A DNA stretch of 64,000 nucleotides, taken from positions 51,121-115,120 of the forward strand of contig JAAYUB010000092.1 in assembly GCA_012517875.1 (NCBI GenBank), written 5' to 3'. Both the position numbers and the translations under genes were made by a program. Origin of the DNA: Acidobacteriota bacterium (GTDB lineage Bacteria; Acidobacteriota; JAAYUB01). The notes below the pieces were generated by a model, which was given only the letters and a program-made list of their open reading frames with translations, searched no databases and had not been told where the DNA came from. This document shows positions 1 through 64,000 of this stretch, piece after piece. Positions within the stretch are counted from its first letter, which is position 1; each line of letters begins with the position of its first letter.

Positions 1-46
1 AACGTTGGAATGTGTATAATCATGGTTTATGGCTCAGGAGCTGGCG

Positions 47-472
47 ATGGAACGGGATCGATTCTGCTTTTGTTGCGGGACGGACAATCCGCACGGTTTG
101 CAGCTGCGGATCGCGCATGACGAGTCGACCGGCCGAGTCTTCACTGAGTGCGTGCTGGCTGAGCGATATCAAGGCTACCGGGGCACCGTGCACGGGGGCC
201 TGCTGGCCACCCTGCTGGACGAGCTGATGGCCCACGCCGCGCTGCGGGTCGCTGGCGGACACGCGGCCACAGCCCGGATGGAGGTGGCCTTCCGCCGACC
301 GGTGCCGGTCGGGGAGCCCCTCCGGGTGGAGGCTGAAGCGGACAAGGTCTCCGGTCGCCGGATCCAGACGCGGGGCTGGATCGTGAACAGCCGTGGGGAG
401 CGCCTGGCCGAGGCCTCCGCCCTGTTTCTGGCCGTGTCCGCCGATGGATCTCCGAAGCCGGTGATGCGCTGA
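47..472 (+). CDS. PaaI family hotdog-fold thioesterase
   Basis: CFCCGTDNPHGL and 'YQGYRGTVHGGLLATLLDE' hotdog motifs; CAGGAG SD before ATG 47 (ORF track starts at 29). Confidence 0.9.
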   Translation: MERDRFCFCCGTDNPHGLQLRIAHDESTGRVFTECVLAERYQGYRGTVHGGLLATLLDELMAHAALRVAGGHAATARMEVAFRRPVPVGEPLRVEAEADKVSGRRIQTRGWIVNSRGERLAEASALFLAVSADGSPKPVMR

Positions 473-504
473 ATCCGTCGGCCACTGGTCGTCGCTAAAA
501 ATGC

Positions 505-533
505 TTGCATTCGGACCGCTTCTTGGCTATGAT
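505..533 (+). promoter_or_regulatory. sigma70-type promoter of tRNA-Ala
   Basis: TTGCAT (505-510), 17-nt spacer, TATGAT (528-533), 17 nt upstream of the tRNA. Confidence 0.7.
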
Positions 534-550
534 GCCGCCTTAAAATTTAT

Positions 551-626
551 GGGGCAATAGCTCAGTTGGAAGAGCGCGGCGTTCGCAATGCCGAGGTCGG
601 GGGTTCGAGACCCCCTTGCTCCACCA
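551..626 (+). tRNA. tRNA-Ala (anticodon CGC)
   Basis: Cloverleaf GGGGCAA...TTGCTCC-A-CCA; anticodon arm CGGCG-TTCGCAA-TGCCG; T-loop TTCGAGA; G3:U70 alanine identity pair; encoded CCA. Confidence 0.97.
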
Positions 627-631
627 TTTTC

Positions 632-661
632 GGAACGGCCCGTCAGGGTCGTTTCGTGTTT
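632..661 (+). terminator. possible weak intrinsic terminator after tRNA-Ala
   Basis: GGAACGGCCC-GTCA-GGGTCGTTTC hairpin followed by GTGTTT. Confidence 0.4.
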
Positions 662-669
662 ATCCCGAT

Positions 670-1314
670 ATGGTGACGCAGAAACCCAGAATCGAAATCA
701 CCGGCTTCAAGGCCCGCCACTACGACCGGCTGCTGGATCTGGTCAGCGCCGGCTATTACCGCCGTTTCCTCCGGCGGGTGCTGGACGACTTGGCCATCCA
801 ACCCGGCGAACGAATACTCGACCTGGGCGCAGGCACCGGCCGGCTGGCCGCCCAGATGGCACGGCGCACCGGCCCGGCGGGTCGGGTCGTCGGTGTCGAG
901 ATCGGCCCGGAGATGCAAGACTGCTTCCGGCGGCGGGCGGCGCAGCTCCCCAACATGGCCCTGGTGGAACGGCGCATCGACGAACCGCTGGACCTCGGGG
1001 AACTCTACGACCGGATTCTGATTTCCTTTGTGATGCATGGTCTCGAACACCACCAGCGTATTCTGGTCATCCAGAATGCCAGCGAGCTGCTGACCGCGGA
1101 CGGCTGGTTGTGCATCCTCGACTGGAATGAGCGCGGCCTGGCCGGCTTCAATCCGCTGGTGCGGCAGTTGTTTCAACGGTTCGAATGCGAACAGGCGCAG
1201 GACTTCATCGCCCGTGACTGGCGCACCATCCTCGCCGATTACCGGTTCGCCGACTTCCGGGCGTGGTATTATATGCGGGGTTACATCCGACTGCTGACCG
1301 GGCAGAGATACTGA
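670..1314 (+). CDS. class I SAM-dependent methyltransferase (UbiE-like)
   Basis: ILDLGAGTG motif I, VGVEI motif II, YDRILISFVMH; start placed at ATG 670. Confidence 0.85.
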   Translation: MVTQKPRIEITGFKARHYDRLLDLVSAGYYRRFLRRVLDDLAIQPGERILDLGAGTGRLAAQMARRTGPAGRVVGVEIGPEMQDCFRRRAAQLPNMALVERRIDEPLDLGELYDRILISFVMHGLEHHQRILVIQNASELLTADGWLCILDWNERGLAGFNPLVRQLFQRFECEQAQDFIARDWRTILADYRFADFRAWYYMRGYIRLLTGQRY

Positions 1315-1342
1315 CCGCGGTGCCGCCCGACGCGATGGACAG

Positions 1343-3379
1343 ATGAGAATCACGCATCACTTAGCAGTGTTCCTCGTCACCACCCTGTTCATGGTGTCGA
1401 TTTTCCTGCTGCTCTACAGCGCCACCCTGGCGTTCTCCGTCGCGCTCCTGCGAGACATCTTCGACGCCTTCCTCGGCATGCTCAGCCGGACGACGCTGGC
1501 CGACGCCGCACTCTGGCTCATCCAGTTGCGCGAATCGATCCACCCGAGCCTGCTGTTCATCGGATCGCTGGGCCTGACGATGCTGTTCCTCTATCTCGAA
1601 TACATCATCCTGTCGGGCCGGGACGAGCACCTCCGCCACCTGCCGCTCGAGCTGCAGGCGGACACGCTGATGCGCGAGGGCAGGCTCCGCCGTGCTCTGC
1701 GTCTGTACAAGCAGATCGGCCGGTGGGACCGGGCGGCGGAAATCTACCGCCAGCGTCGCCAGTATCCCCAGGCAGCGCGCATGCTGGAACACCTGGGCAA
1801 CGAGAGCCTCACCCGCGCCGGCGAATTGTACGAGGAGATGGGCCGGCTGGACCAGGCGCGCCGGGCGTACGCGGCGGCGGGCCAATACTTTTACCAGCGC
1901 CAAGAATGGGAGAAGGCCGCCAAGTACTATCTGAAGGCCGAGGACAAGGCGAGCGCGCTGGCGTGCTATGAGACGCACCTGCGCGATCTCCGGAGCCTCT
2001 ACCCCCCGGAGCAGCTCCGGGAACGCTGCCAGAAGATCGTCCAGTTGGCCGACCAGCTCGGGCTCCCTCTGAAGGCCGCCGCTTTCTGCGAGACCGCCCA
2101 GGACATCCCCGGCGCGGTGCAATACTACACGCAGGGGGGCAATTTCATCCGGGCGGCGGAATTGCTGCTGGCTGGTGGGGAAACCGACCAGGCGCTGAAA
2201 GTCATGGGCAAGATCACGGCGGATCACAAACAGTACACCGACAGTCTGGTGCTCATGGCCCGCCTTCACTTCCGCGATGAGCGCTACCAGGAATCGTTGA
2301 AACACTATGTCGAGTACTTCAAGCGGGTGAAACCTTCCGATACCACGCTGGAGGAGTTCTTCCAGATGGGCCTCTGCCTGGAAAAACTCGGCCGGCTCAA
2401 GCACGCCCGCGACGTGTATGCGCGGGTGCAGAGCATCCGGCCCTTTTTCATGAACGTCGATGAGCGCATCGACGCGATCGACCACAAAACCAGCGAGCCG
2501 GATGCGATGAAGGCGATGCTGGACCAGGATGCCGCCGCCAAGGATGCCGGGCTGTCCGACGATTTCCTGATCCGGTTGGGGGAGCGCTACACGGAACTGG
2601 AAGAAATCGGTCGCGGCGGCGCAGGGATCGTTTATAGCGCGCGGGACAAGATCCTCGATCGCACCGTCGCATTGAAAAAATTGCCCACCTCGGTCACCCA
2701 GGACCCGGCCCGCCTGCAGGCCTTTTTTTCGGAAGCCAAGGCCATCGCCAAGCTCAACCACCCCAACATCGTGGCCATCCACGACATCATCAAGGCAGAC
2801 AACGCCTACTTCATCGTGATGGAATTCATCCGGGGCACCACCGTCGAGCGGCTGCTGGAGGTCAAGGGCGCCCTGTCGCTCAAGCTGTCCCTGTATATCG
2901 CCCGGCACATGCTGCAGGCCCTGTCCTACGCCAACCGCAACGGCGTCAGCCACCAGGACATCAAACCGGCCAACATCATGCTCAGCGACGACAAGATCGT
3001 CAAGCTCACCGACTTCGGCATCGCCCGACTGTTCCACGAACTGCCCGGCCACTCCTCCGACATCGTCATGGGCACGCCCAAGTACATCTCGCCGGAGCAG
3101 CTCCAGGGATCCCCCGTCGACGAACGGTGCGACATCTATTCGTTCGGGATCACTTTTCACGAAATGCTCACCGGCACGCTCCCGTACCCCTTGGACGGCA
3201 TCCTCCACCACCACCTGGTCACTCCGCCCGTGCCGATCCGGTCCCACAACCCCTCGCTCCCGGTGGAACTGGAGCAGATCGTCCTGAAGTGCCTCGAAAA
3301 GGATCGCCAGCTCCGCTATCCGTCCGCCGCCGTGCTGCTCGAGGAGTTGAAAGCCGCCACGGCCCGGCCGCCGAACTGA
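1343..3379 (+). CDS. membrane-anchored TPR-repeat Ser/Thr protein kinase
   Basis: Two N-terminal hydrophobic helices, helical TPR-like region, C-terminal Hanks kinase ([35 protein letters not shown]). Confidence 0.93.
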
Positions 3380-3395
3380 TTCCCGGGAGACCGCC

Positions 3396-3815
3396 ATGCG
3401 CCACTATCGTCAGGAACTGACTTTCCAGACCCCAACCCGGATTGCCCTCGTCAACATCACGCCACAAGTGGCAGAAGCCGTCCGCGCCAGCGGTGTGCGG
3501 GAAGGACTGTGCCTGGTCAACGCGATGCACATCACCGCCTCCGTCTTCATCAACGACGACGAACCGGGCTTGCACCAGGACTATCAGGATTGGCTGGAAC
3601 AACTCGCGCCCCACAGCCCCACCGCGCGCTACCGCCACAATCGGACAGGCGAGGACAACGGCGACGCGCATCTCAAGCGTCAGATCATGGGGCGGGAGGT
3701 GGTCGTGGCCATCAGCGGGGGTGCGCTTGACTTCGGCCCCTGGGAGCAGATCTTTTACGGTGAGTTCGACGGACGCCGGCGCAAGCGGGTTCTGATCAAG
3801 ATCATCGGCGAGTGA
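3396..3815 (+). CDS. yjbQ: YjbQ family protein (UPF0047)
   Basis: [24 protein letters not shown] and [15 protein letters not shown] family motifs. Confidence 0.92.
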
Positions 3816-3837
3816 GATCCGGGCGCCGGTGCCGGTG

Positions 3838-6800
3838 TTACTCAGCCAGCCGGGCGGCCAGCAGGCGGCAATCCAGGGCATCGAGCGCGCCGGACCGGTT
3901 GAGATCGCCCATGTCCGGCCGGAGACAGGGCGGCTTGCCGGGCGCCAGGTTACCCACGACCAGGTGCAACAGCAGGCCCAGATCCCGGGCATCGGATCGA
4001 CCATCGCCGTCCAGATCGCCGTCGGGCTCCAGGACACAGCGGATTTCGCGGCCGCTCACCTGGACATCGTCCACGTACCAGCCGCCCGATCCCACCACCA
4101 GGTCACAGCCCAGGCGGAAGCGGATCTGGACCCTTTGGCCGCCGTATGCGGCGAGATCCACTTGGGTCTGGATGAACCCCTGGCTGTCGCCGGACCAGGC
4201 GGCGCGCCGGCCCAGCGGATTGAGCAGGAAGAAATCCAGCTCGTGCGTGTAGCCGCCGGCGCTCATCGCCGAACCGAGGTCGGCCCACGGCTCCGTGGCG
4301 GTCCGGATCTCCAGGACGCCGCCGTCGGACTCTGTCTCCAGGTCGTAATCGTGCCAGAAGGTCAATGCCGCACCTTCAGGCACTTCAAACCAGGGGCTCA
4401 GCAACGAGTTATCCTTGATGTTGTCTTCCGCGGGGGTGAACCAGCTGGTTGCCGGAGAATGGCTCCACCCGCCGACCTGCGACCAGTCGGTCACTCCCTG
4501 GTCGAGCAGGTGGCTCCACCCGCCCGCACCCGCCTCCACGTCGTCCGCAAACGTGATCCGGTCCACCTCTTCGCCCGCGAGCAGCGCCATCGGCTGCTCC
4601 CACTGCAGCGCGTCGCCCGCTTCGTTCCGGCATTCGATGGTCAACAGCCAGTCCAGTTGCGCGCCACAGGCCAGCGCATCATCCAGGATGACGTAGAACT
4701 CACCGGTCGCGACGGCACCGACCGCCAACGTGGAGTAACCACTGGCCGCGGGGTCAATCTGGACCTCCGGCATGCCGGTGGCCAGGCTGGCGGTGACATC
4801 CACGGCGGGATTCGTGCCGATGTTCTGCAGAGTCAGCTGCATGGTCACCGACTCGCCCGGTTCCGGGATCCCGTCGCCGTCGCCACCCCAAAATTGCCAG
4901 TCGGTCGGGACCACCACCGGTCCCACCACCGGCATGAAGCAGAGGCTGAGCCCGGGTTCCACCACCGGTTCGCGGCAGGCGAACTGAAGCCCTTTCGTTC
5001 CGTTGTAATCCTCGATCCCCACCGTGGCGTCGGCGCCGAAGTCATAGGCCGGGTCGCCGAACGCGGTGTCCTGGTAATTCAGGTGGATCTTGTGGGTCGA
5101 CTCCTCCAGCGCGACCTGGAACGTGACCGCCCCGACTTTGTTGTAATGCGCCACATTCAGCCAGGACACCACGAACAGCCGGTGGGGCGGCTGCCCGTCA
5201 ACCCGGTAGCGGATGGCCGCCCCCGGCTTGGTCAGGTCCAGGTCGGTCCAGAACGCCGCGATGACCGCGTTGGGATTCTCCGGCCGGGGGATCTGCGTGT
5301 TGCCGGCGTCCCAATCGTAGACGCCGGTGAAGCGGAGCAGTCCGTTCGTGGAGATCAGCACCTGTTCATACGTCTTGCCGTAGAACTTGAACGGGAACCC
5401 GATCGGTACGACCGCGCCCGCATCATCCTGGCCGGCCAGGACGGCCGCTCCACCCGCCGGCTCGATCCAGGCCGGGTCCTGCGTCTGCATCAGGTAGTCC
5501 ATCCGCTCCACCACCTCGCCCGAGACCACCTCCTGGTCGGCGGCCAGACCGGGCGCGCTGGCGAAAAACGTGATCTGGGCGCTGCTCGGGCCCGCCGGCA
5601 CCCACCGTCCGGTGAACAGCCCGTCATTTGCACGGACATCGGCGTCCGCACCGTCGTCGCTCAGGGTGAGGGTGCGCGTGCCCGCCGCATCCACCACCCG
5701 GGCGGTGACGTGCGGCTGGTCCACCGGTTCGGCGCAATCGGTGCCCACCACGGCGCCCAAGGTCACGTCATCACCGTCCATGACGACGAATCCACCTGCA
5801 GGCTGGTCGGGGACAAGCCGGACGGCTGTCGGAGTGCAGGTCCAGTGCAGGGCGGTCTCGGGACAGCCGAAGAGGGTGGTTTCAAAATAGACCCAACGGT
5901 AACTGCCGTCGCCGGCCAGGGCGGCCAGACGCTGACGGGATTCGTTCAGGGCAAGACCCAGATTGCGGCGGAACTGCTCGAACACGGATCGCATGTACTC
6001 GTGGTCAAACACGTTGGACGTGCCGTTGGTGCCGCCGGACGCGTACCAGCCGTAGCGCGTGTTCATCACCGCGGCGAACGCGGCGGCGGTGGTACCCACG
6101 GTCATCCGCTCGGCGAAACAGACGTCGTAGACGAAGTTCCCCGGGTAGCAACCCTGGCTGTACACAAAGAACGGACAGGTGTTGGTGAGCCGGCTGACAT
6201 CGGAGTTGTACAGCTTCAAGCAATAGGTGCTGTTGGCGTGCCCCAGGTGGTTGACGATGTGTGTGTCGTCGGTGTTGAAATAGGTGTCGATTAGCGTATC
6301 GGTCGACCACTCCGCACCCGGCGCGTCATACAGGCGCTCGGCGGGAATTCCGGCCATCGCCCCGTAAACGACATCCTTGCTGTCGCCGCCATAGGTCTGG
6401 TCGTCCAGCTTTTCGCCCAGCAGCAGCGTGCGGAAGGGTGGCGCAGAGTTCTCGTAAGCGATGATTTTCTGAATCTGGGTGGTCGCTTCCGTGGGGCTCG
6501 AGGCGGCGATGCGGCCCACTGCCACCTCCGCGAACAGGTCGGTCTCGTCGGCGGGCTCGCCGAACAGACTGTTGCCGTTCGCGTTCCAGTCGCCGTCGAG
6601 GGCGGCGAAATAGAGATCGGTGGGGATGGCGGTATCCACGGTGTCGCCGACCTTGCCATAGGTGCCCCGCCACGGGATGATCTCGCTGTCGCCGCCGAGC
6701 ACCACCCAGCGGGTGCCGTGGCTTTGGTATCCGGAAGTGATGAACGTGCGGAGCTTGTGCGCGCTGTCGGTGCCCGGCGTGGCGGCGAGGATGTCCTCGA

Positions 6801-7560
6801 TCCGGACGAGATGGACATTCAGACCCCGGCTTGTCTTGTGGTCGGCCAGCTCCTGAAAACTGGTTTCCAGCGCCGCGTTCGTCACGATCAGGTACTCCCA
6901 TGCCGTGTCCAGCGATTTCTTCTCCGGCGGAGCGTAACCGTCCAAAGTCGCAGGATTGTCCACGAGCGCGGCCACATCCGCCCGGTCATCCGCCAGTGGG
7001 CGCCGCATGGGCGCGGCCTTGGCCCGCGGCTCCGGCGCCAGCGTGAGCACAAGCCGCATCCGGGGGATAAACTGCAGCTCACCGGCGGCCGGGTAGTACA
7101 CCACCGGATGCAGCGTGAAGAGGGCGACCGGATACCCCTTCAGCCACTGCACGCCGGCCGCTGAGGCGCGGGCGGCGGGAAACGGTCCGGGTGTGTCGTA
7201 AATCCTCGGGTCGGGCGCCACCGCTTCGATGCCGGCCCCCGCTGTGGGGAACAGGCCGGGGCAATGGGAAACCCGGACCGGTCGACCCAACAATACCGGT
7301 GCCTCGGCCTTGAGGTCGAACCCCGCCAGGCGGAATCCGGCAGGGAGGAGTACCCGACCGGTGAACACCGGCAGCATGGGCTGGCCGGGCTCCAGCGAGT
7401 CCGGGCAACCGGCGATCCGGACGTCCACCCGGCCGTCCGGGTGCCGCTCCAGCCGCGGCCGCTCGAAGCGGTATTCCAGCACGAGTTCCTCCGCGGCCAT
7501 CCAGGCCGCGAAGAGATACAGCAGGACCAGCACACCAGCCATCCGTCTCATGAGCACCAT
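3838..7560 (-). CDS. secreted gingipain-like C25 cysteine peptidase with accessory domains and C-terminal dockerin
   Basis: Signal peptide, C25 propeptide, EYLIVT...WVVLGGD, TDLYFAALDGDW, VAVGRI, catalytic His (NHLGHAN) and Cys (YSQGCYPG); then choice-of-anchor-X-like (LSDDGADADVRANDGLFTG), nidogen-like (IGFPFKFYG...ISTNG...AFWTDL), adhesin-like beta module and dockerin; start ATG 7560 or nearby. Confidence 0.9.
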   Translation of the reverse strand: MVLMRRMAGVLVLLYLFAAWMAAEELVLEYRFERPRLERHPDGRVDVRIAGCPDSLEPGQPMLPVFTGRVLLPAGFRLAGFDLKAEAPVLLGRPVRVSHCPGLFPTAGAGIEAVAPDPRIYDTPGPFPAARASAAGVQWLKGYPVALFTLHPVVYYPAAGELQFIPRMRLVLTLAPEPRAKAAPMRRPLADDRADVAALVDNPATLDGYAPPEKKSLDTAWEYLIVTNAALETSFQELADHKTSRGLNVHLVRIEDILAATPGTDSAHKLRTFITSGYQSHGTRWVVLGGDSEIIPWRGTYGKVGDTVDTAIPTDLYFAALDGDWNANGNSLFGEPADETDLFAEVAVGRIAASSPTEATTQIQKIIAYENSAPPFRTLLLGEKLDDQTYGGDSKDVVYGAMAGIPAERLYDAPGAEWSTDTLIDTYFNTDDTHIVNHLGHANSTYCLKLYNSDVSRLTNTCPFFVYSQGCYPGNFVYDVCFAERMTVGTTAAAFAAVMNTRYGWYASGGTNGTSNVFDHEYMRSVFEQFRRNLGLALNESRQRLAALAGDGSYRWVYFETTLFGCPETALHWTCTPTAVRLVPDQPAGGFVVMDGDDVTLGAVVGTDCAEPVDQPHVTARVVDAAGTRTLTLSDDGADADVRANDGLFTGRWVPAGPSSAQITFFASAPGLAADQEVVSGEVVERMDYLMQTQDPAWIEPAGGAAVLAGQDDAGAVVPIGFPFKFYGKTYEQVLISTNGLLRFTGVYDWDAGNTQIPRPENPNAVIAAFWTDLDLTKPGAAIRYRVDGQPPHRLFVVSWLNVAHYNKVGAVTFQVALEESTHKIHLNYQDTAFGDPAYDFGADATVGIEDYNGTKGLQFACREPVVEPGLSLCFMPVVGPVVVPTDWQFWGGDGDGIPEPGESVTMQLTLQNIGTNPAVDVTASLATGMPEVQIDPAASGYSTLAVGAVATGEFYVILDDALACGAQLDWLLTIECRNEAGDALQWEQPMALLAGEEVDRITFADDVEAGAGGWSHLLDQGVTDWSQVGGWSHSPATSWFTPAEDNIKDNSLLSPWFEVPEGAALTFWHDYDLETESDGGVLEIRTATEPWADLGSAMSAGGYTHELDFFLLNPLGRRAAWSGDSQGFIQTQVDLAAYGGQRVQIRFRLGCDLVVGSGGWYVDDVQVSGREIRCVLEPDGDLDGDGRSDARDLGLLLHLVVGNLAPGKPPCLRPDMGDLNRSGALDALDCRLLAARLAE
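3841..4023 (-). other. type I dockerin-like domain (C-terminus of C25 peptidase)
   Basis: Duplicated Ca-binding loop-helix: GDLDGDGRSDARDLGLLLHLVVG ... GDLNRSGALDALDCRLLAARL. Confidence 0.85.
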
Positions 7561-7696
7561 CCTGACGGCGACATGGCTTCATTGTATGCTAAGCGTCGGC
7601 GGGGCGCACAACAATTCATGCCAGAAAAAACTGTGGGGCGGCGGACGACCGCTCGCCGCGCCATCCCCACGTGCTGCCGTCGGTCGCGGCCGGCCG

Positions 7697-9052
7697 TCAG
7701 AACCGGTAGATGAACGTGCCCTGGGCGCGGACGCTCTGGCCCTCGTTCAAGTCGACGTAGCGGGTCCACCAGGGCGAAACTTCCAGGCCCACCTGGACCG
7801 CGCTGGTGATGCTGTAGAAGAAATTGCCGAACAGCGCCATGTTGCGCGAGCGGTTGCCGGAGGCCAGGTCGCGGTTGACCGGGTCGTCCACGGCGCCGCC
7901 CAGGTTGAACTTCCACCCCTTCCACGGACCGAAGCCCACGGCGGCCCAGCCACCGATGCTGCGGATCTCATTGAGCCGGGCTTTGTTGAAGCCCTGGCCC
8001 ACCGCCGCCAGGTAGGTGTCGACATTGGCGCCGCGCCAGAACTCGCCCTGCAGCGTCACGCCCTTGGCCAGCGGCAGCTGGGCGTCCAGACCCCACGAAT
8101 ACGTGTCGAGGTCCACGCTGTTGCCGGCGGCGTCCAGGTCGTACTCCTCCTGGCCCCAGTGGCCGTACACGCCCACCGTCGCCTTGCGCTTCTCGCCGAA
8201 GGGCAGCGTCAGCGCCAGTCGGCTCTGGACGGTGGGGAAGCCGGCGTCCTCGCCGCCGTCGCCCGGATCGTAACCGGAGGTGTGGCCGATGGTCCGGACG
8301 AACGCGCCCTGGAGCTGCAGCTTGGTGTCGCCGCCCAGATCGAATCCCTTGGTCAGCCGGAACTGCGGCCGGCGGTAGCCCGGATTGCCGGTCCACCACA
8401 TCACGGTGTAGTTGATGGTGTCGGGCAGCAGCGGCGCGATCACGTCCGAGGTCTGGCCGGCCAGCAGGCTGAAGTCATGCTCCGGCCACTCCAGCTTCAC
8501 GAACGCGTGACGCAGCATCGGCTGGGGCTTGTTCTCGCCGCCCTCCAGGCTGTAGAAGTCGATCTCGACGTTGCCGGTGGTCTTGATCGCGCCGGTGGCC
8601 GGCCCGTTGATATTGAGCCCCACCCGGGTCTGGTTGGCGGTCATGTTGAATTCATCGTCCTTGCCACCGGGCCCCTCGGGGAGCACCCACCGGGCGAAGT
8701 CACCCACGTCGGTCCGGGCGGTGTCGTAGGCGGCGTCCAGTTTGACGAAGCCGTACAGTTCCACGGCCGGTTTCTTTTTGGCTGCCGCTTCGTCCGCTTT
8801 CGCGACGGCGGCCGGTGCCGGCGCCGCAGCGGGGGTCGGGGCGGGCGCGGGAGCCGGGACGGCCGCCGGCTCGCGGAGCGCCAGCTGCCGCACCTCCGCG
8901 ATCGCCACCTCGAGCTGGCGGATCTTCTCCCGCAGCTCCAAATTTTCCTTCTTGAGCGCCTGGAGCTCGTCCTGCACGGAGGCTCCCTGGCCCGGCACAC
9001 AGCCGGCCGCGAGGCACAGCCACAGTCCGGCGATGATGAGAGGGTTACGCAT
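7697..9052 (-). CDS. DcaP family outer-membrane porin
   Basis: Signal peptide, N-terminal coiled coil and Pro/Ala linker, VELYGFVKLDAAYD, TRVGL..., EIDF, LRHAF, GQT beta-barrel motifs, terminal aromatic residue (YRF). Confidence 0.8.
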   Translation of the reverse strand: MRNPLIIAGLWLCLAAGCVPGQGASVQDELQALKKENLELREKIRQLEVAIAEVRQLALREPAAVPAPAPAPTPAAAPAPAAVAKADEAAAKKKPAVELYGFVKLDAAYDTARTDVGDFARWVLPEGPGGKDDEFNMTANQTRVGLNINGPATGAIKTTGNVEIDFYSLEGGENKPQPMLRHAFVKLEWPEHDFSLLAGQTSDVIAPLLPDTINYTVMWWTGNPGYRRPQFRLTKGFDLGGDTKLQLQGAFVRTIGHTSGYDPGDGGEDAGFPTVQSRLALTLPFGEKRKATVGVYGHWGQEEYDLDAAGNSVDLDTYSWGLDAQLPLAKGVTLQGEFWRGANVDTYLAAVGQGFNKARLNEIRSIGGWAAVGFGPWKGWKFNLGGAVDDPVNRDLASGNRSRNMALFGNFFYSITSAVQVGLEVSPWWTRYVDLNEGQSVRAQGTFIYRF

Positions 9053-9208
9053 GGCGGATACTCCTTATCGATAATTGGATCTCTTCATGTCCTGTCTTCG
9101 GCCCGCCCGAAAAACATGGCGGCGACACAATGCGATCGGTTACAATCAAGCGGCGACTTCAAAGAGCCGCCAACGGACCCGTCATTCGTCACCCAGGAGG
9201 CAGACACC

Positions 9209-9676
9209 ATGGCCGACCAGCAACTCAAGACCGTGCTCGAGCGTGCCATCAAAAACGAGGAGGATGCTCACACCTTCTACACCCACCTGCACGATATCGT
9301 CCAGGACACCACCGCCCGGGAGGCCCTGCGGTTCCTGGCGGCCGAGGAACTGCGCCACAAGGAGTTCCTCGTCAACTACCTCGAGGGCCGGGTGGCGGCA
9401 AACAGCCTGTCCACCGACCAGGTGATCGATTACGGCGTCGCCCAGTACAACGACAAGCCGGACATCCAGAAAGACCTGGGCACCGCCGAGGTCTTCCTGG
9501 TGGCGGCCCACCGCGAGTGGAACGCGCACAAATTCTACCAGGGGCTCGCGGCTCTCCAGCCGGAGGGCGAAGTCAAACAACTGCTCACCGAGTTCGCCGC
9601 GCAGGAGCTCCGGCACAAGGAGAAGGTGGAGTACCTGTACAGCAACACCGCCTTCCCCCAGACCGCCGGCGGTTGA
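9209..9676 (+). CDS. rubrerythrin-like ferritin-fold diiron protein
   Basis: Two E...ExxH half-sites (NEEDAHTFY/AEELRH; REWNAHKFY/AQELRH); GGAGG SD; no rubredoxin domain. Confidence 0.85.
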   Translation: MADQQLKTVLERAIKNEEDAHTFYTHLHDIVQDTTAREALRFLAAEELRHKEFLVNYLEGRVAANSLSTDQVIDYGVAQYNDKPDIQKDLGTAEVFLVAAHREWNAHKFYQGLAALQPEGEVKQLLTEFAAQELRHKEKVEYLYSNTAFPQTAGG

Positions 9677-9695
9677 TCACCCGCCGACAGCCGGC

Positions 9696-11531
9696 TCAGT
9701 GAGTCCGGCCGGGCCGATAATACTGGTGCAGCGACCGGTCGCAGGCCGGGCAGGTATGCCCGGGCCGGCAGTGGTCTTCAAACTCGCCGCGAAACGCCTT
9801 CAACAGGGTGGTCAGCGGAACGATCGGCGACTGGCCCAGCGCACAGAATGAGGCCTTTTTCATCAGTTGGGCCTTTTCCAGCATCTGGTCCAGTTCCGCC
9901 GGCGCCGCCCGCCGCTCCGCCAGTCGGCGCGCGTGGTGGTGGAGTTGCGCGGTGCCCACCCGGCAGGGGATGCACTGGCCGCAGGATTCATGCTCAAAGA
10001 AGGCCATGGTCTGCAGCAGGAAATCCACCGGACAGGTGGTGTCGTCGCACACCAGCACCACGCCCGAGCCCAGGGTGACCCCGTGCTTCATCGGCGTGTC
10101 GATATCCAGAGGCAGGTCCAGCAGCTCGCCGGTCAGGATCCCGCCGGAGCTGCCGCCGACCTGGGCGAACTTGAACGGGCGGCCGTCGCGGATCCCCTGT
10201 CCGTACACGTCGATGATCTCGCGCAGTGTGGCGCCCATGGGCAGTTCCACCAGACCGGTCCGATTCAACCGGCCGGACAGGCAGAACAGCTTCGTGCCGG
10301 GACATGAGACCGGACCCACTTCCTTGAACCAATCGGCGCCCCGGTCGAGGATCAGGGGAACCGACATCAACGTCTCGACGTTGTTGACCGTGGACGGCAG
10401 GTTCCGGAAGCCGGCCTGGCCGGGGAAGGGCGGCTTGAAGCGCGGATAGCCGCGCAGCCCTTCCATCGAGTTGATCAGCGAGGTCTCTTCGCCGCAGACG
10501 TAGGCACCGCCGCCTTCTTTGATGAAGACATCAAAGCTGAACGCCGTGCCAAAGAGATTCGTCCCGAGACAGCCTTTGGCCCGGGCCTCGTCGATCGCGT
10601 GCTGCAACGTGTCGATGGAGCGCCGGTATTCGCCGCGGACATAGATGTATCCGATCGTGGCGCCGGTGGCGAAGCCGCAGATGGCCATGCCCTCCAGCAG
10701 CAGGTGGGGATTGCCCTCCATCAGTACCCGGTCCTTGAAGGTGCCGGGTTCGCCCTCGTCGGCATTGCAGATCACGAACTTCTGCATCGAACCCTTCACC
10801 ACGAACGACCATTTCAGGCCGGCGGGGAAGCCGGCGCCGCCACGGCCGCGCAACCCTGACTCCTTGACCACGGCGATGACGTCCGCCGGCGTCATGGCGA
10901 CGGCTTTGCGCAGGGCCGCGTAGCCGCCGAGTCTGATGTAGCTGTTGATCCGCGCGGGATTGACGCGCCCGATATCGGCCAGCAACCGGCGGGTCTGCCG
11001 CGGATCATCGATGATCGTGGCCGCCGCGGCCGTTTCACGCCCGGACCCCTGGCCGTCGGCCGCCGCCGACTCCCGGTACGACCGGATGATCCGGGCCAGC
11101 CGCCGCCGAGTCAGATTCCCGTGCAGGTCATAATTGACCATCATGGCCGGGGCCACCGAACAGATCCCCAGACACTCGCACCGCTCCAGGTAGAAGAGGC
11201 CGTCCGGCGTGGCTTCGCCATCGCCGATACCCAGCAGCTTGTGCAGCGATTCGAACACATCAATGGCGCCGGCCGTGTGGCACGGCGTCGACTTGCAGAC
11301 CCGGATCACGTAGCGGGCGCGCGGGGCGGTCCGGAACATGGTGTAAAAATCCACAAAACCGGCGATGGCGCTGGCGGGGAGGTTCATTTCCTCGGCCACC
11401 TTGCGCAGCGTGGCGGGATCGAGACAGTTGCATCCGGACCGAGTCTCCAGCTCCCGCAGGATCAGCATCAGATGCTCCTGCCGGCGACCGAATTTCGCCA
11501 CCACCTCGCGGATGTCAGGCGTCATGCTCAT
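9696..11531 (-). CDS. fused NuoE-NuoF-type NADH/FMN-binding (diaphorase) subunit of formate dehydrogenase
   Basis: N-terminal thioredoxin-like 2Fe-2S (CKSTPC...CLGIC), GLRGRGGAGFP, CNADEGEPGTFKDR, GAYVCGEET, CGQCIPCRVG; start overlaps fdh stop (ATGA). Confidence 0.92.
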   Translation of the reverse strand: MSMTPDIREVVAKFGRRQEHLMLILRELETRSGCNCLDPATLRKVAEEMNLPASAIAGFVDFYTMFRTAPRARYVIRVCKSTPCHTAGAIDVFESLHKLLGIGDGEATPDGLFYLERCECLGICSVAPAMMVNYDLHGNLTRRRLARIIRSYRESAAADGQGSGRETAAAATIIDDPRQTRRLLADIGRVNPARINSYIRLGGYAALRKAVAMTPADVIAVVKESGLRGRGGAGFPAGLKWSFVVKGSMQKFVICNADEGEPGTFKDRVLMEGNPHLLLEGMAICGFATGATIGYIYVRGEYRRSIDTLQHAIDEARAKGCLGTNLFGTAFSFDVFIKEGGGAYVCGEETSLINSMEGLRGYPRFKPPFPGQAGFRNLPSTVNNVETLMSVPLILDRGADWFKEVGPVSCPGTKLFCLSGRLNRTGLVELPMGATLREIIDVYGQGIRDGRPFKFAQVGGSSGGILTGELLDLPLDIDTPMKHGVTLGSGVVLVCDDTTCPVDFLLQTMAFFEHESCGQCIPCRVGTAQLHHHARRLAERRAAPAELDQMLEKAQLMKKASFCALGQSPIVPLTTLLKAFRGEFEDHCRPGHTCPACDRSLHQYYRPGRTH

Positions 11532-14245
11532 TGGCCACCCCCCAGCGGATACACCTTTTCCACCTTGCAGGCGCACACCTTGAACTCCGGAATCTTGCAG
11601 CCGGGATCCAGCGCGTCGATGGTCAGTGCGTTGGCGCACGCCTCGGCAAAGTGGAACGGGATGAAGACCACGCCGGGTTTGATCTCCGGTTTGATCCGGA
11701 TCTTCAGCCGGATACTGCCCCGGCGCGTGGAGACAGCAGCGATCTCCCCGTCAGCGAGCTCCAGGTTCTGGGCGTCATGCGGGTTGATCTCCACGTATGG
11801 CTCAGCCACAATTTCGTTCAGGATTTTGGAATTGCGGCTCATCGTGCCGGTGTGGAAATGTTCCAACAGCCGGCCGGTGGTCAGCGCCAGCGGGTACTCG
11901 GGATCCACCTCCTCGGCGGGTGGCGTATACTCGATGGCCGTGAGCAGGCCGAGGCCGCGCGTAAAGCGGTCCTTGTGCAGGTACTGGGTGCCCGGATGGC
12001 CCGGCGTCGGGCAGGGCCACTGGAGCAATTCCTTTTCAATCCGTTCGTACGTCATGCCGGCATACGACGGGGTTAACCGGCGGATTTCCTCAAAGATCTC
12101 CTCGGCGCTCGCATAGTTCCAACCGGCACCCAGTCGGTTGGCCAGCTGCTGAATGATCCACCAGTCCTCGCGGGCGTCACCGGCGGGTTCGACAACCCGG
12201 CGCATGAGCTGCACGCGCCGTTCGGTGTTGGATACGGTGCCCTCCTTTTCGAGGAAGGCATAGCCGGGCAGGACCACGTCGGCATACTGAGCCGTCTCGG
12301 TCAGGGTGATGTCCTGGACGACGAGGCAATCGAGCTTCTCCAGCGCTTCGATGACGTGGTGCTGGTTGGGATCGGACAGGACCGGGTTTTCACCCATCAC
12401 ATAGAGCGCCCGCACCTGACCCGCGATGGCCGCATTCATCGACTCGACGATCGTCAGCCCGGGCTTATCCGGCAGGCCGCTCACGCCCCAGGCCTGTTCC
12501 ACCTTCTGCCGCGCTTCGGGATTGGTCACCGGCTGATAGGCGGTGAAGACGTTGGGCAGGCCGCCCATGTCGCAGGCTCCCTGGACGTTGCTCTGGCCGC
12601 GCAGCGGGTTGACGCCGCCGCCCGGCACGCCAATGTTGCCCAGCAGCATCTGGAGGTTGGAGACGGATTTCACTCCGTTGACGCCGGACTTGAACTGGGT
12701 GATGCCCATGCAGTAGTACACCGCCATTGGCTTGGCCGCCGCCAGCAGGCGGGCGGCGGTGACGATCTGCTCCGGATCCGCCAGTCCGCAGATGCCGGCG
12801 ACGTGCTCGGGGGTGTACTTCTGCAGGACACCCTCGAGCTCGGCGAACCCCTCGCAGCGGGCCTTCACATATTCGGCGTCATGCAGCCCCTCGCGCAGGA
12901 TGACGTGCATCAGGCCATTGAGCAGGGCGATGTTGGTGCCCGGCCGGATCTGCAGAAACACATCGGCATAGCGGGCCAGTTCGATCCGGCGGGGATCGGC
13001 GACAACGAGCTTCTTGTTGCCGCGGATGACCGCCTTCTTGATCATGGCCCCGATGACGGGGTGGTTTTCCGTGGTGTTGGAACCGATGACGAAGAACGCC
13101 TCCGAGATCGGAATCTCCCGGATGGAGTTGGTCATGGCTCCCGAGCCCAGTGTGGCCGCCAGACCGGCGACCGTGGAGCTGTGTCAAAGCCGGGCGCAGT
13201 GATCGACATTGTTGGTGCCGATCACCGCGCGCATGAATTTCTGCAGCAGGTAGTTTTCCTCGTTGGTGCACTTGGCCGAGGTGAAGGCCATGACGGCGTC
13301 AGGCCCGTGTTCGGCCTTGATCCGGCCAAATGCTCCGGCGGCGCGGTCCAGCGCCTCGTCCCACGTGGCGGGGACCAGTTCGCCGTCTTTGCGGACCAGC
13401 GGCTGGGTCAGGCGCTTGGGGCTCTGGACGAAGTCGAACCCGAACCGACCCTTGACGCACAGGTGCCCTTCGTTGGGGCCGTCCAACGCGCCCTCGGCCT
13501 TGACCAGCTGGCCGTCCCTGTTGGTGAAGAAATCAATCTTGCAGCCGACGCCGCAATAGATGCAGATGCTGGATCTCCTGGTCAACTCCCACGCCTGGCC
13601 GCGGCCGAGCACCGTCTGGAACGACAGCGCGCCGGTGGGGCAAAGCTGCACGCATTGACCGCACTGGACGCAGTCGGATTCGCCCAGCACGTCGGTGATG
13701 CCGGTGGTCAGGTGGGCGTGGCTGCCGCGCCCGGCAAAATCCCACACCCGGTTCATCTGGATTTCACCACAGGCCTTGACGCAGCGGCCGCAGAGCACGC
13801 AGCGGTTCTCCTCTCGCCGCAGCCCCTCGCTGGAGGACACGTCGCGGGACCGCACGTTGCGGGGCAACCCCGCCGGCGGCGGCGTGTCCAGCCCGTGCTC
13901 GTGGCACAGCGCCTGGAGTTCACAACCTCCGTTCGCCTCGCAGTAGAGGCAGTTATGATCCCCCTCGGCCAGGAGGAATTCAAGAATCCCCCGGCGCATG
14001 GCGGTGATCTCCGGATCCGCCGTCACGATTTTCATCCCATCGGCCACCGGTTCGGTGCAGGCGGTCTTGAACATCGTCTGGTTGACCCGAACCAGGCAGA
14101 TCCGGCAGGCGCCCGTGCGGCTGATCTGCGGGTGGTAGCAGAGCGTGGGGATGCGCACCCCCTCCGCCCGCGCCACGTCGAGGATGGTCTGCCCGCGCCG
14201 GCACTCCACCTCCCGACCGTTGAGCGTGATCTTGATGGTTGGCAT
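11528..14245 (-). CDS. fdhA: selenocysteine-containing formate dehydrogenase alpha subunit (905 aa, U354)
   Basis: ORFs 13184..14245 and 11528..13135 are in frame and join through TGA at 13186-13184, giving [27 protein letters not shown]; NuoG-like FeS N-terminus, CIYCGVGC, LRGQSNVQG and molybdopterin dinucleotide-binding C-terminus. Confidence 0.96.
13154..13172 (-). promoter_or_regulatory. bacterial SECIS hairpin
   Basis: GGUCGCC-GGUCU-GGCGGCC starts exactly 11 nt after the UGA, the same spacing and GGUCUG apex as the E. coli fdhF SECIS. Confidence 0.88.
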
Positions 14246-14266
14246 GGTCTTATCCTTTCGCGGGTG

Positions 14267-14653
14267 TTACTGCAGGATTTTGCGGACGGTTTCGATCAGC
14301 TTCTTCGGCGGGATCGGCTTTTCCAGAAAGATGTTCACGGGCCACGGCCGATCGGTGATGTGCTGGAAGGTTTCCACGTAATCGGGCGACTGGGCCATCG
14401 CCGTCAGCATGACGATGGGAATGTCTCGCGTGGCCGGATCGTCCCGCAGCTCATAGGCGAGGTCGAACCCGTCGGTCTGGGTGTCCATCATCACATCGAG
14501 CAAGATCAGATCGGGATGCTTTTGCAGGATTCGCTCCTTGGCCGCCTGGCGGTTGCCGGCGGAACTCACTTCGTACCCTTCGGCCTTGAGGACGATCGAG
14601 ACCACAGCAACCAGATCGGGATCGTCGTCGACAATCAGAATTTCTTGCGCCAT
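14267..14653 (-). CDS. stand-alone response regulator receiver protein
   Basis: ILIVDDD, DLILLDVMM, IVMLTA, FLEKP; AAGGAG SD before ATG 14653; no output domain. Confidence 0.92.
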   Translation of the reverse strand: MAQEILIVDDDPDLVAVVSIVLKAEGYEVSSAGNRQAAKERILQKHPDLILLDVMMDTQTDGFDLAYELRDDPATRDIPIVMLTAMAQSPDYVETFQHITDRPWPVNIFLEKPIPPKKLIETVRKILQ

Positions 14654-14714
14654 GACACAACATGCTCCTTGATAAAAAACAGCGCCGGACGCGGGGCCCG
14701 GCACCGCGCGATGA

Positions 14715-16064
14715 TCAGACGGATTTCGGGGTTTCAGCGGGCGTCAGTTTGCTGTCGTTGAGCAATAACGAGAACACCAGACCCACCGCAAGGAACGCGG
14801 CACCGGTGTAGAACGAGTAGGTGGCCGCATTCTCCGCAAACTTGTCCTTGATGAGTGCGAAAATCTGCGGACCGACAATGCCGGCGGCGGACCAGGCGGT
14901 CAGGATAACCCCGTAGACTTTGGGCATCAGCTTGGCGCCGTACACATCCCCGACGAAGGCGGGCATGGTGCCGAAGCCGCCACCGTAGCACAGCAGGACG
15001 TAGCAGACCAGGATGCCGAAGATCCACGGATTGCCTGTGAACACCATGAAGATGAACGCGACGATCTGGGTGGCCAGCAGCAGACGGAATACGTTGGTTC
15101 GGCCCAGCTTGTCGGACAGGCCGCCCCAGAGGAACCGGCCGAACCCGTTGAACAGCGAGCTGATGGCGATCAGGGTCGCACCGACGGCGGCCAGGGAGGC
15201 AACCGCTGCGGCGATGGTTTCGGCCGATGCGCCGGCGGCTTCCAGTGCCTTGACGTTAAGGGCGCTGTCCGCCTTCGCCACGATGTCCTGCATCAGCGGC
15301 GACTGGAGGGAGATCACGGCGATGCCGGCGCAGATATTGCAGAAGAAGACAATCCACATCATGATGAACTTGGCCGACAGCAGGTAGCGGGACAGGGGCG
15401 CGGTGGGTGCCGCGGCGTCAGCGGCGGCCTTGGCCGCGCCGCCCGGCGGATTGTAGCCCGCCGGCACAAAACCGGCCGGCGGATTCTTCAGGAACGCCGC
15501 AAAGATCACGCACAGCACCAGGAACGCCACGCCCAGGTACAGGAAGACCTGGACCAGATTGCCGCCGGTTAACTCCATCAGGAAGGGCGCGAACACCTTG
15601 GACATGATCAGGGCGCCGAAGCCGAAGCCCATGACCACCATGCCGGTCACCAGCCCTTTCTTGTCGGGAAACCACTTGGCCGCGGTAGCCACCGGCGTCA
15701 CGTAGCCGAGGCCGAGCCCGCTCCCGCCGATGACGCCGTAGCCCAGCAGCAGCAGCGGCAGAGAGTGCTGGCTCAGGGCGAATCCACCGATCAGGTACCC
15801 CAGGCCGAACAGGATGCCGCCGGTGACAGCCAGTTTGGTGGGGCCGAACCTGGCCAGGTTGATGCCGCCCCAGGCAGCGGCCAGACCCAGGAAGCAGATG
15901 GCGAGATTGAACGCCCACATCACCTGGGAATTGCTCCAGCTATAGGTGGCGACAAGCGGCTTTTGAAAAAAGCTCCAGGCATAGACGGTGCCAAGAAGGA
16001 CCATCAGCAGGGTGCCCATGATGGCCACCAGCCAGCGGTTGGGTGTGGATGCGGTTGTATTCAA
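14715..16064 (-). CDS. OFA family (oxalate/formate antiporter-like) MFS transporter
   Basis: 12-13 TM helices; GTVYAWSFF, GYVTPVATAAKWFPDKKGLVTG, CYGGGFGTMPAFVGDVYG; TTG start with GAGGGA SD. Confidence 0.9.
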   Translation of the reverse strand: MNTTASTPNRWLVAIMGTLLMVLLGTVYAWSFFQKPLVATYSWSNSQVMWAFNLAICFLGLAAAWGGINLARFGPTKLAVTGGILFGLGYLIGGFALSQHSLPLLLLGYGVIGGSGLGLGYVTPVATAAKWFPDKKGLVTGMVVMGFGFGALIMSKVFAPFLMELTGGNLVQVFLYLGVAFLVLCVIFAAFLKNPPAGFVPAGYNPPGGAAKAAADAAAPTAPLSRYLLSAKFIMMWIVFFCNICAGIAVISLQSPLMQDIVAKADSALNVKALEAAGASAETIAAAVASLAAVGATLIAISSLFNGFGRFLWGGLSDKLGRTNVFRLLLATQIVAFIFMVFTGNPWIFGILVCYVLLCYGGGFGTMPAFVGDVYGAKLMPKVYGVILTAWSAAGIVGPQIFALIKDKFAENAATYSFYTGAAFLAVGLVFSLLLNDSKLTPAETPKSV

Positions 16065-16235
16065 GCTATTTCCCTCACAGCAGAGATTATTCCGGTATTC
16101 CGCCAGATCATTGTTGTTCGAGGCGCGCTATTTTATGAGATTCCCGCCCGAGATACAAGCGGATTCGTGTAATATTATACTGTCTATGTAAAGCACTTTT
16201 GGCAGCAGCCCGCCGGCGATGCTACCATTCATGTC

Positions 16236-17030
16236 ATGCGGAGGTCCGCACAATTGGAAGAGCACGAGATCGTCCGATATCACGCCCAGGGCGCCGAGGT
16301 GCTGCGCGACGCGCTGGTCGCGGAAGCGCGAGTGAGCATCTGGCTCAACGGCAAGGAAGCGGCCAGCCTGATGGCCCTGCCGGCGGAACTCGAGGAATTG
16401 GCGCTCGGGTTTCTATTCAGCGAGTGCTACTTCGACGATCCGGCCGTCGTCCGGGAGGTCACGATCAATCCGGGCCTGCACGCCGTCTCGGTCACCCTGA
16501 CTGAGCCGGCCCGACTGGAGGCATCGGAAGCCGTCCGCACGTTCACCACCGGCTGTGGCCGGAGCGTCTCGCGCCTGTCACCCGTCTGGTCAGCCTGCTT
16601 CCAGGTGCTCCGCTCAGCGGCCACCCATCCGGTTCAGGAGATCCTGGCTGCGATGCGCCGTCTGATCGGGAGTTCGCGCCTGTTCCGCGACACGGGCTGC
16701 GTGCACACCGCCGGACTCTGGCAGGCGGGAGATCTCCGCTGGATCTGCGACGACATCGGCCGGCACAATGCGGTGGACAAGGTCGTTGGTCATGCCCTTC
16801 GGACGCACTGGCCCGTCGGTGACGACGCCATGCTGGTGAGCACCGGTCGCCTGAGCAGCGACATCGTTCTCAAATCCATCCGGGCCGGGATTCCGCTGCT
16901 GGTGTCCCGATCGGCGCCAACCAGCGGCGCGGTCCAAATTGCCGCCGCGCACGGAATCACCCTGGTGGGATTCGCCCGAGCGGAGCGGTGCAACGTATAC
17001 ACCCACCCGGACCGGGTCCGCCTGTCATGA
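16236..17030 (+). CDS. fdhD: formate dehydrogenase sulfurtransferase FdhD
   Basis: TTGCG catalytic Cys, FRDTGCVH, DIGRHNAVDKVVG, SRSAPT, GITLVGFAR. Confidence 0.95.
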   Translation: MRRSAQLEEHEIVRYHAQGAEVLRDALVAEARVSIWLNGKEAASLMALPAELEELALGFLFSECYFDDPAVVREVTINPGLHAVSVTLTEPARLEASEAVRTFTTGCGRSVSRLSPVWSACFQVLRSAATHPVQEILAAMRRLIGSSRLFRDTGCVHTAGLWQAGDLRWICDDIGRHNAVDKVVGHALRTHWPVGDDAMLVSTGRLSSDIVLKSIRAGIPLLVSRSAPTSGAVQIAAAHGITLVGFARAERCNVYTHPDRVRLS

Positions 17031-17638
17031 GCGGCGAGCGGTTGCCCGCCGCGGGACTGGTGCTGGCCGGCGGGGGCAGCCGGCGCATGGGTCGGAGCAA
17101 ACTGTCCCTGGCCTGGGACGGGGGCACATTGCTGACGCGCATCATCACCGTCCTGAACCACACCGTGAAATCGACCTGGATCGTGGGCCCGCCTGACGCC
17201 ACCCCGTGGCCGGTGCTTCCCGGGGTGCGGTTCATCAGCGAGGAACACTCAATCGGTCCATTGGGCGGATTGCAGGCCGGCTTGGCCGCGATGGCCGAGC
17301 CGGTCGGCCTGGTGGTCGCAGCGGACATGCCGTTCGTCGGACCGGAGGCCATCCGGCGCCTCTGGCGGCTGGCCGCCGGCGCGGAGGTCACGGTGCTGCG
17401 AGCCGCCGACGGCGCCCATCCCCTGTTCGGCGTGTATCGGCGCAGCTGCCTGCCCGCCATTCAGCGGGCCATTGAACAGGGGCAGCACCGGATGACCAGC
17501 TTCTGGGATGCGCTCCCGGTCCGCGTGATCGACGTGGGCGACAACCCGTTCTGGGCCCGGGTGCTGTTCAACGTCAACACGCCCGCCGATTACCGCCGCG
17601 CCCTGCGCATCCGCGCGGAGAGTGCAACCGGCGATTGA
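17027..17638 (+). CDS. mobA: molybdenum cofactor guanylyltransferase
   Basis: LAGGGSRRMG..K, GPLGGL, ADMPF, NVNTPAD; ATGA overlap with fdhD. Confidence 0.93.
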   Translation: MSGERLPAAGLVLAGGGSRRMGRSKLSLAWDGGTLLTRIITVLNHTVKSTWIVGPPDATPWPVLPGVRFISEEHSIGPLGGLQAGLAAMAEPVGLVVAADMPFVGPEAIRRLWRLAAGAEVTVLRAADGAHPLFGVYRRSCLPAIQRAIEQGQHRMTSFWDALPVRVIDVGDNPFWARVLFNVNTPADYRRALRIRAESATGD

Positions 17639-17676
17639 CCGTCGGCCGCCAACCGAGCGCGGTGCAGGCGGCTTGT

Positions 17677-19359
17677 CTAAGGAAGAACGGGGATGGCGGA
17701 GGCGGCTTCCGGCGGTTGGTTGGTCACCAGGCACAGCGGGTTGGCGTACATGCCGGGGATCATGTCTCCCAGCGAACGGGCCCGGATCGACAGGAACGGC
17801 CGCTCCGCCAGAACCCGGTGGGGGATGCCCGCCTGCTCAAGCACCGCCAGCTTGTCTTTGCGCATGAGGCAGTAAATGGTTTGCCGGCGCTGGAAGAAAT
17901 TGTGGATCTCGCCGTCATAAAACAACTCGAGGATGGGCCGGCGGGTGTAATAACACAGGGAGGGCAGCGCCGTGTCAAAATACGCCACGTAATCATCGGG
18001 CCGGGCGCGTTCGTTGATCATCGCGGCCAGTTGGGGCACCTGCCGGAATTTTTCCAGAGCCGGAACCACCTCATACACCAGGAACAGACAGGATACGTAC
18101 ACCCCGGCGAGCGGCAGCGCCAGGGCCACCCGCCACCGGCGGTCGCCCGACCAGATCCAGCCGAGCACCATGAGGCCCGCCATGACCGGCAGAGTGATGG
18201 TGAGCAGCAGGTGACGGTCGAGAATCTGCCGGCCCACCACGTACGACAGCAGCACGACGCCCAGGCCGAGCAGGAACACCCCCCGGAGCACCCACGGGAC
18301 CCATGCCGGCGGTTTGGCGGCTCCGGCCAAGCGATGCCCCAGCCACGCCAGCGCGATCGCCGCCGCCGGATAGGAGGGTAGGATGTAGTACTCCTGCTTG
18401 TTCTTGGACAGGCTGAAGAACAGGATCGGCACGGCGAACCAGATCAGCAGCAGCACAAGCCGGGACTTGTCCCGTTCGTCCAGCTCCGGCCAGTGGCGGC
18501 GCCACACCACCACTCCCGCCACGAACAGCAGGCTCCATGGCGCGAAATCAGCCAGGAAAATGGGCAGGTAATAAAATGGTCCCCGCTGCGGCCCGAAATC
18601 CTCGACGGTGAAGCGGCCGAAATTTTCCACCACCAGCAGGCGGTAGATCGTGTCAACGCTCAGTGTGCGGGCCAGGCCGACGTACCAGGGGAGCACGATC
18701 AGAGCAAAGGCGACGACAGCCAAGGCGACGGCGCCCCAGGGGACATGCGGCCATTCCCGGCGCCACACCAGGTAGGCCGCGGCGATGATCAGGGGCAGGG
18801 CCACCGCCACCGGCCCCTTGTCCATGAACCCCAGGCCGAGGCAGACACCCATCCAGATCAGATCGCCGGGACGCCGCGCCTCCAGATAGGCGTGCAGGTA
18901 GAACACCGCGGCCGTTACGCAGAACAGCAACACCATGTCGATGACGCTCCGCCGGCCCATCACGAAAATCCGGGGGGTCAGCGCCGTGATGGCGGCGGCG
19001 GCCCAGGCGACGGACCGACTCATGGTCAGCCGGAATGCCAGCTGCCAAACCACCAGCAGCGTCGCCAGTGCAAACGCGGCGATGACCAGCCGCTGCGACC
19101 ACACGCTCACGCCGCCCAGGCGGTACGCAACGATCACCAGCCAGTAAGCCAGCGGCGGCTTGTTGAGGCGGGGCTGGTAGTTGAAGGTGGGCACGAGGTG
19201 GGTGCCGTGCTCCATCATCTCGCGGGGCGTCTCAACGTAGAACGCCTCATTGGAATCCCAGATGCTCGAGGTGCCTGCGTGGATCAGGTAGAGGGCCGCC
19301 AGCAGGGCCGCCAAGGCCAGCGCGACGGGTTTGCGCCCCAGAATCTCCTCGATGTGCAC
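17677..19359 (-). CDS. ArnT/PMT-like (GT-C fold) membrane glycosyltransferase
   Basis: WDSNEAFY, NKPPLAYW, KGPVAV, PWY, FFSLSKNKQEYYILP; polytopic; GTG 19359 start inferred from GGAGAG SD (uncertain). Confidence 0.88.
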   Translation of the reverse strand: MHIEEILGRKPVALALAALLAALYLIHAGTSSIWDSNEAFYVETPREMMEHGTHLVPTFNYQPRLNKPPLAYWLVIVAYRLGGVSVWSQRLVIAAFALATLLVVWQLAFRLTMSRSVAWAAAAITALTPRIFVMGRRSVIDMVLLFCVTAAVFYLHAYLEARRPGDLIWMGVCLGLGFMDKGPVAVALPLIIAAAYLVWRREWPHVPWGAVALAVVAFALIVLPWYVGLARTLSVDTIYRLLVVENFGRFTVEDFGPQRGPFYYLPIFLADFAPWSLLFVAGVVVWRRHWPELDERDKSRLVLLLIWFAVPILFFSLSKNKQEYYILPSYPAAAIALAWLGHRLAGAAKPPAWVPWVLRGVFLLGLGVVLLSYVVGRQILDRHLLLTITLPVMAGLMVLGWIWSGDRRWRVALALPLAGVYVSCLFLVYEVVPALEKFRQVPQLAAMINERARPDDYVAYFDTALPSLCYYTRRPILELFYDGEIHNFFQRRQTIYCLMRKDKLAVLEQAGIPHRVLAERPFLSIRARSLGDMIPGMYANPLCLVTNQPPEAASAIPVLP

Positions 19360-19447
19360 GATATCTCTCTCCACCTGTGCCTGGCTGGCGACGGTCCCGA
19401 CGGGGCGCCAGGCCGCCACCCGTTGCGGCCGCGTGATGCGCCGCGGA

Positions 19448-20206
19448 TCAGAAGCTGCAGCTCAGCGTCACCCCTCCCCACAGGGCATCCGCCTCGCCGT
19501 CCCAGTTGATGCCACGCAGCGCCTCCTTGCTCTGCGTGGTCAGCGGGAACGAATACGCGATCTGGCCGTCCAGGCTGAACCGCTCGCCCAGGGGGACCGA
19601 CAGGGCAGTGTAAAGCTCCAAATTGTAGAACTGGGTGAATGGCTCGCCATCCGATCCGGACCCCATGACCTTGTGCCGGATGTTGAAGCCCATGTTGGCG
19701 CCCGTCGCCAGCTCTACGTCCCGGGGCAGGGTCCAGACACGTTCCAGGGTGCCCTGCACAAAGGCGCCGTCCCCTTCGTCGAAATCGTAGTAGACCGCCA
19801 CCTTGGGCGACACCCACCCCTCGTGGCCGACGCTGACAAACACCTCCTGGGTGGACGGATAATTCGCGATCCAATACATGATGTACCCGGCTTCCAGCTG
19901 GAGGCCCCGCCACTCCCACGCACGTCCGACATTGAAATCGATCTCGTTGGAGTCGCCGCTCCCGGGTTCCAGATTGGACCAGATGCCGGCATACCACCCG
20001 GACACATCGACCGTCACCTCCGGCTGCAGTACGACGCCCTCGCTCAGCAGCTGACCCCGCCAGAAGTAGCGGGAACAGAAGCCCACCGCGGCCTCACCCG
20101 TGACCTCGGCGGCGCACACGGCGCCGGTCGCGCCGGCGGCGACGATCAGCGCGACGACAGCCCACCGGGACCATGAACCCATCACGTTTGCCGGGTGTCC
20201 GTCCAT
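19448..20206 (-). CDS. TorF/TIGR02001-like outer-membrane beta-barrel protein
   Basis: Only the 3' part of ORF 19448..22105 is plausible; GAGGT SD before ATG 20206, signal peptide, SRYFWRG, GIWSN, EIDF motifs, terminal Phe. Confidence 0.75.
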   Translation of the reverse strand: MDGHPANVMGSWSRWAVVALIVAAGATGAVCAAEVTGEAAVGFCSRYFWRGQLLSEGVVLQPEVTVDVSGWYAGIWSNLEPGSGDSNEIDFNVGRAWEWRGLQLEAGYIMYWIANYPSTQEVFVSVGHEGWVSPKVAVYYDFDEGDGAFVQGTLERVWTLPRDVELATGANMGFNIRHKVMGSGSDGEPFTQFYNLELYTALSVPLGERFSLDGQIAYSFPLTTQSKEALRGINWDGEADALWGGVTLSCSF

Positions 20207-20401
20207 ATGCACCTCGCTGTGCGGAATGCGCGCAGCATAACACCACCGGTCCATGCTGGCAAGGGTCAACCCAGCCGGCTGCCGATGCCGATTGCGGCAA
20301 CTCCACCGGGGGATCGACCGGCCCTTGCCTTCGACGGTGCCAGTTTCTACAATACGGTGACGGTCTGTCACCGATTCTGCAATCAGCACGGAGGCTGCAT
20401 C

Positions 20402-22138
20402 ATGCGACGCATCACCTGGTCGGCCTGTTACCTGTCGCGCCGCGGGACGCTGGTCACCGGTCTCTGGCTGGGACTGGCTCTGGCGCCCGCCGCCGCCGGC
20501 AGGGACGCCCTGCCTCCGCCCACGTCGGTGCTCGCTGAGCTGACCGCCGCCGCCCGTTCGACCAAGCCGGCGGATGTGAAGCACCGTCTGAACCGCGCGG
20601 ATTCCCTCCTGGACCATGGCGCCGCGGTCGACGAGCGGGACGACCTGGGCCGCAACATCCTGCACTGGGCGGTGATCACCGCAAGCACCGCCACCCGCCG
20701 GGCCGAGCAGGAGCGCGGCATCGAGGTCCTGGAACATCTGCTGCGCCATGGCGCGGACCCCAACTGCCGGGACGTGTTCGGAAACGTGCCGCTGGATTAC
20801 GAGGGATTCGCGCCGTACGAGACCATCCAGGACCTGCTGCTGGAAAACGGGGCGGAAGGCCGTGAAGTCAACACGGTCGCCCACCGACTGGCGGAACAGG
20901 TGGCGCAACTTGAGACCGCCAGCACCGCCGGCGACATGGACCGGCTGCGCGCCTTGCTGGAGGCCGGTATCCCCATCGGGACCAGCCTGGACATCCGGCT
21001 GACCTCCGCCGTCGGCAGCGCCCGGTCCCGCGCCGGCGAGCTCGTCGAGGGCGTCATCTGCGCGCCGGTGACGGTGAACGGCCGGGCCGTGTTCGGCGCC
21101 GGGACCCGCATCCGCGGAACCGTGCTGCGCACCCAAAAATGCCGCAATGCCTATGACCGGGCCAACCTCATGCTGGACCTGTGCGACGTGATCCTGCCGA
21201 ACGGTTCCCACCTGTGCCTGACAACCCGGCTGCAGTCGGTGGACAACGCGCGCGAGACGGTCCGCGACGGGCTGATCATCGGCATCGCCTACCCGCACAA
21301 CACCGCCAGCCGGATCTCCATGGGGTTCCACATGCTCGGCAAGCTGTACCCGGCGGTGGGTTACGCATTCGACAGCGCCATGTACGCCTTCGGCCTGACC
21401 TACCACCGCGAGATCGACTACCCGGCCGGCACCGAGCTCACCGTCCAGGTGCAGCTCCCCTGCCGGTTCGCACCGCCCGCCGGCGTAACGCCGTGGCCGG
21501 AACTGACCCTCGACGAGGCGACTGCCGCACACCTTCGCAGCGGCCCTGGCCGCACCGAGTCCGCCGACGGCCGGCCCGGCGACTGTGTCAACATCGTGCT
21601 GCTCGGAACCGCCGCGCAACTGCGGCAGGGATTTGAAGCCGCGGGTTGGACCCCGGCGGAGAAGACGGGCATGGTCTACGGCGCCAAAACGTTCCTGGCC
21701 GTCCTGCAGCAGAAGGGCTACGCGACGGCGCCGGTGTCCACTTTCCTGATGGGGGATCGGCCGCCGGACCTGGTGTTCCAGAAGCAACTCAACACCTTCG
21801 CCAAGCGACATCATGTCCGGATCTGGCGGCTGTCTGAGCCCGTCGGCGGCGAGACCGCCTGGCTGGCCGCCGCCACACACGATGTGGGCATCGGCGCGGA
21901 GAAAGCCGGACTGTCCTGGTACCACCGGATCGATTCCCATATCGACCGGGAACGGGACAAGATCGCCGCCGACCTCATGTTCACGGGGCTGCCCCGGGGC
22001 GTCTGCTGGCTGGACCGGCCGGACTTCCCGCGCACCGCCAAGAACGCCACCGGGGACGATCTGGTCACCGACGGCCGGATGCTGGTGCTCGCCTTCCCGG
22101 CGCACGCGGCGACCGCCGGTACCGGGTCAGCCGATTAG
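20402..22138 (+). CDS. secreted ankyrin + VirB10/TrbI-like + LssY C-terminal domain protein
   Basis: Signal peptide; ankyrin-like DDLGRNILHWAV...LLRHGADPNCRDVFGNVPL; IRLTSAVGS...GTRIRGTV beta domain; LssY_C-like GDCVNIVLLG, RHHVRIW, ATHDVG, HRIDSHIDRERD. Confidence 0.75.
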   Translation: MRRITWSACYLSRRGTLVTGLWLGLALAPAAAGRDALPPPTSVLAELTAAARSTKPADVKHRLNRADSLLDHGAAVDERDDLGRNILHWAVITASTATRRAEQERGIEVLEHLLRHGADPNCRDVFGNVPLDYEGFAPYETIQDLLLENGAEGREVNTVAHRLAEQVAQLETASTAGDMDRLRALLEAGIPIGTSLDIRLTSAVGSARSRAGELVEGVICAPVTVNGRAVFGAGTRIRGTVLRTQKCRNAYDRANLMLDLCDVILPNGSHLCLTTRLQSVDNARETVRDGLIIGIAYPHNTASRISMGFHMLGKLYPAVGYAFDSAMYAFGLTYHREIDYPAGTELTVQVQLPCRFAPPAGVTPWPELTLDEATAAHLRSGPGRTESADGRPGDCVNIVLLGTAAQLRQGFEAAGWTPAEKTGMVYGAKTFLAVLQQKGYATAPVSTFLMGDRPPDLVFQKQLNTFAKRHHVRIWRLSEPVGGETAWLAAATHDVGIGAEKAGLSWYHRIDSHIDRERDKIAADLMFTGLPRGVCWLDRPDFPRTAKNATGDDLVTDGRMLVLAFPAHAATAGTGSAD

Positions 22139-23643
22139 TACCGCCGTTGGAAAAACGCCGGCGGCTGCGCCGCGGGATCATAGCCGGGCACCCAGCGCGC
22201 CACCTGATCCGCCCCCTGGCTGAGGCGCTGCACACACCGGGCGCTGAACTCGTCCAGCAGCCGGCGGGCTTTGTCTGCCCGCCCTCGCCGCACCAGCTCG
22301 GCGGCGCGGCGGCGGACCTCCCGCCACTCCTTCAACTCCTTCCGCTCCAGCCCGGCCCAGTGGGCGCGGATCCGCCGGATCACCTCGTCCGACTCGCCCC
22401 AGCGGGCTTCCAGGTTCCGCGACACCGCCGCCAGCCGCCACCACAGCGACTCCTTTTCATAGGCGCTCCCCGCGCGGGTCAGTTCCGCCGGGAGCCGGAG
22501 GTCCAGCGCCGGGAAGAACGGAACATACGCGTTGAGACATGGCACGTGCAGGCACGCCCACAGGGTGCCGCCCAGGCTGTCGGCCACGCCGGGCTCGGAA
22601 ACGGCGATCATCGAGCCCACGGTACCGCCGTAGCAGATGGTGCGCACCGGAACCCCCTCCAGCAGGGAGCCGGGCAGAGAACAGTGCGGATCGACGCCTG
22701 GCGTGTGCGGCCGGATGGAGCGACCGTCGTCGGTCCGGAAGGTCCAGGCCTCGAAATGGTCCCGGAGCACGGCGGCAATCCCCTCCACCGTGATCCGGCC
22801 TTCGATCCGCCGCATCCGCTCCATGCCCCGGCGATAGCGCATCTCGTTGTAGTGGGTGTTGTCCGGGCCGTGATAATCCTTGCTGTATGACAACCGGAAA
22901 CTGAATCGCCCGTTCTCCTCGCGGTACTGTCCCTGGGCTCGGGCATGTTCCATGAGCTCGCGGCGGCGCAAATGGAACCGGTCTGAATCGTCGGGCAGGT
23001 CGGGGTCGGTGATTTCGAACCGGTTGGCCCGCACACAGACACCGTCGGTCACCCGGACGGCCGCCCAGCGGTTGCCGGTGGTCTCGATGATCCAGATCTC
23101 AGTGGGGTCGGCGACGGTGTAGATCTCGGGCACCCGGCTGTGATGGCTGGCGATGAGCGCATCCACCAGGTCCACCGCTTCCCGGGCGGTGCGGCAGCGC
23201 TCCAGGATCAGGCGGGTGATGTCGTTGTCGTGGAGGGCCGGCCCGTCGAAGGTGTCCCAGGTGTTGCCGTCGTTGTTGGCCACGCTCACCTGGTGCCGGT
23301 TCATGCCCATCCCCACGCCCCAGCGCCACAGCCGGTCGTTCCGACTCCGTTCATCCATGGATTTGAAGCCGAGCAGCTGCCAGGTCTGGCGGGCGGCGTC
23401 GATGGTGATGAACTGCGTCGCCAGCGTGGCACCAGCGGGGTGTTCACCGTCCGGCTGAAAGTGGAGGATCTGGCCGGAGTCGACGGGGTAATCACGGTTT
23501 TTGCCCAGGATGGTCACGCCGTCGCGGGTGGCGCGCCCGGTGGCGCCCACCATGGTGCAGTCGGCGGCCTGGACCTGGGCCGCCAGCAGGGCCGCCGCCA
23601 GGAGGAGCCAGCCGACAATGGTCCATACGGTGCTACGCTTCAT
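22135..23643 (-). CDS. secreted C69/secernin-like Ntn-hydrolase peptidase
   Basis: Signal peptide followed by N-terminal nucleophile Cys (ADCTMV), ILGKNRD, GMNRHQVSVAN, IWIIET. Confidence 0.82.
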   Translation of the reverse strand: MKRSTVWTIVGWLLLAAALLAAQVQAADCTMVGATGRATRDGVTILGKNRDYPVDSGQILHFQPDGEHPAGATLATQFITIDAARQTWQLLGFKSMDERSRNDRLWRWGVGMGMNRHQVSVANNDGNTWDTFDGPALHDNDITRLILERCRTAREAVDLVDALIASHHSRVPEIYTVADPTEIWIIETTGNRWAAVRVTDGVCVRANRFEITDPDLPDDSDRFHLRRRELMEHARAQGQYREENGRFSFRLSYSKDYHGPDNTHYNEMRYRRGMERMRRIEGRITVEGIAAVLRDHFEAWTFRTDDGRSIRPHTPGVDPHCSLPGSLLEGVPVRTICYGGTVGSMIAVSEPGVADSLGGTLWACLHVPCLNAYVPFFPALDLRLPAELTRAGSAYEKESLWWRLAAVSRNLEARWGESDEVIRRIRAHWAGLERKELKEWREVRRRAAELVRRGRADKARRLLDEFSARCVQRLSQGADQVARWVPGYDPAAQPPAFFQRRY

Positions 23644-23733
23644 GGTTCCGCCTCAGGTTGTATTGGCTGGCGGCGACGGCCGCGCGACGCCGGCGCGTCA
23701 TCCGGAGCCGCCCGCCGCGGGATCGTGTCCGGA

Positions 23734-25854
23734 TCAGTAACCGTAGGCCGCCACCACCGCCTCGGGGCCGATGTCATTGCCGTTCTGATCGATGTGGGCA
23801 AAGTTGTAGTTGTTCCCGTTCGTGAGCTTGATGTGAAACGCCCGGTACATGCCGATGGGCAGCCGGTTGGTTTTGAATTCCTTGATGGCCGAGCGCGGCA
23901 CTTCGAAGTCGTCCGTGCGGCCGTCGATGGAGCGGATGGTCCGGTAGACCACCCGGTCAGGATAGATGGATAAATGGCCGATGCAGAACAGCGTGAAGTC
24001 GCCGCTGTGGTCGTGCCCCACGAGGAACGTCTGCGCCTGGCTTTCGACGGCGGCTTGCTGCTCCGCGTGCTCCAGGTTGCTCATCAGTTGGCGGTAGTCG
24101 CTGTTGGCGGGGAAAAACTGCATCAGCAGCCGGCACAGGCGCTTCGCGGACGCCAGGTCGCCCGAGTTGATCTGCGACTGCATCTGGCTGTGGACCATGG
24201 AGACCGCGTCCTGCTGCAACTGCAGGGCGTACGCGTGGCCGGGATCGCGCCGGAGAATCTCCCCGGTGAGCTGCAGCACGTTGTTCCCGGGTGGTTCGAT
24301 GAACCGTCCCGCGGAATACGCCTGGTAGGCCTGGGTGGACAAGGCCTGCAGCGGATCGTCCACGGGTGTTTCTCCACCCGAGCCGGGCTGGTCGCCTTTG
24401 TTCGCCCATTTGCCGGAGTCGGGCGGCTCCTCCGCCGGCGGTGGCGGCGGGACCGGTGTCGGTTGCGGCTTGGCGTCTTTCCGCCCCTTGTCCGACTGCG
24501 CCGCGCCGCCGGGAAGCACGGGCAGCGTGAGCGTGCCGGTCGGCTGGCTCGATGGCGGACTGGCGGCCGGCAGGGACGCGGGGGTTGTCACGGGCGGAGT
24601 CTGGGTGCCGCCGGAGCTGCCGCCGGCCACCGTGGTGGAGGCGGTCGGCGTCTTGGGTGACGGTTTGAGTAACACCGCCAGCACCACGACCGCCAGAGCC
24701 ACGATGATCAATCCGGCAGCGGCAACACCTCCGATTATCAGCACCTTCTTCTTGCTGGTATCGGGCCGGGCGGCGGGGAAACCGGTGCCCAGCCGCGAGT
24801 CAAACACGGTGGCGCCGGGAATCTGAACACCCTGGGTGCCCGGCGGATACGCCTGGGTGCCACCCGGATATGCCTGCGTCCCGGCAGGGTACGCCTGGGT
24901 GCCCGGCGGGTAAGCCTGTGTTCCGGCGGCGTACGCCTGGGTGCCCGGCGGCGGCGGGGGCGTGCCCGCCGGTCGGGCCGGGGCGGCGCCCGTGGCGGCA
25001 TAGGCGGCGGTGGCGCGGGGCGGCGGCGCCGTGCGGAGGGCCTCCTGCAGCGCCGCGCCGAGCGCCTGCGAAAATTCTTCGACGGTCTGATATCGGGTGC
25101 GCGGATCCTTCTCCAGGGCGTGCAGGACCGTCCGGTCGAACACCTTGGGCAGCTGCGGTAGGACCTTGGAGGGCGAGGGCGGCGGTGTGCGCACGTGGGC
25201 CTGCATGATCTCGAAATCGGTGCTTCCCCGGAACGGCACCGTGCCGGTGAGCAGCTCGAAGAGCGTGATGCCCAGCGCGTAGATGTCGCACCGAAAATCA
25301 GTCTCCTTGCCCTGGATCTGCTCGGGCGACATGTAGTACAGGGTGCCCACCTGCAGGCCGGTCTGGGTCAGGCGCGACTGGCCCATCACCCGGGCGATGC
25401 CGAAGTCCATGACCTTGACGATGCCTTGCCGGTTCACGATCATGTTCGACGGTTTGATGTCCCGGTGCAGGATGCCCATCCGGTGGGCCTGGCTCAGGCC
25501 GAACAGGGCCTGCTGGAACAGCGGCACGGCCTCGTGAAAAGGGACGGCGCCGCGCTGCCGGATCATCTGCTCCAGGTTCATCCCCTCGACGTACTCCATC
25601 ACCATGAACAACTGGTCCTGGTGGCGGAAAAAATTGTAGAGGGTGCACACGTTGGGGTGGTTGAGCTGGGCCTGGGTTTTGGCTTCGGCAAGAAACCGCT
25701 GGATCAGGCTGGCTTCCTGCGACAGCTCTTTTGACAACACCTTGATGGCGACAATGCGGTCCAGGTTGATGTCCACCGCCTTGTACACCGTGCCCATGCC
25801 GCCCTGGCCAATTTTTTCCAGAATTTTATAGTGGTCGATGACTTGACCGATCAT
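23734..25854 (-). CDS. transmembrane Ser/Thr protein kinase with heptapeptide-repeat linker
   Basis: IGQGGMGTVY, VAIK, HRDIKPSN, DFG, GTLYYMSPE; one TM helix; extracytoplasmic Pro-rich, TPR-like and PH-like regions. Confidence 0.95.
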   Translation of the reverse strand: MIGQVIDHYKILEKIGQGGMGTVYKAVDINLDRIVAIKVLSKELSQEASLIQRFLAEAKTQAQLNHPNVCTLYNFFRHQDQLFMVMEYVEGMNLEQMIRQRGAVPFHEAVPLFQQALFGLSQAHRMGILHRDIKPSNMIVNRQGIVKVMDFGIARVMGQSRLTQTGLQVGTLYYMSPEQIQGKETDFRCDIYALGITLFELLTGTVPFRGSTDFEIMQAHVRTPPPSPSKVLPQLPKVFDRTVLHALEKDPRTRYQTVEEFSQALGAALQEALRTAPPPRATAAYAATGAAPARPAGTPPPPPGTQAYAAGTQAYPPGTQAYPAGTQAYPGGTQAYPPGTQGVQIPGATVFDSRLGTGFPAARPDTSKKKVLIIGGVAAAGLIIVALAVVVLAVLLKPSPKTPTASTTVAGGSSGGTQTPPVTTPASLPAASPPSSQPTGTLTLPVLPGGAAQSDKGRKDAKPQPTPVPPPPPAEEPPDSGKWANKGDQPGSGGETPVDDPLQALSTQAYQAYSAGRFIEPPGNNVLQLTGEILRRDPGHAYALQLQQDAVSMVHSQMQSQINSGDLASAKRLCRLLMQFFPANSDYRQLMSNLEHAEQQAAVESQAQTFLVGHDHSGDFTLFCIGHLSIYPDRVVYRTIRSIDGRTDDFEVPRSAIKEFKTNRLPIGMYRAFHIKLTNGNNYNFAHIDQNGNDIGPEAVVAAYGY
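24832..24945 (-). repeat. in-frame 21-bp tandem repeat encoding (GTQAYxx) x5 plus GTQ
   Basis: GTQAYAA GTQAYPP GTQAYPA GTQAYPG GTQAYPP GTQ; synonymous variation between units. Confidence 0.95.
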
Positions 25855-25867
25855 GAGATGCCCCCGA

Positions 25868-26458
25868 TCACAATCTCCGGAATTTCAGATATACGCCGCC
25901 GATCCGGATCAGATCCTCGTCCGCCAGCAGATGGCGAGGGGACGGTTGGGTACCGCTGTTGACAAACACGGGCCCCTCCAGCCCTTCCAGGTACAGGCCG
26001 TCCCGCTCCTTCACCACCCGCGCATGGCACGGAGCCACCCCTGCCTCCTCAAGCCGCAGGCCGGCGCCATGGCCCGAGCCGACCACCAGCTGCTCGCGGT
26101 CGAGGCGGACATCCACAAACTTGGCGGCTCCGCTCATGACCACCAGCCATCCCAGCAGGGGCAGACCGCCGGACGGGCGCGCCGGGGGAGGCGTGAGCGG
26201 CAGCGTGGGCATTGCGTCAGCGGACGCGATGTCCGCCACCGTCGCACCCGGAGGCGTTCGGTAGTGTGCGGTATAACCGTCCACCACCGTCGCCCGCAAC
26301 GGTGAAGCGGGAGCCAGTTCGGTGGGTGAGGCGACCGGCACCGGAGGGGGAGTGGAACTGCCCAGTGGCTTCTGCACCCCGTCCTCGCTTCGGGCGCAGT
26401 AGGGGCACTCGGTCATCCACTCCTCCATCGGGTGTCCGTGCGCACAGAACTTCAGCAT
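25868..26458 (-). CDS. Zn-ribbon + degenerate FHA domain protein
   Basis: N-terminal CAHGH...CPYC; Pro/Thr linker; LLGWLVV followed by an FHA-like fold lacking the GR, SxxH serine and NGT motifs. Confidence 0.8.
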   Translation of the reverse strand: MLKFCAHGHPMEEWMTECPYCARSEDGVQKPLGSSTPPPVPVASPTELAPASPLRATVVDGYTAHYRTPPGATVADIASADAMPTLPLTPPPARPSGGLPLLGWLVVMSGAAKFVDVRLDREQLVVGSGHGAGLRLEEAGVAPCHARVVKERDGLYLEGLEGPVFVNSGTQPSPRHLLADEDLIRIGGVYLKFRRL

Positions 26459-26491
26459 CGTTCCACTCCGGCTCCGCCCCCGAACCGCGGA

Positions 26492-28141
26492 TCACTCCAC
26501 CCGGAAGATCGCCGCCTGTTTGCTTCCCAGAATGATCCGGTCGCCGCTTTTGACGAAATTCTGCTGAACCCGCGGCGAGTTGATGTCGTTGATGAAAGTC
26601 CCGTTCGTCGATCCCCGGTCCTCCAGCAGGAGACCTTTGGGGCTCGGAGTGAGCAGCGCATGCACCTTGGACACGTGGTCGTCCGGAATGACCACCGTGC
26701 ATTGGGATGGGTCGCGGCCGAAGATCAAGCCCTTGGACGGTATCTCCGTTACTTTGCCGGCACCAGGGCCCTTCTCGCAAACCAGCCGGCCGAAGCTGCC
26801 CACCTGCTGGCGTTGCGATTGGACATCCACAACCGTGGCCCGCATCTCCGGGGTGCCGGCCGCCGGCCGCGGGGGCGACGGGGCGGCTTTCTTCCCGCGC
26901 GACGCCAGGATCACCACCACGCCCACGATCACCAGTAACAGCAGCCCGCCCCCCACGATCGCCAGTATCGTGCCGTATCGACTGAAGAAGGTGGGCGGAT
27001 GGGCGGTGAGCCATTCCTGGCATTTGACCTGGATCCGTTTGGCGTCCGGCTGGTTGGGCATCAGGCGCAGGATCTCATCGCACTTGACGATCGCTTCCTC
27101 ATAATCCTCGTCGAAGTAGAGATCCAGCGCCTGCTGCCACAGGCTATCGATCAATCCGCGTTTTGACTGGATGCCGGCGGCACTGATGAATTCCTTGGCT
27201 GTGTTGATGGGAACGGCGAAATTGAAGCCTTGGATCGGGATGGCGCTTTGGGCGCCCGTGGGGGCCAGGCTGATGAACGTAGCGATACCGATCACCTCGC
27301 CTGTATCGTTGAAGACCGGGCCGCCCGAATTGCCCCAGGTGACCGGCGCGTCAAACTGGATGACCGGCGTGCCCTTCACGTCCAGCTTCAGGCTGGACAC
27401 GTGGCCCGAGGTGATGGAGGCTTCGAGCATCGAGGACTGGCTCAGGTAATCGTGCTGGCTCACCACGCCGGGGTAGCCGGCGGGGAACACCGCTGCCTGG
27501 AGCGAAACTGCAGCGGAGTCGCCCAGCGGCACCGTGGGCAGATTGCCCTGTTCGATCTTGAGCACCGCGATATCCTTGCCCGACTCCTCCTCCTCGTAGC
27601 TGAAGATTCCCTCGGTCTTGCCGGCGACAGGTGTGATCGGCGGGCTGTACTGCTTGATCTCGGCGGGGAAGTACTGCCAGTTCGACAGGAACACAAACAG
27701 TTGCTTGGACACCTGAAACACCGCCGCGGCCGCAAGCTGCTGGAAGACCGATACCTTCTCTTCCTGGGTCAGGGGCGCACCCTTCCGCTGCTCCAGCGCG
27801 GGAAAGATGTGCTGCGCGAGGATCTGCACCAGTGCTTGCGACTTGAGCGAGTTGTTCTCCTTGCTGTGGTACTCTTTCACCACATGGCCGTTGGTCACGA
27901 TGTAGCCGTCCGGATTGACAATGAATCCGGAGCCGGATCCGCTCATGTCCATGGGGTCGAACTCCTGCAGGCCTTCATTCGTCCGGATCGCCACCTTGAC
28001 CTGAATCCGCGAGTAGACCATGACCACGGCCGGTTTGACGGTCAGTATGTTCTTCTCGCGCGCCCGCTCTTCGGCGGCAATCAGCGGCGCCCCGAGAGCC
28101 AGCACCAACAGAAGGGCGAGAACGCACCCGCGCTGAGACAT
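26492..28141 (-). CDS. membrane-anchored trypsin-like serine protease with cytoplasmic FHA domain
   Basis: Signal peptide; triad TNGHVV / KDIAVLKI / GNSGGP; TPR-like helices; TM helix; intact FHA (FGRD, VSKVH, GSTNGTFIN). Confidence 0.92.
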   Translation of the reverse strand: MSQRGCVLALLLVLALGAPLIAAEERAREKNILTVKPAVVMVYSRIQVKVAIRTNEGLQEFDPMDMSGSGSGFIVNPDGYIVTNGHVVKEYHSKENNSLKSQALVQILAQHIFPALEQRKGAPLTQEEKVSVFQQLAAAAVFQVSKQLFVFLSNWQYFPAEIKQYSPPITPVAGKTEGIFSYEEEESGKDIAVLKIEQGNLPTVPLGDSAAVSLQAAVFPAGYPGVVSQHDYLSQSSMLEASITSGHVSSLKLDVKGTPVIQFDAPVTWGNSGGPVFNDTGEVIGIATFISLAPTGAQSAIPIQGFNFAVPINTAKEFISAAGIQSKRGLIDSLWQQALDLYFDEDYEEAIVKCDEILRLMPNQPDAKRIQVKCQEWLTAHPPTFFSRYGTILAIVGGGLLLLVIVGVVVILASRGKKAAPSPPRPAAGTPEMRATVVDVQSQRQQVGSFGRLVCEKGPGAGKVTEIPSKGLIFGRDPSQCTVVIPDDHVSKVHALLTPSPKGLLLEDRGSTNGTFINDINSPRVQQNFVKSGDRIILGSKQAAIFRVE

Positions 28142-28257
28142 ATGGCCTCCTTAAACGGTCCGGAATGCATGCCTGCCGGCGTTTTGATCTCATTGTAGCA
28201 CAGGCGCAAAGGCCCGCAATCGATTTTGCTTGGGCGCGGATTCCGGGCATGGTATAG

Positions 28258-29094
28258 ATGCCGCATGCCCCCAAGCGGAAACGTTCGGCCATGACGCGCT
28301 GCCGACTCACCCTGACGAACGACCTGCACCTGGATCAGATCCACCGGTGGAACCACCCCTGGTCTGATTTCCTTGCTCGTCTGGCCCGGGAGGGCGTCCA
28401 GCGGCTGGTCCTGGCCGGCGACATGATCTCGTTCGCCGAGCACAACCTGGACAAGGCGTTCCGGGCGCTCGCTCCTTTCACCGGGCAGATCCTGTACACA
28501 CCCGGCAACCACGACCTGTGGACACGTTCCGGCGATTCCCTGCAGCTCTACGAGGAATACATACCGGCAGTCTGCGCCCGCTACGGCGTGCACTACCTGG
28601 ACGCCGCCCCGTACATCGAGGGCGCGGTGGCCGTTGTCGGCAACGTGGGCTGGTACGATTATTCGTTCCGGGATGAATCGCTGGGCTACCCCGAAGACTG
28701 GTATCGGCAACGCTGGATACCCGGACGGTTTCAATGGATGGACCGGCATTACATCCGCTGGCCGCTGACAGACCCGGAATTCGTCGACTGCTGCTGCCGG
28801 CGCCTGGATGGCCAACTGGCCGGACTGCCCGACTCTGTGGACACGGTGGTCGTTGTCACCCACCACATCCCGTTTCACGAAATGCTGGTCCGCAAACCCG
28901 ATCCGGTCTGGCGGTTCGGCAACGCCTTCATGGGCAGCCCCCGGCTTGGTGCAGTCATCCGCCGGCATCCGCAGGTGGCCCACGTCTTCTGCGGCCATTC
29001 GCACGTCGGGGTGCGCGTCACCATGGCGGAACGCACTGTCGTCTGCCTGGGCGGCAACTCCAATGAGAAAGTGCTGGAAACCATCGAGCTATGA
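28258..29094 (+). CDS. calcineurin-like metallophosphoesterase
   Basis: DLH, AGD, GNHD, HH and GHSH metal-binding motifs; start may be ATG 28291. Confidence 0.9.
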   Translation: MPHAPKRKRSAMTRCRLTLTNDLHLDQIHRWNHPWSDFLARLAREGVQRLVLAGDMISFAEHNLDKAFRALAPFTGQILYTPGNHDLWTRSGDSLQLYEEYIPAVCARYGVHYLDAAPYIEGAVAVVGNVGWYDYSFRDESLGYPEDWYRQRWIPGRFQWMDRHYIRWPLTDPEFVDCCCRRLDGQLAGLPDSVDTVVVVTHHIPFHEMLVRKPDPVWRFGNAFMGSPRLGAVIRRHPQVAHVFCGHSHVGVRVTMAERTVVCLGGNSNEKVLETIEL

Positions 29095-29106
29095 ACGACC
29101 GCCGGA

Positions 29107-31767
29107 TCAGCAATCCGGCGCCGACAGCCCCCCGCCGGCCGGATCATCCGCCGGGGCGGCTTCGGCGCCATCCGCGCCGGCGGTGGCGGGCGGCGCCACC
29201 ATCTGTTCCAGACGCCGGATCCGGTCCGCCATCTGCTGTCGCTCCTCCCGCCAAGCCGCCTCCCGCACGGACCACCGGCGGCGCGCCGTGACGATCGCCA
29301 CACCGGCGACGGCGAGCAGCACCAGGCCCGTGGTCCATAGGAACGGTGCGGTCCGCCAAAAGGGCGCTCGGATTTCCACGCTGACTGTCAGCGGCCTGGG
29401 GCTCCAGATTCCGGCATGATTGCGGGCCAGGACCTTCAGGGTGTATGTGCCGGGCGGAGGAAACGTCAGCCGGATACCGTGTTCTCGGGTGGGCTCGGTC
29501 CAATCCGGGTAGAGACCGTCCAGCAGGTAGCGGTACCGGATCCCCTGCTCATCCCGGTAGCTCAATCCCACCCAATCAACTGTGACGGTGCGGACCGAAT
29601 CCGGCAGCTCGCACCGTCCGTTCACCACTGGAACCGGCTGCCCGTCCGCTTTCAGCTCCGTCAGATGGATCATGGGCGGAGACAGGTTGGGAATGTCGCC
29701 CTCGGGATTGTGTCGGCAGGCGCCGCGGTTGGTGCCGAACCACAGCCGCCCGTCGGCATCCAGCGTCCACGCTCCCCGCAGGACGATCTGCCCGAAAAAG
29801 CCGGCGAACACACCATATGATTCCACCGCCTGCCCGTTGAAACGCCCCAGCCCCCGATTGGTCAGCAACCAGATCCCACCCTGGCGATCCTGCAGGATCT
29901 CGTACACGGCTTCGCCCGCCAGCCCGTCCTGCGGCGAATAGCGACGGAGCTCCTCCCCGCTGAAGCAGTTCAGCCCCAGGTCGGTGCCGATCCAGACGTT
30001 CTTTTCCGTGTCCTCGTACCAGCTCAACACCGCCTTGCCCAGCAACCCATTGGCTTCGGTGTAATTGACGATCCGGCCATGCCAGAAGACGCTGAGCCCT
30101 TCGTCGGTGGCGATCCAGATCCGGCCCATGGAGTCTTCGCGAAAGAACCGAATCGAGTCGCTGACCAGGCCCGTCGCCCGGGTGATGTTGCGGAAGTAAT
30201 CGTAGCGGTACACCATCAGTCCGGCCCGGGAGCCGAACCATAACTGGTTGCGGGAATCTTGAAAGATCTGCCGCACCTGGTTATGGAGCAGCCCGTCGGC
30301 TTCGGTGTACACCCGGACGGCGCCGTTCCGATCGATGGCCGCCAGACCCTTTCGGGTGCCGCACCAGATGGTGCCGCGGCGGTCCTGCAAGAGCGCCTGG
30401 ACCTCGGTGTCCGGCAGACCCTCCTCCGCGTCGTACACGCGGCGGATGGCGAGTCCCTCGATCATGATCAGTCCGCCCGCCATGGCCACCCAGATCCGGC
30501 CATCCCGATCCTCCATCATGCTGGTCATGGGGCCGGCCGGCAGTCGGCGGTCGCGGCCCAGTCGGGTGATCCGTCGGCCGTCAACACAGAGCACTTCCTG
30601 ATCCGCACCCAGCCACGCCCGTCCGCGCGAATCCACAAGGGCGAGCTGCAGCCGGTTGGTCGGCAGACCGGGTCCTGGATCCAACCGGGCGAAACTTCGC
30701 CCGTCCCAATGACTGAGACCACCATCAAGGGATGTCAGCCAGAGCCCACCTCGTCCGTCCGGTCGAATCTCGTTGATGGATCCTTCGCAGAGACCGTCCC
30801 GGCGGTCGTAAAGCACAAACTGTTCGCCCATGAACCGCGACAGTCCCCCCTCGCGGGTGGCGATCCAAAGGTTGTGCTCCCGATCCAGGCAGAGACTGGT
30901 GACGAATGGGCATCCGAGCCCTTCACGGGTGCCGAACGGAGTGAACGCCCGTCCGTCGTACCGGATGACGCCTCCGCCCCAGGTACCGATCCAGAGGCAG
31001 TCCCGACGGTCGTCCCGGACAATCTTGTTCACCTCGGGACACGGCAGGCCGTCGGCGCCGGTGTAGACACGGATTTTGTCGCCGTCGATCCGGAGCAGAC
31101 CGGCGGAGGTGCCCGCCCAGACAACGCCGCGAGCGTCCTCCATGAAGCCGTACACCGTCTGCCGCGGCGTGGCGGTTTCCTGGGCCAAGGTGCGGAACGC
31201 CTCGCCCTCCCGGACGCTGATCCCTCGCATGGTGCCCACCCACAGCCGCCCCATCCGGTCAAAAAACAGGCTGCGGACCGCGTTGTCCACCAGGCCGTCG
31301 GCCACCGTCCAGAGCGTGAACTTCCCCTCCTTCAGGCGCGCGACACCTTCGTCCGTTCCCACCCACGGGCAGCCGTCGCTGTCGATGACGATGGCGCGAA
31401 TCGTCCGGCTCCGCAAGCCGTCGGGATCGACAGCTTGAAACCGGCCATCCCGGCGGATGGTCAGGCCCAGCCCGGTACCGATCCAGAGATTCCCCCGGCC
31501 GTCCTCCGCCAGGCTGATGACCGTGCCGAAGGAAAGGCCGTCGGCAGTGGTGAACGTGGTGAATTCGCGGCCGTCATACCGCACGAGGCCGCCGGAGGTC
31601 CCCAGCCAGATGAACCCCCGGCTGTCCTGGATCACCGACCAGACCCGGGGGCTGGGCAGACCTTCGAGCGACGAATACTGCCGGAACGGCCACATCTCGG
31701 CCCTGATCGACAGGCAGGTGGAAATCATCAGGAGCAGGCAAAAGACGCGCCGCACGACAACCCCCAT
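29107..31767 (-). CDS. Reg_prop beta-propeller / Y_Y_Y ligand-binding sensor protein with no cytoplasmic catalytic domain
   Basis: About 14 repeats of (D..G.(L/I)W(I/F)GT..GL) plus DGL spacers, YRYLL..GL...W Y_Y_Y domain, TM helix, then about 55-aa tail. Confidence 0.88.
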   Translation of the reverse strand: MGVVVRRVFCLLLMISTCLSIRAEMWPFRQYSSLEGLPSPRVWSVIQDSRGFIWLGTSGGLVRYDGREFTTFTTADGLSFGTVISLAEDGRGNLWIGTGLGLTIRRDGRFQAVDPDGLRSRTIRAIVIDSDGCPWVGTDEGVARLKEGKFTLWTVADGLVDNAVRSLFFDRMGRLWVGTMRGISVREGEAFRTLAQETATPRQTVYGFMEDARGVVWAGTSAGLLRIDGDKIRVYTGADGLPCPEVNKIVRDDRRDCLWIGTWGGGVIRYDGRAFTPFGTREGLGCPFVTSLCLDREHNLWIATREGGLSRFMGEQFVLYDRRDGLCEGSINEIRPDGRGGLWLTSLDGGLSHWDGRSFARLDPGPGLPTNRLQLALVDSRGRAWLGADQEVLCVDGRRITRLGRDRRLPAGPMTSMMEDRDGRIWVAMAGGLIMIEGLAIRRVYDAEEGLPDTEVQALLQDRRGTIWCGTRKGLAAIDRNGAVRVYTEADGLLHNQVRQIFQDSRNQLWFGSRAGLMVYRYDYFRNITRATGLVSDSIRFFREDSMGRIWIATDEGLSVFWHGRIVNYTEANGLLGKAVLSWYEDTEKNVWIGTDLGLNCFSGEELRRYSPQDGLAGEAVYEILQDRQGGIWLLTNRGLGRFNGQAVESYGVFAGFFGQIVLRGAWTLDADGRLWFGTNRGACRHNPEGDIPNLSPPMIHLTELKADGQPVPVVNGRCELPDSVRTVTVDWVGLSYRDEQGIRYRYLLDGLYPDWTEPTREHGIRLTFPPPGTYTLKVLARNHAGIWSPRPLTVSVEIRAPFWRTAPFLWTTGLVLLAVAGVAIVTARRRWSVREAAWREERQQMADRIRRLEQMVAPPATAGADGAEAAPADDPAGGGLSAPDC

Positions 31768-31940
31768 GACGGTGTGAGTGGTTCCATCTTAGCCCAACCG
31801 GGGGCAAAACTCAGCACAATTCCGTCTGGTGGCGCCACCGGCCGCCGTCATCCGACGCCTCGGATGGCGGTTGGATTGAAGCTTGCATTGGCGGGGTTCC
31901 TGGGGTATTTAGTAGTCCACATTCCATTGCGGGGAATCGC

Positions 31941-33872
31941 ATGAGACAAAAGATCAAGCTCAAGGAACAGACCGCACTCAAGCAGTGGTCCATTGATGAA
32001 GCCCGGGAACTTTACAATATCCTGAATTGGGGCAAGGGATTCTTTGACATCAACACCCGCGGCGACGTCATCGTCCGTCCGGAGAAAACATCGGATAAAT
32101 TTCTCGACATCAAGGAGCTCGTCGACGAGTTGCGCCTGCGGGAGATCAGCCCGCCGGTGTTGATCCGGTTCACCGACATCCTGAAGAAACGGATCGAGGA
32201 GATTCAAAGATCCTTCCAGGCCGCCATCAAGGAATACGGTTACCAGGGCGAGTACATCGGTGTCTATCCCATCAAGGTCAACCAGAGCAAACAAGTGGTC
32301 GAAGACATCATTGAGTTCGGCCGGCCGTACCGGTTCGGGCTGGAGGCCGGAAGCAAGCCCGAACTGCTGATCGTGGTCGCCAGCCTGGACACCAAAGGCG
32401 CACCCATCATTTGCAACGGGTACAAGGACACAGAGTTCATCGAGATCGCGCTCTGGGCCTTGAAACTGGGACGCAAGGTGTTCATCGTCGTTGAGAAGCC
32501 GTCGGAGCTGGACACCATCATCAAGGTCTCCGCCCGACTCAAGGTGAAGCCGCTCATCGGCATCCGGGCCAAGCTGGCCGCCCGCGGACGGGGCAAATGG
32601 GAGGGATCCGGCGGCGACCGATCCAAGTTCGGCCTCCTGCCGGAAGAGATGCTGGACGCAGTCCAGAAACTGAAGAAGCACGGCATGCTGGATTCGCTCC
32701 AACTGCTCCACTTCCACCTCGGCTCCCAGATCACCTCGATCCAGAGCATCAAGGAGGCGTTGCGGGAGAGCACTCGCCTGTTCGTGGAACTGTCCCGCCT
32801 GGGAGTCAACATCCGCTATTTTGACGTGGGAGGCGGGCTGGCCGTGGACTACGACGGCAGCATGACCAACTTTTCGTCGAGCGCCAACTACACGCTGCAG
32901 GAGTACGCGGCCGACATCGTGTCCGCCCTGGCCGAGATTTGCCAGGAGAACGGCATTGCGCACCCCACCATCATCTCGGAAAGCGGCCGGGCCCTGGTTG
33001 CCTACCACTCCATCCTGGTCTTCAACATCCTTGGCATCAGCGAATTCAGCACCGACATGGATGTGCCGATCCTGCCGAAAGATGCTCCCGAGTCGCTCAC
33101 CAGCATGAAACAGATTCTGGACCAGTTGTCGGTGAAGAATTTTCAGGAGTCTTATCACGACGCCATTCAGATCCGCGATGAGACGCTCACCCTGTTCAAC
33201 GTGGGCATCCTGTCCCTGGAGCATCGCGCCGTCGTCGAGAAACTCTTCTGGCTCATCTGCCACAAGATCGCCAAGATCATCGACGGTCTGGACTATGTCC
33301 CCGACGAACTGGAGAACCTCCAGGCTTTCATCTCCGACACCTACTACGGCAACCTATCGGTGTTCCAGAGCCTGCCCGACCACTGGGCCGTCAAGCAGCT
33401 GTTCCCCATGATGCCCATCCACCGCCACACCGAGCGTCCCGTCCGCAAGGCCACGCTGGCAGACATCACCTGCGACTCCGACGGCAAGGTGGACCAGTTC
33501 ATCGACCTGCGCGACGTCAAGAGCACCATCGACCTGCATGAGCTGCACCCCAACCAGCCGTACTATCTCGGCGCGTTCCTGGTCGGCGCCTACCAGGAGA
33601 TCCTCGGCGACCTCCACAACCTGTTCGGCGACACGCACACCGTGCACGTCTCGGTCACCGGCAAGAACAAGTACCGGATCGACAAGATCGTGGAGGGGGA
33701 CACGGTCCGCGACGTGCTGGCCTACATGCAGTACCAGAAGCGCGACCTCCTGGTGATGATCCGGCAGGCGGTAGAGGAGAGCATCGAAAAGCGGCGACTC
33801 TCCATCAAGGAGTCCGCCCGGATCCAGCGCTTCCTCGAGGAAGGCATCGAAGGCTACACGTATCTCGAGTGA
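31941..33872 (+). CDS. speA: biosynthetic arginine decarboxylase
   Basis: VYPIKVNQ (PLP lysine), GLEAGSKPEL, HFHLGSQI, DVGGGLAVDYDG, ESGRA, DITCDSDG, GAYQEILGDLHNLFG. Confidence 0.97.
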   Translation: MRQKIKLKEQTALKQWSIDEARELYNILNWGKGFFDINTRGDVIVRPEKTSDKFLDIKELVDELRLREISPPVLIRFTDILKKRIEEIQRSFQAAIKEYGYQGEYIGVYPIKVNQSKQVVEDIIEFGRPYRFGLEAGSKPELLIVVASLDTKGAPIICNGYKDTEFIEIALWALKLGRKVFIVVEKPSELDTIIKVSARLKVKPLIGIRAKLAARGRGKWEGSGGDRSKFGLLPEEMLDAVQKLKKHGMLDSLQLLHFHLGSQITSIQSIKEALRESTRLFVELSRLGVNIRYFDVGGGLAVDYDGSMTNFSSSANYTLQEYAADIVSALAEICQENGIAHPTIISESGRALVAYHSILVFNILGISEFSTDMDVPILPKDAPESLTSMKQILDQLSVKNFQESYHDAIQIRDETLTLFNVGILSLEHRAVVEKLFWLICHKIAKIIDGLDYVPDELENLQAFISDTYYGNLSVFQSLPDHWAVKQLFPMMPIHRHTERPVRKATLADITCDSDGKVDQFIDLRDVKSTIDLHELHPNQPYYLGAFLVGAYQEILGDLHNLFGDTHTVHVSVTGKNKYRIDKIVEGDTVRDVLAYMQYQKRDLLVMIRQAVEESIEKRRLSIKESARIQRFLEEGIEGYTYLE

Positions 33873-33891
33873 GTCGCCGTCGACGCAATAA

Positions 33892-33919
33892 AAAGCCCGT
33901 GGCGGTCGCCGCGGGCTTT
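33892..33919. terminator. bidirectional intrinsic terminator between convergent speA and flotillin genes
   Basis: AAAGCCCGTGGC-GGTC-GCCGCGGGCTTT with flanking A-tract. Confidence 0.75.
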
Positions 33920-33981
33920 CATAATAACGATCATCGTCACGCACGCTCCGGCGGGGCGCTGGACGAAACGGTGGCCGGAGG

Positions 33982-35514
33982 TCATTCCGCCGCCGGCTTG
34001 TCCTGCTTCGCCGCGATCATCTCACCCAGATACTTGGGCAGCTCCACGCCGGCCATCTCGGCAATCTCGTGCAGAGGGGGCAGGCTCTTGATCAGGCCGG
34101 ACAGGAAGTTCGCGGTCGTGGTGGAACCGTCGGCCGACGTGCCGGAGTCCCAGACGGTGACCTTGTCGATCTTGAGGTTCTTGATCGCCTCCACCTGCTT
34201 GCCGACGATGTCGTGCAGCTTTTCGATGAGCAGCAGGGTGGCGACGGACTTGGCGTCGCCTCGGCAGCCTTCCAACAGTTTGAGGTAGCCGGCGGCCTTG
34301 CTTTCCAGCACCTGCCGGAGACCCTTCGCCTCGGCCTCGTACTTGAGCAGGATCGCGTCGGCCTCGCCCTTGGCCAGGCGGCGGGCCCGCTCGGCGGCGG
34401 CTTCCGCGGCGATCTCAATCTTCCGCTTCTCGATCTCCTGCCGGACCACTTCCTCGGCCACCAGGCGTTCCTGCTCGGCCAGGTATTGCGCCTTGTTGAT
34501 CTGCACCTGGGCGGCCAGCCGGGCCAGCTCTCCGCGCTGTCGGGCTTCGGCCTGGCGCACCGCCAGTTCGGCTTCGGCGGCGGCGATATCGGCCTGGGCC
34601 TTGTTCTCACCGGCGATAGCCTCGGCTTCGCGCTCACGGACGTAAATGCGCCGATCGGCTTCGGCCTGCTTCTTGCCCTTGTCGGCGGAGGCCTTGTTCT
34701 CCGCCAGTTTGATCTCCTTCTCCCGCTCGGCCTCCGCCTCGCCGACGGCGGCCAGCGTTTCCTGCTGCTGGACGAAGATGCGGCGACCGGCCTCGGCCTG
34801 CTTCTTGCCCTTGTCGGAGGCGGCCACATTTTCGGCGACCTTGATCTCCTTTTCCATGGTGGCCTGGGCGTGGCCGATGGAGCCGTGCCGGTCCTGTTCC
34901 GCCACGTCGATGCGGGCCTGGTTGATGGCTTCGGCGGCGGCCTTTTTACCGATACTTTCGATGTAGTCGCTCTCGTCGGTGATGTCGGTGATGTTGACGT
35001 TGATCAGGTAGAGGCCGATCTTGTTCAGCTCGGGCGACACGTTCTTTCGGATCGCCTCCAGGAAGCTCTCCCGGTCTTGATTGATCTGCTCGATGGTCAG
35101 AGAGGCCACGGTGAGGCGGAGCTGGCCGAAGATGATCTCTTTGGCCATTTCCTCGATATCGCCCCGGTCCAGGTTCAGCAGGCGCTCGGCGGCGTTTTGC
35201 ATCACCCCGGGCTCCGTGCTGATGCCCACGGTGAAGGTGCTGGGCACGTTGATGCGGATGTTCTGCAGCGACAGGGCCCGCTGCAGCGGGATCCCGATGG
35301 TCATGGGCGTCAGGCTCATGTAGGCGTAGTCCTGGATGAGCGGCCAGACGAAGACACCGCCGCCGTGGATGCAGCGCGCCGTCTGCCCCTCGCCCACCTT
35401 GCCGTACACCACGAGGATCTTGTCCGACGGGCACCGCTTGTAGCGCGACGCGATCAGCAGCACCGTGAACAGGAAGACGAACGCAAAACCGACGATGGTT
35501 AAAAACCATTCCAT
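33982..35514 (-). CDS. flotillin / SPFH domain protein
   Basis: N-terminal TM helix, SRYKRCPSDKILVVYG, SPFH core, Ala/Glu-rich coiled-coil repeats (EAEA), KVTVWD tail. Confidence 0.93.
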   Translation of the reverse strand: MEWFLTIVGFAFVFLFTVLLIASRYKRCPSDKILVVYGKVGEGQTARCIHGGGVFVWPLIQDYAYMSLTPMTIGIPLQRALSLQNIRINVPSTFTVGISTEPGVMQNAAERLLNLDRGDIEEMAKEIIFGQLRLTVASLTIEQINQDRESFLEAIRKNVSPELNKIGLYLINVNITDITDESDYIESIGKKAAAEAINQARIDVAEQDRHGSIGHAQATMEKEIKVAENVAASDKGKKQAEAGRRIFVQQQETLAAVGEAEAEREKEIKLAENKASADKGKKQAEADRRIYVREREAEAIAGENKAQADIAAAEAELAVRQAEARQRGELARLAAQVQINKAQYLAEQERLVAEEVVRQEIEKRKIEIAAEAAAERARRLAKGEADAILLKYEAEAKGLRQVLESKAAGYLKLLEGCRGDAKSVATLLLIEKLHDIVGKQVEAIKNLKIDKVTVWDSGTSADGSTTTANFLSGLIKSLPPLHEIAEMAGVELPKYLGEMIAAKQDKPAAE

Positions 35515-35536
35515 GATGCCTTCTCCTCTATGTCAA

Positions 35537-36163
35537 TCATTCTTGAATGCGCTCCACCACCAGGCCGTCGCCCTGGGTCCAGACCACGCGGATTCGCTCG
35601 CCCGTCCGGATCTCCTGGCCGTCCTGCGCGGTCGCATCGAATTCCCGCAGGTGATCCTGCACCTTCACCTGGACCTGCCCCGTGCCCCCGGCGGGGATGG
35701 TGAGGTACACCGTGCCCTCGCAACCCACGGCATTGTCCATGCGCAACGTGCCGCTGGACTGCAGGCGGCCCAGGGCGCCGAACACCCGGGCGATGAGCCA
35801 CATGGTAATCATGCCCGCGACCGAGGCCCCGGCCAGGGCGACGAGCAACCCCCAGCTGGTTTGCCGGGACAATGCCAGGCCCACCAGCCCGAACATGAGC
35901 AGGAATGCCGTCAGACCGTGGATGGTGAACAGCTTGAATCCGGCGTCGGCGCTCTCGTGATGGTGACCGTCGGCGTGGGCGTCGCCGCCATGAAGATCAC
36001 CGCCGTGGTCCGCCGCCAGGTCCGGGCCGGAGTCGGCCCCGTCATGCCCGCCGATCCCCAGCACCAGGAGGACCAGGCGGCACAGGAGCATCACTCCGCC
36101 CACCGCCGCGCAGGTCAGGAAGATGATCTCAAAGCTGGATAGGCCGTGCATGTAGGCTTCCAT
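35537..36163 (-). CDS. NfeD-like membrane protein (flotillin partner)
   Basis: TM helices, His/Asp-rich loop, C-terminal OB fold (VGCEGTVYLTIP...GQVQV...IRTGERIRVV); start 36163 or 36151. Confidence 0.85.
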   Translation of the reverse strand: MEAYMHGLSSFEIIFLTCAAVGGVMLLCRLVLLVLGIGGHDGADSGPDLAADHGGDLHGGDAHADGHHHESADAGFKLFTIHGLTAFLLMFGLVGLALSRQTSWGLLVALAGASVAGMITMWLIARVFGALGRLQSSGTLRMDNAVGCEGTVYLTIPAGGTGQVQVKVQDHLREFDATAQDGQEIRTGERIRVVWTQGDGLVVERIQE

Positions 36164-36253
36164 CGTCTATCCGCACTCCGTGCCGAGGATCGAGTCGCCT
36201 GTTCTCTGAGGATTTGTTTTCACTCTAGGTCCGTTTATAGCATCTGTCAACGC

Positions 36254-37162
36254 TCATTCGGACCGGACGGTCCGGTCGATCAGGCCGCACACCCCGGCGA
36301 ACAGCCGCTGGATCGCACGGATCCCGTCGCACAATGCCGCATCGGCCGACAGGCGGTCCAGCTGTTTATCCAGACGAACCCGCCCCGCCGGCCGTCCCGG
36401 GGTTGTGGCTGCCAAGGACCGGAGCAACCCCACGGCCGCCACCAGCTGAGTTTGCAGCAGTGGCATGGTGGCGGCCTGCGTCTCGTCCACCCGACGGATC
36501 AGCTCATCCAGGTTGTTGGCGGCCGCCATCAGCAGGGCGCGGCGGTGGACAAGCAGCGCGTGCTGATGGCGGAGCTCGAACAACCGCCGGTCCAACGCGG
36601 CCCCGAACTCTCCGGCGGCGGTGGTGCGCACCGCCTCGCCCGCTGCCAGCGCACCATCGAGCTCCTCCTGACATCCGTCGCACGCCCGGCAATGGGCTTC
36701 GAGCTGGTGCCTCTCCTCCCTCAGCCGATCCCGATCCGTCGTCAATGCTTCGTGCGCGTGAATGAGTGCAGCGCCCAACCGGCGAAACTCCAGCAGAGCC
36801 CGTCCCGCGGTATGCACGGGACGTCCCTCGCGGGGCAGACCCAGCAACGGATCCCACCCCTCCGCGGGGATTTCAGTCCGGCGGAGCGCCTCCATGAGCC
36901 CGGTCAGCCGGTCCAGACTGGCGCCCACGGGATCACGGCCCGCAGCGTCCAGGAGCCGGGGAACGGCATCGGCCAACTCCGCCAGTCGCGCCAGGATGTC
37001 CACGGCAAAGCGTCGCGCCGAGGCCTCGTCGGCCGGATCCAGCGTGCGCATCCGGTCGGCGATCCGCCGGGCCGCCTCCACCGGCGAATCGTTCTTTGCG
37101 GGCGAATCCGCGCCCTCGGCATCGGCCCGGCCGGGTTGACGGTCGGGATCCCTGGCAGGCAC
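36254..37162 (-). CDS. hypothetical coiled-coil protein, TelA/YaaN (toxic anion resistance)-like
   Basis: Helical; RLFELRHQH...NNLDELIRRVDETQAATMPLLQTQL resembles the TelA C-terminal 'NN.ELI.KI....TIPLW..Q' segment. Confidence 0.45.
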   Translation of the reverse strand: MPARDPDRQPGRADAEGADSPAKNDSPVEAARRIADRMRTLDPADEASARRFAVDILARLAELADAVPRLLDAAGRDPVGASLDRLTGLMEALRRTEIPAEGWDPLLGLPREGRPVHTAGRALLEFRRLGAALIHAHEALTTDRDRLREERHQLEAHCRACDGCQEELDGALAAGEAVRTTAAGEFGAALDRRLFELRHQHALLVHRRALLMAAANNLDELIRRVDETQAATMPLLQTQLVAAVGLLRSLAATTPGRPAGRVRLDKQLDRLSADAALCDGIRAIQRLFAGVCGLIDRTVRSE

Positions 37163-37165
37163 CGT

Positions 37166-38605
37166 TCATTCACTCCGTTGGGGGGGATTGTCGCCGTCGT
37201 TCACAGCGGCCGCCGCCAGGGCGGCTACGAGCACGGGTTCCTCCCCCCGCAGCACCGTACGCGGATCCACCCAGATGCGGTCCGCACTTGTCCGGACGAG
37301 GATCGGCGGATCCCAGCTTCGCAAACGCCGCTCGCAGCCGCTGACCCGATCAGCCGGCAGGTGCACACAGAGGCACGGCCCGTGGATCGCCTGCCCTGGC
37401 GTGGAGCCGCCGCCGATGAGGGACTCACCGTCGGCGACCGTCACCGCCCCGGCCAGGGCCGGTGCCGCCCGCACCAGCCGACGCCGCAGGCTGAGGCAGC
37501 GCCGGCGCAGCGTCGCGGTGTCGGCGGTGATCATGGCCCAGTGCGGCAATCCGGCTCCCGGATCGTTCCGGAAATAGAGCTTCAGCGTCTCGGCCAGGAG
37601 GTAGAGGGTGACCTTGTCCAGACGCAGCGCGCGCATGAGGGGGTGGCGTCGGATGCGGCCCACCAGATCCGCGCGGCCGCAAATCAGCCCGGCCTGCGGC
37701 CCCCCCATCAACTTGTCGCCGCTGAAGCACACCAGCGGCACCCCCAGGGCCAGCAGCGGCGCGACCACCGGTTCGCCCGTCGCGGGCATCCCCGGCTGGG
37801 GGAACAGATAGCCGCTGCCGGCATCCATCACCAGGGGCACGCCGCTGCGGTTCGACAGTTCGAGCAGCTCGGTGGTCGCCGGTGTCTCGGCAAATCCGAC
37901 GATCTCGAAGTTGCTCCGGTGCACCTGCAGGATGAGCCGCGTCTCTCCGCCGAGCGCAGCCGCATAGTCTGCGGCGCGCGTCCGGTTGGTGGTGCCCACT
38001 TCCCGCAGGCGGGCGCCGCTCAGGGCCATGATCTCGGGGATGCGGAACGACCCGCCGATCTCGACTAACTCGCCCCGGGAGACCAGCACGTCACCCCCCT
38101 CGGCCAGCGCGGCGAGGATCAGCAGCAACGCGCCGGCGTTGTTGTTGACTGCGGTGGCGTCTTCGCACGGCAGCAGTTCGCGGCACAGACGGGCCACCGC
38201 CGTGTCGCGGTGGCCGCGCGCGCCGACGACCAGGTCGTACTCCAAGTCCGCATAGCCGCCCAGCGCGTCCGGCAAGCCCGCCAGCACGCCCGCCGACAGG
38301 GGCGCGCGCCCCAGGTTGGTGTGAATGATGACGCCGGTGGCGTTGATCACGCGACGGATCCCCAGCCCCGCCAGGTGCCGGCGCTTCCCTTCAACCTGGC
38401 GCAGAACCAGCTCCACCAACTCCTCCCGGGAAGTCTGTTCCGGCAGCTGCCCGGTAACGATGGCCCGCCGCAACTCCGCCAGCGCCGCCGTGAGCCAGCC
38501 GGTGACCGTTTCCCGGCGATATTCCGCGAGCAGGCGACCGATTTCCGGGAGCTGCACGAGACGGCCGACCGCCGGAAGCAGCGACAGCAAGGCGTTTTCG
38601 CTCAT
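37166..38605 (-). CDS. selA: L-seryl-tRNA(Sec) selenium transferase
   Basis: VINATGVIIHTNLGRAPL, VNNNAGAL, SRGELVEIGGSFRIPEIM, EVGTTNRT, FSGDKLMGGPQAG (PLP lysine); start ATG 38605. Confidence 0.97.
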   Translation of the reverse strand: MSENALLSLLPAVGRLVQLPEIGRLLAEYRRETVTGWLTAALAELRRAIVTGQLPEQTSREELVELVLRQVEGKRRHLAGLGIRRVINATGVIIHTNLGRAPLSAGVLAGLPDALGGYADLEYDLVVGARGHRDTAVARLCRELLPCEDATAVNNNAGALLLILAALAEGGDVLVSRGELVEIGGSFRIPEIMALSGARLREVGTTNRTRAADYAAALGGETRLILQVHRSNFEIVGFAETPATTELLELSNRSGVPLVMDAGSGYLFPQPGMPATGEPVVAPLLALGVPLVCFSGDKLMGGPQAGLICGRADLVGRIRRHPLMRALRLDKVTLYLLAETLKLYFRNDPGAGLPHWAMITADTATLRRRCLSLRRRLVRAAPALAGAVTVADGESLIGGGSTPGQAIHGPCLCVHLPADRVSGCERRLRSWDPPILVRTSADRIWVDPRTVLRGEEPVLVAALAAAAVNDGDNPPQRSE

Positions 38606-38740
38606 CAGATACCCTCGGCGTGCCGGAATGGATGACGCCCCAATTGTAGCACAGGCAGCGAGACGGACGCGCGGCGCTGCATGCCGGCGACACCACTTGC
38701 CTCCGCCTCCAGATCTGTTGTACGCGCTAGCAGGAATCTC

Positions 38741-38769
38741 TTGATTTGGCTCGACTGTTCGTCTATTCT
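38741..38769 (+). promoter_or_regulatory. sigma70-type promoter
   Basis: TTGATT, 17-nt spacer, TATTCT upstream of the AGGAG SD at 38784. Confidence 0.55.
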
Positions 38770-38795
38770 GCAACTGTCACCGCAGGAGAAGGACC

Positions 38796-39188
38796 ATTAC
38801 TCTCACGCCATACATCTTCTTTGGTTTAGCTCCACTGCACAGCTCATCCCCTCTCACCGTCTTTCTGGCGGCTCTTGCCGCCGGGATCCTGTTCTGGACC
38901 ACCGTCTCCGGACGCTACGAAGGGGACCGGCTGGAGCGGTCACTGCGGCTGCCGATCGGATCCCGCTATCTGCACGTCCATCACTGGCTCTATTGCTCGG
39001 TGTTGCTGGTCCTGCTCCACCTCGTGGGTCTTTCCAACCCTCCCACCTGTGGGTTCCTCATCGGAGCGGTGCTGCAGGGGCTGACGTACCGTGACTGGTC
39101 TCTGCTGTGGTACGAGAAGAGCCAGGCCAGCCTCATCTACGCCAAATGGCGTTCCGGCCGTTTGACGGTCCGCAGGATCGACGCATGA
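38796..39188 (+). CDS. small membrane protein with HVHHWLY motif, apparent ATT start
   Basis: Frame open from 38745 to TGA 39188 with no ATG/GTG/TTG before 39000; SD AGGAG 7 nt before ATT 38796; 3-4 hydrophobic segments; stop overlaps the next ATG. Confidence 0.6.
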   Translation: MTLTPYIFFGLAPLHSSSPLTVFLAALAAGILFWTTVSGRYEGDRLERSLRLPIGSRYLHVHHWLYCSVLLVLLHLVGLSNPPTCGFLIGAVLQGLTYRDWSLLWYEKSQASLIYAKWRSGRLTVRRIDA

Positions 39189-40066
39189 TCCGGCGACCGC
39201 TCCGCCGCTTTGCGGCCACAATACTGCTGCTCTGGCTGGGCGCCGTGACCGGTCGGGCCGCGAATCCGGATCCTGCCCTGCCACCTGATACACCCATTGA
39301 CCGGGCGTTCCGGCATTTATACAACTTCGACTTCGCCGGCAGCCTGGCCGTTCTCCACGATGCCGAGCGAACCCAGCCCGACAATCCCCTGGTGCACTCG
39401 GTGCGGGCCGGAACCTACCTGTTCATGGAGATGGACCGGCTCAAGATCCTGGAAACCCGCTTTTTCCTGAACGACGACAACCTGGTGGACGGGACCGGCA
39501 AACTGGAACCCGACCCGGCCGTCCGGAACAAACTGTTCGCCACCCTGGAACGATGCCGCCAGGTCGCCGGCCAACGGCTGCAGGCGGACCCGGACGACGT
39601 GGACGCTCTCTTCGCCATGTGCATGGCCGCCGGCGTCGAAACCGATTACGCGGCGTTGGTGGAACGGCGCACCTGGCGGAGCCTGCGGCTGGCGCCCACC
39701 ATGCTGGTGCACGCAAAACAGCTGCTGGCGCGGACACCTCCTTTCTACGACGCCTACCTCAACTTCGGCTCGCTGGAATATGTGGTGGGCGACCTCCCCT
39801 TCTTCATCCGCTGGTTCATCCGCTACGACGGGGTCAAGGGGAGCAAACAGCGGGGAATCGAGCAGCTGAAGCTGACCGCCAGCCAGGGTCGTTACTATGG
39901 TCCCTACGCCCGGATCCTGCTTGCGGTGGTCTATCTGAGGGAGAATCGACCGGACGAATCCATCCGGCTGCTGGAGGGACTGAGTCGGGAGTTTCCCGGC
40001 AACCACCTGTTCCGCGACGAGCTGACGCGCATCCGCCAGCAGGTCGAGAAGCGCCGAAACAAATAA
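39185..40066 (+). CDS. secreted TPR-like hypothetical protein
   Basis: Signal peptide, helical repeats, YDAYLNFGSLEYVVGDLPFFIRW...G..GSKQRGIEQL; ATGA coupling to upstream gene. Confidence 0.7.
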   Translation: MIRRPLRRFAATILLLWLGAVTGRAANPDPALPPDTPIDRAFRHLYNFDFAGSLAVLHDAERTQPDNPLVHSVRAGTYLFMEMDRLKILETRFFLNDDNLVDGTGKLEPDPAVRNKLFATLERCRQVAGQRLQADPDDVDALFAMCMAAGVETDYAALVERRTWRSLRLAPTMLVHAKQLLARTPPFYDAYLNFGSLEYVVGDLPFFIRWFIRYDGVKGSKQRGIEQLKLTASQGRYYGPYARILLAVVYLRENRPDESIRLLEGLSREFPGNHLFRDELTRIRQQVEKRRNK

Positions 40067-40148
40067 TTGCGAGGGAACATCCGGGTGAGGAACGACCGGC
40101 TGCCGGAACGTTCGCCCCGGCAGCCGGCGGCCCCGGCCGGCGCCGGGT

Positions 40149-41021
40149 TTACTTTTTCTGCTCCACGGTGAACGCGGGCGTGGCCGGAACATTCGGGGCC
40201 TTCACCGCGTTGTCCTGCTGCAGCGGCATCAGGCCGGCGCTTGCCGGCACCCGGCAACCCATGATGGCGCGCTTCACGATTTCCTTCTTCAGGAGCTGGA
40301 TGGCGAACGCCGGATCGATCCCCTTGGGGCAGGCCTCGGAGCAGGCACCGGCAAAGTGGCAGCGGAAGATGCCGAACTTGTTGTCGATCTCCTTCAACCG
40401 CTCGGCAAAGCCCTCGTCGCGGGTGTCGTAGACGTATCGCAGCGCCTGGCCCAGCGGCTGCGGCCCCGGGAATTCCTGCAGCGACGCCACCGTCGGACAC
40501 GCCGACATGCACAACCCGCACTTCAGGCAATAGGAGAACTGAAGGTACCGGACCAGTTCCTCCTCGGTCTGGTGGAATTCGCCGGCGATGGCCTCCGGCG
40601 GCGTCCCGGTGCGAATGATGTACGGCCTGAGCCGGGTGTGCGCGTCGATCATCCGGCTCTGGTCGGTGACCAGGTCCTTGACGATGGGATAGTTGGGCAG
40701 CGGCCGGATCTCGATCACATCGGCATGCAGCTTCAGAACCTGAGTCTGGCAGGCCAGCAGCGGCTTACCGTGAATGAACATGCCACAGGAGCCGCACACG
40801 CCCATCCGGCAAGCCGCGCGCCATGACAGGGTATGATCCAGGTTGGCCTTGATCCAGATCAGCGCGTCGAGGATGGTCATCCCGGACGGGACCGGTACCT
40901 TGTAATCGACCAGCCGGCCGTCTTCGCCCCAGGTGCCGGAGCTGTCCCAGCGGTAGATCCGGAGGATCACATCCTGCACGGCCTTGGTGACGTCGATGAC
41001 CTTGTTGGGATCGCTGCACAT
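40149..41021 (-). CDS. sdhB: succinate dehydrogenase/fumarate reductase iron-sulfur subunit
   Basis: ACRMGVCGSC, CLKCGLCMSACP, CHFAGACSEACP; GGAGGT SD before ATG 41021. Confidence 0.96.
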   Translation of the reverse strand: MCSDPNKVIDVTKAVQDVILRIYRWDSSGTWGEDGRLVDYKVPVPSGMTILDALIWIKANLDHTLSWRAACRMGVCGSCGMFIHGKPLLACQTQVLKLHADVIEIRPLPNYPIVKDLVTDQSRMIDAHTRLRPYIIRTGTPPEAIAGEFHQTEEELVRYLQFSYCLKCGLCMSACPTVASLQEFPGPQPLGQALRYVYDTRDEGFAERLKEIDNKFGIFRCHFAGACSEACPKGIDPAFAIQLLKKEIVKRAIMGCRVPASAGLMPLQQDNAVKAPNVPATPAFTVEQKK

Positions 41022-41023
41022 GC

Positions 41024-41434
41024 TCAACCTCCCAGGGGCGGATTCAGGTGACCGGCCAGGACCGTGTACACCCCGTACACGGCGGCGGCGATGCCGATGA
41101 TGAGGATGACCACGCCCACCACCTGTTTGGCTTTGGCGGAAAACTTGAGCTCGCAGATCATGGACCGGAGCCCGTACAGCCCGTGGAACAGGCCGAACAC
41201 CACCAGCAGGAGATAGACGGCGGTCATGGACACGGACTGCATCCGGGGCAGCACGGCGTGCTGAAAATTCAGCGACCCCACCAGGTGGCCGTCCGATTGC
41301 CAAGCGGCCTGGGGAATGAAACCCAGCCAGGTCAGGATGGAATCAAAATGCTGGATGACCGTGTGAATGCCCAGCAGCAGGATGAGGGCCAAGCCCGAGA
41401 TCAGATGCCAGAACCAGAGTCGTGATTCTTTCAT
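41024..41434 (-). CDS. sdhD: succinate dehydrogenase membrane anchor subunit
   Basis: 3 TM helices with heme-ligand His (GIHTV, FHGLYG). Confidence 0.85.
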   Translation of the reverse strand: MKESRLWFWHLISGLALILLLGIHTVIQHFDSILTWLGFIPQAAWQSDGHLVGSLNFQHAVLPRMQSVSMTAVYLLLVVFGLFHGLYGLRSMICELKFSAKAKQVVGVVILIIGIAAAVYGVYTVLAGHLNPPLGG

Positions 41435-41443
41435 GGCGCCCTC

Positions 41444-41875
41444 CTACAACACCCGGATCAGGTTGAAGAAGTCGGCCGTCCCCACGACCGCCAGCACGAA
41501 CACCACGGCCAGGATCGCGTAGAAGAATACCCGGTTGCGGTCCAGGCAGGTCTGATAGGGATAGACGTTTTTGATCGGGTGCCCGAGGCCGAGGCCGAAT
41601 TCCGCCCAGACCAGGCGGAAGCCATTGCAGGCGTGGATGATGATCGCAAGAAAGAGGAAGTATTCGCCGATGTGCAGGGGTCGCACCGCATCCATGGCGC
41701 CGGCCCAGGCCGCCTCGCCGGCGTTTTTCTGGGCCGTCACATAGAGGTGGATCAGCAGGTACAGGATGATTCCCAGCCCGGTGATCCGCTGCAGGGTGTA
41801 CGCGTATCGCTGGAGGCTATACCGCCCGGCATAGACCCAGCCCCTGATCCCCAGATCGTTGTCCTTTGCTGCCAT
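41444..41875 (-). CDS. sdhC: succinate dehydrogenase cytochrome b subunit
   Basis: LQRITG, YLLIHL, IHACNGFR; 3 TM helices. Confidence 0.9.
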   Translation of the reverse strand: MAAKDNDLGIRGWVYAGRYSLQRYAYTLQRITGLGIILYLLIHLYVTAQKNAGEAAWAGAMDAVRPLHIGEYFLFLAIIIHACNGFRLVWAEFGLGLGHPIKNVYPYQTCLDRNRVFFYAILAVVFVLAVVGTADFFNLIRVL

Positions 41876-41884
41876 GGTGGCCTC

Positions 41885-43603
41885 CTAGTATTTCCGCTCC
41901 ACCGGTTTCCAATGGGTGATGGTGACCGGGATGTAATCCAGGCGCATGCCATCGCCGTCCTGGTAAACCATGGTGTGCTTCAGGAAGTTCTCATCATCCC
42001 GCGTCGCGAAGTCGCGCCGGGCGTGACCGCCCCGCGACTCCTGGCGCGCCAGCGCGCCGAGCACGGCGGCTTCGGCGCAGATCAGCAGGTACTCCATCTC
42101 CAGGGCTGTCAGAAGGTCGGTGTTGTAGACACGCTGCTTGTCGGCGATGCCTGACCGGGCGAAGCGGGCCTTGAGTTCGGCGATGCCCTCCTTGGCTTTC
42201 TGGATCGACTCGCCGGTCCGGAACACCCCCATGTTGAGATCCATGAGGTTTCGCAGGTCGTCCCGGATGGCGTACAGGTTCTCCTCGCCGCCGCGGCCGA
42301 GCAGGTCGACGAACACTCGCTTTTCTTCTTCGGCCACCCTGGCTTGGCTCAGTTCCGCAAAGGACGCTTCCTTGGCGCAGAAGGCCGCGGCTAGCGCCCC
42401 GGTGATCTTGCCCCAAACCAGGCACTCGGCCGTGGAGTTGGAGCCCAGGCGGTTGGCACCATGCATGCTCACGCAGGCGGCCTCGCCCGCCGACCAGATG
42501 CCGGGCGTCGGTGTGGCGCCGTCGATGTCGGTGTGAATGCCGCCCATGGAGTAATGCGCCACCGGCCGGATGGGGATGGGCGCGTCGGTCGGGTCGACGC
42601 CGATGAACTTCATGCAGATCTCGCGGATCAGCGGCAGGCGGTCCTTGATCCGTTCGGCCCCGAGATGGCGCAGGTCCAGGTGGATAAAGTCCAGGCCGCG
42701 AGGGCCCTGGTAGCCCTTGCCGGCCTCCAGTTCCTTGATGATGGAGCGTGATACCAGGTCGCGCGGCGCCAGTTCCATTTTCTCGGGCGCGTACCGTTTC
42801 AGGAACCGCTCACCCTCGCTGTTCACCAGATAGCCGCCCTCGCCCCGGCAGGCCTCGGTCATCAGGATGCCTGACGGAATCAGGCCGGTTGGATGGAACT
42901 GGAGAAACTCCATGTCCTTCAGGGGCAGGCCGGCCTTGAACGCCAGCGCCATGCCGTCTCCGGTGACGGTGTGGGCGTACGTGGTGAATCCAAACATCCG
43001 CCCCGTGCCGCCGGTGGCGATGATGAGCGCTTTGCCTTGAAAGGCCAGCAGCTCGCCGGTGGTCATGCTAATTGCCGTCAGACCGGCGAATCGTCCGTCC
43101 GCAGTCTGGATCGAGGTGACGAACGTCTCGTCATACCGGCTGAAATTGTTGTACTTCAGCAGCGTATCATAAAGGGTCTGCATCTCGAAGAAACCGGTCT
43201 TGTCCGCCGCGTAAACCGCCCGGTTGAAGGAGTGCCCACCGAACGGCCGCTGGGCGATCCGGCCATCGGGGCGCCGGGACCACGGAATGCCCCACTTGTC
43301 CAGCAGCTGGATTTCGGCCGGCATCATTTCCACGAATCGAAAGACCGCATCCTGGTCGGCCAGAAAGTCTGAGCCTTTGACCGTATCCCACGCGTGCAGC
43401 TCCAGGGAGTCCCCCTCCTCCGGCCGGAGCACGGCGGCGGTACCACCTTCGGCGGCCACGGAGTGGGAACGCATCAACTGCACCTTGGAGATCAGGCCGA
43501 TGTTCAACCGTCCCTGGCTGACGATGGACGCCTCCAGCGCCGCTCGCAGCCCGGCCAGGCCCGAACCCAAGATCAGTAGATCGTGACGAATGGTTCTAGC
43601 CAT
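41885..43603 (-). CDS. sdhA: succinate dehydrogenase/fumarate reductase flavoprotein
   Basis: [16 protein letters not shown] (covalent FAD His), [36 protein letters not shown]. Confidence 0.97.
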
Positions 43604-43769
43604 CGCGCGCCTTCCTTGTTGAGATTTCCTCGAATCTTAAGTGGAACGGCAACGACAAGTCAAGGCCTTCTCGTCAGTGCTCATCGAAAAAACAGGTGCA
43701 CACCGGATGGTGAGCGGCTATAATCGGGCCACACGGTTCTGGCTGGACACTGAGGGACCATCCGACGCT

Positions 43770-44360
43770 ATGCCGACCCTGGACGAAGAATTGGCGGAAC
43801 TCGAAAAGCGGATCCGCCAGCTGAAAATCGAGTACGACATCTTCCTCATCGGCGGGAAGAAGACCCCGCCTCGTAATCTCCAAAGCTCGGTGGACACGAT
43901 GATCCAGCGCCTGCTCGACGAGAAGCGGTTCGCGTTCGCGCAGAAATTCAAGTTCCAGACCCTGGTCGCCCGTTACAGCAGCTACCGTGAGCTTTGGCGG
44001 AAGAAGGGCCAGGAACGCGAGGAGAAGGGCATCCTGCGCAGCGAGGAAGAACTGCAGGCCATGATCGAGCATGGGCTCACCCGACCGCTGGAAACCGCCC
44101 CGCCCGATAAATTCGTGCTCGTCACCGACAACCCCGCCGCCGATCCCCAGCAACTCCAGGCCATGTTCGATTTTCTGAACGACGCTCATCGCCGGGTCGG
44201 CGACAATCCGCCGAACATGGACTTTGACAAATTCCGAAAGCTGATCGAAACCCGGACCGAGGAGATCCGAAAAAAATACAAGTGCCGTTACGTGGAGTTC
44301 TCCGTGTCTGTGGACAGCAACGAGAACAAGGTGAAGTTTGCAGCCAAACTGAAAAAATAG
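43770..44360 (+). CDS. MXAN_5187 C-terminal domain-like hypothetical protein
   Basis: LEKRIRQLKIEYDIFLIGGKKTPP...RFKFQTLVARYSSYRELW pattern; ATG 43770 (ORF track starts at 43641). Confidence 0.65.
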   Translation: MPTLDEELAELEKRIRQLKIEYDIFLIGGKKTPPRNLQSSVDTMIQRLLDEKRFAFAQKFKFQTLVARYSSYRELWRKKGQEREEKGILRSEEELQAMIEHGLTRPLETAPPDKFVLVTDNPAADPQQLQAMFDFLNDAHRRVGDNPPNMDFDKFRKLIETRTEEIRKKYKCRYVEFSVSVDSNENKVKFAAKLKK

Positions 44361-44485
44361 GGCGACACCAGCGAAAAGGGTTGCAACCCGATCGTCCCAT
44401 ACGGTATCAATATAAGCTTCGACGCAATCGCTTTTGTGCTAACATGCTTTTGTAATTTTTGAGAAAAAAGGTTGAGGGTATCTCC

Positions 44486-46411
44486 ATGAAGAAGTTTGCG
44501 CTGGGTTTCACACTTTTAGCTGCGCTCGGTGCCGCCGTGGCAGCCCAGGGTGGACCATTTTCCGGCAACGCCGAGGTCTACCTCCAGCTCACCCCGGCGA
44601 CGCCCGCCATCAACAGCACGTTCGAGGTGGACCTGTATGTGGACTTGACCGGGATCACCGGCTCGGGATCCACGCCGGCGGCGCTGGGCGGATTCGCCAT
44701 CCCGGTCGCCTTTGACAACTCCCGGCTGACTTTGATATCTGTCGAGGCAGGCACCAGCGGTGCCTTCACGGCCGGCGACCTGGTTTTCACCGACCTGCCC
44801 CGCGCCAACGCCCGCGGATTCGTCACTGTGGTAAACACGCAGACGGCTTCGGGCACGCCCACCGGCATTGTCCACGTGGCCACGCTGACCTTCCAGACGG
44901 GTCCCCAGGGGGGCCGGGTTCATTTCAACGTCAACTCCGCCCGCACCATCCACGAGGGATCGCTGGCCTCGACCTACACCGCCGCCAACGGCGGGCCGGA
45001 TGAGATTCCTTACGACGATGAAACCGCCCTGGCCACCATCGCGACCGGGGGCGTCTCCTACAGCATCTACTATCCAGTTTTCATCTCCGGCGACGCCGAC
45101 TTCATGGGCGTCACCGTGGTCAACGAGGGCGTCGCCACGGAAAACCTGAACTTCCGGGCTTACAATCCCGCCGGCCAGCTCATCACCCAAGCCGGCATGA
45201 CCAACCCCAACGTGAGCGACAACCCCCTGGCTCCGCTTCAGCAGTATGTCCGCATGAGTCACAACCTTTTCGGCAGCTCCGGCGCGCTGGACATTGAACA
45301 TGGCTGGATCGAGGTGACCGCCAACGAACACAACCTGAGCGGCTTCTTCCTGATCGGCCACATTGAGGGCGCTGACATCACCCAGATGGATGGCGCCGAA
45401 GTGGGTCACCAGGTCGCCTCCCGAGTGATCTTCCCGGTCCTGGGCAAGGACGCCGCCCGCGACACCGACCTGTACGCGATTAATCCCGGCACGACCGCCG
45501 CCGCCGGCAACCTGCTGATGAAAGACAACCTCGGCAATACCGTCCAAACCATTCCCGTCAACATCCCGGCGCACGGTGTGTACGAGGGCACTTTTACCGC
45601 GAACACCCTGGACCGCTACTTCGACCTCACCCTGACCTCCGGCGAGGTGTTCGGTTTCCAGCTGTTCGGCAACGCCAACGCCCTGGCCGGACTCAACGCC
45701 CAGGCAGCGGCGGACACGACGGCTAACATCCTGTACGACGCCCACTTCGCCTCCGGCAACTACGGGATCCGCTATTTCACGGAAATCAATGTGATCAACG
45801 CCTCCGCCCAGGTGGCCAACCTCACCCTCCACCTGATCAATGACGCGGGCAGCGAGATCGTCACTCCCGTCGCCCGCACCCTCAATCCCGGCGCCCAGCT
45901 CCGTGTGATGGGGCACACCCTGTTCGGGTTGCCCGATCCGCTGACCGCCGCGGATGGCGTGAGCGGATCGGTCATGATCGAGAGTGATCAGGGTGTGGTT
46001 GGATCCATCACCTTCGGTGATGCTCAGAACGGCCTTTTCCTGGCCAGCCTGCCGCTGCTGTCCACTTCGGCCGCCAAGCGCGAAATCTATCTGGACCACG
46101 TGGCGATCGGTCTGATCGGTACGGTCAACTACTGGACGGGCATCGCGCTGGTCAATCCCAGCCGGACTCGCACCGCCTCCATCAACCTCCAGCTTTACGA
46201 TCAGAACGGCAACCTGACGGCTCAAACGGCCACGCCGGTCGAGCTGGCTCCCGGTCAGCGCACGTCGCGCATGCTCCCTAGCTTCTTCCCGGGATTCAGC
46301 GGCAACCAGTTCGGCGGCTTCGTCCGGCTGACTTCGGATGTCGAGGTGTTCTCCTTCATGCTCTTCGGCGATGTCAGCCTGAACTTTCTTGCGGCGGTGC
46401 CGGTTCGGTAA
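44486..46411 (+). CDS. secreted protein: cohesin-like domain plus four tandem beta-sandwich repeats (candidate surface scaffold)
   Basis: Signal peptide MKKFALG...AVAA; cohesin-like FEVDLYVD...LGGFAIPVAFDNSRLTLISVEAG...GIVHVATLTFQ; four 100-115-aa repeats sharing G(I/V)xxVN(P)...LxLxDxxG...LxPG.Q...LF...GFxLFG; GAGGG SD. Confidence 0.75.
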   Translation: MKKFALGFTLLAALGAAVAAQGGPFSGNAEVYLQLTPATPAINSTFEVDLYVDLTGITGSGSTPAALGGFAIPVAFDNSRLTLISVEAGTSGAFTAGDLVFTDLPRANARGFVTVVNTQTASGTPTGIVHVATLTFQTGPQGGRVHFNVNSARTIHEGSLASTYTAANGGPDEIPYDDETALATIATGGVSYSIYYPVFISGDADFMGVTVVNEGVATENLNFRAYNPAGQLITQAGMTNPNVSDNPLAPLQQYVRMSHNLFGSSGALDIEHGWIEVTANEHNLSGFFLIGHIEGADITQMDGAEVGHQVASRVIFPVLGKDAARDTDLYAINPGTTAAAGNLLMKDNLGNTVQTIPVNIPAHGVYEGTFTANTLDRYFDLTLTSGEVFGFQLFGNANALAGLNAQAAADTTANILYDAHFASGNYGIRYFTEINVINASAQVANLTLHLINDAGSEIVTPVARTLNPGAQLRVMGHTLFGLPDPLTAADGVSGSVMIESDQGVVGSITFGDAQNGLFLASLPLLSTSAAKREIYLDHVAIGLIGTVNYWTGIALVNPSRTRTASINLQLYDQNGNLTAQTATPVELAPGQRTSRMLPSFFPGFSGNQFGGFVRLTSDVEVFSFMLFGDVSLNFLAAVPVR

Positions 46412-46441
46412 ACCGTTCGCGTGACGCACTGAAAACCCCCA

Positions 46442-46467
46442 AACCCCCTGGGTTCGCCCAGGGGGTT
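46442..46467 (+). terminator. strong hairpin/terminator after the cohesin-like gene
   Basis: Perfect 11-bp stem AACCCCCTGGG-TTCG-CCCAGGGGGTT; short U-tract. Confidence 0.75.
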
Positions 46468-46487
46468 CGTATTATCCGGCAGGCGAC

Positions 46488-48224
46488 ATGCAATCCAATC
46501 GGGAGCGGGCGATCTTCCGACGCAAGCAGGCAGACGACTGCCTGGTGGGCGTGGTCTACCCGGCCGCCTACGCGGTGGGGATGAGCAACCTCGGCTTCCA
46601 ATGGGTGCTTCGGCAGCTGGACGCCACTCCGGGATTCTTCGGCGAACGGTTTTTCTACGCGCCCGGCACCGCGGCTCCCCGGTCGCTGGAAAGTCGACGA
46701 CGCCCGGGCGACTGTCACATGCTGGCGTTTTCCGTGTCGTTCGAAACTGATTATCTCGCCGTGCTGCAATTCCTAGCGGCTGCCGGGTTGCCGCTCCAGT
46801 CCGCCCGGCGGGACCGGCGGCACCCGCTCGTGGTGGCGGGCGGCGCCGCGCTGCAGGTGAATCCGGAGCCGTTGGCGCCGTTCGTGGACCTCGTCGTGGT
46901 GGGCGAGGCGGAGACCGCCTGGACTGAGCTGCTGGCGGTGTATCGTGACAGCGCCGATCGTCACGAGATGCTGTCCCGGCTCGCCGGGCGACCGGGATTT
47001 TATGTCCCCTCGTGGTGGGAGATCCGCTATGGCGACGACGGGGCGATCGTGCAGCAAGAGCGAACCGCCGGAGCACCGGCCGGCGCCGAGCCCGTGGTCC
47101 GCCTGCCGGTGCTCACCGCCGATGATCTGGCTGTCCTGGAACCGCCGTTCACCAACCTGCTGAGCACCGGCAGCGAGTTCGCCCGGACCCTGCTGGTGGA
47201 GGTCGCCCGCGGCTGCCCCACCGGCTGCCGGTACTGCTGGGCCGGTTACCGGTATCGGCCGGTGCGGCCCTTCGCCGAAAGCCGGATCCTCGCGCTCGCC
47301 GATGCCGCCCGCGGCCACACGGACAAAATCGGCCTTGTCTCGACGGCCGTCGGCCAGTATCCCGCTCTGGCCCGCCTGATGGGCGACCTGCGCAGCCGGG
47401 GATTTCACATCGGCCTCTCCTCGATGCGACTGAGGGATCTCACTCCGGAGCTGCTGCGCATCCTCGCCGAGGGCGGGGAGGACACGGTCACCCTGGCGCC
47501 CGAAACGGGCACCGATTCCATGCGCGCCCGACTCAACAAGCCGTTCACCAACGAACAGCTCCTGGATGGCTGTCGCACGGCCCGGGCTGCGGGGATCCGC
47601 CGCGTCCGCCTCTATTTCATGACCGGACTACCCGGTGAGGAGCCGGCCGACGCCGATGCGGCCGCCACGCTTGCCGAAGCGGCCGGCCGGGCCCTGACCG
47701 GCCGCACCGGGGATGGACGGTTGCCGGTGACGGTGTCGCTCTCCCCGTTTGTGCCCAAGCCCAACACCCCCTTTCAATATGCGGCGATGCCTCCCCTCTC
47801 CGAGCTGCGGGCGACACTGCGCCGATATGCCGCCGCGTTGCGCCGTCGCGGGATCAACGCACAGATCGGTTCCGCCCGCGATGCGCATCTGCAGTGGCGC
47901 CTCGCCACCGGCAGCCGGGTGACGGGGCAACAGCTGCTGGCGGTGGCGGAAGGCACGGCCGATCCCGCCGATCTGATCGCTGAACACAGCGCCGTCGCGG
48001 CGCGCCCATACGTCGCCACGCCGGGCCGCCGCCCGCCGTGGGCGGTGACCACATGGGGTTTGTCGGAAGACCATCTCGTCGAAGAATGGCGCCGGTTCCG
48101 GTCGGGCGACCCTACCCCCCCTTGCCCCAGCCTCCCCGGGTGCGCGCGGTGCGGTATATGCGGCAGCTCGGCTCCGTCACCCGACGCACCCCAGAAGCCC
48201 CCTGCTCCTGAATCCACCCGTTGA
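46488..48224 (+). CDS. radical SAM protein (TIGR03960/YgiQ-like)
   Basis: YAVGMSNLG, FSVSFE, VARGCPTGCRYC (CxxxCxxC), TLAPETG, YFMTGLPGE, FVPKPNTPFQ. Confidence 0.85.
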   Translation: MQSNRERAIFRRKQADDCLVGVVYPAAYAVGMSNLGFQWVLRQLDATPGFFGERFFYAPGTAAPRSLESRRRPGDCHMLAFSVSFETDYLAVLQFLAAAGLPLQSARRDRRHPLVVAGGAALQVNPEPLAPFVDLVVVGEAETAWTELLAVYRDSADRHEMLSRLAGRPGFYVPSWWEIRYGDDGAIVQQERTAGAPAGAEPVVRLPVLTADDLAVLEPPFTNLLSTGSEFARTLLVEVARGCPTGCRYCWAGYRYRPVRPFAESRILALADAARGHTDKIGLVSTAVGQYPALARLMGDLRSRGFHIGLSSMRLRDLTPELLRILAEGGEDTVTLAPETGTDSMRARLNKPFTNEQLLDGCRTARAAGIRRVRLYFMTGLPGEEPADADAAATLAEAAGRALTGRTGDGRLPVTVSLSPFVPKPNTPFQYAAMPPLSELRATLRRYAAALRRRGINAQIGSARDAHLQWRLATGSRVTGQQLLAVAEGTADPADLIAEHSAVAARPYVATPGRRPPWAVTTWGLSEDHLVEEWRRFRSGDPTPPCPSLPGCARCGICGSSAPSPDAPQKPPAPESTR

Positions 48225-48306
48225 GCACCCGCCGTTCCAACATCTCCGTTACCCACAGGCACCGTTCCGCAATTCCCCGGTACACCGTTCACGCTGACAG
48301 ACCCCT

Positions 48307-48933
48307 TTATGGCAGCCCCAGGTGCTTGTGGAGCTGGATCTGGAGTCGAACCGGCAGGCGGTCGTCCAGGATCCAGCGGGCCAGGTCCGCCGGCGGAAGC
48401 CCGGGGGTGACGGGCGCAAACAGCACGTCCACACCGGCCGGCAACGGATGGGCTGTGAGATATGTCCGCGCCCACTCGTAATCCGCGCGGTCGGTCAGCA
48501 CAAACTTCAGTTGGTCCGGCGGCCGCAGCTGGTCCAGGTTCTCCACCCGCATCCTGTGGGCCATGCCGGACCCGGGCGTCTTGACGTCCATGATCCGGAC
48601 AACGCGGCCGTCCACGACATCCAGCGGCAACGACCCGTTGGTCTCCAGCAATACCCGGCGGCCATCGGCCAGCAGTCGGCGGCACAGCTCGGGCACGCCG
48701 GCTTGAAGCAGCGGCTCGCCGCCAGTGATCTCCACCAGCGGGCAGCCGAAGGCGGCAACCGCTGCGACCACGTCATCCACGGACATCGCCCGGCCGCCCG
48801 CCCGCGCAGCGAGCGTATCGCAGTAGCGGCAGTCCAGGTTGCAGCCGGCGAGACGGACGAAGGAGCAGGGACACCCGGCGAATGTGGATTCCCCCTGGAT
48901 GCTGAAGAAGATTTCCGCGACAGCCAGCTTCAC
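48307..48933 (-). CDS. queE: 7-carboxy-7-deazaguanine synthase
   Basis: EIFFSIQGE, FVRLAGCNLDCRYCDT, ITGGEPLLQ, LETNG, QIQLHK. Confidence 0.93.
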   Translation of the reverse strand: MKLAVAEIFFSIQGESTFAGCPCSFVRLAGCNLDCRYCDTLAARAGGRAMSVDDVVAAVAAFGCPLVEITGGEPLLQAGVPELCRRLLADGRRVLLETNGSLPLDVVDGRVVRIMDVKTPGSGMAHRMRVENLDQLRPPDQLKFVLTDRADYEWARTYLTAHPLPAGVDVLFAPVTPGLPPADLARWILDDRLPVRLQIQLHKHLGLP

Positions 48934-48960
48934 ACAACCTCCTTGGCCGGCAGGTCGGAT

Positions 48961-48985
48961 AAAAAAGGCCTGCGTGATGCAGGCC
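48961..48985 (-). terminator. intrinsic terminator of tRNA-Ser
   Basis: GGCCTGC-ATCAC-GCAGGCC followed by TTTTTT on the minus strand. Confidence 0.85.
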
Positions 48986-48992
48986 GTTTATC

Positions 48993-49085
<93 letters not shown>

Positions 49086-49110
49086 TCGAAAGATCGCTCT
49101 CGGGCTCCCC

Positions 49111-49139
49111 CTTATAGCACAACCCCCGGGGCGCTTCAA
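49111..49139 (-). promoter_or_regulatory. sigma70 promoter of tRNA-Ser
   Basis: TTGAAG, 17-nt spacer, TATAAG with TGn extended -10 on the minus strand. Confidence 0.75.
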
Positions 49140-49181
49140 CCGAAAACACGGCCGGACACGGCTGCCGTTGCGACACACTCG

Positions 49182-50273
49182 TCACGGCTCTGCGGCGAAG
49201 CCGGCCGGCGGCTCGATGATCTCGTGGCGGTTGTTCCGGCGGGCGGGGGTGAAGCCCGCGTCGCGGACGAGGCGGCGGAGCTCCGCTTCGTTGGTGCGGT
49301 TGACGGTGCCGGTGGCGGCCACGACGTTCTCCTCCAGCATCACCGAACCGATGTCGTTGGCTCCGAACGCCAGCGCCACCTGGGCGATCTTCAGTCCCTG
49401 CGTCACCCACGACGACTGCACCGACAGGAAGTTGTCCAGGTAGATCCGGCTCAGGGCGAGAAAGCGCAGATACTCGACGGCAGTCGCCTCCGGCCCGCCT
49501 TCGTCCCCCAGATCCGTCCGGGCGCTCTGGAATGTCCACGGAATGAACGCGACGAACCCGCCGGTCCGATCCTGTAACTGCCGCAACGATTCCAGATGGT
49601 TCATGCGACTGGCCAGATTCTCTCCGCAGCCGAACATCATGGTGGCAGTGGTGCGGAGCCCCAGCCCGTGGGCGGTCTCCATGACGAGCAGCCACTCGGC
49701 GGCGGTGCACTTGCGCGGACTGATGCGGCCGCGCATGGTGTCGTCGAGAATTTCGGCGCCGCCTCCCGGCAGGGAGCCCAAACCGGCGGCCATGAGCCGG
49801 CGCAGACACTCCTTCAGGGTGATGCCCGAGACGGCCGCGATGTGGACGATCTCCGGCGGGGAAAAGCAGTGCAGGTCGATGGCGTAGCGCTCGCGGATGC
49901 CGCGCAGCAGCCGTTCAAAGAAACGGATGTCGAGACCGGGATGCAGACCGCCTTGCATGAGGATGCCCGTCCCGCCCACGGCGAGCGTCTCCTCGATTTT
50001 TCGGTAGACGGCCGCCGGCTCCAGGACGTAGGCATCGGCTGCGTCGGGGTCGCGGTAAAACGCGCAAAACCGGCATTTCGAGGAGCAGACGTTGGTGTAG
50101 TTGATGTTCCGGTCCACCACGTAGGTGACGGGCCGGTCGCCCTGCAGCCGCCGGCGTGTTTGGTCGGCCAGGTAACCCAGCTCGTGAAGGGATGCGCCTT
50201 CCGCCAGCCGAATGGCGGCGGCGCGTCCAAGCCGCTCGCCGCGCTCGATGCCGGCGAACACTTCAGCCAGCAT
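49182..50273 (-). CDS. mqnC: cyclic dehypoxanthinyl futalosine synthase
   Basis: VDRNINYTNVCSSKCRFCAF, LMQGGLHP, SLPGGGAEIL, VQSSWVTQG, GANDIGSVMLEENVV. Confidence 0.93.
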   Translation of the reverse strand: MLAEVFAGIERGERLGRAAAIRLAEGASLHELGYLADQTRRRLQGDRPVTYVVDRNINYTNVCSSKCRFCAFYRDPDAADAYVLEPAAVYRKIEETLAVGGTGILMQGGLHPGLDIRFFERLLRGIRERYAIDLHCFSPPEIVHIAAVSGITLKECLRRLMAAGLGSLPGGGAEILDDTMRGRISPRKCTAAEWLLVMETAHGLGLRTTATMMFGCGENLASRMNHLESLRQLQDRTGGFVAFIPWTFQSARTDLGDEGGPEATAVEYLRFLALSRIYLDNFLSVQSSWVTQGLKIAQVALAFGANDIGSVMLEENVVAATGTVNRTNEAELRRLVRDAGFTPARRNNRHEIIEPPAGFAAEP

Positions 50274-51069
50274 GGGCCATCTCCAGGTCGGGATCGGTCG
50301 CCACCAGGCCGTCCTCCCGGCAGAGTTGCAGGAACTGCCGGACCGAATCCAGCTCGGGCTCACCCAGGTGATAGGACAGGTTTTCGCCCAGATAGCGGCG
50401 CAGTTCTTCCACCGGCCGGTCGAGCCGTGTGCTGAACTCGGCGGCGATCTCGTCGAGCCGGCGCAACCCCTCGGTTTTGCTTGTTGTCAGGAAGCGGGCC
50501 AACTCCGGGTGGCAGATCTCCCGACGCACCGCCCAGACGGCGAAAACGAAGGAGCGACCGGTGAAGCCGCGCCACAGGGTGGCCAAGTCGTATACTTCGA
50601 CTCCGGCCGTAGCGTCCGTCAGGGCCTGGTCGCCAATGATCAGCGCCGCCTCGCGCCGGCCGAGCGCCGCAGGGCGCATTTCACGGACCTCCATGACGGG
50701 CATCGTCGCCAGCTGCCGCTTCAGCAGGACTTGCAGCAGCGCCACCGACGTGCGGGAGTGGGGGCTCAGCCAGATCCGCTCGATCTCCTGCAGCGGCGAT
50801 CGGCTGGCCAGCACGACGCTGCGCACCGGTCCCGGCGAGGCGATGGCGATGCCCGGCAGGACGACGAGGTCCGGGATACGCACGCACTCCACCACCGGCA
50901 GCAGACCGCCGTCCGATTCGCCCCGCCGCACGGCGTCAGCGCAGCGAGCCGGCTCCTGGAAGCTGACACTCAGCCAGGGCGGAAGCGCCCCGTGGCGCAA
51001 TCCGTAGACGAGCGGCGCCGCATTGAGGAACGACACGGCTGACAGGCGGGTCTGGGGGGAATTGGGCAT
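50263..51069 (-). CDS. mqnA: chorismate dehydratase (futalosine pathway)
   Basis: VSFLNAAPL, GPVRSV, SRTSVAL, LIIGDQAL, YDLATLW...FVFAVW; overlaps mqnC. Confidence 0.92.
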   Translation of the reverse strand: MPNSPQTRLSAVSFLNAAPLVYGLRHGALPPWLSVSFQEPARCADAVRRGESDGGLLPVVECVRIPDLVVLPGIAIASPGPVRSVVLASRSPLQEIERIWLSPHSRTSVALLQVLLKRQLATMPVMEVREMRPAALGRREAALIIGDQALTDATAGVEVYDLATLWRGFTGRSFVFAVWAVRREICHPELARFLTTSKTEGLRRLDEIAAEFSTRLDRPVEELRRYLGENLSYHLGEPELDSVRQFLQLCREDGLVATDPDLEMAHAG

Positions 51070-51180
51070 CGGATGACCGTCCGCGCGGAATCCAGTCCGC
51101 ATTGTAGCCCCGCCTCCACCCCAAAGGCAAACGCCAACTATTTTCGAACACCGGCCGACTCATCCGTTATTAATTAATGA

Positions 51181-52365
51181 ATGCCGATTCGACCTGGAGT
51201 CACGATGCCCCCCAACCCGTCGCCTGCGGCCCCTGCGGTGGCACCGCGCAATCTCCTGCTCCTGCATGCCCTGCCCGGTGCCGGGCCGCGCAAGCTGATC
51301 GAGCTGGTCCAGCGGGCGCCCTTTCTGCTGGCGGAACCGGTGGATAAGAACTTCTGGCTGTTCGTCCAGCGGGAATCGGGCATCGCCGTCACCCGCGCCG
51401 AGCAACACGCGCTGGAGCACCGCACGGATGGCATTCTGGACCGCGTCGCCCGCGGCGAGTTCGACCTGCTTCATTGGTTCGCGGCGGGCTACCCGGAATT
51501 GCTCCGCCACATCTACGATCCCCCGCTGGCGCTGTTCGTGCGGGGCGACCCCGCGCTTCTGAATGGCGACTGTCTGGCCGTGGTGGGCGCCCGACACGCG
51601 TCGGACTACGGCGTGGCGGTGGCGCAGGAATTTGCTTGCCGGCTTGCCGGCACCTGTCTGGTGATCGTCAGCGGCCTGGCCCTGGGCATCGATTCCGCCG
51701 CCCACCTGGGTGCACTGCGGGCGGCGGGCGGCACCGTCGCCGTGCTCGGCTGCGGGATTGACATCATCTATCCCAAGCAGTCCGCCGCACTGCACCGGCG
51801 GATCCTGGAGCACGGGTGCCTCGTCAGCGAGTTCCCGCCCGGGCTGTACCCCGCGCCGCAGAATTTCCCCATCCGCAACCGCATCATCAGCGGCCTGGCT
51901 CTGGGCACCCTGATTGTCGAGGCAACGCAGCGCAGCGGTTCGCTCATCACCGCCCGCCTGGCGCTGGAGCACGGCCGGGAGTTGTTTGCCGTACCGGGTC
52001 CCGTGCATAGCCCCCTGAGCGTGGGCCCCAACTACCTGATCAAACAAGGAGCCAAGCTGGTGCAGCTATGGCCGGACGTCCTCGACGAATTGCCCCGGCC
52101 GGTGCGGGAGCGTATCCGTCCGGCCGCCGGCGACCCGACGGCGGCGGAGCGCCCCCTTGGCGGCGGCACGGAAAATCTCCGTTTGACAAACGACGAAGAG
52201 GCGGTATATAAACACGTGCTTTTTGACCGGAAGGTCCACCTGGATGACCTGTTGCACCGCACGGGTCTATCCATGGGGAAACTGGGAGCCGCCCTGCTGC
52301 AACTCCAGTTCAACAACCTGATCCAGGAACTTCCCGGGCAGTATTATCTCCGGAATGTGAGGTAG
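51181..52365 (+). CDS. dprA: DNA-processing protein DprA
   Basis: DPPLALFVRG, AVVGAR, IVSGLALGIDSAAH, NFPIRNRIISGL, SGSLITA, GPNYLIKQGA. Confidence 0.95.
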   Translation: MPIRPGVTMPPNPSPAAPAVAPRNLLLLHALPGAGPRKLIELVQRAPFLLAEPVDKNFWLFVQRESGIAVTRAEQHALEHRTDGILDRVARGEFDLLHWFAAGYPELLRHIYDPPLALFVRGDPALLNGDCLAVVGARHASDYGVAVAQEFACRLAGTCLVIVSGLALGIDSAAHLGALRAAGGTVAVLGCGIDIIYPKQSAALHRRILEHGCLVSEFPPGLYPAPQNFPIRNRIISGLALGTLIVEATQRSGSLITARLALEHGRELFAVPGPVHSPLSVGPNYLIKQGAKLVQLWPDVLDELPRPVRERIRPAAGDPTAAERPLGGGTENLRLTNDEEAVYKHVLFDRKVHLDDLLHRTGLSMGKLGAALLQLQFNNLIQELPGQYYLRNVR

Positions 52366-52368
52366 CGC

Positions 52369-54672
52369 TTGAAACCCAAGTCCCTTGTCATAGTCGAATC
52401 CCCCGCCAAGGCCCGGACCATCGAACGGTACCTCGGTGGCGAGTACACCGTCCTCGCCTCCGTGGGCCACATCAAGGACCTGCCCAAGAAGCGGCTCGGC
52501 GTCGACCCCGCCCACGGTTTTAAAACCGACTATGAGATCATCCCGGGCAAGGAAATGATCGTTAAAAACCTTCGCAAGGCCGCGGACAAAGCCGACGTGA
52601 TCTACCTTGCCGCGGACCCTGACCGCGAGGGGGAGGCGATCTGCCAGCACATTTTCGAGGAGATCAAGGCGGCCAACGACAAGGTCTTTCGGGTCATGTT
52701 CAACGAAATCACCCGCGACGCCATCCGCCAGGCGTTCCAGTCGCCGGGCCGGATTGACGAAAACCTGGTCAAGTCGCAGAACACTCGGCGCATCCTCGAC
52801 CGGCTGGTCGGCTACAAGATCAGCCCGCTCCTGTGGCGGAAGGTGCGGCGGGGGCTGTCGGCAGGCCGCGTCCAGACAGTCGCCCTGCGCCTCATCGTGG
52901 ATCGCGAGCGCGAGATCGGCGCATTCCAGAAAGAAGAATACTGGGTGTTCACCGCCCAGCTGGAAGCCGCCCTGCCGCCGCCGTTCCGCGCCAAGGCCAT
53001 CAAGCTGGACGGACAGAAGTTTGTCGTGCGCACCGCCGACGAGGCCCGCACGCTCCGCGGCGAACTGGAGGCGGGCACCTTCGTTGTCGAGTCGGTCCGT
53101 GCCACCACCCGCAAGCAACACCCGCAGCCGCCGTTCACCACCAGCAAGCTGCAGCAGGAGGCCAACCGCCGTTTCAAGCTTCCGGCGGCCAAGACCATGC
53201 AGATCGCTCAGCGGCTCTACGAGGGGATCGACCTCGGCGACGGCAGCGTGGGCCTCATCACTTACATGCGCACGGATTCCACCCGCGTCGCTCCGTCGGC
53301 GCTGGAAATGATCCGGTCCTACATCCAGGACACCTACGGCAACGAGTACCTTCCTGAGAAGCCCCGGAGCTTTTCCAAGGCCGACCTGGCGCAGGATGCC
53401 CACGAGGCGATCCGGCCCACCGACATTGCCCGCACCCCGGCCTCCGTGCGCGCCCACCTAAAGGCGGACGAATACAAGATCTACACCCTGATCTGGCAGC
53501 GCTGCGTGGCCTCGCAGATGGAACCGGCTCTCTTCCGCCACACCGACATCAAGATCGCCGCCGGCCGCTGCCTCTTCCAGGCCACCGGCGACGTGCCGCA
53601 GTTCGCCGGTTTCCTGAAGGTCTACCAGGAGTCGGCCGACGAGGACGTCGCGGAGTCCGACCCGGCCAACCCCAACCTGCCGCCGGTGGAAGCGGGCCAG
53701 GAGCTGCGCCTGCAGCAGCTCCAGACCGAGCAGCAGTTCACCCAGCCGCCTCCCCGCTATTCCGAAGCCACACTCATCAAGGCTTTGGAGGAGAAGGGCA
53801 TCGGACGGCCCAGCACCTACGCCCAGATTGTGACGGTGATTCAAAACCGCCAATACGTGATCAAGGAGGAAGGACGATTCCGGTCCACCGAGACGGGCGA
53901 GATCGTCATCGACCTGCTGACTCGCAGCTTCCCCGACCTGTTCGACTACAACTACACGGCCACCATGGAGCAGAGCCTTGACCTCATCGAGGAGGGGAAG
54001 CAGAACTGGCTCGTGGAGCTGCAGCGGTTCTACCGCGCCTTCGACGGCACCCTGCAGAAGGCCGAGGCCGAGATGTCCGATCTGAAGCGGGAGAAGATCC
54101 CCACCGACGAGCGCTGTCCCAACTGCGGCGCCGGCATGGTGATCCGCTGGGGTCGGTTCGGCAAGTTCATGGCTTGCGAACGCTACCCGGAATGCCGCAC
54201 CAGCAAACCGGTCACCAACGACAACGGCAACGGCGACGCGGCCACCGCCCCGACCGCCAAGGCGCCGGCCCGGGTGCTGGACGAGCAGTGCCCCGACTGC
54301 GGCAAACACCTGGTGGAGCGATCCGGCCGGTTCGGCAAGTTCATTGCCTGCAGCGGCTACCCGAAATGCCACTTCAAGAAGAAGCCCGGCATCAACATGC
54401 CGTGTCCCCAGCCCGGTTGCAGCGGCGAGATCGTCATGCTCAAGAACAAGCGGGGACGCATCTTCTACGGCTGCTCCAAGTACCCCGCCTGCACCTTCAC
54501 CAGCTGGCAGCGGCCGGTCCCCCGGAGTTGTCCCGCCTGCGGCAACGCCTACATGGTGCAGAAGCAGACGAAGAAGGACGGCTCCTTCCTGGAATGCCCC
54601 AAGCCCGAGTGCCGGCACCGGCTCCCGGGCGAGGCCAACGGGTCAGACGCGCCGTCCGACGGCAACTCCTGA
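52369..54672 (+). CDS. topA: DNA topoisomerase I
   Basis: LVIVESPAKA, DPDREGEAI, SAGRVQT, ITYMRTDS (catalytic Tyr), GIGRPSTY, C-terminal Zn ribbons; TTG start. Confidence 0.98.
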   Translation: MKPKSLVIVESPAKARTIERYLGGEYTVLASVGHIKDLPKKRLGVDPAHGFKTDYEIIPGKEMIVKNLRKAADKADVIYLAADPDREGEAICQHIFEEIKAANDKVFRVMFNEITRDAIRQAFQSPGRIDENLVKSQNTRRILDRLVGYKISPLLWRKVRRGLSAGRVQTVALRLIVDREREIGAFQKEEYWVFTAQLEAALPPPFRAKAIKLDGQKFVVRTADEARTLRGELEAGTFVVESVRATTRKQHPQPPFTTSKLQQEANRRFKLPAAKTMQIAQRLYEGIDLGDGSVGLITYMRTDSTRVAPSALEMIRSYIQDTYGNEYLPEKPRSFSKADLAQDAHEAIRPTDIARTPASVRAHLKADEYKIYTLIWQRCVASQMEPALFRHTDIKIAAGRCLFQATGDVPQFAGFLKVYQESADEDVAESDPANPNLPPVEAGQELRLQQLQTEQQFTQPPPRYSEATLIKALEEKGIGRPSTYAQIVTVIQNRQYVIKEEGRFRSTETGEIVIDLLTRSFPDLFDYNYTATMEQSLDLIEEGKQNWLVELQRFYRAFDGTLQKAEAEMSDLKREKIPTDERCPNCGAGMVIRWGRFGKFMACERYPECRTSKPVTNDNGNGDAATAPTAKAPARVLDEQCPDCGKHLVERSGRFGKFIACSGYPKCHFKKKPGINMPCPQPGCSGEIVMLKNKRGRIFYGCSKYPACTFTSWQRPVPRSCPACGNAYMVQKQTKKDGSFLECPKPECRHRLPGEANGSDAPSDGNS

Positions 54673-54749
54673 GGGCATCCGCCTTGTCAGCCGGCGTGGA
54701 TCCATGATATAACGGGGCTGACAATCCGGCGGGATCCACCCTCTCACGC

Positions 54750-56021
54750 ATGAGCACGGACGTAATTGCACTGGTTACTTGGGCATTGCTGGCCGCCACG
54801 CTGGCTGCGCTGGCGCTGTATTCCGTCATCGAGAACGTGCTGTCGCGCCTCACCCGCGTGGACATCAAGCTGCTCATGGACCGACGCAAGGGGCTGGGCG
54901 AGGATCGATTCGTCACCCAGCTGCACCGGGGAAAGTACCGCGTCCAGATTCCCCTGCAGCTTTTCGTCCAGTCCATCCGCGTCGCCACCGGACTGTTCAT
55001 TCTGATCCTGTTGAACCTGCACCGAGTGCCGTACGCCGCGCCGCTGGCACTGCTGGCGACGGTCATCGTGCTGTTCTTCCTCTCCCACTGGCTGCCGTGG
55101 GCTATCACCGGCACGGAGCCGGAGCGTGCCCTGCTGATCCTGCTGCCCTTCCTGCGACCGGTGCTTTTCATCGGCATCCCGCTCACCTATCCCATCATCC
55201 TCCTGGCGGCCCGGCGGCACGCCGCCTCGGCCGACAACGAGGCGGGCGAGGACGAGATCACCGACGAGGAGGTCCAGGCCTTCCTGGACGTCGGCGAAGA
55301 GGAGGGCATCTTTGAGCAGGAGGAAAGCCGGATCATCCAGCAGGTCGTCGAACTGGGCGACACGATCGCCCGCGAGATCATGGTTCCACGCACCGAGATC
55401 GTCGCCATCCCCGTCGGCGCCACGCAGGAGGAGCTGCGGGCGCTGATCGTCAAGTCGCGTCACAGCCGGATTCCGGTCTATGAGGGCACCATCGACGCCA
55501 TTGTCGGCGTGATCTATGTCCGACACCTGCTGGCCAGTTACTCAGCCGGCGAACCGGGCGCCTCGTTCAAGGGCCTGATTCGCCCCGCCCTCTTCGTGCC
55601 GGAAACAAAGCGGGTGGCCGAGCTGCTCCGTGAGATGCAGGCCAAAGGCGAACAGATGTGCATCGTGGTGGACGAATACGGAGGCGTGGCGGGGCTGGTC
55701 ACCCTCGAGGACATCCTGGAGGAGATCGTCGGCGAGATCCGGGACGAGGACCAACCGGTGGAGGTGGACATCCATCCCGACGGGGACGGAGCCTATACCA
55801 TGTACGGCGACACCGACCTGTGGGACGTCCAGGAAACCTTGGGTGTGGACCTGGAGGAGGAGGGGTACAATACCATCGCCGGCCTCATCATCAAGGAACT
55901 CGGCCGTCTGCCGAAGCCCGACGAGATACTGCGGGTCGACGGCCTGGAGATCCAGGTGCTCGAAGTCGACAGCCGCAAAATCCACCGCGTCCGTGTCCAC
56001 ACGCTCGATGCCGACCGCTAG
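54750..56021 (+). CDS. HlyC/CorC (CNNM) family transporter-associated protein
   Basis: N-terminal TM domain, tandem CBS (REIMVPR, HSRIPVYE, VVDEYGG, TLEDILEEIVGEI), CorC_HlyC tail. Confidence 0.92.
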   Translation: MSTDVIALVTWALLAATLAALALYSVIENVLSRLTRVDIKLLMDRRKGLGEDRFVTQLHRGKYRVQIPLQLFVQSIRVATGLFILILLNLHRVPYAAPLALLATVIVLFFLSHWLPWAITGTEPERALLILLPFLRPVLFIGIPLTYPIILLAARRHAASADNEAGEDEITDEEVQAFLDVGEEEGIFEQEESRIIQQVVELGDTIAREIMVPRTEIVAIPVGATQEELRALIVKSRHSRIPVYEGTIDAIVGVIYVRHLLASYSAGEPGASFKGLIRPALFVPETKRVAELLREMQAKGEQMCIVVDEYGGVAGLVTLEDILEEIVGEIRDEDQPVEVDIHPDGDGAYTMYGDTDLWDVQETLGVDLEEEGYNTIAGLIIKELGRLPKPDEILRVDGLEIQVLEVDSRKIHRVRVHTLDADR

Positions 56022-57144
56022 CCACCATATGCGGCGCGCCCTGCGCCTCGCCCGGCTAGGCACCGGGCGCACCGGTCCCAATCCCATGGTGGGGGCCGTG
56101 GTGGTCCGTGACGGCGCGGTCGTCGGGTCGGGCTTCCACATCTATTCCCGTCGTTGGCATGCCGAGCGGGTGGCCCTTGATGCGGCCGGCCCTGCGGCGC
56201 GCGATGCCGACCTGTACGTCACGCTGGAACCATGCTGTCACCACGGCCGCACGCCGCCGTGCACCGACGCGATCCTGGCGGCCGGGATCCGTCGGGTGTT
56301 CTGCGGCATGGTGGATCCCAATCCCCTCGTAGCGGGCGGCGGCATCGAGTGCTTGAGGCGTGCCGGAATCGACGTGATCGTGGCCGGCGACCCGGAGCCG
56401 TTCCGGTCCCTCAACCGCGGCTTCATCAGCCGCGTCACCCGCGGCCGGCCCTGGGTGACGCTCAAGGCCGCCGCCACCCTCGACGGCCGCGTCGCGCCCC
56501 TGTCGGGACGCTCCCGCTGGATCAGCGGCGAACGGTCCCGCCGCCATGCTCACTGGCTGCGCTTCCGCCACGACGCCATCCTCACCGGCATCGGTACCGT
56601 GCTGGCCGACGATCCGCTGCTGACCTGCCGGCACAAGCGGCCGCGGGAGCAGCCGCCGTTGCGGCTCGTGATCGACCCGACCCTGCGGCTGTCCCCGGAG
56701 TCGCGGCTGGCATCCACCGCCGCCGAAGCGCCGGTCTGGGTGTACTGCGGACCGGCGGCGCCGCCGGCGGCTCGCGAGGCCCTGGCCGCTCGCGGCGTGA
56801 CGGTGATCCCAGTCACGGTGGCGAATGACGGCGGACTGGATTTGGCGGCGGCGCTTCGTCAGCTGGCGGATGCCGGCGTGTCCTCGGTGCTGGTGGAGGG
56901 CGGCAGCCGCACCCTGGCCGGCTTCATCCGAGCGGAGCTGGCTGACGAGTTCTGCTTCTATTTCGCACCGATGATCCTGGGCGAGCGGTCGCTCCCGCTG
57001 GCGGGCGACCTGGGGGCGCTGGAACTGGACGGCTGCCCCCGGCTGGACATCCGCCGCGTCCGTCCGCTGCCCCCCGACTGGCTGTTTGAGGGCTTTTTCA
57101 GCTTTCCGCCCGGCGGTGCACCAGCTGCTCTGCCTACCCGCTGA
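56008..57144 (+). CDS. ribD: bifunctional riboflavin deaminase/reductase
   Basis: PNPMVGAV, HAE, TLEPCCHHGRTPPC, KAAATLDG, GIGTVLADDP, VEGG; start ATG 56008 (or 56029), ORF track over-extended. Confidence 0.96.
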   Translation: MPTASHHMRRALRLARLGTGRTGPNPMVGAVVVRDGAVVGSGFHIYSRRWHAERVALDAAGPAARDADLYVTLEPCCHHGRTPPCTDAILAAGIRRVFCGMVDPNPLVAGGGIECLRRAGIDVIVAGDPEPFRSLNRGFISRVTRGRPWVTLKAAATLDGRVAPLSGRSRWISGERSRRHAHWLRFRHDAILTGIGTVLADDPLLTCRHKRPREQPPLRLVIDPTLRLSPESRLASTAAEAPVWVYCGPAAPPAAREALAARGVTVIPVTVANDGGLDLAAALRQLADAGVSSVLVEGGSRTLAGFIRAELADEFCFYFAPMILGERSLPLAGDLGALELDGCPRLDIRRVRPLPPDWLFEGFFSFPPGGAPAALPTR

Positions 57145-57193
57145 AGCCGGGCGGACGGTCGGATCCCAACCAAATATCCCGCAGAACAAAACG

Positions 57194-57646
57194 ATGAACA
57201 CAATCTATTTCAAGAATCTTCAGCGTCAGCACCGGATCGACACCAAGACGTTCCGCCGGCTGCTGCTGAGCGCCATGCGCCGGCTGGACGTCTCCGGATC
57301 CCTGCTGACGGTGGTATTCTGCCGCTCGGCGCGGATCCGGGAGCTGAACCGGCTGTACCGCGACCTGGACGAGCCGACCGATGTCCTATCGTTCCCCTCC
57401 GCCGATGCCGGCGAAGACGGACGGACCTACTTGGGGGATATTTTCATCGCCCCGGAAGTGGCGGCCGAGTATGCGTGTCAAGGCGGGATTGAGCTGGCTG
57501 ACGAGCTGGCCGTCCTCCATCTCCACGGTCTGCTGCACCTGCTCGGATATGACCACGAGACCGACGCCGGCCAGATGCTGGCGCTGCAGGCCGCGCTGGA
57601 GCGGGAGCTCAGACCACGAGGACCGGGACGGTCGACCGCCGGATGA
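57194..57646 (+). CDS. ybeY: rRNA maturation RNase YbeY
   Basis: LNRLYR..DEPTDVLSFP, LGDIFI, HGLLHLLGYDH. Confidence 0.96.
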   Translation: MNTIYFKNLQRQHRIDTKTFRRLLLSAMRRLDVSGSLLTVVFCRSARIRELNRLYRDLDEPTDVLSFPSADAGEDGRTYLGDIFIAPEVAAEYACQGGIELADELAVLHLHGLLHLLGYDHETDAGQMLALQAALERELRPRGPGRSTAG

Positions 57647-58526
57647 CCCGCTCCGTAGTGCTCCCCACCACGTAATCCTCGACTTCGTCGTAGCCGTTGT
57701 TGGACAGGACGACCAGGTCGATGCTCGCCTCCGTGATGTAATCCACGATGGTCGCCGGCGGCGCGCCTTCCCGCAATGCAATGGTGACTCCGGATGCGCC
57801 CGCATCCGGCAGCGCAAACAACCGGCGGATCTTCGCCTCCATTCGGCCCCTCGCCTCGGGATCCAGCTCAAAGACGGAATCGACGCCGCCGGCGTAGTAG
57901 GCGGGGTGGAACCGCGCCTCCACCGCATGCAGGAGATGGATGTGGGGGGCGCTGTTCCCCCGGATGAGTGGCAGCCAGCTCATGGGCCGGACGGAATTGG
58001 ACGAGAAATCGGTAGGGATGAGGACATGGTCCAGATGCAGGTCCCGCCCGTCGGACGTCAAGCAGGGCCGCATGCCTTGCCGCACCAGCCAGGCCGGACA
58101 GGGACAGCGGCGCAGCACCGCCTCGGCGACACTCCCGAACACCACCTGCTCGAGGCTGCGTCGGCCGTGGGTGGACATCACCAGCAGGTCGATCGCCTGT
58201 TCGGCAACATAATCCATGATCATGGACGGGACGCTGAATCCCCGGCGCGTTGCCTGGATGGTCCGGACGCGGCCGCCGGCGGCGGCGCCGCTGGAGCCGG
58301 CCAGCTTGTTTCGGGCCTGATCCTCCTCGGCCTCAAAAAACCGCGCCAGTGAGGCGAACTCGTCGGCGATACGTTGCGGATCGTAGGCGTGGGGTGTCAC
58401 CGCATGGAACACGTGGAGGATGGCGCCGGACATCGCGGCCAGCGCCGACGCGTAGGGCAAGGCCGCCTCGGCCGCTTCGGAGAAATCGGTGGTGAACAGA
58501 ATGTTCCGGAGTCGGGGATCGCTCAT
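57609..58526 (-). CDS. tandem-domain universal stress protein
   Basis: Two USP domains (ILFTTDFS...MSTHGRR..FGSVAE; VLIPTDFS...VGSTTERVIR..PVLVV); ATG 58526. Confidence 0.92.
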   Translation of the reverse strand: MSDPRLRNILFTTDFSEAAEAALPYASALAAMSGAILHVFHAVTPHAYDPQRIADEFASLARFFEAEEDQARNKLAGSSGAAAGGRVRTIQATRRGFSVPSMIMDYVAEQAIDLLVMSTHGRRSLEQVVFGSVAEAVLRRCPCPAWLVRQGMRPCLTSDGRDLHLDHVLIPTDFSSNSVRPMSWLPLIRGNSAPHIHLLHAVEARFHPAYYAGGVDSVFELDPEARGRMEAKIRRLFALPDAGASGVTIALREGAPPATIVDYITEASIDLVVLSNNGYDEVEDYVVGSTTERVIRRSTVPVLVV

Positions 58527-58615
58527 GGGGCACCGCCTGCTGTTTTTGAGCATTATAGCGGAGCCCGGGGCCGGCGACAACGGCAGCGTCCGTCGGTCGC
58601 CCGGATCAGAAACGA

Positions 58616-59611
58616 TCAGATTTCCCAGCGCAGCAGGGAACTGCCCCAGGTGAACCCGGCGCCGAAACTGGCCAGGACGATCCAGTCGCCTTTCCGGATG
58701 CGGCCGTCCCGGGCGGCTTCGTACAGGCAGATGGGAATCGTGGCGGAGGTCGTGTTGCCGTAGCGATCGATGTTGACGATCACCTGGTCGTCGCGCAAAC
58801 CCAGGCGTTCGGCGCACGCTGAGATTATCCGCAGGTTGGCCTGGTGGGGCACAAACAGTTTAAGCTGCTCCGGGGCCAGGTTGTTCCGCCGCAGGATTTC
58901 CTCAGAGGCGCTGGCCATCTCGGTGACGGCAAATTTGTAAACCTGGCGGCCCTCCTGGTGGATGACATGCATCTTCTTGTCCACAGTCTCGTGGCTGGGC
59001 GGGTTGAGGCTGCCGCCGCCCGGCATGTAGAGGAACTTGCCGCCCGACCCGTCGGTGCGGAGCACGAAGTCCTTCAATCCGACCTCGTTTTCGTCCGCCG
59101 GCTCCAGGAGCGCGGCGCCGGCGCCGTCGCCGAACAACACGCAGGTGGCTCGATCGGTGTAGTCGACGATCGAGGACATTGTTTCGGCGCCGACGACGAC
59201 CACCCGCCGGTGGACGCCGGTCCGGACAAACTTCTCGCCGACGGCCAGGGCGAAGATGAATCCGGAGCATGCACCCGACAAGTCGAAGCCCCAGGCGTTC
59301 TTGGCGCCAATTTTCTCCTGGACCACGCAGGCGGTGGAGGGAAAGAACATATCGGGGGTCACCGACGGGATGATGATCAGGTCGATGTCCGCGGGCTCGA
59401 TGCCCCGGGAGCTGCACAGGCGGAGGATGGCCTGGGCGGCCAGATCGGAGGTGGCCTGGCCCTTCTCTACGATGTGCCGCTCGTGGATGCCGGTGCGCTC
59501 CAGGATCCAATCGTTGGTGGTATCGACCATTTTCTCCAGATCCGCGTTCGTCAGGACGCGCTCCGGAACGTACATGCTGATGCCGGAAATCTTGACCTTA
59601 TATTCGCTCAC
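58616..59611 (-). CDS. fabH: 3-oxoacyl-ACP synthase III
   Basis: ACSGF catalytic Cys, FGDGAGA, PHQANLRI, YGNTTSA, FGAGFTWG; GTG 59611. Confidence 0.96.
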   Translation of the reverse strand: MSEYKVKISGISMYVPERVLTNADLEKMVDTTNDWILERTGIHERHIVEKGQATSDLAAQAILRLCSSRGIEPADIDLIIIPSVTPDMFFPSTACVVQEKIGAKNAWGFDLSGACSGFIFALAVGEKFVRTGVHRRVVVVGAETMSSIVDYTDRATCVLFGDGAGAALLEPADENEVGLKDFVLRTDGSGGKFLYMPGGGSLNPPSHETVDKKMHVIHQEGRQVYKFAVTEMASASEEILRRNNLAPEQLKLFVPHQANLRIISACAERLGLRDDQVIVNIDRYGNTTSATIPICLYEAARDGRIRKGDWIVLASFGAGFTWGSSLLRWEI

Positions 59612-59794
59612 GAGGGTCCGCCTTTCGGGTGGAATTTTGAAAACCCAGTTTGTATCAGAATCGCCGGAGCATTTCAACCCCGAATTTCCGGTGCGGCTGT
59701 TTCCCGGTCTCGGTGCCGTAATTCCTCCGCGGCCTGCCGTCGGCAGAGCGGTTCGCCCGGATCGCCAGAAAAGTGAAGTCCTTTCGCCTTTTTT

Positions 59795-59803
59795 TGATAG
59801 AAT
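59795..59803 (+). promoter_or_regulatory. extended -10 promoter of the ECF sigma operon
   Basis: TGATAGAAT 33 nt upstream of the ATG, in an AT-rich stretch. Confidence 0.5.
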
Positions 59804-59836
59804 GACATCTTTCATCTTGGCCCCGGGGCTGTTCGG

Positions 59837-60421
59837 ATGAGCAGCGGCGAAGCAGAAGAGATCCGACGGTTTTTGGCAGGCGACGAGGGCGCGTTCCAGT
59901 TGATCATGAATCGCTGGCACCGCCCCATCGTCAACTTCCTGTACCGGTGCACCGGCAGCCAGGATGACGCCGCCGAACTGGCTCAGGAAACGTTTCAGAC
60001 TGTCTCCCGGCGGCTCGGCGATTTGAAGGATCCCGCCCGGTTCTCCTCGTGGATCTACAAGATCGCCTTGAACCACTGCCGGATGCGGATGCGCAGACAG
60101 CGCAACCGACAGATGGAGTCGCTGGATGCCCAGACCTTTGAAAACAACGAGCCGAAGGACAGCTACCAATCGCTCACGCTCAGCACGTCGCTCTCACCGG
60201 AGGAGCGCCTGTCCAAGCAGGAGATGGCCCGGGTGGTCCGCCAGGCACTCGACCGGATCGAGCCGAAGCAGCGCGAGGTGATCGTGTTGAAGGAGTATTC
60301 CGGATTGCGGTTCCATGAGATCGCCGAGGTGCTCGACGCCCCGATCTCGACAATCAAATCCCGGATGTATCTGGGACTGGACAGCCTCCGGCGGGAAATC
60401 ATCAAAATCATTCGACCATAG
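59837..60421 (+). CDS. ECF RNA polymerase sigma factor
   Basis: Region 2 (ELAQETF...FSSWIYKIALNHC) and region 4 (REVIVLKEYSGLRFHEIAEVL...TIKSR); no region 3. Confidence 0.95.
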   Translation: MSSGEAEEIRRFLAGDEGAFQLIMNRWHRPIVNFLYRCTGSQDDAAELAQETFQTVSRRLGDLKDPARFSSWIYKIALNHCRMRMRRQRNRQMESLDAQTFENNEPKDSYQSLTLSTSLSPEERLSKQEMARVVRQALDRIEPKQREVIVLKEYSGLRFHEIAEVLDAPISTIKSRMYLGLDSLRREIIKIIRP

Positions 60422-60428
60422 GTGTGCC

Positions 60429-61064
60429 ATGCATTGCGATCAAGCCAGAGAACGTTTACTGGATCTGATGTACGACGAGTTGCCCCCGGGCGCCGACCGC
60501 GACGCCCTGGACGCCCATCTGAGCGGCTGCCCCCGCTGCCGGGCCGAAATGGACGAACTGGGCATCACCCGGCGATTCTTGGCCGCCTGGGATGACGACC
60601 CGCCCGCGGTTCTCCACCGCCCGCTCGTCCCTGCGGCCATGGTCGGCCGGCCGTTGCTTCATTTTCCACGCATCTCCTGGCTCACGGCCGCCGCCGCCTT
60701 GCTCGTGATCGCCGCCGGCGTCCTGGTGGCCATCACCCCGGTGCAGGTTCGCTATCACGACAACGCAGTCGAGATCCGTCTGGGCGACACGCCGACAGCA
60801 CCCACCGCCGCCGACACGGAATGGCTGCGCACGGTGGATCAGATGATCGCCGAGAGCGAAGCCCGACAGATGGGCCGGTTCATGGATGCCATGCAGAATG
60901 TCAGTTTCCGACTCGAGGATGAGCGATACCGCGACCGTCAGGCCATCCAGCAGGGTTTCGATCTGGTGAAGGAGATTTACATGGACCAGATCGAGCGCAA
61001 CAACCAGCTGCTGGAGCTGTCTCTCCAGCAGGCGGACTACCGCACCCGAATTCAGCCCCGTTGA
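60429..61064 (+). CDS. zinc-binding (ZAS) transmembrane anti-sigma factor
   Basis: MHC...HLSGCPRC, one TM helix, periplasmic helical tail. Confidence 0.88.
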   Translation: MHCDQARERLLDLMYDELPPGADRDALDAHLSGCPRCRAEMDELGITRRFLAAWDDDPPAVLHRPLVPAAMVGRPLLHFPRISWLTAAAALLVIAAGVLVAITPVQVRYHDNAVEIRLGDTPTAPTAADTEWLRTVDQMIAESEARQMGRFMDAMQNVSFRLEDERYRDRQAIQQGFDLVKEIYMDQIERNNQLLELSLQQADYRTRIQPR

Positions 61065-61071
61065 GGTCGTC

Positions 61072-61644
61072 ATGATGCGCAGAAGCTATCTGCCCGTTGT
61101 ATTCTGCCTGATCGTCGGGCTGTCCGGTACCGCCAGCCTGTTTGGCGCCGGCACGCCGGCCGTCGATTTGAACCAGCTGCGGCGGGAGTGCGAACTGTTT
61201 GAGAACATCCTCAACACCTCCCTGCGCCAGAATATCCAGAATCCCCTGTTCATCGCCGAGAAAGTGCGCGGTGCGTATTTGGAAGGCTACGGCATCACCT
61301 TCACATACACCATCAATTTGAACCGATCGCTGATCCTGTTCCCTAGATCCGCCCAAACCGGCACCGCCCAATCCGGCAACGAGCCCGATCTCGGCAAGAC
61401 GGTTCAGATCCTGCGGCGGTGCGCCGCGGAGGTGCTGAGCCAGTATGGATCAGCCTTCCGGCAGTTGCCCGCCCAGAATAAAATCAGTATAATCGCCCAC
61501 GTTTTATCCCGCTCGGTGGATCCGAATGTGCAGTCCGGGCACGTCCTGGTCGTCACGGCCACCCGGAACGATCTGGACCAGCTCCTGCGGGCCCGGATCA
61601 CCGCCGATGAATTTAAAAAGAGGATCGTCTACCTTGAGTATTAA
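61072..61644 (+). CDS. secreted hypothetical protein
   Basis: Signal peptide; GAYLEGYGITF; lies between the anti-sigma gene and gspE with tight spacing. Confidence 0.7.
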   Translation: MMRRSYLPVVFCLIVGLSGTASLFGAGTPAVDLNQLRRECELFENILNTSLRQNIQNPLFIAEKVRGAYLEGYGITFTYTINLNRSLILFPRSAQTGTAQSGNEPDLGKTVQILRRCAAEVLSQYGSAFRQLPAQNKISIIAHVLSRSVDPNVQSGHVLVVTATRNDLDQLLRARITADEFKKRIVYLEY

Positions 61645-63340
61645 GCTGTCCGAAATCAAACAGAAGAAAAAGATCGGCGATATCCTGGTGGAAAAAGGGC
61701 TGGTCACCGCCGACGAGCTCAAGACCGCGCTCAACCTGCAGAAGGAATCGCGGGAGAAAATCGGGCGGATCCTCTGCGAACTCGGCTACATCTCCGAGAA
61801 GGACCTGTTGCAGGAATTGAGCCTGCAGCTGGAAATCCCCGTCCTGACCCCCGAGATGATCCCGCCGGTTCCGGTCATCGAGAACACCTTCAGCATTAAT
61901 TTTATGAAGTTCAACCGGTTTCTCCCGGTCCATTTTGAAGGTGGTCTGCTGAGCATCGCCTGCGTTTACCCCAACGACTACGCTCTGGTCAACACCATCC
62001 GCCAGCTCACCCAGCACGAAATCAAGACCTACCTGGCCGTCGAGTCGGAGATCATGGACCTCATCGACCGGCTGTACGGCGGCGCCGCATCCGACATGGA
62101 ACGAATCATCGAGGGGATCGGCGACGGCGAGATGGCCGGTCTCGAGGACGTCGAAGATATCGAACACCTCAAAGACCTGGCCTCGGAGGCGCCGGTTATC
62201 CGCCTGGTCAACTTGTTCCTCCAGAAAGCCGTGGAGAGCCGCTCCAGCGACATCCACGTGGAACCCTTCGAGAAGGAGTTCAAGGTCCGCTTCCGCATCG
62301 ACGGCATCCTCCACGACATCGAGTCGCCGCCGAAGCATCTCAAGGCGGCGATCATCTCCCGCATCAAGCTCATGGCCAAGCTGAACATCGCCGAACGGCG
62401 GCTCCCCCAGGACGGTCGCATCAAGCTCCGGGTGCTGGGCAAAGAGATCGACCTACGCGTCTCGACCCTGCCCACGCTGTTCGGCGAGAGCGTCGTGCTC
62501 CGCATCCTGGACAAAGGCTCGGCGGCCCACTATGACCTGGCTAAACTCGGCTTTCTCAGCGACACCATGAACACGATCCACACAATCATCCGCCGCCCCT
62601 ACGGCATGTTCCTGGTGACCGGCCCCACCGGCAGCGGCAAATCCACCACCCTGTACGGCTCGCTCAAAAAGATCAACCTGCCTGACAAGAAGATCATTAC
62701 CATCGAGGACCCGGTAGAATACCAGATCGAGGGTGTAAACCAGATCCACGTGAATCCCCAGATCGGCCTCACGTTCGCCAGCGGATTGCGCCACATCGTA
62801 CGCCAGGACCCGGATGTGATCATGGTGGGCGAAATCCGCGACCTCGAGACTGCGGAGATCGCCATCCGGGCGGCCCTCACGGGCCATCTCGTATTTTCCA
62901 CCCTCCACACGAACGACGCCCCGGGCGCCATTGCGCGCCTCATCGATATGGGCGCGGAAGACTACCTGCTGGCATCCTCGATCCTGGGCATCCTGGCCCA
63001 GCGCCTGGTCCGGGTCATCTGCGACGAATGCAAACAGCCGGTCCGGCCCGAGTCGGCGCTGCTTAAGCAGTTCAATTTCCCGGACGATACCATGTTCTTT
63101 GAGGGCAAGGGATGTCCTAGCTGCGCCGGCACCGGCTACCATGGACGCATCGGGATCTTCGAGTTGATGAACATGACCGAGGAGGTCAAACATCTGACCA
63201 TCAGCCGCGCACCAGCTTCCGAGATCCGCAAGATGGCCGTTCAGCAGGGCATGCGCACGCTGCAGGAGGACGGTTTTCTGAAAGTCAGCCGGGGTATGAC
63301 CACCCTCGCCGAAGTGCTGCGCGTCACGCAGGACGTGTAG
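61634..63340 (+). CDS. gspE: GspE/PilB family secretion ATPase
   Basis: KIGDILV N-domain, SDIHVEP, RRLPQDG, GPTGSGKST, TIEDPVE, RQDPDVIMVGEIRD, STLHTND; TTG 61634 overlaps the upstream stop. Confidence 0.95.
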   Translation: MSIKLSEIKQKKKIGDILVEKGLVTADELKTALNLQKESREKIGRILCELGYISEKDLLQELSLQLEIPVLTPEMIPPVPVIENTFSINFMKFNRFLPVHFEGGLLSIACVYPNDYALVNTIRQLTQHEIKTYLAVESEIMDLIDRLYGGAASDMERIIEGIGDGEMAGLEDVEDIEHLKDLASEAPVIRLVNLFLQKAVESRSSDIHVEPFEKEFKVRFRIDGILHDIESPPKHLKAAIISRIKLMAKLNIAERRLPQDGRIKLRVLGKEIDLRVSTLPTLFGESVVLRILDKGSAAHYDLAKLGFLSDTMNTIHTIIRRPYGMFLVTGPTGSGKSTTLYGSLKKINLPDKKIITIEDPVEYQIEGVNQIHVNPQIGLTFASGLRHIVRQDPDVIMVGEIRDLETAEIAIRAALTGHLVFSTLHTNDAPGAIARLIDMGAEDYLLASSILGILAQRLVRVICDECKQPVRPESALLKQFNFPDDTMFFEGKGCPSCAGTGYHGRIGIFELMNMTEEVKHLTISRAPASEIRKMAVQQGMRTLQEDGFLKVSRGMTTLAEVLRVTQDV

Positions 63341-63359
63341 GCGAACCGCACGAGGGATC

Positions 63360-64000
63360 ATGACGGCATTCACCTACAAAGCCACCACCCGCGACGGCAA
63401 GGTCGTCGATGGCCTGATCGAGGCCGAGAACGAGCGTGCGGTCCTGATTAAACTGCAGGACCTGGGCTATCTGCCGCTGCGGATCACCGCCGGATCAAAA
63501 AGCGGCGCCTCGGTGTTTGCGTTCAATTTTTCGGCTCAGCGGCGACGCAAGGTCCGCGCCAAAGACCTGCTGATGTTCACCCAGGAGCTCAAGACTCTGC
63601 TTCGTGCCGGACTGCCGCTGGACCGCAGCCTGATGATCCTCGAACAGCTCACGGAGAAGGGTGTGTTCCAGGAGATCATTCACGACGTCATCGGCAAGAT
63701 CAAGGGCGGCAAAACACTGGCCGACGCCATGGCCGATCATCCCGACGTGTTTCCCAAGGTCTACGTGAACATGATCCGTGCGGGCGAATCCGGCGGCGTG
63801 GTGCCGCAGGTCCTGGAGGAAGTCAGTGCTTATCTCGAGCGGAGCGTCGAGCTCAGGACCTACCTGGCGACCTCGCTGATTTACCCGGTCATCGTTTCCT
63901 CGATGATGATCGTGTCGCTGCTGGTGATGTTCCTCTTCGTGATCCCCAAGTTTGCGCAGATCTTCGAGAGCTCGCGGGCACCGATCCCGCTGCCCATGCA
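63360..64000 (+). CDS. gspF: GspF/PilC inner-membrane platform protein (3'-truncated by window end)
   Basis: MTAFTYKA...G.IEAENE, FTQELKTLLRAGLPL, FPKVYVNMIRAGESGG, LIYP; absent from the ORF track because no stop lies in the window. Confidence 0.93.
   Translation, partial: MTAFTYKATTRDGKVVDGLIEAENERAVLIKLQDLGYLPLRITAGSKSGASVFAFNFSAQRRRKVRAKDLLMFTQELKTLLRAGLPLDRSLMILEQLTEKGVFQEIIHDVIGKIKGGKTLADAMADHPDVFPKVYVNMIRAGESGGVVPQVLEEVSAYLERSVELRTYLATSLIYPVIVSSMMIVSLLVMFLFVIPKFAQIFESSRAPIPLPM

Follow-up and report, generated by a model that had tools for sequence, protein, structure and literature searches.

The gene at positions 3838 to 7560 of the window (the whole 64,000-nucleotide stretch of DNA analysed) encodes a predicted secreted, multidomain cysteine peptidase of family C25 whose C-terminal tail, judged from sequence comparison and a structural model, is a genuine dockerin, and modelling identifies a cohesin-like module encoded in the same genome. 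We interpret the protein as a candidate cohesin-docked extracellular protease belonging to a larger assembly, a reading to which we assign a probability of roughly 0.6. The source genome is a metagenome-assembled genome of an uncultured Acidobacteriota bacterium from an anaerobic sludge digester. The features of the gene are as follows:

3838..7560, (-) strand: complete gene for a predicted secreted C25 cysteine peptidase of several domains that ends in a dockerin, 1240 aa
7492..7560, (-) strand: Sec-type signal peptide, MVLMRRMAGVLVLLYLFAAWMAA, read from sequence
6895..7491, (-) strand: N-terminal region, residues 24-222, probable prodomain (Propeptide_C25 sub-threshold)
5854..6894, (-) strand: Peptidase_C25 catalytic domain, residues 223-569 (Pfam E 3.4e-51, 175.1 bits)
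6238..6240, (-) strand: codon of catalytic His441 (second His of HLGHANS), aligned with RgpB His211 by phmmer
6148..6150, (-) strand: codon of catalytic Cys471 (Cys of SQGCYPG), aligned with RgpB Cys244 by phmmer
5593..5670, (-) strand: choice-of-anchor-X-like motif, residues 631-656 (NF041940, 26.3 bits against a cut-off of 25)
5074..5361, (-) strand: Nidogen-like (NIDO) domain, residues 734-829 (PF06119, 25.1 bits against 25)
4048..4887, (-) strand: beta-sandwich plus MAM cassette, residues 892-1171, MAM at 1038-1168 (NF038112, PF20773)
3847..4020, (-) strand: dockerin module, residues 1181-1238 (HMM, conservation, AF2 model, Foldseek)
3982-4017 and 3871-3906, (-) strand: calcium loops of the dockerin, each followed by a helix (sequence and AF2 model)

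The translated reading frame is single and unbroken over all 1240 aa on the minus strand, and independent metagenome assemblies spanning 3838-7560 carry the gene without indels. The true start is likely Met4 (position 7551): an AGGA motif precedes it by 8 nt, and the nearest orthologues measure 1237 aa. Orthologues have equivalently hydrophobic N-termini. A full-length orthologue with its dockerin is present in 8/10 genomes of the order, across which the gene is single-copy and conserved. A linked partner adjoining the gene was considered and rejected: neighbours differ on the contigs of distant orthologues and no operon partner is conserved, and the DcaP-like barrel gene upstream is therefore taken as unlinked. 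Runs labelled RNA-Seq gave a depth that was flat over genes and spacers, as in DNA runs, and for this reason were not counted as transcription of the gene.

The catalytic domain is the most clearly recognisable part of the protein, with a Peptidase_C25 match (175.1 bits, cut-off 23) that covers profile positions 1-372 of 374, as the original prediction of a gingipain-type protease had anticipated for an HMM search. The RgpB structures 4ief and 1cvr match weakly (25-28 bits); the alignment pairs His441 and Cys471 with RgpB His211 and Cys244, in agreement with the earlier description of the dyad as intact, and both motifs are kept in orthologues P0002-P0013. In RgpB, Glu152 is the third catalytic residue and Asp163 the S1 specificity residue; the former falls opposite a Tyr and the latter in a gap, in a low-identity phmmer alignment that is unreliable in that stretch. 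Upstream of the catalytic domain, Propeptide_C25 scores 13.5 bits, under its cut-off of 22, and precomputed PF08126 matches exist for orthologues P0009-P0011 and P0013.

Nidogen-like, choice-of-anchor-X-like and adhesin-like modules had also been proposed, and choice-of-anchor-X, NIDO and MAM modules are present between protease and dockerin with scores at threshold level. The choice-of-anchor-X-like motif sits inside a beta domain that comes after the catalytic domain. NIDO is precomputed on P0002, P0003 and further C25 relatives, and Pfam hits precomputed on orthologues back both NIDO and MAM. The region match of NF038112 to the beta-sandwich plus MAM cassette has an E-value of 3.8e-30, and PF20773 (InhA-like MAM) reaches 26.3 bits, just under its cut-off of 26.9. 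This cassette recurs, dockerin included, on an M36 and an M6 peptidase that the genome also encodes, with BLASTP identities to the C25 ORF of 37% over 358 aa (M36 ORF on contig C5) and 33% over 284 aa (M6 ORF on C119). The beta-rich accessory modules, four in all (Ig/choice-of-anchor-X-like, NIDO, beta-sandwich and MAM), would probably bind substrate or matrix.

Both loops of the tail, DLDGDGRSDARD (residues 1182-1193) and DLNRSGALDALD (residues 1219-1230), are exactly as previously quoted and fit the 12-residue calcium-loop pattern, with D/N/S at positions 1, 3, 5, 9 and 12. A conserved GN[IL]xxGxxPC linker and extra cysteines mark a dockerin subtype, the conserved cysteines of the region being Cys1175, Cys1212 and Cys1231. 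Dockerin_1 (PF00404) scores 16.7 bits when the full-length protein is scanned, under the cut-off of 22.9, and passes marginally on the isolated 74-aa tail (24.0 bits); it matches 12/13 orthologue tails (best E 7e-9), a few of which also touch EF-hand and FG-GAP models. Even orthologues with as little as 35% identity preserve the tail, in which 13 columns are invariant, and the two-loop arrangement is therefore more than chance; an HMM built from the orthologue tails recovers the Pfam dockerin ORFs of the genome. The AF2 model, at moderate confidence (pLDDT 68), has a loop-helix-linker-loop-helix arrangement in which model residues 25-35 and 62-73 form the two helices. A Foldseek search of the PDB with this model returned dockerins for all of the top 16 matches (E 0.2-3, TM-scores 0.31-0.50) and calmodulin first at rank 17, with no match reaching E 0.001. 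The two-loop C-terminal dockerin of the original prediction is thus upheld.

The C25 enzyme is one of at least 21 dockerin ORFs in the genome, Pfam identifying at least 20 others, of which 18 were scanned for further domains. Half of these (9/18) carry a peptidase or serine-hydrolase domain, which answers the earlier suggestion that dockerin-bearing hydrolases be counted genome-wide; the types represented are C1, M6, M14, M28, M36, S8, S15 and a beta-lactamase fold. Further dockerin proteins have GH44, GH114, beta-helix or lipase-like domains, and the dockerin is N-terminal or internal in the GH114 protein, the lipase-like protein and an ORF on C10.

The original prediction took the dockerin to imply a cohesin, and the genome was searched for one by family profile and by structure. 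Pfam Cohesin has no match in the genome, nor in three others of its genus, among them one that is 100% complete; a profile HMM of six Acidobacteriota cohesins, run with --max, likewise returned nothing for the genome. The resulting view that the genome has no cohesin was overturned by the AF2/Foldseek cohesin fold of a candidate encoded in the window:

44459..46411, (+) strand: candidate partner for docking, a secreted protein of 650 aa encoded 37 kb from the C25 gene
44552-45052, (+) strand: cohesin-fold N-terminal domain of the 650-aa protein, followed by a beta-rich tail (AF2 and Foldseek)

The domain is modelled with a pLDDT of 88.7, and the top 29 Foldseek matches are all cohesins (E 1e-7 to 4e-5, query-normalised TM-scores 0.55-0.70). 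The link by sequence is weak: a cohesin is the sole match of the candidate's profile against the PDB (E 0.21), and hhalign against Acidobacteriota cohesins gives E 0.0016 with a probability of 16%. An orthologue in a same-order genome (G008:C75) exceeds the Pfam Cohesin cut-off. A Pfam scan of the 650-aa protein gave no match, and hence no anchor domain was seen. The family HMM also detects a second cohesin-like copy (E 3e-12), a small secreted paralogue at C162:22896-23231, and the signal peptides of both proteins lack a lipobox Cys. With one domain seen by this HMM in each of two proteins, no multi-cohesin scaffoldin was found. The cohesin partner expected in the proteome is thus plausible, in a form other than the scaffold envisaged: two secreted single-cohesin-like proteins, recognisable only by structure or by the family HMM, are candidate docking partners of the C25 dockerin.

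The distribution of the family across the phylum parallels that of dockerins. It is present in 10/10 genomes of the order, where dockerins number 12-60 per genome, and in 0/21 other Acidobacteriota genomes, where they number 0-10, so that among the 31 genomes it tracks dockerin expansion exactly. Since this co-occurrence is limited to one clade, it represents one evolutionary event.

Bacteroidota gingipains carry a type IX secretion system (T9SS) C-terminal domain (CTD) at the position where this protein has its dockerin. The proposed replacement of one by the other is consistent with the Dockerin_1-positive tail and with a whole-genome search for Por_Secre_tail, which gave no match and whose control was also under cut-off. 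SprA_N likewise has no match in the genome; because its control search matched in no genome, the absence of a T9SS rests mainly on the missing CTD tails. Two secretins are encoded.

Combining these observations, we propose that the C25 protein would be a Sec-exported, zymogen-type cysteine endopeptidase in a host without detectable type IX secretion, which crosses the outer membrane, possibly via a secretin-based pathway. Its dockerin may then plug, in a calcium-dependent manner, into one of the two divergent single-cohesin proteins (44459-46411 or C162:22896-23231), and docking would keep the protease in an extracellular assembly that scavenges protein. A caveat of ratio applies to docking, as two single-cohesin proteins stand against at least 21 dockerins.

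Of the competing explanations, the most substantial accepts the tail as a genuine dockerin-like module and denies that it docks to a cohesin, assigning it instead a role in calcium-dependent stabilisation or folding, or in binding another ligand such as a polysaccharide, a component of the S-layer or outer membrane, or a different dockerin protein. There are many non-cellulosomal dockerins for which we know of no partner, and the empty Pfam and phylum-HMM searches in this genome, the lack of a Pfam cohesin in the three same-genus genomes, the small number of cohesin-like modules relative to dockerins and the N-terminal or internal position of some dockerins (GH114, lipase-like, ORF on C10) are all in keeping with such a role. 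We nevertheless judge it rather unlikely, given a confidently modelled cohesin fold within the same 64-kb window and a cohesin-like family that follows dockerin expansion exactly in 31 genomes. That the tail is instead a coincidental pair of EF-hand-like DxDxDG motifs without a dockerin fold is scarcely credible: the sub-threshold full-length Dockerin_1 score, the orthologue tails that touch EF-hand/FG-GAP and the non-significant Foldseek E-values lean towards it, and are outweighed by 13 invariant columns in orthologues as distant as 35% identity, the retrieval of the genome's true dockerins by the orthologue-tail HMM, and a loop-helix-linker-loop-helix model whose top 16 structural neighbours are all dockerins.

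A different objection concerns the catalytic domain. MEROPS family C25 includes PorU, and the enzyme could be non-digestive, a processing enzyme or PorU-like transpeptidase that matures or attaches secreted proteins, possibly dockerin cargo. Its single-copy conservation across the order and the weak score it obtains against the NCBIfam model of the PorU sortase domain (NF033707, 40.2 bits) point in this direction; that score is far under the cut-off of 420, neither T9SS CTD substrates nor an SprA match were found (both controls being under cut-off), and the substrate-binding-type modules and dockerin resemble those of other hydrolase cargo, including the cassette of the M36 and M6 peptidases, all of which makes this role improbable. 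We therefore retain the cohesin-docked protease as the preferred reading.

The novelty implied by the original prediction was overstated, as the C25-plus-dockerin architecture is already known from another phylum, Cloacimonadota (PMC8542988). In 'Ca. Stygibacter', a C25 peptidase carries a signal peptide and, at its C-terminus, a dockerin; Williams et al. 2021 (PMC8542988) proposed that it belongs to a cellulosome-like complex, and the organism also encodes a multi-cohesin scaffoldin of 3,755 aa with a T9SS-type CTD (PMC8542988). Both are uncultured anaerobes whose dockerin cargo mixes peptidases with glycoside hydrolases, each system being deduced from genomes alone; the present one differs in its Acidobacteriota host, its two single-cohesin-like proteins, and the lack of a Pfam-detectable cohesin and of a T9SS signal. 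With RgpB and Kgp of Porphyromonas gingivalis the protein shares family C25, the His/Cys pair, a probable prodomain and a beta domain C-terminal to the catalytic one, at very low sequence similarity and with NIDO, MAM and dockerin added; having no T9SS CTD, it would, unlike them, not be anchored through A-LPS. The two-repeat calcium-binding dockerin and the candidate's jelly-roll cohesin fold resemble the type I pairs of C. thermocellum (1ohz/2ccl), and the same dockerin and cohesin folds occur in the non-cellulosomal pairs of Archaeoglobus fulgidus (2xdh) and C. perfringens NagH/NagJ (2ozn). Unlike these pairs, the system described here has mainly proteolytic cargo, a diderm host, a single Pfam-invisible cohesin per protein and the dockerin subtype marked by the GN[IL]xxGxxPC linker and additional cysteines. 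Our literature search returned nothing specific on Acidobacteriota cohesin-dockerin systems, and neither did a search for Peptidase_C25 plus dockerin.

The C25 protease is itself ordinary cargo, one among about twenty dockerin proteins, and the wider implications lie with the system as a whole. We tentatively suggest that the entire order of these anaerobes may possess a mainly proteolytic cohesin-dockerin system, a diderm 'proteolysome' for scavenging sludge protein, in which the Cys-linker dockerin subtype might select one of the two cohesin types. If this is true, each genome would deploy 12-60 dockerin exoenzymes on single-cohesin proteins that family databases have missed; and since Pfam surveys overlook this cohesin family, reports of 'dockerins without cohesins' may often be a detection artefact. 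Should docking prove real, the known reach of cohesin-dockerin assembly would widen to the protein-degrading secretome of a diderm phylum, the Acidobacteriota being abundant in digesters and soils, and C25 peptidases would be seen to exchange their C-terminal address tag from one lineage to another, a T9SS CTD in FCB phyla and a dockerin here.

The protease gene at 3838-7560 on the reverse strand is one open frame of 1240 residues, in which translation probably starts at 7551 (Met4), as judged from an AGGA 8 nt upstream of that codon and from the 1237-aa length of the protein's two nearest orthologues. Contigs of four public digester or sludge runs cover the gene without indels, and the frame is therefore not an assembly artefact; all four carry C, not A, at position 7164. 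The nearest public loci (82-91% identity) belong to MAGs of Acidobacteriota whose sources were sludge digesters and an anaerobic membrane bioreactor, and the host genome amounts to 4.02 Mb in 182 contigs at ~96% completeness. We rejected libraries X4 and X5, labelled 'METAGENOMIC RNA-Seq', as evidence of transcription, as their depth over positions 1-14000 is flat across genes and spacers, like that of DNA runs; they are probably DNA.

Domains and motifs of the C25 protein (residues, reverse strand)
223-569, reverse strand: Peptidase_C25 (Pfam, E 3.4e-51, 175 bits)
631-656, reverse strand: short choice-of-anchor-X match (NCBIfam)
734-829, reverse strand: NIDO, at threshold (Pfam, 25.1 bits, cut-off 25)
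1038-1168, reverse strand: InhA-like MAM, at threshold (Pfam, 26.3 bits, cut-off 26.9)
1175, 1212, 1231 (window 3847-4062, reverse strand): cysteines of the dockerin subtype
1181-1238, reverse strand: Dockerin_1 in the full-length scan, at threshold (Pfam, 16.7 bits, cut-off 22.9)

Pfam also returns a weak Propeptide_C25 match, and NCBIfam likens residues 892-1171 to a C-terminal stretch of M36 metallopeptidases. The catalytic dyad is intact, as originally noted: in a phmmer alignment with RgpB structures, His441 and Cys471 stand opposite His211 and Cys244. Equivalents of RgpB Glu152 and Asp163 could not be placed in that alignment, and therefore we assign no P1 specificity.

The tail (residues 1167-1240) scores 24.0 bits for Dockerin_1 when its 74 aa are scanned alone, which is over the cut-off, and the same model matches 12 of 13 orthologue tails (best E 7e-9). 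Thirteen columns, among them the loop Asp/Gly positions and cysteines 1175 and 1212, are invariant in orthologues down to 35% identity. An HMM built from the orthologue tails only recovers the genome's other Pfam dockerin-bearing ORFs, and marks a subtype with a GN[IL]xxGxxPC linker common to three or four other proteins. The AlphaFold model of the tail (pLDDT 68) has the order loop-helix-linker-loop-helix, and a Foldseek search of the PDB with it ranks 16 dockerins first, none statistically significant (E 0.2-3). The alternative of an isolated EF-hand was rejected on these results; Pfam, conservation, reciprocal HMM and model agree that the tail is very probably the two-loop dockerin originally proposed. 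In this subtype, invariant cysteines precede repeat 1 and sit in the linker between the repeats (GNLxxGxxPC), with a third usually in helix 2, which suggests disulfide stapling. It recurs in a beta-lactamase-fold hydrolase (contig C160), an unknown protein (C2) and an internal module (C10); an M14 carboxypeptidase (C26) fits more loosely, lacking the PC motif.

The dockerin was expected to replace a T9SS C-terminal signal, and this agrees with the absence of Por_Secre_tail anywhere in the genome, a search whose control matched below cut-off in two genomes. SprA_N had no match in the genome, nor did its control in any control genome, and the PorU sortase model (NCBIfam) scored the C25 protein at just 40 bits, its cut-off being 420. 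Since PF18962 occurs on many C25 relatives from Cloacimonadota, Eisenbacteria, WOR-3 and related phyla and on none here, the C-terminal address module of C25 proteins varies by lineage. The genome has two secretins, and the protein may be exported via a secretin pathway.

The genome has at least 20 further Dockerin_1 ORFs over the Pfam cut-off, and the 18 of them scanned with Pfam gave this cargo: peptidases and serine hydrolases (C1, M6, M14, M28, M36, S8, S15, a beta-lactamase-fold hydrolase), together with GH44, GH114, beta-helix, lipase-like, lactonase-type propeller and CBM96 proteins. An M36 protein (37% identity over 358 aa) and an M6 protein share the beta-sandwich-MAM-dockerin cassette with the C25 protein, which indicates module shuffling among secreted peptidases. 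The genome's four other C25 paralogues differ in architecture: they have no dockerin, and long N-terminal regions precede a C25 domain placed at the very C-terminus.

C25 paralogues with a C-terminal C25 domain (window's own genome, G000)
G000:C71:3-4049
C146:5205-7556
C180/C21

The cohesin partner implied by the original reading is plausible. Pfam Cohesin, matched in 19 of 31 phylum genomes, finds nothing in this genome or in three of the same genus (one 100% complete), and an HMM of six phylum cohesins likewise finds no match in this genome; fold modelling and a family HMM nevertheless identify two cohesin-like proteins.

Cohesin-like domains, and dockerin/cohesin-like proximity in genomes G004, G005 and G007
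44552-45052, forward strand: cohesin-fold N-terminal domain of a 650-aa secreted protein (confident AlphaFold model)
G000:C162:22896-23231, outside the window: second cohesin-like domain (family HMM)
G005:C31:102271-104080: proximity
G007:C22:22304-25685: proximity
G004:C59:23147-31551: proximity

The 650-aa protein (44459-46411) has no Pfam match. Its N-terminal domain is modelled at pLDDT 88.7 and pTM 0.85, and the top 29 Foldseek matches are all cohesin modules (E 1e-7 to 4e-5, target-normalised TM-scores up to 0.80). The sole PDB match of a profile built on 18 orthologous domains is a cohesin, and a weak one (E 0.21), and hhalign places 111 columns in register with Acidobacteriota cohesins (E 0.0016, probability only 16%). 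A same-order orthologue (G008:C75) passes the Pfam Cohesin cut-off. The second copy (E 3e-12) lies in a secreted protein of ~226 aa, with signal peptide, Pro-rich linker and one cohesin-like domain, and has orthologues in most genomes of the order. The remainder of the 650-aa protein is beta-rich and faintly matches DUF5719. Three same-family genomes each have a dockerin ORF and a cohesin-like gene within 1-8 kb of each other, which hints at occasional genomic linkage.

The cohesin-like family occurs in 10/10 genomes of the order (1-4 copies each) and in 0/21 of the others compared; dockerins number 12-60 per genome in the order vs 0-10 elsewhere, and a full-length C25-dockerin orthologue is single-copy in 8/10 genomes of the order. 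This distribution fits a putative lineage-specific cohesin-dockerin system. The co-occurrence is that of one clade and therefore counts as one evolutionary event.

Neighbours of the C25 gene differ at distant orthologue loci and so yield no operon partner. The gene directly upstream (7697-9052, reverse strand), not kept beside distant orthologues, has a product with a lipoprotein-type signal (LAAGC), coiled coil, Ala/Pro linker and a barrel whose last residue is Phe; it faintly matches the outer-membrane protein DcaP (17.9 bits). The downstream neighbours have no evident link to the protease.

Downstream neighbours of the protease
1343-3379, forward strand: TPR-Ser/Thr protein kinase
3396-3815, forward strand: UPF0047/YjbQ-family protein

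Elsewhere, a formate-dehydrogenase-like molybdopterin enzyme (11528-14245, reverse strand) is split into two ORFs at ~13135/13184, probably by an in-frame TGA selenocysteine codon.

The C25-dockerin architecture is already known from Ca. Stygibacter, in which a gingipain-like C25 peptidase ends in a dockerin and a multi-cohesin scaffoldin is present as well (Williams et al. 2021, PMC8542988). The present case shares that architecture and differs in its phylum, in that no T9SS or scaffoldin was found, and in a cohesin family invisible to Pfam. We hold with good confidence that the gene encodes a secreted peptidase of family C25 bearing a true dockerin, and give predicted docking to the cohesin-like proteins an even chance; for the two combined, our confidence is 0.6. 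On the most likely reading, the secreted C25 zymogen would use its dockerin to attach to one of the single-cohesin proteins, beside other dockerin-tagged hydrolases, and the outcome would be extracellular protein degradation.

Follow-up and report, generated by a model that had tools for sequence, protein, structure and literature searches.

Protease, Zn-ribbon/FHA and Ser/Thr kinase genes of an Acidobacteriota bacterium belong to a conserved module of probable transmembrane phospho-signalling

Three co-oriented genes are found on the minus strand of the stretch of Acidobacteriota DNA analysed (64 kb in all, hereafter the window). They encode a trypsin-like protease of 549 aa (26492..28141), a soluble 196-aa protein carrying a Zn-ribbon and an FHA-like domain (ZnFHA, 25868..26458), and a Hanks-type Ser/Thr kinase of 706 aa (23734..25854), and are separated by gaps of 33 and 13 bp, respectively. 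A fourth gene, encoding a calcineurin-like metallophosphoesterase (MPE) of 278 aa, lies on the plus strand (28258..29094), head-to-head with the protease gene. The measured distance is 116 bp, and promoters are presumably located in this divergent intergenic region (28142..28257), in which no match to the sigma-70 consensus was found. Purifying selection acts on each of the four genes (dN/dS 0.04-0.24, 0.04-0.13 for the three cassette genes). The ORFs, domains and topology described in an initial annotation of the window have all been retrieved by ORF and domain searches (Pfam, NCBIfam), topology predictions and residue checks. A second kinase is encoded at 1343-3379 of the same window. Sequencing runs labelled RNA-Seq behaved like DNA.

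The protease matches the Pfam families Trypsin_2 (6.7e-25) and FHA (1.3e-13; 51.6 bits versus a gathering score of 20.7). A hydrophobic N-terminal signal or anchor (residues 2-26; 28064-28141) is followed by a trypsin fold with a helical insertion (27179-27952), helical hairpins (27002-27154), a TM helix (residues 385-420; 26900-26989) ending in the tract RGKK, a disordered linker (26801-26899) and the FHA domain (26498-26788), all on the minus strand. The same order of hairpins, TM helix and FHA after the catalytic domain is found in the AF2 model (pLDDT 82). The catalytic triad (H86, D190, S272) is present, and is conserved in 67-68 of the 68 family members. Similarly, the C-terminal FHA features the canonical pThr-binding loops GR, SxxH and NG(T), here G475-R476, S491-x-x-H494 and N513-G-T515; R476 is found in 61/68 members, the other residues in 65-68/68. 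The closest folds are those of the regulatory HtrA proteases DegS, AlgW and MucD, plus DegP/DegQ. Foldseek retrieved the protease domains of HtrA1, DegS and DegQ (TM-scores 0.75-0.82), and profile matches to PDB include MucD, DegP and HtrA at 2e-33. No PDZ domain was detected by Pfam or NCBIfam searches, and scores to NCBIfam HtrA models are all far below cutoffs (96 versus 416 bits). As judged from sequence and model, the protein is an HtrA-like serine protease devoid of PDZ and anchored in the membrane, with the catalytic domain in the periplasm and a canonical FHA as cytoplasmic tail.

The kinase (Pkinase, 1.1e-58) has the fold of Hanks-type Ser/Thr kinases, and the motifs GxGxxG, VAIK, HRD, DFG and SPE are intact at residues 16, 35, 130, 150 and 176, respectively. 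PASTA domains are absent, and the score is under the cutoff of the PASTA-kinase model. On the minus strand, the cytoplasmic catalytic domain (25045-25830) is connected by a Thr-rich juxtamembrane linker (24751-25044) to a TM helix (residues 368-402, preceded by KKK; 24652-24750). A Pro-rich spacer separates the latter from an extracytoplasmic helical repeat (24043-24354), which is followed by a PH-like beta domain (23737-24033). The ectodomain is modelled by AF2 with a pLDDT of 77, and PH domains are among its Foldseek matches. Ectodomains differ greatly in length among module kinases of different lineages (72-350 aa). Elsewhere, the PH-like ecto-module is fused directly to trypsin proteases (P0163). 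The juxtamembrane region also hosts 5.8 copies of a 21-nt tandem repeat (24831..24951, minus strand) encoding GTQAYPx heptads, which are candidate additional pThr sites.

ZnFHA results from the adjoining of an N-terminal Zn-ribbon (CxxH...CxxC; 26384-26458), a linker (26165-26383) and an FHA-like domain (25871-26164), all on the minus strand. This domain scores 19.6 bits, under the FHA gathering score of 20.7, and matches also Yop-YscD_cpl (1e-5). It had been called a degenerate FHA in the initial annotation, and both the sub-threshold score and the residues agree, as none of the canonical pThr-binding loops is retained: GR is changed to GS, SxxH to APCH, and NG is deleted. The GR arginine is missing family-wide (R in 1/51). 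The loss of the SxxH serine and of the NG loop is restricted to the window clade; relatives at 62-66% identity, which also lack the arginine, keep SxxH and the motif DLDSTNGT. The loss of the binding loops in the window ZnFHA is recent, and purifying selection continues (dN/dS 0.12-0.13).

Across the six frames of the window, the pentapeptide ATV[V/F]D has exactly three occurrences, all on the minus strand, and each cassette protein carries one of them in its linker. ATVVD is found in the disordered cytoplasmic linker of the protease (T436; 26825..26839) and in the ZnFHA linker (T57; 26279..26293), ATVFD in the juxtamembrane linker of the kinase (T349; 24799..24813). In the AF2 model, the protease motif falls in the low-pLDDT tract between the TM helix and the confident FHA domain. 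The motif is enriched in the three linkers (16/54, 23/66 and 39/51, versus 0.6, 0.5 and 1.2 in shuffles), but the comparison with shuffles overstates its significance, because it was defined post hoc and many loci are phylogenetically related. The motif co-varies between module proteins within lineages, and was not found in the module versions of Geobacter, Aquificota, Eisenbacteria and Gemmatimonadota. ATV[V/F]D is a likely phospho-acceptor and a candidate FHA-docking site.

The neighbourhood was surveyed in 79 species-level loci, and co-occurrence was counted in the 44 which encode an FHA-bearing protease and have 5 kb or more of sequence on either side of it. A Hanks kinase is encoded within 5 kb in 42 of these, on the same strand in 41. 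A second, Zn-ribbon FHA protein and a PP2C phosphatase (Pfam, 15/15) are each found in 38/44, and kinase, second FHA protein and PP2C are all present in 34/44. None of the three was detected in 11 loci encoding FHA-less paralogs of the protease. By unbiased clustering of ORFs, only the four module families recur, in 74, 57, 47 and 41 of the 79 loci, and the next most frequent neighbour family is found in 10 loci at most. Neither T6SS genes nor rodA, pbpA or other recurrent client machinery emerged from this census. Gene order is shuffled, and gene content kept, in Geobacter, Aquificota, Eisenbacteria and Gemmatimonadota, and the module is spread over at least five phyla. Co-conservation of the three co-oriented genes, on which the initial annotation had made its proposal depend, is therefore strong across phyla, and the genes are part of a real, widely conserved module. 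In full, this includes a Hanks kinase, a PP2C, a soluble Zn-ribbon FHA protein and a membrane-anchored HtrA-like protease. The literature search yielded no published description of the module or of a characterised system with such a layout, in keeping with what had been supposed earlier; the module is plausibly a previously undescribed variant of known FHA/STK/PP2C signalling. The wider family qualifies as an FHA/Hanks kinase/PP2C triad (38/44). The window copy does not encode the three together, no PP2C being detected by tblastn in the whole 64 kb, and is regarded as a PP2C-less derivative. It may have a different mode of action or be in partial decay, since its lineage lacks PP2C and its ZnFHA is degenerate.

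It seems rather probable to us that the locus is a reduced three-gene form of a conserved module of four genes for transmembrane Ser/Thr phospho-signalling, working as follows. A signal perceived at the lineage-variable ectodomain would activate the kinase, which would phosphorylate Thr residues in T-hydrophobic-hydrophobic-[D/E] motifs, here ATV[V/F]D, located in its own disordered cytoplasmic linker and in those of protease and ZnFHA. By binding the pThr motifs, the protease FHA would keep the protease attached to the active kinase, cross-link proteases tail-to-tail, or do both, and clustering or oligomerisation would alter the activity or the location of the periplasmic HtrA-like domain. 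The window ZnFHA would probably be a phosphorylatable decoy or bridge, not a pThr reader. From the co-conservation, intact domains, topology, common motif and purifying selection observed, we infer kinase-substrate pairing, FHA-motif binding and an effect on proteolysis. The pThr-FHA coupling already proposed in the initial annotation fits both the strict conservation of the pThr-binding residues of the protease and the presence of a Thr motif in the three cytoplasmic linkers. Since the kinase is paired with a protease bearing a cytoplasmic FHA, cytoplasmic phosphorylation could control proteolysis outside. A more specific version is put forward only tentatively: pThr-FHA cross-linking might assemble an active protease oligomer in the periplasm, with ZnFHA as phosphorylatable decoy or bridge, and such 'inside-out' control of extracytoplasmic proteolysis might operate in at least five phyla.

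The MPE (Metallophos, 2.7e-9) had been indicated as the possible eraser of the system, and could replace the missing PP2C by dephosphorylating the pThr sites of the cassette. We hold this to be quite improbable. Both clades in which the MPE adjoins the module, the window clade and a clade at 48-50% (L006/L084/L091), lack PP2C and have no other flanking synteny in common, and the protein, being devoid of TM helices and signal peptide, is cytoplasmic and under purifying selection (dN/dS 0.22-0.24). However, adjacency is limited to 2/44 loci, and relatives at 62-66%, as well as loci L036, L038 and L053, lack both PP2C and a neighbouring MPE. The eraser idea is further unsupported because genes of the MPE family are accompanied by a co-oriented HtrA-PDZ protease in 11 of 51 loci, and by a nearby kinase in only one; FHA and PP2C genes were found in none. 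The motifs are generic (DxH, GD and GNHD, here DLHLD, GDMISF and GNHD) and do not fit the PPP-family signature GDxHG / GDxVDRG / GNHE, nor is the protein assigned to protein phosphatases. Among models, TIGR03729 ('putative phosphoesterase') scores best, with 115 bits versus a cutoff of 148, and the sole PDB match is 6unc, an unnamed Metallophos protein (3e-6). MPE relatives start at M12, which would give a 267-aa protein. The MPE is best viewed as a neighbour of uncertain relation outside the conserved module, whose eraser would be the PP2C gene lacking in the window lineage.

Signalling could also run outside-in, or as a feedback, the protease acting on the pathway itself, for example by cleaving the extracytoplasmic sensor of the kinase, or else a ligand or partner present in the periplasm, in a DegS site-1-like manner. 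The FHA would then only dock the protease at the phosphorylated kinase, and proteolysis would terminate or propagate signalling. Co-conservation and FHA integrity apply to this scheme as well, and the fold nearest to DegS, AlgW and MucD as well as DegP/DegQ, the docking-type motif and GTQAYP repeats in the juxtamembrane region of the kinase, and the PH-like fusions to trypsin proteases (P0163) all speak for it. We consider it unlikely nonetheless, because kinase ectodomains vary and the protease ectodomain is conserved, so that the kinase is unlikely to contain a conserved substrate for cleavage; moreover, the linker motif is also carried by protease and ZnFHA, where it would be superfluous. 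Much less probable is an anti-phage or abortive infection role, in which sensing by the kinase would trigger the protease as effector. PADLOC models PD-T4-6 and mad6 match the kinase domain, retron and Lamassu-type protease models match the trypsin domain, and in one locus of Aquificota the gene after the module encodes a bacterial gasdermin. Yet the PADLOC matches are generic and domain-level, with no match at the system level, the protease domain is periplasmic rather than cytoplasmic, and stable chromosomal synteny, strong purifying selection and a neighbourhood free of mobile elements and defence islands all point elsewhere. The gasdermin is confined to that single locus, and the equivalents in Hydrogenobacter sp. 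RSW1 gave no match. A chance adjacency of unrelated genes could be suggested only by how common kinases and FHA proteins generally are in Acidobacteriota, the kinase at 1343-3379 being an example. It is effectively refuted by the neighbourhood census and the co-occurrence counts, as the kinase accompanies 42/44 FHA-bearing and 0/11 FHA-less proteases, and gene content is conserved across phyla with shuffled order.

The T6SS threonine-phosphorylation pathway, made up by the kinase PpkA, the PP2C PppA, Fha1/Fha and TssL, is similar, as a PP2C and an FHA protein are encoded together with a Hanks kinase that spans the membrane and has its sensor in the periplasm, and the FHA reads pThr on a membrane component, switching on an envelope-spanning machine (PMC3953482). 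That pathway has a secretion apparatus as effector and a soluble FHA protein, whereas in the module the FHA is fused to the periplasmic protease effector; unlike it, the window copy has neither PP2C nor nearby T6SS genes. Mycobacterium tuberculosis hosts the operon fhaA-fhaB-pstP-...-pknA-pknB. Over its TM helix, linker and FHA, the protease gives a weak match to FhaB/FipA (NF049868), at 57.6 bits, below the FhaB cutoff of 125, and FhaB orthology was rejected. PknF and Rv1747 of M. tuberculosis recall the module for the membrane effector with a cytoplasmic FHA, the phospho-acceptor Thr in a linker and the cognate kinase in the operon; pThr in the unstructured linker between FHA domains regulates the membrane transporter (PMC3138270, PMC8339232). 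In mycobacteria, however, an ABC transporter or a division scaffold takes the place of the protease, and the module lacks rodA and pbpA.

The protease shares with the HtrA family (DegS, DegP, DegQ, MucD, AlgW, HtrA1/2) fold, H-D-S triad and extracytoplasmic location, and with DegS also the anchoring to the membrane. Unlike these enzymes, it lacks PDZ, features a partly helical insertion of about 75 residues between His and Asp, and has a C-terminal TM helix and a cytoplasmic FHA; regulation is presumably exerted from the cytoplasm, rather than by PDZ-bound peptides. Sulfolobus ArnA (zinc-finger plus FHA), a small soluble protein acting with ArnB, the Hanks kinases ArnC/D and PP2A, resembles ZnFHA by architecture. 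The FHA of the window ZnFHA lacks pThr-binding residues, and the Arn system is archaeal, has a vWA partner and controls archaellum expression (PMC6509490, PMC7472852). In GarA/OdhI-type switches a phospho-acceptor Thr is similarly located in a flexible segment N-terminal to the FHA, which can thus bind in self or in trans, but these are soluble metabolic regulators, whereas the module FHA is attached to a membrane protease.

FHA/Hanks-kinase/PP2C triads regulate secretion systems, cell division and transporters, and HtrA proteases, normally PDZ-regulated, have key functions in quality control of the envelope and in stress signalling. The module joins the two in a conserved, multi-phylum arrangement, where a single membrane-spanning protein comprises both phospho-reader and HtrA-like protease. 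The shared linker motif provides testable candidate phosphosites (T436, T57 and T349), and nature supplies controls, as PP2C may be present or absent, ZnFHA intact or degenerate, and the FHA-less paralogs have no kinase beside them. If true, the proposed mechanism would provide a direct case of a periplasmic enzyme controlled by Ser/Thr phosphorylation in the cytoplasm. PDZ-peptide sensing would be replaced by cytoplasmic phospho-signalling as regulatory logic of HtrA proteases, and some among the numerous orphan Hanks kinases found in Acidobacteriota, Geobacter and Aquificota would gain a concrete output.

The window carries four genes exactly where the initial annotation had placed them. Three are on the minus strand and form a cassette: a protease gene (26492-28141; 549 aa; Trypsin_2 6.7e-25 and FHA 1.3e-13 in Pfam/NCBIfam searches), a gene for a Zn-ribbon protein with an FHA-like domain, here ZnFHA (25868-26458; 196 aa; FHA at 19.6 bits against a gathering score of 20.7, and Yop-YscD_cpl at 1e-5), and a Hanks kinase gene (23734-25854; 706 aa; Pkinase 1.1e-58). 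Gaps are 33 bp between protease and ZnFHA, and 13 bp between ZnFHA and kinase. The fourth gene, encoding a calcineurin-like metallophosphoesterase (MPE; 28258-29094, plus strand; Metallophos 2.7e-9), is divergent from the protease gene and 116 bp away from its start. A scan for sigma-70 promoters and terminators gave nothing useful in these 116 bp; the organism may not follow that consensus. The genome type, belonging to the Acidobacteriota, is present in anaerobic digester and sludge metagenomes, and the nearest locus, 98% identical, is found in the MAG JAKQOW010000032. Sequencing runs labelled as RNA-Seq (X3, X4 and X7) feature flat depth and contigs of ~100 kb, as the DNA run X1, and are uninformative on expression. 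Contigs from X3 and X4 contain a joint (23925->24805) skipping 879 nt in frame, one side of which is backed by only 20 nt. The joint is probably an assembly artefact; if it were real, TM helix, spacer and helical ecto-module would be lost from the kinase.

Topology was predicted from hydropathy and the positive-inside rule. By this prediction the protease starts with a signal or anchor and exposes its catalytic domain to the periplasm; a TM helix (about 385-414), with RGKK on its C-terminal side, leads to an FHA domain in the cytoplasm. In the AF2 model (26-sequence alignment, mean pLDDT 82) the trypsin fold contains a helical insertion (residues 97-137) and is followed by helical hairpins (330-380), the TM helix, a disordered linker (415-447) and a confidently modelled FHA domain (452-548). 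The catalytic domain groups with HtrA1, DegS, DegQ, Deg1 and MucD (Foldseek TM 0.75-0.82; PDB profile search E 2e-33), and no PDZ domain is found in the window protease. Existing source annotations denote the protein only as 'trypsin-like peptidase domain-containing protein' or 'serine protease Do'. For the kinase, the prediction puts the catalytic domain in the cytoplasm, the membrane-spanning helix at 369-401 and about 300 residues outside; a model of this outer part, built from three sequences only (pLDDT 77), consists of a helical repeat and, after it, a beta-sandwich. The latter matches PH domains, such as those of Bcr-Abl, Sin1, SSRP1 and GRK2 (Foldseek); neither ecto-module has a Pfam model. 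Queried with this ectodomain, a word-indexed search returned 2 fragments only, and was replaced by an exhaustive HMMER search. The description of the cassette as an extracytoplasmic trypsin with TM helix and FHA tail, a ZnFHA and a TM kinase with a TPR/PH-like ectodomain proved correct in every structural particular testable by Pfam/NCBIfam, topology, AF2 and Foldseek.

Conservation was monitored in 80 species-representative loci encoding protease relatives, searched with the other proteins of the window; at 79 loci all ORFs were also clustered without prior assumptions. Only four families recur, all co-oriented: the protease (74/79 loci), the Hanks kinase (57/79), ZnFHA (47/79) and a fourth gene of ~255 aa (41/79), the next best family being found at 10 loci of the 79 at most. 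The fourth gene lies between ZnFHA and kinase in most Acidobacteriota, and is a PP2C by Pfam in all 15 of the 15 cases sampled. Because the greedy ORF census undercounts PP2C, owing to shadow ORFs in high-GC DNA, final counts were obtained by tblastn, at the 44 loci where the protease bears the FHA domain and each flank extends for 5 kb or more. There, a second FHA protein and a PP2C are each found at 38 loci, and a kinase is found within 5 kb at 42, on the same strand at 41; all three partners occur together at 34. None of the partners was found at 11 loci, mostly from NC10/Methylomirabilota, in which the protease paralog is devoid of the TM-FHA tail. The co-conservation that the initial annotation had set as a test of its three co-oriented genes is thus borne out (kinase at 42/44 versus 0/11 loci). 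The order is protease-ZnFHA-PP2C-kinase in most Acidobacteriota, protease-kinase-small gene-ZnFHA-PP2C in Geobacter and Aquificota, and kinase-PP2C-FHA-protease in Eisenbacteria and Gemmatimonadota. As gene content is kept across lineages in spite of the different order, the pattern is that of a functional module, and the genes are very probably functionally linked.

Exceptions were noted at L054, L069 and L079: a Blastocatellia locus has a protease-FHA gene and no partner within 5 kb, and at two Aminicenantes loci the kinase is on the opposite strand, or only PP2C and a kinase fragment are present. Some contigs carrying the module were assigned to MAGs of Heimdallarchaeota, Dormiibacterota and Clostridia (L016, L058, L077); gene order and spacing in L058 are close to those of the acidobacterial group, which points to mis-binning and not to a genuine presence in those taxa. 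Geobacter, Aquificota and deltaproteobacterial forms share a conserved gene of ~165-200 aa between kinase and ZnFHA (cluster 9, 8 loci; L008:12846-13409, L010:12821-13315, L011:12827-13432). Pfam returned no match for this gene or for accessory genes found with the module in Geobacter and Aquificota. An RlpA-like DPBB_1+SPOR gene is located downstream at Geobacter loci. One metagenome contig from Aquificota has, directly downstream of the module PP2C and in the same orientation, a gene for a bacterial gasdermin (PF26164 Bact_GSDM; L088:5771-6565); the equivalent downstream genes of Hydrogenobacter sp. RSW1 (L010) have no Pfam match. Eisenbacteria feature two tandem protease-FHA paralogs. The gene directly after protease-FHA in Eisenbacteria and Gemmatimonadales encodes an outer-membrane beta-barrel protein (Phenol_MetA_deg, PF13557; L086:8582-9520, L087:8833-9816), which could be a substrate or partner.

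The window copy is a PP2C-less form of the module. No PP2C was found anywhere in the 64-kb window, nor in the 92-98% and 62-66% relatives (named by identity), the 48-50% clade and three Acidobacteriaceae loci; in the 44% relative the module is complete, PP2C included. Throughout the family, ZnFHA proteins miss the canonical GR-loop arginine (R in 1/51), and most keep SxxH and DLDS(T/S)NGT. Loss of the SxxH serine and deletion of NG are confined to the window clade, both being retained in the 62-66% relatives. The dN/dS of ZnFHA is 0.12-0.13 versus 0.04-0.11 for protease and kinase, a constraint indicating that the window ZnFHA is, as judged from sequence, a pseudo-FHA protein that still functions rather than the product of a gene in decay. 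A coupling of PP2C loss to ZnFHA degeneration was discarded, since the SxxH and NGT loops are retained in L036, L038, L053 and the 62-66% relatives, all of them without PP2C.

A pentapeptide, ATV[V/F]D, is found in a disordered cytoplasmic segment of each of the three cassette proteins, and nowhere else in the six-frame translation of the window: MRATVVDVQ (T436) between TM helix and FHA in the protease, LRATVVDGY (T57) between Zn-ribbon and FHA in ZnFHA, and PGATVFDSR (T349) in the juxtamembrane region of the kinase. The broader form T-[VIMLRF]-[VILMF]-[DE] occurs in equivalent family linkers far above composition-matched shuffles (kinase 16/54, shuffle mean 0.6; protease 23/66, 0.5; ZnFHA 39/51, 1.2), the motif being defined post hoc and the loci not being phylogenetically independent. 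Within lineages the motif varies in concert: KATVVD is shared by protease and ZnFHA in the window group, the protease reads KKTIVD and the kinase KTIVE in the 48-50% clade, and TR[IL]E is found in many other Acidobacteriota; the motif was not seen in non-acidobacterial versions of the module. The classic FHA ligand is a threonine with an acidic or hydrophobic residue at +3. Phospho-acceptor threonines lie in unstructured linkers beside FHA domains in Rv1747/PknF (PMC3138270, PMC8339232). Just upstream of the kinase motif, a 21-nt tandem repeat (24831-24951, 5.8 copies) encodes GTQAYPx heptads, and the GTQAY core occurs 5 times in the juxtamembrane linker. Different Pro/Gln/Thr-rich repeats are found in related kinases, among them PPQYQT (L024 and L071).

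MPE had been proposed as the eraser of phosphothreonine marks in the cassette. This role is not supported, because MPE is rare at the module, its relatives have other neighbours, and its motifs are generic. MPE is adjacent at only 2 of the 44 module loci, and is not beside the cassette in the 62-66% relatives, themselves lacking PP2C; the two clades in which it is adjacent have no other flanking genes in common. An MPE-seeded scan of metagenome contigs yielded 51 loci with enough downstream sequence. A co-oriented HtrA-PDZ protease gene immediately follows MPE at 11 (L104, L109, L112, L117, L122, L124, L127, L129, L130, L136, L144, all HtrA-type Trypsin-PDZ), a kinase is nearby at one, and FHA or PP2C genes at none. 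At a separate Phycisphaerae genome locus (L095:6001-8242) the MPE and HtrA-PDZ genes overlap by 23 bp. The MPE motifs are those of metallophosphoesterases at large, the score is below the TIGR03729 cutoff, and the only PDB relative is an unnamed protein. The recurrent MPE/HtrA-type pairing occurs independently of kinases, and may explain the presence of MPE beside the HtrA-like protease in two clades. P0277, an MPE homolog considered as lying beside the cassette of the 66% relative, was rejected: it sits between an AAT-like gene and URO-D, and no cassette is found within 10 kb. A 236-aa gene next to MPE in L084 has no Pfam match, and in another lineage an AAT/C45-like gene (L093:8780-10867) is directly upstream of an MPE homolog.

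Directly beyond MPE, a gene (29107-31767, minus strand) encodes an 886-aa Reg_prop beta-propeller/Y_Y_Y protein that ends in a TM helix and a short tail, and is devoid of histidine-kinase or DNA-binding output domains; synteny is limited to close relatives. The same holds for a C69/C45-like peptidase gene (22135-23643, minus strand), located 90 bp after the kinase on the same strand and adjoining a gene for an ankyrin and LssY_C protein (20195-22138, plus strand). Another kinase-protease neighbourhood of the window results from a second Hanks kinase (1343-3379, plus strand; 678 aa, N-terminal TPR array) adjoining a gingipain-like Peptidase_C25 protein of 1240 aa that also has MAM/NIDO-like domains (3838-7560, minus strand).

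A defence system was considered and rejected, as PADLOC gave generic kinase and trypsin domain matches only, and no system match. The best-supported reading, which we regard as reasonably probable, links kinase activity to the protease via phosphothreonine-FHA contacts on the linkers. Such contacts would tether the protease to the active kinase, cross-link protease tails, or both; ZnFHA would be a competing or bridging phospho-protein, and PP2C, where present, the eraser. Since HtrA proteases function as oligomers, activation of the periplasmic domain by clustering would be the most economical idea. That proteolysis is switched on from inside to outside in this way is a tentative proposal, and rather doubtful. 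According to the main rival explanation, the protease acts on the signalling pathway itself, and the FHA domain merely positions it.

The same FHA/Hanks-kinase/PP2C logic is found in the PpkA-PppA-Fha/TssL set of T6SS (PMC3953482), the mycobacterial Fha-PstP-Pkn operon and PknF-Rv1747, and the architecture of ZnFHA matches that of archaeal ArnA (PMC6509490). The module differs from those triads in the effector, which here is a single-pass HtrA-like protease without PDZ domain whose cytoplasmic tail bears an FHA reader. No published description of this architecture or module was found in candidate comparative-genomics papers or by full-text literature searching, which covered part of the journals. 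The mechanism is a proposal; the module is real, widespread and experimentally tractable.

Follow-up and report, generated by a model that had tools for sequence, protein, structure and literature searches.

A short motif of the form [RK]-A-T-V-x-D recurs in three proteins encoded side by side in the window (the whole 64,000-nucleotide stretch of Acidobacteriota DNA analysed here) – a membrane Ser/Thr kinase, a small soluble protein and a membrane-anchored protease – and probably serves phosphothreonine signalling, with the motifs as kinase acceptor sites that are read by the FHA domain of the protease. Judged from sequence, K/R-A-T-V-V-D is most likely a candidate phosphorylation/docking site connecting the kinase with the protease; that its threonine is phosphorylated and bound by the FHA domain, that the Asp at +3 plays a part and that the protease is affected, we infer. 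The earlier note had placed four copies of A-T-V-x-D here. Each lies exactly where it was put, on the minus strand, and the motif is indeed common to all three proteins (Table 1). Because the four copies use different codons, the motif is not a repeat at the DNA level.

Table 1. Positions in the window of the genes, domains and motif copies of the cassette.
Feature	Position	Strand	Remarks
Membrane Ser/Thr kinase gene, 706 aa	23734..25854	-	Pkinase 1.1e-58
Motif copy 4, GATVFD, kinase aa 347-352	24799..24816	-	Thr349
Five 7-residue GTQAY repeats, kinase juxtamembrane aa 304-336	24831..24951	-	TRF period 21, 5.8 copies
Small-protein gene, 196 aa, soluble	25868..26458	-	
Small-protein degenerate FHA fold, aa 100-196	25871..26161	-	AF2 pLDDT about 95
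Motif copy 3, GATVAD, small protein aa 71-76	26231..26248	-	Thr73
GYTAHY, small protein aa 61-66	26261..26278	-	Thr63, aromatic at +3; directly after copy 2; additional to the earlier note's list
Motif copy 2, RATVVD, small protein aa 55-60	26279..26296	-	Thr57
Protease gene, 549 aa, bitopic	26492..28141	-	ORF; Pfam Trypsin_2 6.7e-25, FHA 1.3e-13
Protease FHA domain, aa 452-549	26495..26788	-	canonical: G475, R476, S491, H494, N513
Protease cytoplasmic linker, aa 415-451	26789..26899	-	disordered: pLDDT < 50 at residues 417-447
Motif copy 1, RATVVD, protease aa 434-439	26825..26842	-	candidate phospho-acceptor Thr436
Protease membrane helix, aa 385-414	26900..26989	-	AF2 helix; then basic SRGKK, cytoplasmic side
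Trypsin_2 domain, aa 70-286	27284..27934	-	triad His86, Asp190, Ser272 (GNSGGP)

The protease (AF2 mean pLDDT 89) consists of an N-terminal hydrophobic helix, a periplasmic trypsin-like domain, a membrane helix, a disordered linker and a cytoplasmic FHA domain. It belongs to a widespread, uncharacterised family in which a trypsin-like protease domain, a membrane helix and an FHA domain are combined: there are 2097 homologues at E<=1e-10, and both domains are present in nearly all of the best 120. Assignment to the HtrA/DegP family was considered and rejected, the triad being present but the PDZ domain missing and the TIGR02037 score reaching 96 bits against a cut-off of 416; the protease is trypsin-like, with a C-terminal half unlike that of HtrA/DegP. 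In an alignment of 81 sequences the catalytic triad is invariant, and so are all the canonical phosphothreonine-binding residues of PF00498. This FHA domain, the only canonical one in the cassette, scores 51.6 bits (Pfam cut-off 20.7) and is modelled by AF2 as a beta-sandwich with pLDDT about 97; its nearest solved relative is that of Rv1747 (6cah, E 4.7e-7), with OdhI and GarA also among the nearest solved FHA sequences.

The linker that joins membrane helix and FHA domain is variable, and [LM]-K-[AK]-T-[VTI]-V-[DE] is its sole conserved island, seen in every cassette retrieved. Among 20 close relatives the Thr is always present, as is Lys or Arg at -2; +3 is Asp in 19 and Glu in one, and +2 is Val in 18. 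Thr436 stands 16 residues upstream of FHA strand beta-1 (E452). Against the proposed reading, the linkers of many distant protease-FHA relatives are devoid of Thr. Where the motif is present, in the protease and small-protein copies, its Thr is never exchanged for Ser: the sole replacement is Lys, in the small-protein homologue P0010, both motifs of which lack Thr – again contrary to our reading. The 108 family linkers contain T..[DE] more often than expected (31 observed vs 9.3±2.8 expected) and S..[DE] less often (1 observed vs 10.6 expected). FHA domains recognise phosphothreonine only, and a bias of Thr over Ser fits such recognition.

The small protein carries an N-terminal zinc ribbon (C5, H7/H9, C18, C21), a disordered linker with the Thr motifs, and a C-terminal degenerate FHA domain. 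In 14 homologues, down to 40% identity, T57, V58 and D60 are nearly invariant, T73 is nearly invariant and D76 is invariant. With copy 3 a 16-residue repeat unit begins again in truncated form, and the homologues have two or three tandem motif copies each (three in P0011). The adjoining GYTAHY is also conserved, with G61 invariant, T63 nearly so and the consensus G-[YQH]-T-[EA]-x-[YF]. The C-terminal domain, by contrast, fails as a canonical phosphothreonine-binding FHA: the fold is present, but Ser128 takes the place of the Arg in GR and Ala142 that of the Ser in SxxH, and NG has lost its Asn, leaving G127 and H145. Its Pfam matches fall below the curated cut-offs (FHA 19.6 bits vs 20.7), and when it is aligned to FhaA, G-s stands opposite G-R and v-a-t-r-H opposite V-S-R-R-H. 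The phosphate-binding Arg is missing from 13 of the 14 homologues, with Ser and Asn also lost in this clade. Since these residues are gone the small protein cannot run a canonical GarA-type cis switch, and a GarA-like switch in it is unlikely; since, in addition, the Thr motifs lie in its own linker, it looks like a ligand or adaptor and not a reader. As the small protein ends in an FHA-like domain, the hydrophobic stretch LPLLGWLVVM, a conceivable membrane segment, was rejected as such: AF2 places FHA strand beta-1 there.

In each of the nine acidobacterial loci with a small-protein homologue (L001-L003, L042, L044, L046-L049; small-protein identity 40-93%), the genes for protease-FHA, zinc-ribbon-FHA and kinase lie side by side. 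Two distant cassettes include a PP2C phosphatase gene as well, which marks a Ser/Thr phospho-signalling module. In distant cassettes the protease motif differs from that of the small protein, which counts against our reading and limits the earlier note's idea of "one shared code" to this acidobacterial clade. In the low-GC locus L050, which lacks the small protein, the kinase tail reads AKTIVE and matches the protease variant of its clade, KKTIVD.

The earlier note had also likened the motif to the pThr-x-x-Asp ligand of Rad53 FHA1. The likeness holds on the side of the ligand, where Asp at Thr+3 is conserved in protease and small protein. On the side of the reader it does not: in Rad53 FHA1, Arg83 at position Ser-2 forms a salt bridge with the +3 Asp and so gives the Asp preference (PMC4037201), whereas the corresponding residue of the protease FHA is His489, within a conserved PDDH[VI]SK[VL]H. 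Wherever a family member has His at Ser-2, its linker contains T-x-x-[D/E/Q], and on the protease-domain tree these members fall into three separate lineages; in the clade with Gly at Ser-2 the +3 residue is Ala, Val, Ile, Met or Pro. Such a pattern hints, at the level of sequence, at covariation between Ser-2 and +3 across the family. The Rad53 analogy is nonetheless loose, given the His at the Arg83 position, the family members with Arg at Ser-2 and Met or Val at +3, and the acidic +3 residues found also with Asn or Ala at Ser-2. His489, or Lys541 of the GSKQ loop, may take the part of Arg83. A further point against the proposed reading is that characterised bacterial FHA-pThr pairs have a hydrophobic +3 residue (PMC3138270, PMC6733907).

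These data bear on the complete model of the earlier note, in which a Rad53-FHA1-like pTxxD reader would be autoinhibited in cis by pThr436, as in GarA/OdhI, in competition with binding in trans. In its favour, the spacing of 18 residues in DgcB (PMC6733907) suggests that Thr436 could reach the FHA domain, the motifs of protease and small protein hardly differ within this clade, and the +3 Asp is invariant or nearly so. Even so we regard the complete model as rather doubtful, because His and not Arg occupies the Rad53 selectivity position, binding between subunits would fit as well as binding in cis, canonical autoinhibition is closed to the small protein and the kinase copy is poorly conserved.

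The kinase comprises a PknB-like kinase domain, juxtamembrane Thr repeats, a membrane helix (aa 371-396) and a periplasmic C-terminal region, whose 308 residues (399-706) have no Pfam match. GQGGMGTV, VAIK, HRDIKPSN, DFG, the activation loop LTQTG and SPE are all present, as in PknB-like Hanks-type kinases; the kinase domain matches NCBIfam PknB/Stk1 (1.9e-105) with 354 bits, short of the cut-off of 450 because PASTA domains are lacking. Copy 4 lies 18 residues upstream of the membrane helix in a stretch rich in Pro, Gly, Thr and Gln. The motifs had been assigned to disordered linkers, and for protease and small protein (residues 28-84 in the latter) AF2 agrees, with pLDDT < 50 between confidently modelled domains. 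Conservation in homologous linkers, put forward earlier as a check, is likewise borne out for Thr and +3 Asp in protease and small protein and fails for the kinase copy as a TxxD motif. GATVFD survives only in L001 and L002, the nearest relatives; L044 and L048 have TMAD and L050 has TIVE as a partial equivalent, and L003, L049, L046 and L053 have none.

The kinase tails of all relatives instead carry a repeated G-x-T-[VIMQ]-[AF]-x in which +3 is free (Tyr, Ala, His or Thr), which resembles an acceptor consensus. It could accordingly be argued that the motifs are substrate or autophosphorylation sites and nothing else, acting through charge or conformation or through an outside reader, and that the FHA domains of the cassette do not read them; the missing Rad53-type Arg in the protease FHA would fit. 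We consider this unlikely: it leaves unexplained why the kinase leaves +3 free while protease and small protein nearly always have Asp or Glu there, why all family members have a canonical FHA domain fused 16 residues further down the chain, and why the Ser-2 residue shows a trend with +3.

A similarly low probability attaches to a docking element (a short beta-strand, for example) that works independently of phosphorylation and in which the Thr is structural. Beta-branched and aromatic residues abound in T-V-V-D-G-Y-T-E-F-Y, the small-protein FHA, without phosphate-binding residues, must bind something differently, and in the crystal of DgcB the unphosphorylated tail occupies the cleft of its own FHA domain (PMC6733907). 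The partner could be the kinase domain, the degenerate FHA of the small protein or the zinc ribbon, though this too seems improbable. In AF2 models built with family alignments, however, both linkers have pLDDT < 50 and no strand forms at the motifs, and the Thr-over-Ser bias, the co-encoded kinase and the PP2C gene in two distant cassettes all point to phosphorylation. AF2 leaves the motifs undocked on either FHA domain, but with no phosphate modelled this is uninformative for a phospho-dependent contact.

From composition, 0.028 copies of ATV.D are expected in the 1451 residues of the three proteins, and none of 200,000 shuffles produced three or more. When all patterns with four fixed residues and a span of five were enumerated, ATV.D was the sole one found in all three proteins; a shared pattern with at least four copies arises in 0.3% of global and 1.0% of local-composition shuffles. 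Chance recurrence, in low-complexity sequence that high GC makes rich in Ala, Thr and Val, has next to no probability: although Ala, Pro, Gly, Thr and Val abound in the linkers of this ~65% GC genome and the within-window P corrected for motif choice is only about 0.003-0.01, the four copies are the only ATV.D in the six-frame translation of the window. Conservation is the weightier evidence: the motif recurs at equivalent places in the linkers of relatives as distant as 40% identity and of low-GC L050, which already refutes chance.

If, as we propose, the motif serves phosphothreonine signalling, the PknB-like kinase would phosphorylate the motif Thr in its own juxtamembrane segment, in the tandem copies of the small protein and in the protease linker. 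The A-T-V core would most likely reflect acceptance by the kinase, and the invariant +3 Asp selection by the FHA domain. Of the FHA domains encoded here only that of the protease has kept its phosphate-binding site intact, and it would read pThr-V-V-Asp. Its docking partner could be its own linker (in cis or from one protease subunit to another), the bivalent small protein, which would then bridge two proteases, or the tail of the kinase. The activity of the kinase might in this way set the assembly state or the position of the periplasmic trypsin-like protease.

Several known systems share parts of this arrangement. In the actinobacterial FHA regulators GarA and OdhI, as in the protease, a canonical FHA domain is directly preceded by a disordered segment that contains a Thr, and a Hanks-type kinase is involved (here by inference); the likeness drawn by the earlier note therefore suits the protease, where Thr436 is within reach, and not the small protein with its degenerate FHA. 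Both regulators are small and soluble and act on metabolic enzymes, and their N-terminal phospho-switch motif, E-T-T-S-V-F, has a hydrophobic +3, whereas here the FHA domain forms the cytoplasmic end of a periplasmic protease and the motif has Asp at +3. Bdellovibrio DgcB (FHA-GGDEF), found among the PDB sequence matches, is activated by its own phosphorylated N-terminal tail, the FHA domain binding a pThr about 18 residues upstream in the same chain (E-K-pT-S-I-V), with cis or trans left open (PMC6733907). The basic residue ahead of Thr, the Val or Ile at +2 and the spacing are comparable; DgcB differs in its Val at +3, held in a hydrophobic pocket, its cytoplasmic output domain and its lack of a tandem-copy adaptor. 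Mycobacterium tuberculosis Rv1747, an ABC transporter with two FHA domains, has linker Thr sites that are phosphorylated (Rv1747/PknF) and FHA-read (PMC3138270). It too is a membrane protein whose gene neighbours that of its kinase, and its Thr sites occupy a disordered linker that leads directly into an FHA domain, several sites and readers being involved and the sites binding its own FHA domains; its +3 residues are Ile or Met, however, its effector is a transporter and not a protease, and both FHA domains are functional.

Residues 400-520 of the protease match NCBIfam NF049868 (FhaB/FipA, Rv0019c) over helix, linker and FHA (E 1.5e-15), but with 57.6 bits the score is far under the cut-off of 125, and FipA has no extracytoplasmic protease domain. 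The small protein shares its layout, an N-terminal zinc-binding module and a C-terminal FHA domain, with Sulfolobus ArnA (PMC6509490), which its profile matches (5a8i, E 5e-7). ArnA has a functional phospho-recognition site and reads phosphorylated ArnB (PMC6509490); the small protein has lost that site and bears Thr motifs in its own linker.

The GTQAY repeats of the kinase juxtamembrane segment, with Tyr at +3, are further candidate phospho-sites. The near-identical MAG of locus L001, with a protease 98% identical to that of the window, has six GTQAY copies, and other relatives have GATVAY or GQTVA repeats.

The protease-FHA, the small protein (a zinc ribbon followed by an FHA-like fold) and the membrane Ser/Thr kinase are encoded by three co-directional genes separated by gaps of 33 and 13 bases. 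The catalytic triad of the protease (His86, Asp190, Ser272) is invariant across 81 sequences, and the kinase domain carries the motifs HRDIKPSN, DFG and SPE together with the activation-loop sequence LTQTG. The nearest genomes to the window are Acidobacteriota MAGs, and in all nine acidobacterial loci with a small-protein homologue (L001-L003, L042, L044 and L046-L049) the protease-FHA gene lies upstream of the small gene and the kinase gene downstream.

Features of the cassette, its neighbourhood and homologous loci (L numbers) in other genomes
Feature	Sequence	Positions	Strand	Content
Protease gene	window	26492-28141	-	549 aa; N-terminal hydrophobic helix, Trypsin_2 (aa 70-286), membrane helix (aa 385-414), linker, FHA (aa 452-549)
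Small-protein gene	window	25868-26458	-	196 aa; N-terminal zinc ribbon CxHGH...CPYC, linker, C-terminal FHA-like fold
Small-protein Thr63 site	window	26261-26278	-	aa 61-66
Small-protein FHA fold	window	25871-26161	-	
Kinase gene	window	23734-25854	-	706 aa; PknB-like Hanks kinase domain (Pkinase 1.1e-58), juxtamembrane low-complexity segment, membrane helix (aa 371-396), periplasmic region
Kinase GTQAY repeats	window	24831-24951	-	aa 304-336
Kinase periplasmic region	window	23734-24660	-	last 308 residues (399-706)
Metallophosphoesterase gene	window	28258-29094	+	Pfam Metallophos; TIGR03729 'putative phosphoesterase' below cut-off
Peptidase_C69 gene	window	22135-23643	-	after kinase gene
Peptidase_C69 gene	L049	8690-10183		after kinase gene
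238-aa ORF	L050	5202-5918		stand-alone, upstream of protease gene
PP2C phosphatase gene	L051	9966-10925		
PP2C phosphatase gene	L052	9975-10919		
Two small ORFs	L042	10719-11480		after kinase gene
Two small ORFs	L044	6732-7612		after kinase gene
Two small ORFs	L047	7066-7827		after kinase gene

The motif A-T-V-x-D occurs as RATVVD in the protease (Thr436), RATVVD and GATVAD in the small protein (Thr57, Thr73) and GATVFD in the kinase (Thr349), each exactly where an earlier note had placed it. These are the sole four occurrences of ATV.D in a six-frame translation of the 64-kb window, where 0.028 copies are expected from composition and none of 200,000 shuffles contained three or more. Because the motif was picked post hoc, every pattern with four fixed residues in a span of five was enumerated across the three proteins: ATV.D is the only one common to all three, and a common pattern with at least four copies arose in 0.3% (global composition) to 1.0% (local composition) of shuffles. 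Judged within the window alone, the coincidence is thus moderately significant. The four copies use different synonymous codons, which rules out a DNA-level repeat or gene conversion.

The motifs were proposed to lie in disordered cytoplasmic linkers, and both points are borne out. AF2 models built with family alignments gave a mean pLDDT of 89 for the protease and about 95-97 for both FHA folds; values below 50 are found at protease residues 417-447 and small-protein residues 28-84, around the copies in these two proteins. The protease copy follows its membrane helix, the kinase copy precedes its own, and the small protein is soluble (its stretch LPLLGWLVVM, considered as a membrane segment, is strand beta-1 of the FHA, with pLDDT about 95). 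Since the protease domain is periplasmic, between the N-terminal hydrophobic helix and the membrane helix, and the motifs are on the cytoplasmic FHA/kinase side, topology rules them out as cleavage sites of the cassette's own protease.

Conservation in variable linkers, suggested in the earlier note as a check, holds for the protease and the small protein, where Thr and the Asp three residues after it (+3) are kept, and fails for the kinase, whose GATVFD is shared with the nearest relatives alone (L001, L002). The protease motif reads [LM]-[RK]-A-T-[VT]-V-D in 10 of 10 cassettes compared. Twenty relatives with 48% identity or more all keep Thr and a Lys or Arg at -2; Val at +2 is present in 18 and Asp at +3 in 19 (Glu in one), and the linker columns flanking the motif score 0-0.6. 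In the small protein, T57, V58, D60, G61, T63, P69, T73 and D76 are invariant or nearly so in an otherwise variable linker (13 homologues, at least 40% identity); a unit of about 16 residues, L-[RK]-[AP]-T-V-[VI]-D-G-[YQH]-T-[EA]-x-[YF]-[RQ]-x-P, is followed by a second T-[VI]-x-D, and one homologue, P0011, has three motif copies. Thirteen kinase tails were compared; in relatives other than L001 and L002, G-x-T-[VIMQ]-[AF]-x is repeated two to four times (GATVAY, GQTVAA, GRTMAD and GATIFA are examples), and the +3 residue may be Tyr, Ala, His, Thr or Asp. What all three proteins have in common is the A-T-V core; a fixed acidic +3 residue is confined to the protease and the small protein.

Directly upstream of GATVFD the window kinase has five seven-residue repeats containing GTQAY, in which Thr has Gln at +1 and Tyr at +3, echoing the activation-loop LTQTG. 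They are probably autophosphorylation sites. The L001 MAG, whose protease is 98% identical to that of the window, has six such repeats; other relatives have GATVAY or GQTVA instead. The first TVVD of the small protein is followed directly by G-[YQH]-T-[EA]-x-[YF], whose Thr63 hardly varies among homologues; the residue at +3 to this Thr is aromatic, as in the T-Q-A-Y and T-V-A-Y repeats of the kinases, and the site could represent a second motif class.

Linker motifs in five loci (L053 is the cassette of the small-protein homologue P0010)
Locus	Protease	Small protein	Kinase tail
Window	RATVVD	RATVVD, GATVAD	GATVFD
L046	KATVVD	KATVVD, KATIVD	none
L047	KATTVD	KATVVD, KATVVD	GQTVA repeats
L050	KKTIVD	no small protein	AKTIVE
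L053	KATVVE	no Thr motif (RPKVMD)	KPTVVF, GATVAA, GATAFA, GATIFA

The idea that the cassette shares one code survives in part. Protease and small protein have near-identical motifs in the acidobacterial clade, and the L050 kinase tail matches the Ile variant found in the protease motif of its own clade; in L051 and L052 the protease motif is unlike the adaptor motif. On these alignments the shared code is judged real for the acidobacterial clade and not for the whole family. P0010, the only homologue in which both linker Thr are absent, is also the sole small-protein family member with an intact GR pair in its FHA.

The protease FHA, whose nearest solved relative is an FHA domain of Rv1747, keeps all of its phosphate-binding residues (G475, R476, S491, H494, N513), which are invariant across 81 sequences. 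Thr436 lies 16 residues ahead of its strand beta-1; the comparable distance in DgcB is 18, and cis versus trans binding is open there (PMC6733907). We favor, as rather probable taken as a whole, a mechanism in which the kinase writes the motif Thr, the protease FHA reads it, and the assembly or position of the protease is thereby set. The kinase would phosphorylate the motif Thr of its own tail, the adaptor and the protease linker; the FHA would read pT-V-V-D on its own linker (in cis or between subunits), on the bivalent adaptor or on the kinase tail; and competition or bridging among these contacts would determine how the periplasmic protease assembles or where it sits. We infer every step that involves phosphate. 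The A-T-V core would reflect the acceptor preference of the kinase, and the +3 Asp the selectivity of the reader.

A main alternative is that the motifs are substrate sites without an FHA reader. Another is that they are phospho-independent docking elements: in phosphate-free AF2 single chains of the protease and the small protein the motifs are undocked on the FHA, with pLDDT below 50 and no strand, which argues weakly against such docking and is silent on the phospho-dependent kind. A further alternative is the full Rad53/GarA model of the earlier note. The Asp preference of Rad53 FHA1 stems from Arg83, two residues ahead of the conserved Ser (PMC4037201); because this position (Ser-2) is His489 in the protease, within a conserved PDDH[VI]SK[VL]H, the strict Rad53 analogy is rejected and the Rad53 mechanism does not carry over unchanged. 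The small-protein FHA fold is confident, yet the phosphate-binding Arg is replaced in 13 of 14 homologues (by Ser128 in the window's protein); this clade also has Ala142 in place of the Ser, and the Asn has been lost with shortening of its loop. With the canonical phosphate-binding residues gone, a canonical GarA-like cis switch in the small protein is implausible; the protein looks like a multivalent ligand or adaptor. Chance recurrence, or an origin in low complexity, is ruled out by conservation and the shuffles.

Ser-2 was compared with +3 in 108 sequences, from a family of about 2100, using a neighbor-joining tree. All 22 members with His at Ser-2 have a linker T-x-x-[D/E/Q], and they form three separate lineages in the tree, which is based on the protease domain alone. 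In a clade with Gly at Ser-2 the linker reads QQT[KR]A[AV] or AKTA[VM], where +3 is small and hydrophobic. There are counter-cases: members with Asn or Ala at Ser-2 can have an acidic +3 too, and a clade with Arg at Ser-2 has Met or Val at +3. The pattern is suggestive of co-evolution, short of proof.

As proposed, the cassette would resemble GarA/OdhI, DgcB and Rv1747/PknF, in which a neighboring kinase writes a Thr of a disordered stretch next to an FHA. The protease tail is similar to that of the membrane-anchored FhaB/FipA (NF049868, 57.6 bits, below cut-off), and the adaptor is laid out like ArnA, a zinc finger plus an FHA (PMC6509490). The cassette differs in the +3 Asp of its motif, in having His where the Rad53 selector has Arg, in the degenerate FHA of its adaptor, and in its effector, a periplasmic protease. 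A +3 Asp would set the motif apart from the characterized ligands of bacterial FHA domains, in which this residue is hydrophobic (PMC3138270).

The combination of a trypsin-like domain, membrane helix and FHA is widespread: 2097 proteins were found at E<=1e-10, in several phyla, and Geobacteraceae, Eisenbacteria, Deltaproteobacteria and Hydrogenobacter are among their source names. In 108 family linkers T..[DE] is enriched (31 observed, 9.3±2.8 in shuffles) and S..[DE] depleted (1 observed, 10.6 in shuffles), counts that are inflated by the relatedness of the sequences; such a Thr-over-Ser bias is what the pThr-only recognition of FHA domains predicts. The zinc-ribbon-FHA linkers of L051 and L052 contain three tandem K-T-x-I-[VFL] or G-[AK]-T-x-[IV]-[SF] motifs, similar to the E-T-T-S-V-F motif of GarA. 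They also resemble the DgcB tail, E-K-pT-S-I-V (PMC6733907). More distant zinc-ribbon-FHA linkers are dotted with T-x-x-[DE] (PTVIE, TTIE, ETVVD, TTID). A literature search for the protease-FHA architecture and for a bacterial pTxxD reader returned nothing specific and no paper on this protease family; the only related item was a Bacteroides FHA-FHA-trypsin protein mentioned in a survey from 2008.

A fuller reading joins four elements: control of the periplasmic protease from inside the cell by the neighboring kinase, via a single linker Thr read by the protease's own FHA; clade-by-clade co-evolution of Ser-2 and +3; an acidobacterial pT-x-x-Asp reader built on His, not Arg; and a bivalent zinc-ribbon adaptor that clusters proteases. 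That all four hold together we consider doubtful; if they do, this would be phospho-control of proteolysis across a membrane in an uncharacterized family of more than 2000 sequences from several phyla. There are few cases of bacterial Ser/Thr kinase signaling in which the sequence is enough to name the writer, the reader and the site, and the cassette offers a precise and cheap test: three to four named Thr, one intact FHA, a degenerate FHA as built-in negative control and an invariant +3 Asp. Confirmation would give the first functional handle on a large unstudied protease family and would provide a case of a periplasmic protease under the control of phosphorylation in the cytoplasm; prediction of FHA specificity from sequence could benefit from the tie between Ser-2 and +3 seen at clade level.

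The distant cassettes L051 and L052 run protease-FHA, kinase, zinc-ribbon-FHA, PP2C phosphatase, an arrangement that marks the module as one of Ser/Thr phospho-signaling. In the window's clade the small gene has moved between the protease and kinase genes, with no adjacent PP2C; none was found in the window operon. A metallophosphoesterase gene lies divergent from the protease gene. Its orthologue in the distant, low-GC L050 (47% identity) is on the opposite strand close upstream of the protease gene, with one 238-aa ORF between; the gene is also near the protease gene in L001 and L002 and absent from the remaining loci fetched. Since it is a conserved neighbor only in these three, it is no more than a candidate for the cassette's phosphatase. 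The kinase periplasmic region had no match in a Pfam search and is possibly a sensor domain of an undescribed type. The L050 kinase conserves the final ~100 residues of this region (HDHSGDFT...FHIKL.NG.NYNFA), and the 238-aa ORF of L050 shows, by eye, a short, weak similarity to the kinase C-terminal stretch. Several distant cassettes have two small ORFs (~110 aa, then 86-134 aa) after the kinase gene, without Pfam matches in L042, L044 and L047 and not present in the window. A Peptidase_C69 gene follows the kinase gene in both the window and L049, and may be a conserved neighbor in part of the clade.

Follow-up and report, generated by a model that had tools for sequence, protein, structure and literature searches.

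The locus studied here raises the question of what a protein that joins a cohesin-like domain to four tandem repeats does outside the cell. Cohesin-dockerin assembly is known almost wholly from the cellulosomes of Gram-positive anaerobes, and the host of this gene is an uncultured Acidobacteriota bacterium of anaerobic digesters and sludge. A sequence-only reading had taken the product for a candidate scaffoldin, possibly an abundant, S-layer-like surface protein, and had suggested that the repeats are an undescribed anchoring module. We analyzed the gene within the window (the whole stretch of DNA, 64,000 nt) together with its homologues, and the features are collected in Table 1.

Table 1. 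Features of the cohesin-fold gene and of the candidate partner gene in the window.
Feature	Position	Strand	Details
Secreted C25 (gingipain-like) peptidase, candidate partner	3838..7560	-	1240 aa; Pfam Peptidase_C25 E 3.4e-51
C-terminal dockerin of the C25 peptidase	~3847-4020	-	residues 1181-1238
AT-rich leader/promoter region	44361..44485	+	GAGGG (Shine-Dalgarno-like) at 44474-44478
Sec signal peptide	44486..44545	+	residues 1-20; likely cleavage AVAA|Q; without lipobox
Divergent cohesin-fold domain (predicted)	44555..45046	+	residues ~24-187 (~165 aa); AlphaFold2 pLDDT ~90
Repeat 1	45047..45406	+	residues 188-307; hhalign 92-97% to other repeats; invariant Asn213
Repeat 2	45407..45706	+	residues 308-407; invariant Asn333
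Repeat 3	45707..46063	+	residues 408-526; invariant Asn438
Repeat 4 and stop codon	46064..46411	+	residues 527-641; invariant Asn557
Stable UUCG-loop hairpin	46444..46465	+	33 nt 3' of the stop

Results

The gene encodes an acidic, cysteine-free protein with a signal peptide

The open reading frame spans 44459..46411 on the plus strand, and the ATG at 44486 gives a protein of 641 aa. Its N-terminus (MKKFALGFTLLAALGAAVAAQ) is a typical SPase-I signal without a lipobox Cys, in agreement with the signal peptide read earlier from the letters, and Q21, G23, and P24 at the mature N-terminus are kept across the protein family. Acidic when mature (pI 4.6), the protein is poor in Lys. There is no Cys over the full length, which rules out a lipoprotein. 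Pfam and NCBIfam scans of the 641-aa protein gave nothing above threshold and no catalytic family, and phmmer against the PDB returned no match. SLH, LPXTG, PEP-CTERM, and lipobox motifs were all absent from the protein by these scans and a sequence check, and sorting by T9SS, PEP-CTERM, or LPXTG was rejected since the motifs are missing.

The leader has 44.8% GC compared with a window mean of 64.9%, which places it among the lowest 0.2% of 125-nt windows and bears out the AT-rich upstream region described before; a sigma-70 consensus scan of the leader made no promoter call. The neighbourhood of the family varies: the window and a related locus (L001) share sdhA, a hypothetical gene, and a radical-SAM gene as neighbours, and other genes flank the family members in L003-L005. 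Two other calls within the gene were set aside: an ARAGORN tRNA-Gly call in the open reading frame, where Rfam does not see a tRNA, and a 637-aa antisense reading frame, a shadow of the kind expected for high-GC DNA.

The N-terminal domain has a predicted cohesin fold and a marginal cohesin sequence signal

The AlphaFold2 model of the full protein had a pLDDT of 90.4 and a pTM of 0.86. In a Foldseek search, the N-domain matched more than 25 solved cohesin chains at probability 1.00, with target-normalised TM-scores of 0.6 to 0.81 and rmsd values of 3 to 4 Å. The matches include 2vo8, 2jh2, 5lxv, 6kgf, and 5nrm (target-normalised TM 0.65-0.81), as well as 4dh2, the OlpC cohesin. The domain is modelled as a beta-sandwich of nine strands, superposable on solved cohesins. 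As a control, the repeats-only model was searched in the same way, and all of the cohesin matches were lost. The best matches were the cohesins of the Clostridium perfringens GH33 and GH84 enzymes (2vo8, 2jh2, and 2w1n; target-normalised TM 0.81, rmsd 3.1-3.5 Å), which sit within large glycoside hydrolases and are 7 to 11% identical to the N-domain. These C. perfringens proteins are known for cohesin-dockerin pairing beyond cellulose degradation.

At the sequence level, the signal was marginal. The sole PDB sequence-profile match of the protein is a cohesin. Pfam Cohesin (PF00963) gave no match in the target; it appeared in 2 of 27 relatives at a best E of 1.4e-4, below threshold, and scored 22.1 bits (cut-off 24.1) in the relative P0119. 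An hhalign comparison of the N-domain with 14 bona fide cohesins from other proteins bearing the four repeats was not significant (E 0.09), and profile-profile comparison found no relation of the N-domain to the repeats. The motifs that had been quoted as cohesin hallmarks (FEVDLYV, GFAIPVAFDNSRLTL, and VATLTF) proved to be among the best-conserved positions of the domain, both across 27 homologues and among the three copies in P0119, and the most conserved positions fall in its own predicted strands 3, 5, 6, and 8. A cohesin is defined by high-affinity, Ca-dependent dockerin binding on its 8-3-6-5 sheet. The structural models predict a cohesin fold for the N-domain with high confidence, in line with the sequence-only reading, but its match to the cohesin sequence profile stays below threshold.

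Dockerin proteins occur in the window and beside homologues

Dockerins were found in the company of this domain type. Within the window, a secreted C25 peptidase ends in a sequence that scored 16.7 bits with Pfam Dockerin_1, below the cut-off, and was recovered at E 4e-6 by a local dockerin HMM built from four dockerins; a simple dockerin-loop regular expression had not caught it. Both of its Ca-binding loops are intact, and its gene lies 37 kb from the cohesin-fold gene. L012 holds a gene for an FG-GAP protein with Dockerin_1 (37.5 bits), ~100 bp upstream of a homologue that is 49% identical to the target and on the same strand. P0119 has a signal peptide, the N-domain type in triplicate (E 1e-21 to 1e-24), and a Dockerin_1 domain (Pfam E 3.4e-9), and its upstream neighbours also end in dockerins, forming a cluster of dockerin proteins. 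The linker GN(L/I)A(P/S)G is common to the dockerins of the C25 peptidase, L012, and P0119, and the C25 peptidase dockerin is of the same subtype as the other two. A dockerin protein is present in the same genome or locus in the window, in L012, and in the P0119 cluster, and this genomic context supports a working cohesin-dockerin system. Searching the literature for Acidobacteria together with cohesin or dockerin turned up nothing specific.

The four repeats form one compact unit

The sequence-only reading had described four tandem repeats that run to the C-terminus, and this was borne out. Self-alignment of 100-aa windows scored 57 to 65, compared with 28 +/- 5 (maximum 53) for shuffles, and profile-profile comparison showed the four segments to be mutually related (probabilities 92-99%, E 7e-7 to 2e-17). 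The repeats, of ~100 to 120 aa and ~8 strands each by DSSP, reach the final residue, with ...LAAVPVR as the last strand of repeat 4; across the family, repeat 4 closes with the motif ...FxLFGD....FL(S/A)AVP. The model of the repeats alone was compact (pTM 0.89). The four repeats are one fixed, compact unit of ~450 aa, not a free repeat array.

The unit is a C-terminal module of thousands of secreted proteins

The survey with a profile, which the sequence-only reading had proposed for the repeats, found at least 4,831 representative proteins at E<=1e-3, and the clusters (50% identity) that contain the unit number at least 4,800. Among the 150 matches listed, nearly all cover just profile positions ~185-636 as one colinear block, and nearly all contain exactly four colinear repeats. 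The block ends within 15 aa of the C-terminus in 120 of 131 proteins (92%), and it is N-terminal or internal in the other 11. Its N-terminal partners are varied: bona fide cohesins in 14 of the 131 proteins, and elsewhere dockerins, S8 and M36 peptidases, fn3, TIG, BACON, and LRR domains. In some proteins, NCBIfam 'choice-of-anchor Z' repeats sit immediately before the unit. The unit also occurs alone behind a signal peptide (for example, in P0075 and P0121), and a cohesin-fn3 protein bearing it is encoded near exopolysaccharide genes (L020). The unit is thus observed to be a conserved C-terminal module on thousands of otherwise unrelated secreted proteins, and none of the curated domain models spans the whole of it.

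The named members of the family are Acidobacteriota. A word-indexed search with the alignment of the unit (A7) returned mostly close family and added little taxonomy. The neighbourhoods of the stand-alone P0121 (L021) and of P0155, which joins a dockerin to the unit (L022), were uninformative.

The repeats resemble the ASRT/TM1070 superfamily

Each repeat has the form of an eight-stranded, TM1070-like beta-sandwich, and TM1070 (1nc7) was the best single-domain structural match in Foldseek (probability 1.00, target-normalised TM 0.72, 17% identity). N213, N333, N438, and N557 lie at the end of strand 2 and are invariant in 27 homologues; over 36 repeats, this is the sole invariant column. An Asn at the end of strand 2 is the hallmark of the ASRAH domains, which when secreted occur as dyads or tetrads that would mimic the TM1070 homotetramer and for which sugar binding has been predicted (de Souza, Iyer and Aravind 2009; PMC2739507). 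Four colinear repeats in a compact unit correspond to such a tetrad. The conserved strand-1 Trp and the SHEshChhN ligand signature of the ASRT-like family are missing from the repeats, where strand 1 reads (I/L)(Y/F)xP/(I/L)YxxH with no H/C signature; other ASRAH families have residues of their own (PMC2739507). The link to ASRT appears weak at the level of sequence. Pfam ASRT (PF07100) was found in 3 of 27 members (best E 2.9e-5), with a precomputed match in P0031, and a search of the PDB with the repeat profile (A5) gave nothing significant, the ASRT entry 2ii7 standing at E 0.72.

A second overlap is with DUF5719 (PF18986): of the 27 members of the family 18 match it, as do 15 of 44 unit proteins that are more remote (best E 6e-13). 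The overlap takes in just ~50-60 of the 319 profile positions, corresponding to strand 2 to strand 5 of repeat 4. The target itself scored 18.1 bits against a cut-off of 26.2, at profile positions 68-116 of 319 and residues 553-602. A literature search on DUF5719 found no paper. The repeats, then, resemble the ASRT/TM1070 (ASRAH) superfamily and overlap DUF5719, so that 'undescribed' was not wholly right. The family differs from the ASRAH domains described in 2009 in its much larger size (at least 4,800 clusters) and in its fusion partners, which were amidases there and are cohesins, dockerins, proteases, and adhesin repeats here.

Discussion

A one-cohesin adaptor as the proposed function

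In cellulosome-producing Firmicutes, anchoring scaffoldins with a single cohesin include SdbA and OlpA/OlpC of Clostridium thermocellum, in which the cohesin is joined to SLH domains, and ScaE of Ruminococcus flavefaciens, which carries a cohesin and a sortase signal. Common to these Firmicutes proteins and ours are the signal peptide, one cohesin fold, the non-catalytic character, and a C-terminal module that is not a cohesin. A recognised anchor module (SLH or LPXTG) is absent from ours. The dockerin proteins of the genome and the 'adaptor' relative P0119, with several cohesins and a dockerin, are also scaffoldin-like. The differences are that the host is a diderm Acidobacteriota, that the Pfam model does not capture so divergent a cohesin, that four ASRAH-like beta-sandwiches take the place of SLH or LPXTG, and that the dockerin cargo seen so far (C25 peptidase, FG-GAP, and BNR/PKD proteins) is not the cellulases of cellulosomes. 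For a protein with one cohesin, the label scaffoldin is too strong.

We give an about even chance to the reading that the protein is a secreted, non-catalytic adaptor with one cohesin, similar to a minimal anchoring scaffoldin, in which the cohesin would bind dockerins and the unit would tether via glycan. Because a cohesin-like domain is fused to a widespread four-domain module, the protein probably tethers dockerin-tagged enzymes outside the cell. The exported cohesin domain would bind the Ca-loop dockerins of exoproteins such as the C25 peptidase. The four-repeat unit, as a putative intramolecular equivalent of the TM1070/ASRT tetramer, may bind a glycan of the cell envelope or of the exopolysaccharide matrix, and because it would do so the complex would be kept on the surface of the cell or within the biofilm matrix. 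The copies that are not C-terminal (11 of 131) and the dockerin proteins that likewise bear the unit fit a simple anchor role less neatly.

A wider and rather doubtful proposal is that the unit is an unrecognised, widespread attachment module of diderm Acidobacteriota, which together with divergent cohesins and dockerins would build surface-tethered complexes of several proteins, mainly proteolytic or adhesive and not cellulolytic. The unit would then act as the functional counterpart of SLH, LPXTG, and PEP-CTERM anchors through an envelope or exopolysaccharide glycan. The earlier suggestion of an anchoring module fits the terminal, widely fused module that we found, and its anchoring part we can only infer. 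Judging from this locus, uncultured Acidobacteriota of digesters seem to possess a divergent cohesin-dockerin set, with a gingipain-like protease as likely cargo. The unit may explain how Acidobacteriota, which are abundant and poorly cultured, retain exoenzymes and adhesins at the surface or in the matrix, and if confirmed, the unit, like the cohesin-dockerin pair, would add a new component to the means of surface display.

Alternative readings

It is possible, at well short of an even chance, that the secreted protein binds glycan or belongs to the matrix and lacks a dockerin partner. The cohesin fold would then be just a beta-sandwich spacer or binding domain, and the unit would bind carbohydrate to target substrates or to structure the biofilm matrix. 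The sub-threshold cohesin signals, the predicted sugar binding of ASRAH domains, the stand-alone P0075 and P0121, and the L020 protein close to exopolysaccharide genes are all consistent with this. Against it stand the triplicate N-domain and dockerin of P0119 within a cluster of dockerin proteins, the adjacent dockerin gene in L012, the dockerin encoded in the window, and the 14 unit proteins with bona fide cohesins in the position of the N-domain.

An abundant S-layer-like or major structural protein of the surface is improbable. The AT-rich leader, the acidic, Cys-free, and Lys-poor composition, and the hairpin after the stop suit such a protein. The hairpin, CCCCCTGGG-TTCG-CCCAGGGGG, was found where the sequence-only reading had placed it and is a possible terminator or 3' stabiliser; no U-tract follows it, a terminator scan made no plus-strand call, and one RNA contig reads through to 46485. 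Transcripts of the gene occur in 3 of 4 sludge metatranscriptomes, in which few neighbouring genes are visible, but these are low-depth contigs (depth 2-6 over the gene, similar to the sdh genes) from runs picked for containing it. Runs X5-X9, labelled 'METAGENOMIC RNA-Seq', were discarded as expression evidence and treated as DNA because of flat depth over genes and spacers and 100-kb contigs. The Pfam and NCBIfam scans gave neither an SLH domain nor an S-layer family match, the unit is a module fused to enzymes and adhesins, unlike a lattice protein, and one metagenome-assembled genome holds two paralogues. The suggestion of a monocistronic, abundant, S-layer-like protein is accordingly unsupported.

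We hold it to be quite unlikely that the unit, instead of binding, serves C-terminally in secretion or sorting, recognised like a T9SS CTD by an export or sorting system of the outer membrane and perhaps removed by it. Its terminal position in 92% of proteins, the conserved terminal motif LSAVPxQ, and its standing in for the usual anchors behind 'choice-of-anchor Z' repeats would agree with sorting, but four folded domains with a total of ~450 aa greatly exceed the known sorting tags in size, 11 of the 131 copies sit at the N-terminus or inside the protein, stand-alone copies exist, and PEP-CTERM, LPXTG, and a significant Por_Secre_tail match are all absent.

A periplasmic, alpha2-macroglobulin-like protein that traps or inhibits proteases is nearly refuted by the lack of a thioester. 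Neither Cys nor a CGEQ motif occurs, and the bait region, CUB domain, and thioester domain are absent. Long Foldseek alignments to the MG-domain chains of A2ML1, CD109, TEP1, and C3/C4/C5 and sub-threshold Pfam MG2 matches in 6 of 27 members speak for such a protein, but the alignments have TM-scores of just 0.05 to 0.18, so the likeness is per domain only. The MG arrays of alpha2-macroglobulin and complement are likewise chained beta-sandwiches, in a different overall arrangement (TM <0.2).

The target as a putative secreted cohesin adaptor

The domain anatomy of the target is secure: a signal peptide, a cohesin-like N-domain (residues ~24-187) and a four-repeat unit (residues 188-641). Our preferred reading, to which we give about an even chance, is that it is a secreted one-cohesin adaptor, predicted to capture dockerins and held in place by a glycan-binding four-repeat unit. 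The cohesin-like domain would capture dockerin-tagged exoproteins, for example the C25 peptidase of the window, and the four-repeat unit, via glycan binding, would hold the adaptor on the surface or within the matrix. The target would then be a new form of the cohesin-dockerin/scaffoldin theme in an unusual phylum, with a C-terminal module that is uncharacterised and very widespread.

The target ORF is the sole long reading frame at the site having homologues, and its ATG lies 7 nt past GAGGG. The signal peptide, residues 1-20, is of the standard Sec/SPase-I type; the target has no lipobox, and the whole protein contains no Cys. The 125-nt leader has a GC content of 44.8% versus 64.9% for the window (lowest 0.2% among 125-nt windows). 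The downstream hairpin has a stem of 9-11 bp and no U-tract after it, and a terminator scan gave no + strand call there. Every feature that the sequence-only reading had described for the target was recovered in place. The tRNA-Gly(gcc) call within the ORF is very probably false, since Rfam did not detect it.

Coordinates of the target, its surroundings and features of related loci
Sequence	Position	Strand	Feature
Window	3838..7560	-	Peptidase_C25 protein, gingipain-like, secreted, 1240 aa (Pfam E 3.4e-51)
Window	37166..38773	-	selA (selenocysteine synthase), beside sdh operon
Window		divergent	sdhA, flanks target
Window	43641..44360	+	Hypothetical protein, 217/239 aa, cytoplasmic, directly upstream of target
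Window	44459..46411	+	Target ORF
Window	44486..46411	+	Target from its ATG, 641 aa
Window	46154..46245	-	92-nt tRNA-Gly(gcc) call by ARAGORN, inside target ORF
Window	46444-46465		UUCG-loop hairpin, downstream of target
Window			B12/radical-SAM gene, flanks target
Window	48993..49085	-	tRNA-Ser(gct)
L011	~10405..10504		100-N scaffold gap in target homologue
L015	1..7882		Cluster of dockerin genes (P0119 contig)
L020	3603..12124		P0088 (cohesin, fn3, four-repeat unit), after two fn3-rich proteins

The N-domain has a predicted cohesin fold

The sequence-only reading had proposed a scaffoldin with a cohesin-like domain, which stands for the fold and fell short for sequence profiles: in Pfam and NCBIfam scans no curated model reached threshold for the target, and phmmer against the PDB gave no match. 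When an AlphaFold2 model made with the family alignment as input (pLDDT 90.4, pTM 0.86) was compared with the PDB by Foldseek, many solved cohesins matched at probability 1.00, including Clostridium perfringens 2vo8 and 2jh2 (target-normalised TM 0.81), Ruminococcus flavefaciens ScaC (5lxv), and type I and type II cohesins of Acetivibrio, Pseudobacteroides and Clostridium. Every cohesin match was gone from a model without the N-domain, and the similarity therefore resides in residues ~24-187. At the sequence level, the single PDB match of the family profile was a cohesin (E 0.29), Pfam Cohesin was matched by 2 of 27 family members (E 1.4e-4), and hhalign aligned the N-domain in register with 14 bona fide cohesins, not significantly (E 0.09). 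Because the modelled fold is confident but the sequence signals are weak, we term the N-domain a divergent cohesin-fold domain, short of a demonstrated Pfam cohesin.

Dockerin proteins accompany the N-domain type

An exhaustive profile search found P0119 (770 aa), which is built like an adaptor scaffoldin: its signal peptide precedes three tandem N-domain-type copies, each matching at E 1e-21 to 1e-24, and a Pfam Dockerin_1 (E 3.4e-9) forms its C terminus. The gene upstream of it encodes a BNR/PKD protein of >1322 aa with a C-terminal Dockerin_1 (E 2.4e-10), and next comes a 124-aa protein whose dockerin is weak; the cluster resembles a small scaffoldin locus.

A dockerin HMM built from four dockerin sequences of this kind and run across the DNA of the window and the relatives' loci gave two further cases. 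One, in locus L012, is a protein of FG-GAP repeats whose Dockerin_1 scores above cut-off (37.5 bits); about 100 bp separate the end of its gene from a 49%-identical target homologue downstream on the same strand. The other is the C25 peptidase of the window, which also has NIDO and InhA-like MAM domains and whose final 60 residues make up a dockerin in which the two Ca-binding loops are intact (DLDGDGRSDARD, DLNRSGALDALD; Pfam 16.7 bits, under threshold; local HMM E 4e-6), making it a candidate cargo of the cohesin-like domain. The window, L012 and P0119 dockerins have the inter-repeat linker GN(L/I)A(P/S)G in common, which suggests, from sequence, that they form one subtype. Because of this context, cohesin-dockerin function is the best reading, as a prediction, for the N-domain type. 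The main alternative, to which we give about a one-in-four chance, is that the target binds glycans or belongs to the matrix and that its cohesin-fold domain lacks a dockerin partner.

The four-repeat unit is a widespread terminal module

When 1.84 billion representatives were searched with the target family profile, 4,831 proteins matched at E<=1e-3, of which 915 reached E<=1e-30; the carriers with a named source are all Acidobacteriota. Among the matches listed, about ten were full-length relatives or fragments; the others covered only profile positions ~185-636, in one colinear stretch. The unit ended <=15 residues from the C terminus in 120 of 131 proteins and was N-terminal or internal in 11, and it has a conserved tail, ...F(A/E)LFG...L..LSA(V/I)PxQ. 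Since the matches are colinear and mostly C-terminal with this tail, the four repeats are one ancient module, about 450 aa long and fixed in its repeat order, not an expandable array.

A domain scan of 44 proteins bearing the unit revealed, as N-terminal partners, Pfam cohesin (5/44), Dockerin_1 (3/44) and subtilases (3/44), together with M36 peptidase, GHL10, beta-helix, TIG, BACON, PPC, LRR, FG-GAP and beta-propeller domains. With a local HMM, a bona fide cohesin was found straight after the signal peptide in 14 of 131 proteins, fn3 repeats usually coming next. NCBIfam 'choice-of-anchor Z' repeats abutted the unit in 10 of the 44, and one protein, P0083, has ten of them before it. The NCBIfam 'choice-of-anchor' domains accompany alternative C-terminal anchoring signals, and the four-repeat unit takes the anchoring-signal position after these repeats. 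These fusions are consistent with a terminal module for attaching or targeting extracellular proteins; together with the ASRAH prediction described below, they would make binding of envelope or matrix glycans the most economical mechanism. A sorting tag would share the terminal position and is less likely. An initiating sugar transferase (Bac_transf) and a polysaccharide deacetylase are encoded about 5 kb away from P0088, a weak hint of an exopolysaccharide link.

The repeats are probable distant ASRAH-type domains

Self-alignment windows of the target scored 57-65 versus 28 +/- 5 in shuffles, well above chance, and profile-profile comparison related the four repeat segments, cut from the alignment of 27 family members, at probabilities of 92-99%, the N-domain being unrelated to them. 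The predicted structure of the unit alone is compact (pTM 0.89). No solved structure with the same four-domain arrangement was found by Foldseek (query-normalised TM at most 0.2); the MG-domain chains of A2ML1, CD109 and C3-C5 match domain by domain only, and a macroglobulin-like reading of the target is less likely.

The best single-domain match was Thermotoga TM1070 of the ASRT family (1nc7; probability 1.00, TM 0.72). The ASRAH superfamily, which De Souza, Iyer and Aravind centred on ASRT and TM1070, is marked by an eight-stranded sandwich whose strand 2 ends in a nearly invariant Asn; secreted ASRAH domains always occur as dyads or tetrads, which could mimic the TM1070 tetramer, and sugar binding was predicted for ASRAH domains (PMC2739507). 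Across 36 repeats of nine family members, the sole invariant column is an ASRAH-like Asn (N213, N333, N438 and N557). Among the 27 family members, 3 gave sub-threshold matches to Pfam ASRT and 18 matched DUF5719 (best E 1.5e-9), with just ~50 of its 319 positions covered. The repeats lack both the strand-1 Trp and the ligand signature of ASRT, the repeat profile found nothing significant in the PDB, and NCBIfam has no model for the unit. From the partial sequence links, the invariant Asn and the TM1070 likeness, we regard the repeats as probable, distant domains of ASRAH type that lie outside any curated family. A widespread terminal module fits the earlier suggestion of an undescribed cell-anchoring module, and "undescribed" holds only in part, given this likeness.

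Family, neighbourhood and transcription

The full architecture occurs in only about 30 clusters (90% identity level), all of ~640 aa and 38-80% identical. Species-representative genomes contain eight loci 49-99% identical to the target, seven of them in Acidobacteriota MAGs, several of digester or sludge origin; one MAG has two paralogues. The eighth, a 95%-identical copy on a 2.4-kb contig binned as Verrucomicrobiota (L010, JAKQDQ010000059.1), is probably mis-binned, since every other carrier is from Acidobacteriota. The exact gene was found in public anaerobic digester and sludge metagenomes. In MAG Go_SlDig_bin_198 (L011), a 99%-identical copy is interrupted by a gap that stems from the assembly and is no true deletion.

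The flanking order sdhA, hypothetical gene (no Pfam match), B12/radical-SAM gene is the same in a 48%-identical orthologue (L001) and is not kept around a 49%-identical one; the hypothetical gene keeps its upstream position in L001, not in L003-L005. As gene order varies among orthologues, no operon-level function was read from the neighbours. The presence of selA means that the source organism probably uses selenocysteine.

Runs X5-X9, labelled 'METAGENOMIC RNA-Seq', were rejected as expression evidence (four runs by one count) because they behave like DNA, with flat depth across genes and spacers over window 38000..52000 and contigs >100 kb. Four true metatranscriptomes, chosen for holding the target gene, were compared on the 14-kb stretch. 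Contigs lay on the target at low depth (2-6) in X25, X27 and X33: it was the only feature covered in X27 and the main one besides the shared tRNA-Ser in X33, which had scattered low-depth contigs on other genes, and in X25 the sdh genes had similar depth. X30 had nothing on the target gene. One RNA contig continues past the 3' hairpin to 46485, so the monocistronic transcript suggested by the sequence-only reading is no more than a candidate. The target is transcribed; because the runs were selected for holding the gene, abundance is not indicated. The S-layer reading, which the sequence-only reading had coupled with possible abundance, is less likely. In each of the RNA and DNA runs, coverage was deepest at the tRNA-Ser(gct); at its edges many contigs diverge, and its sequence is common to many community members.
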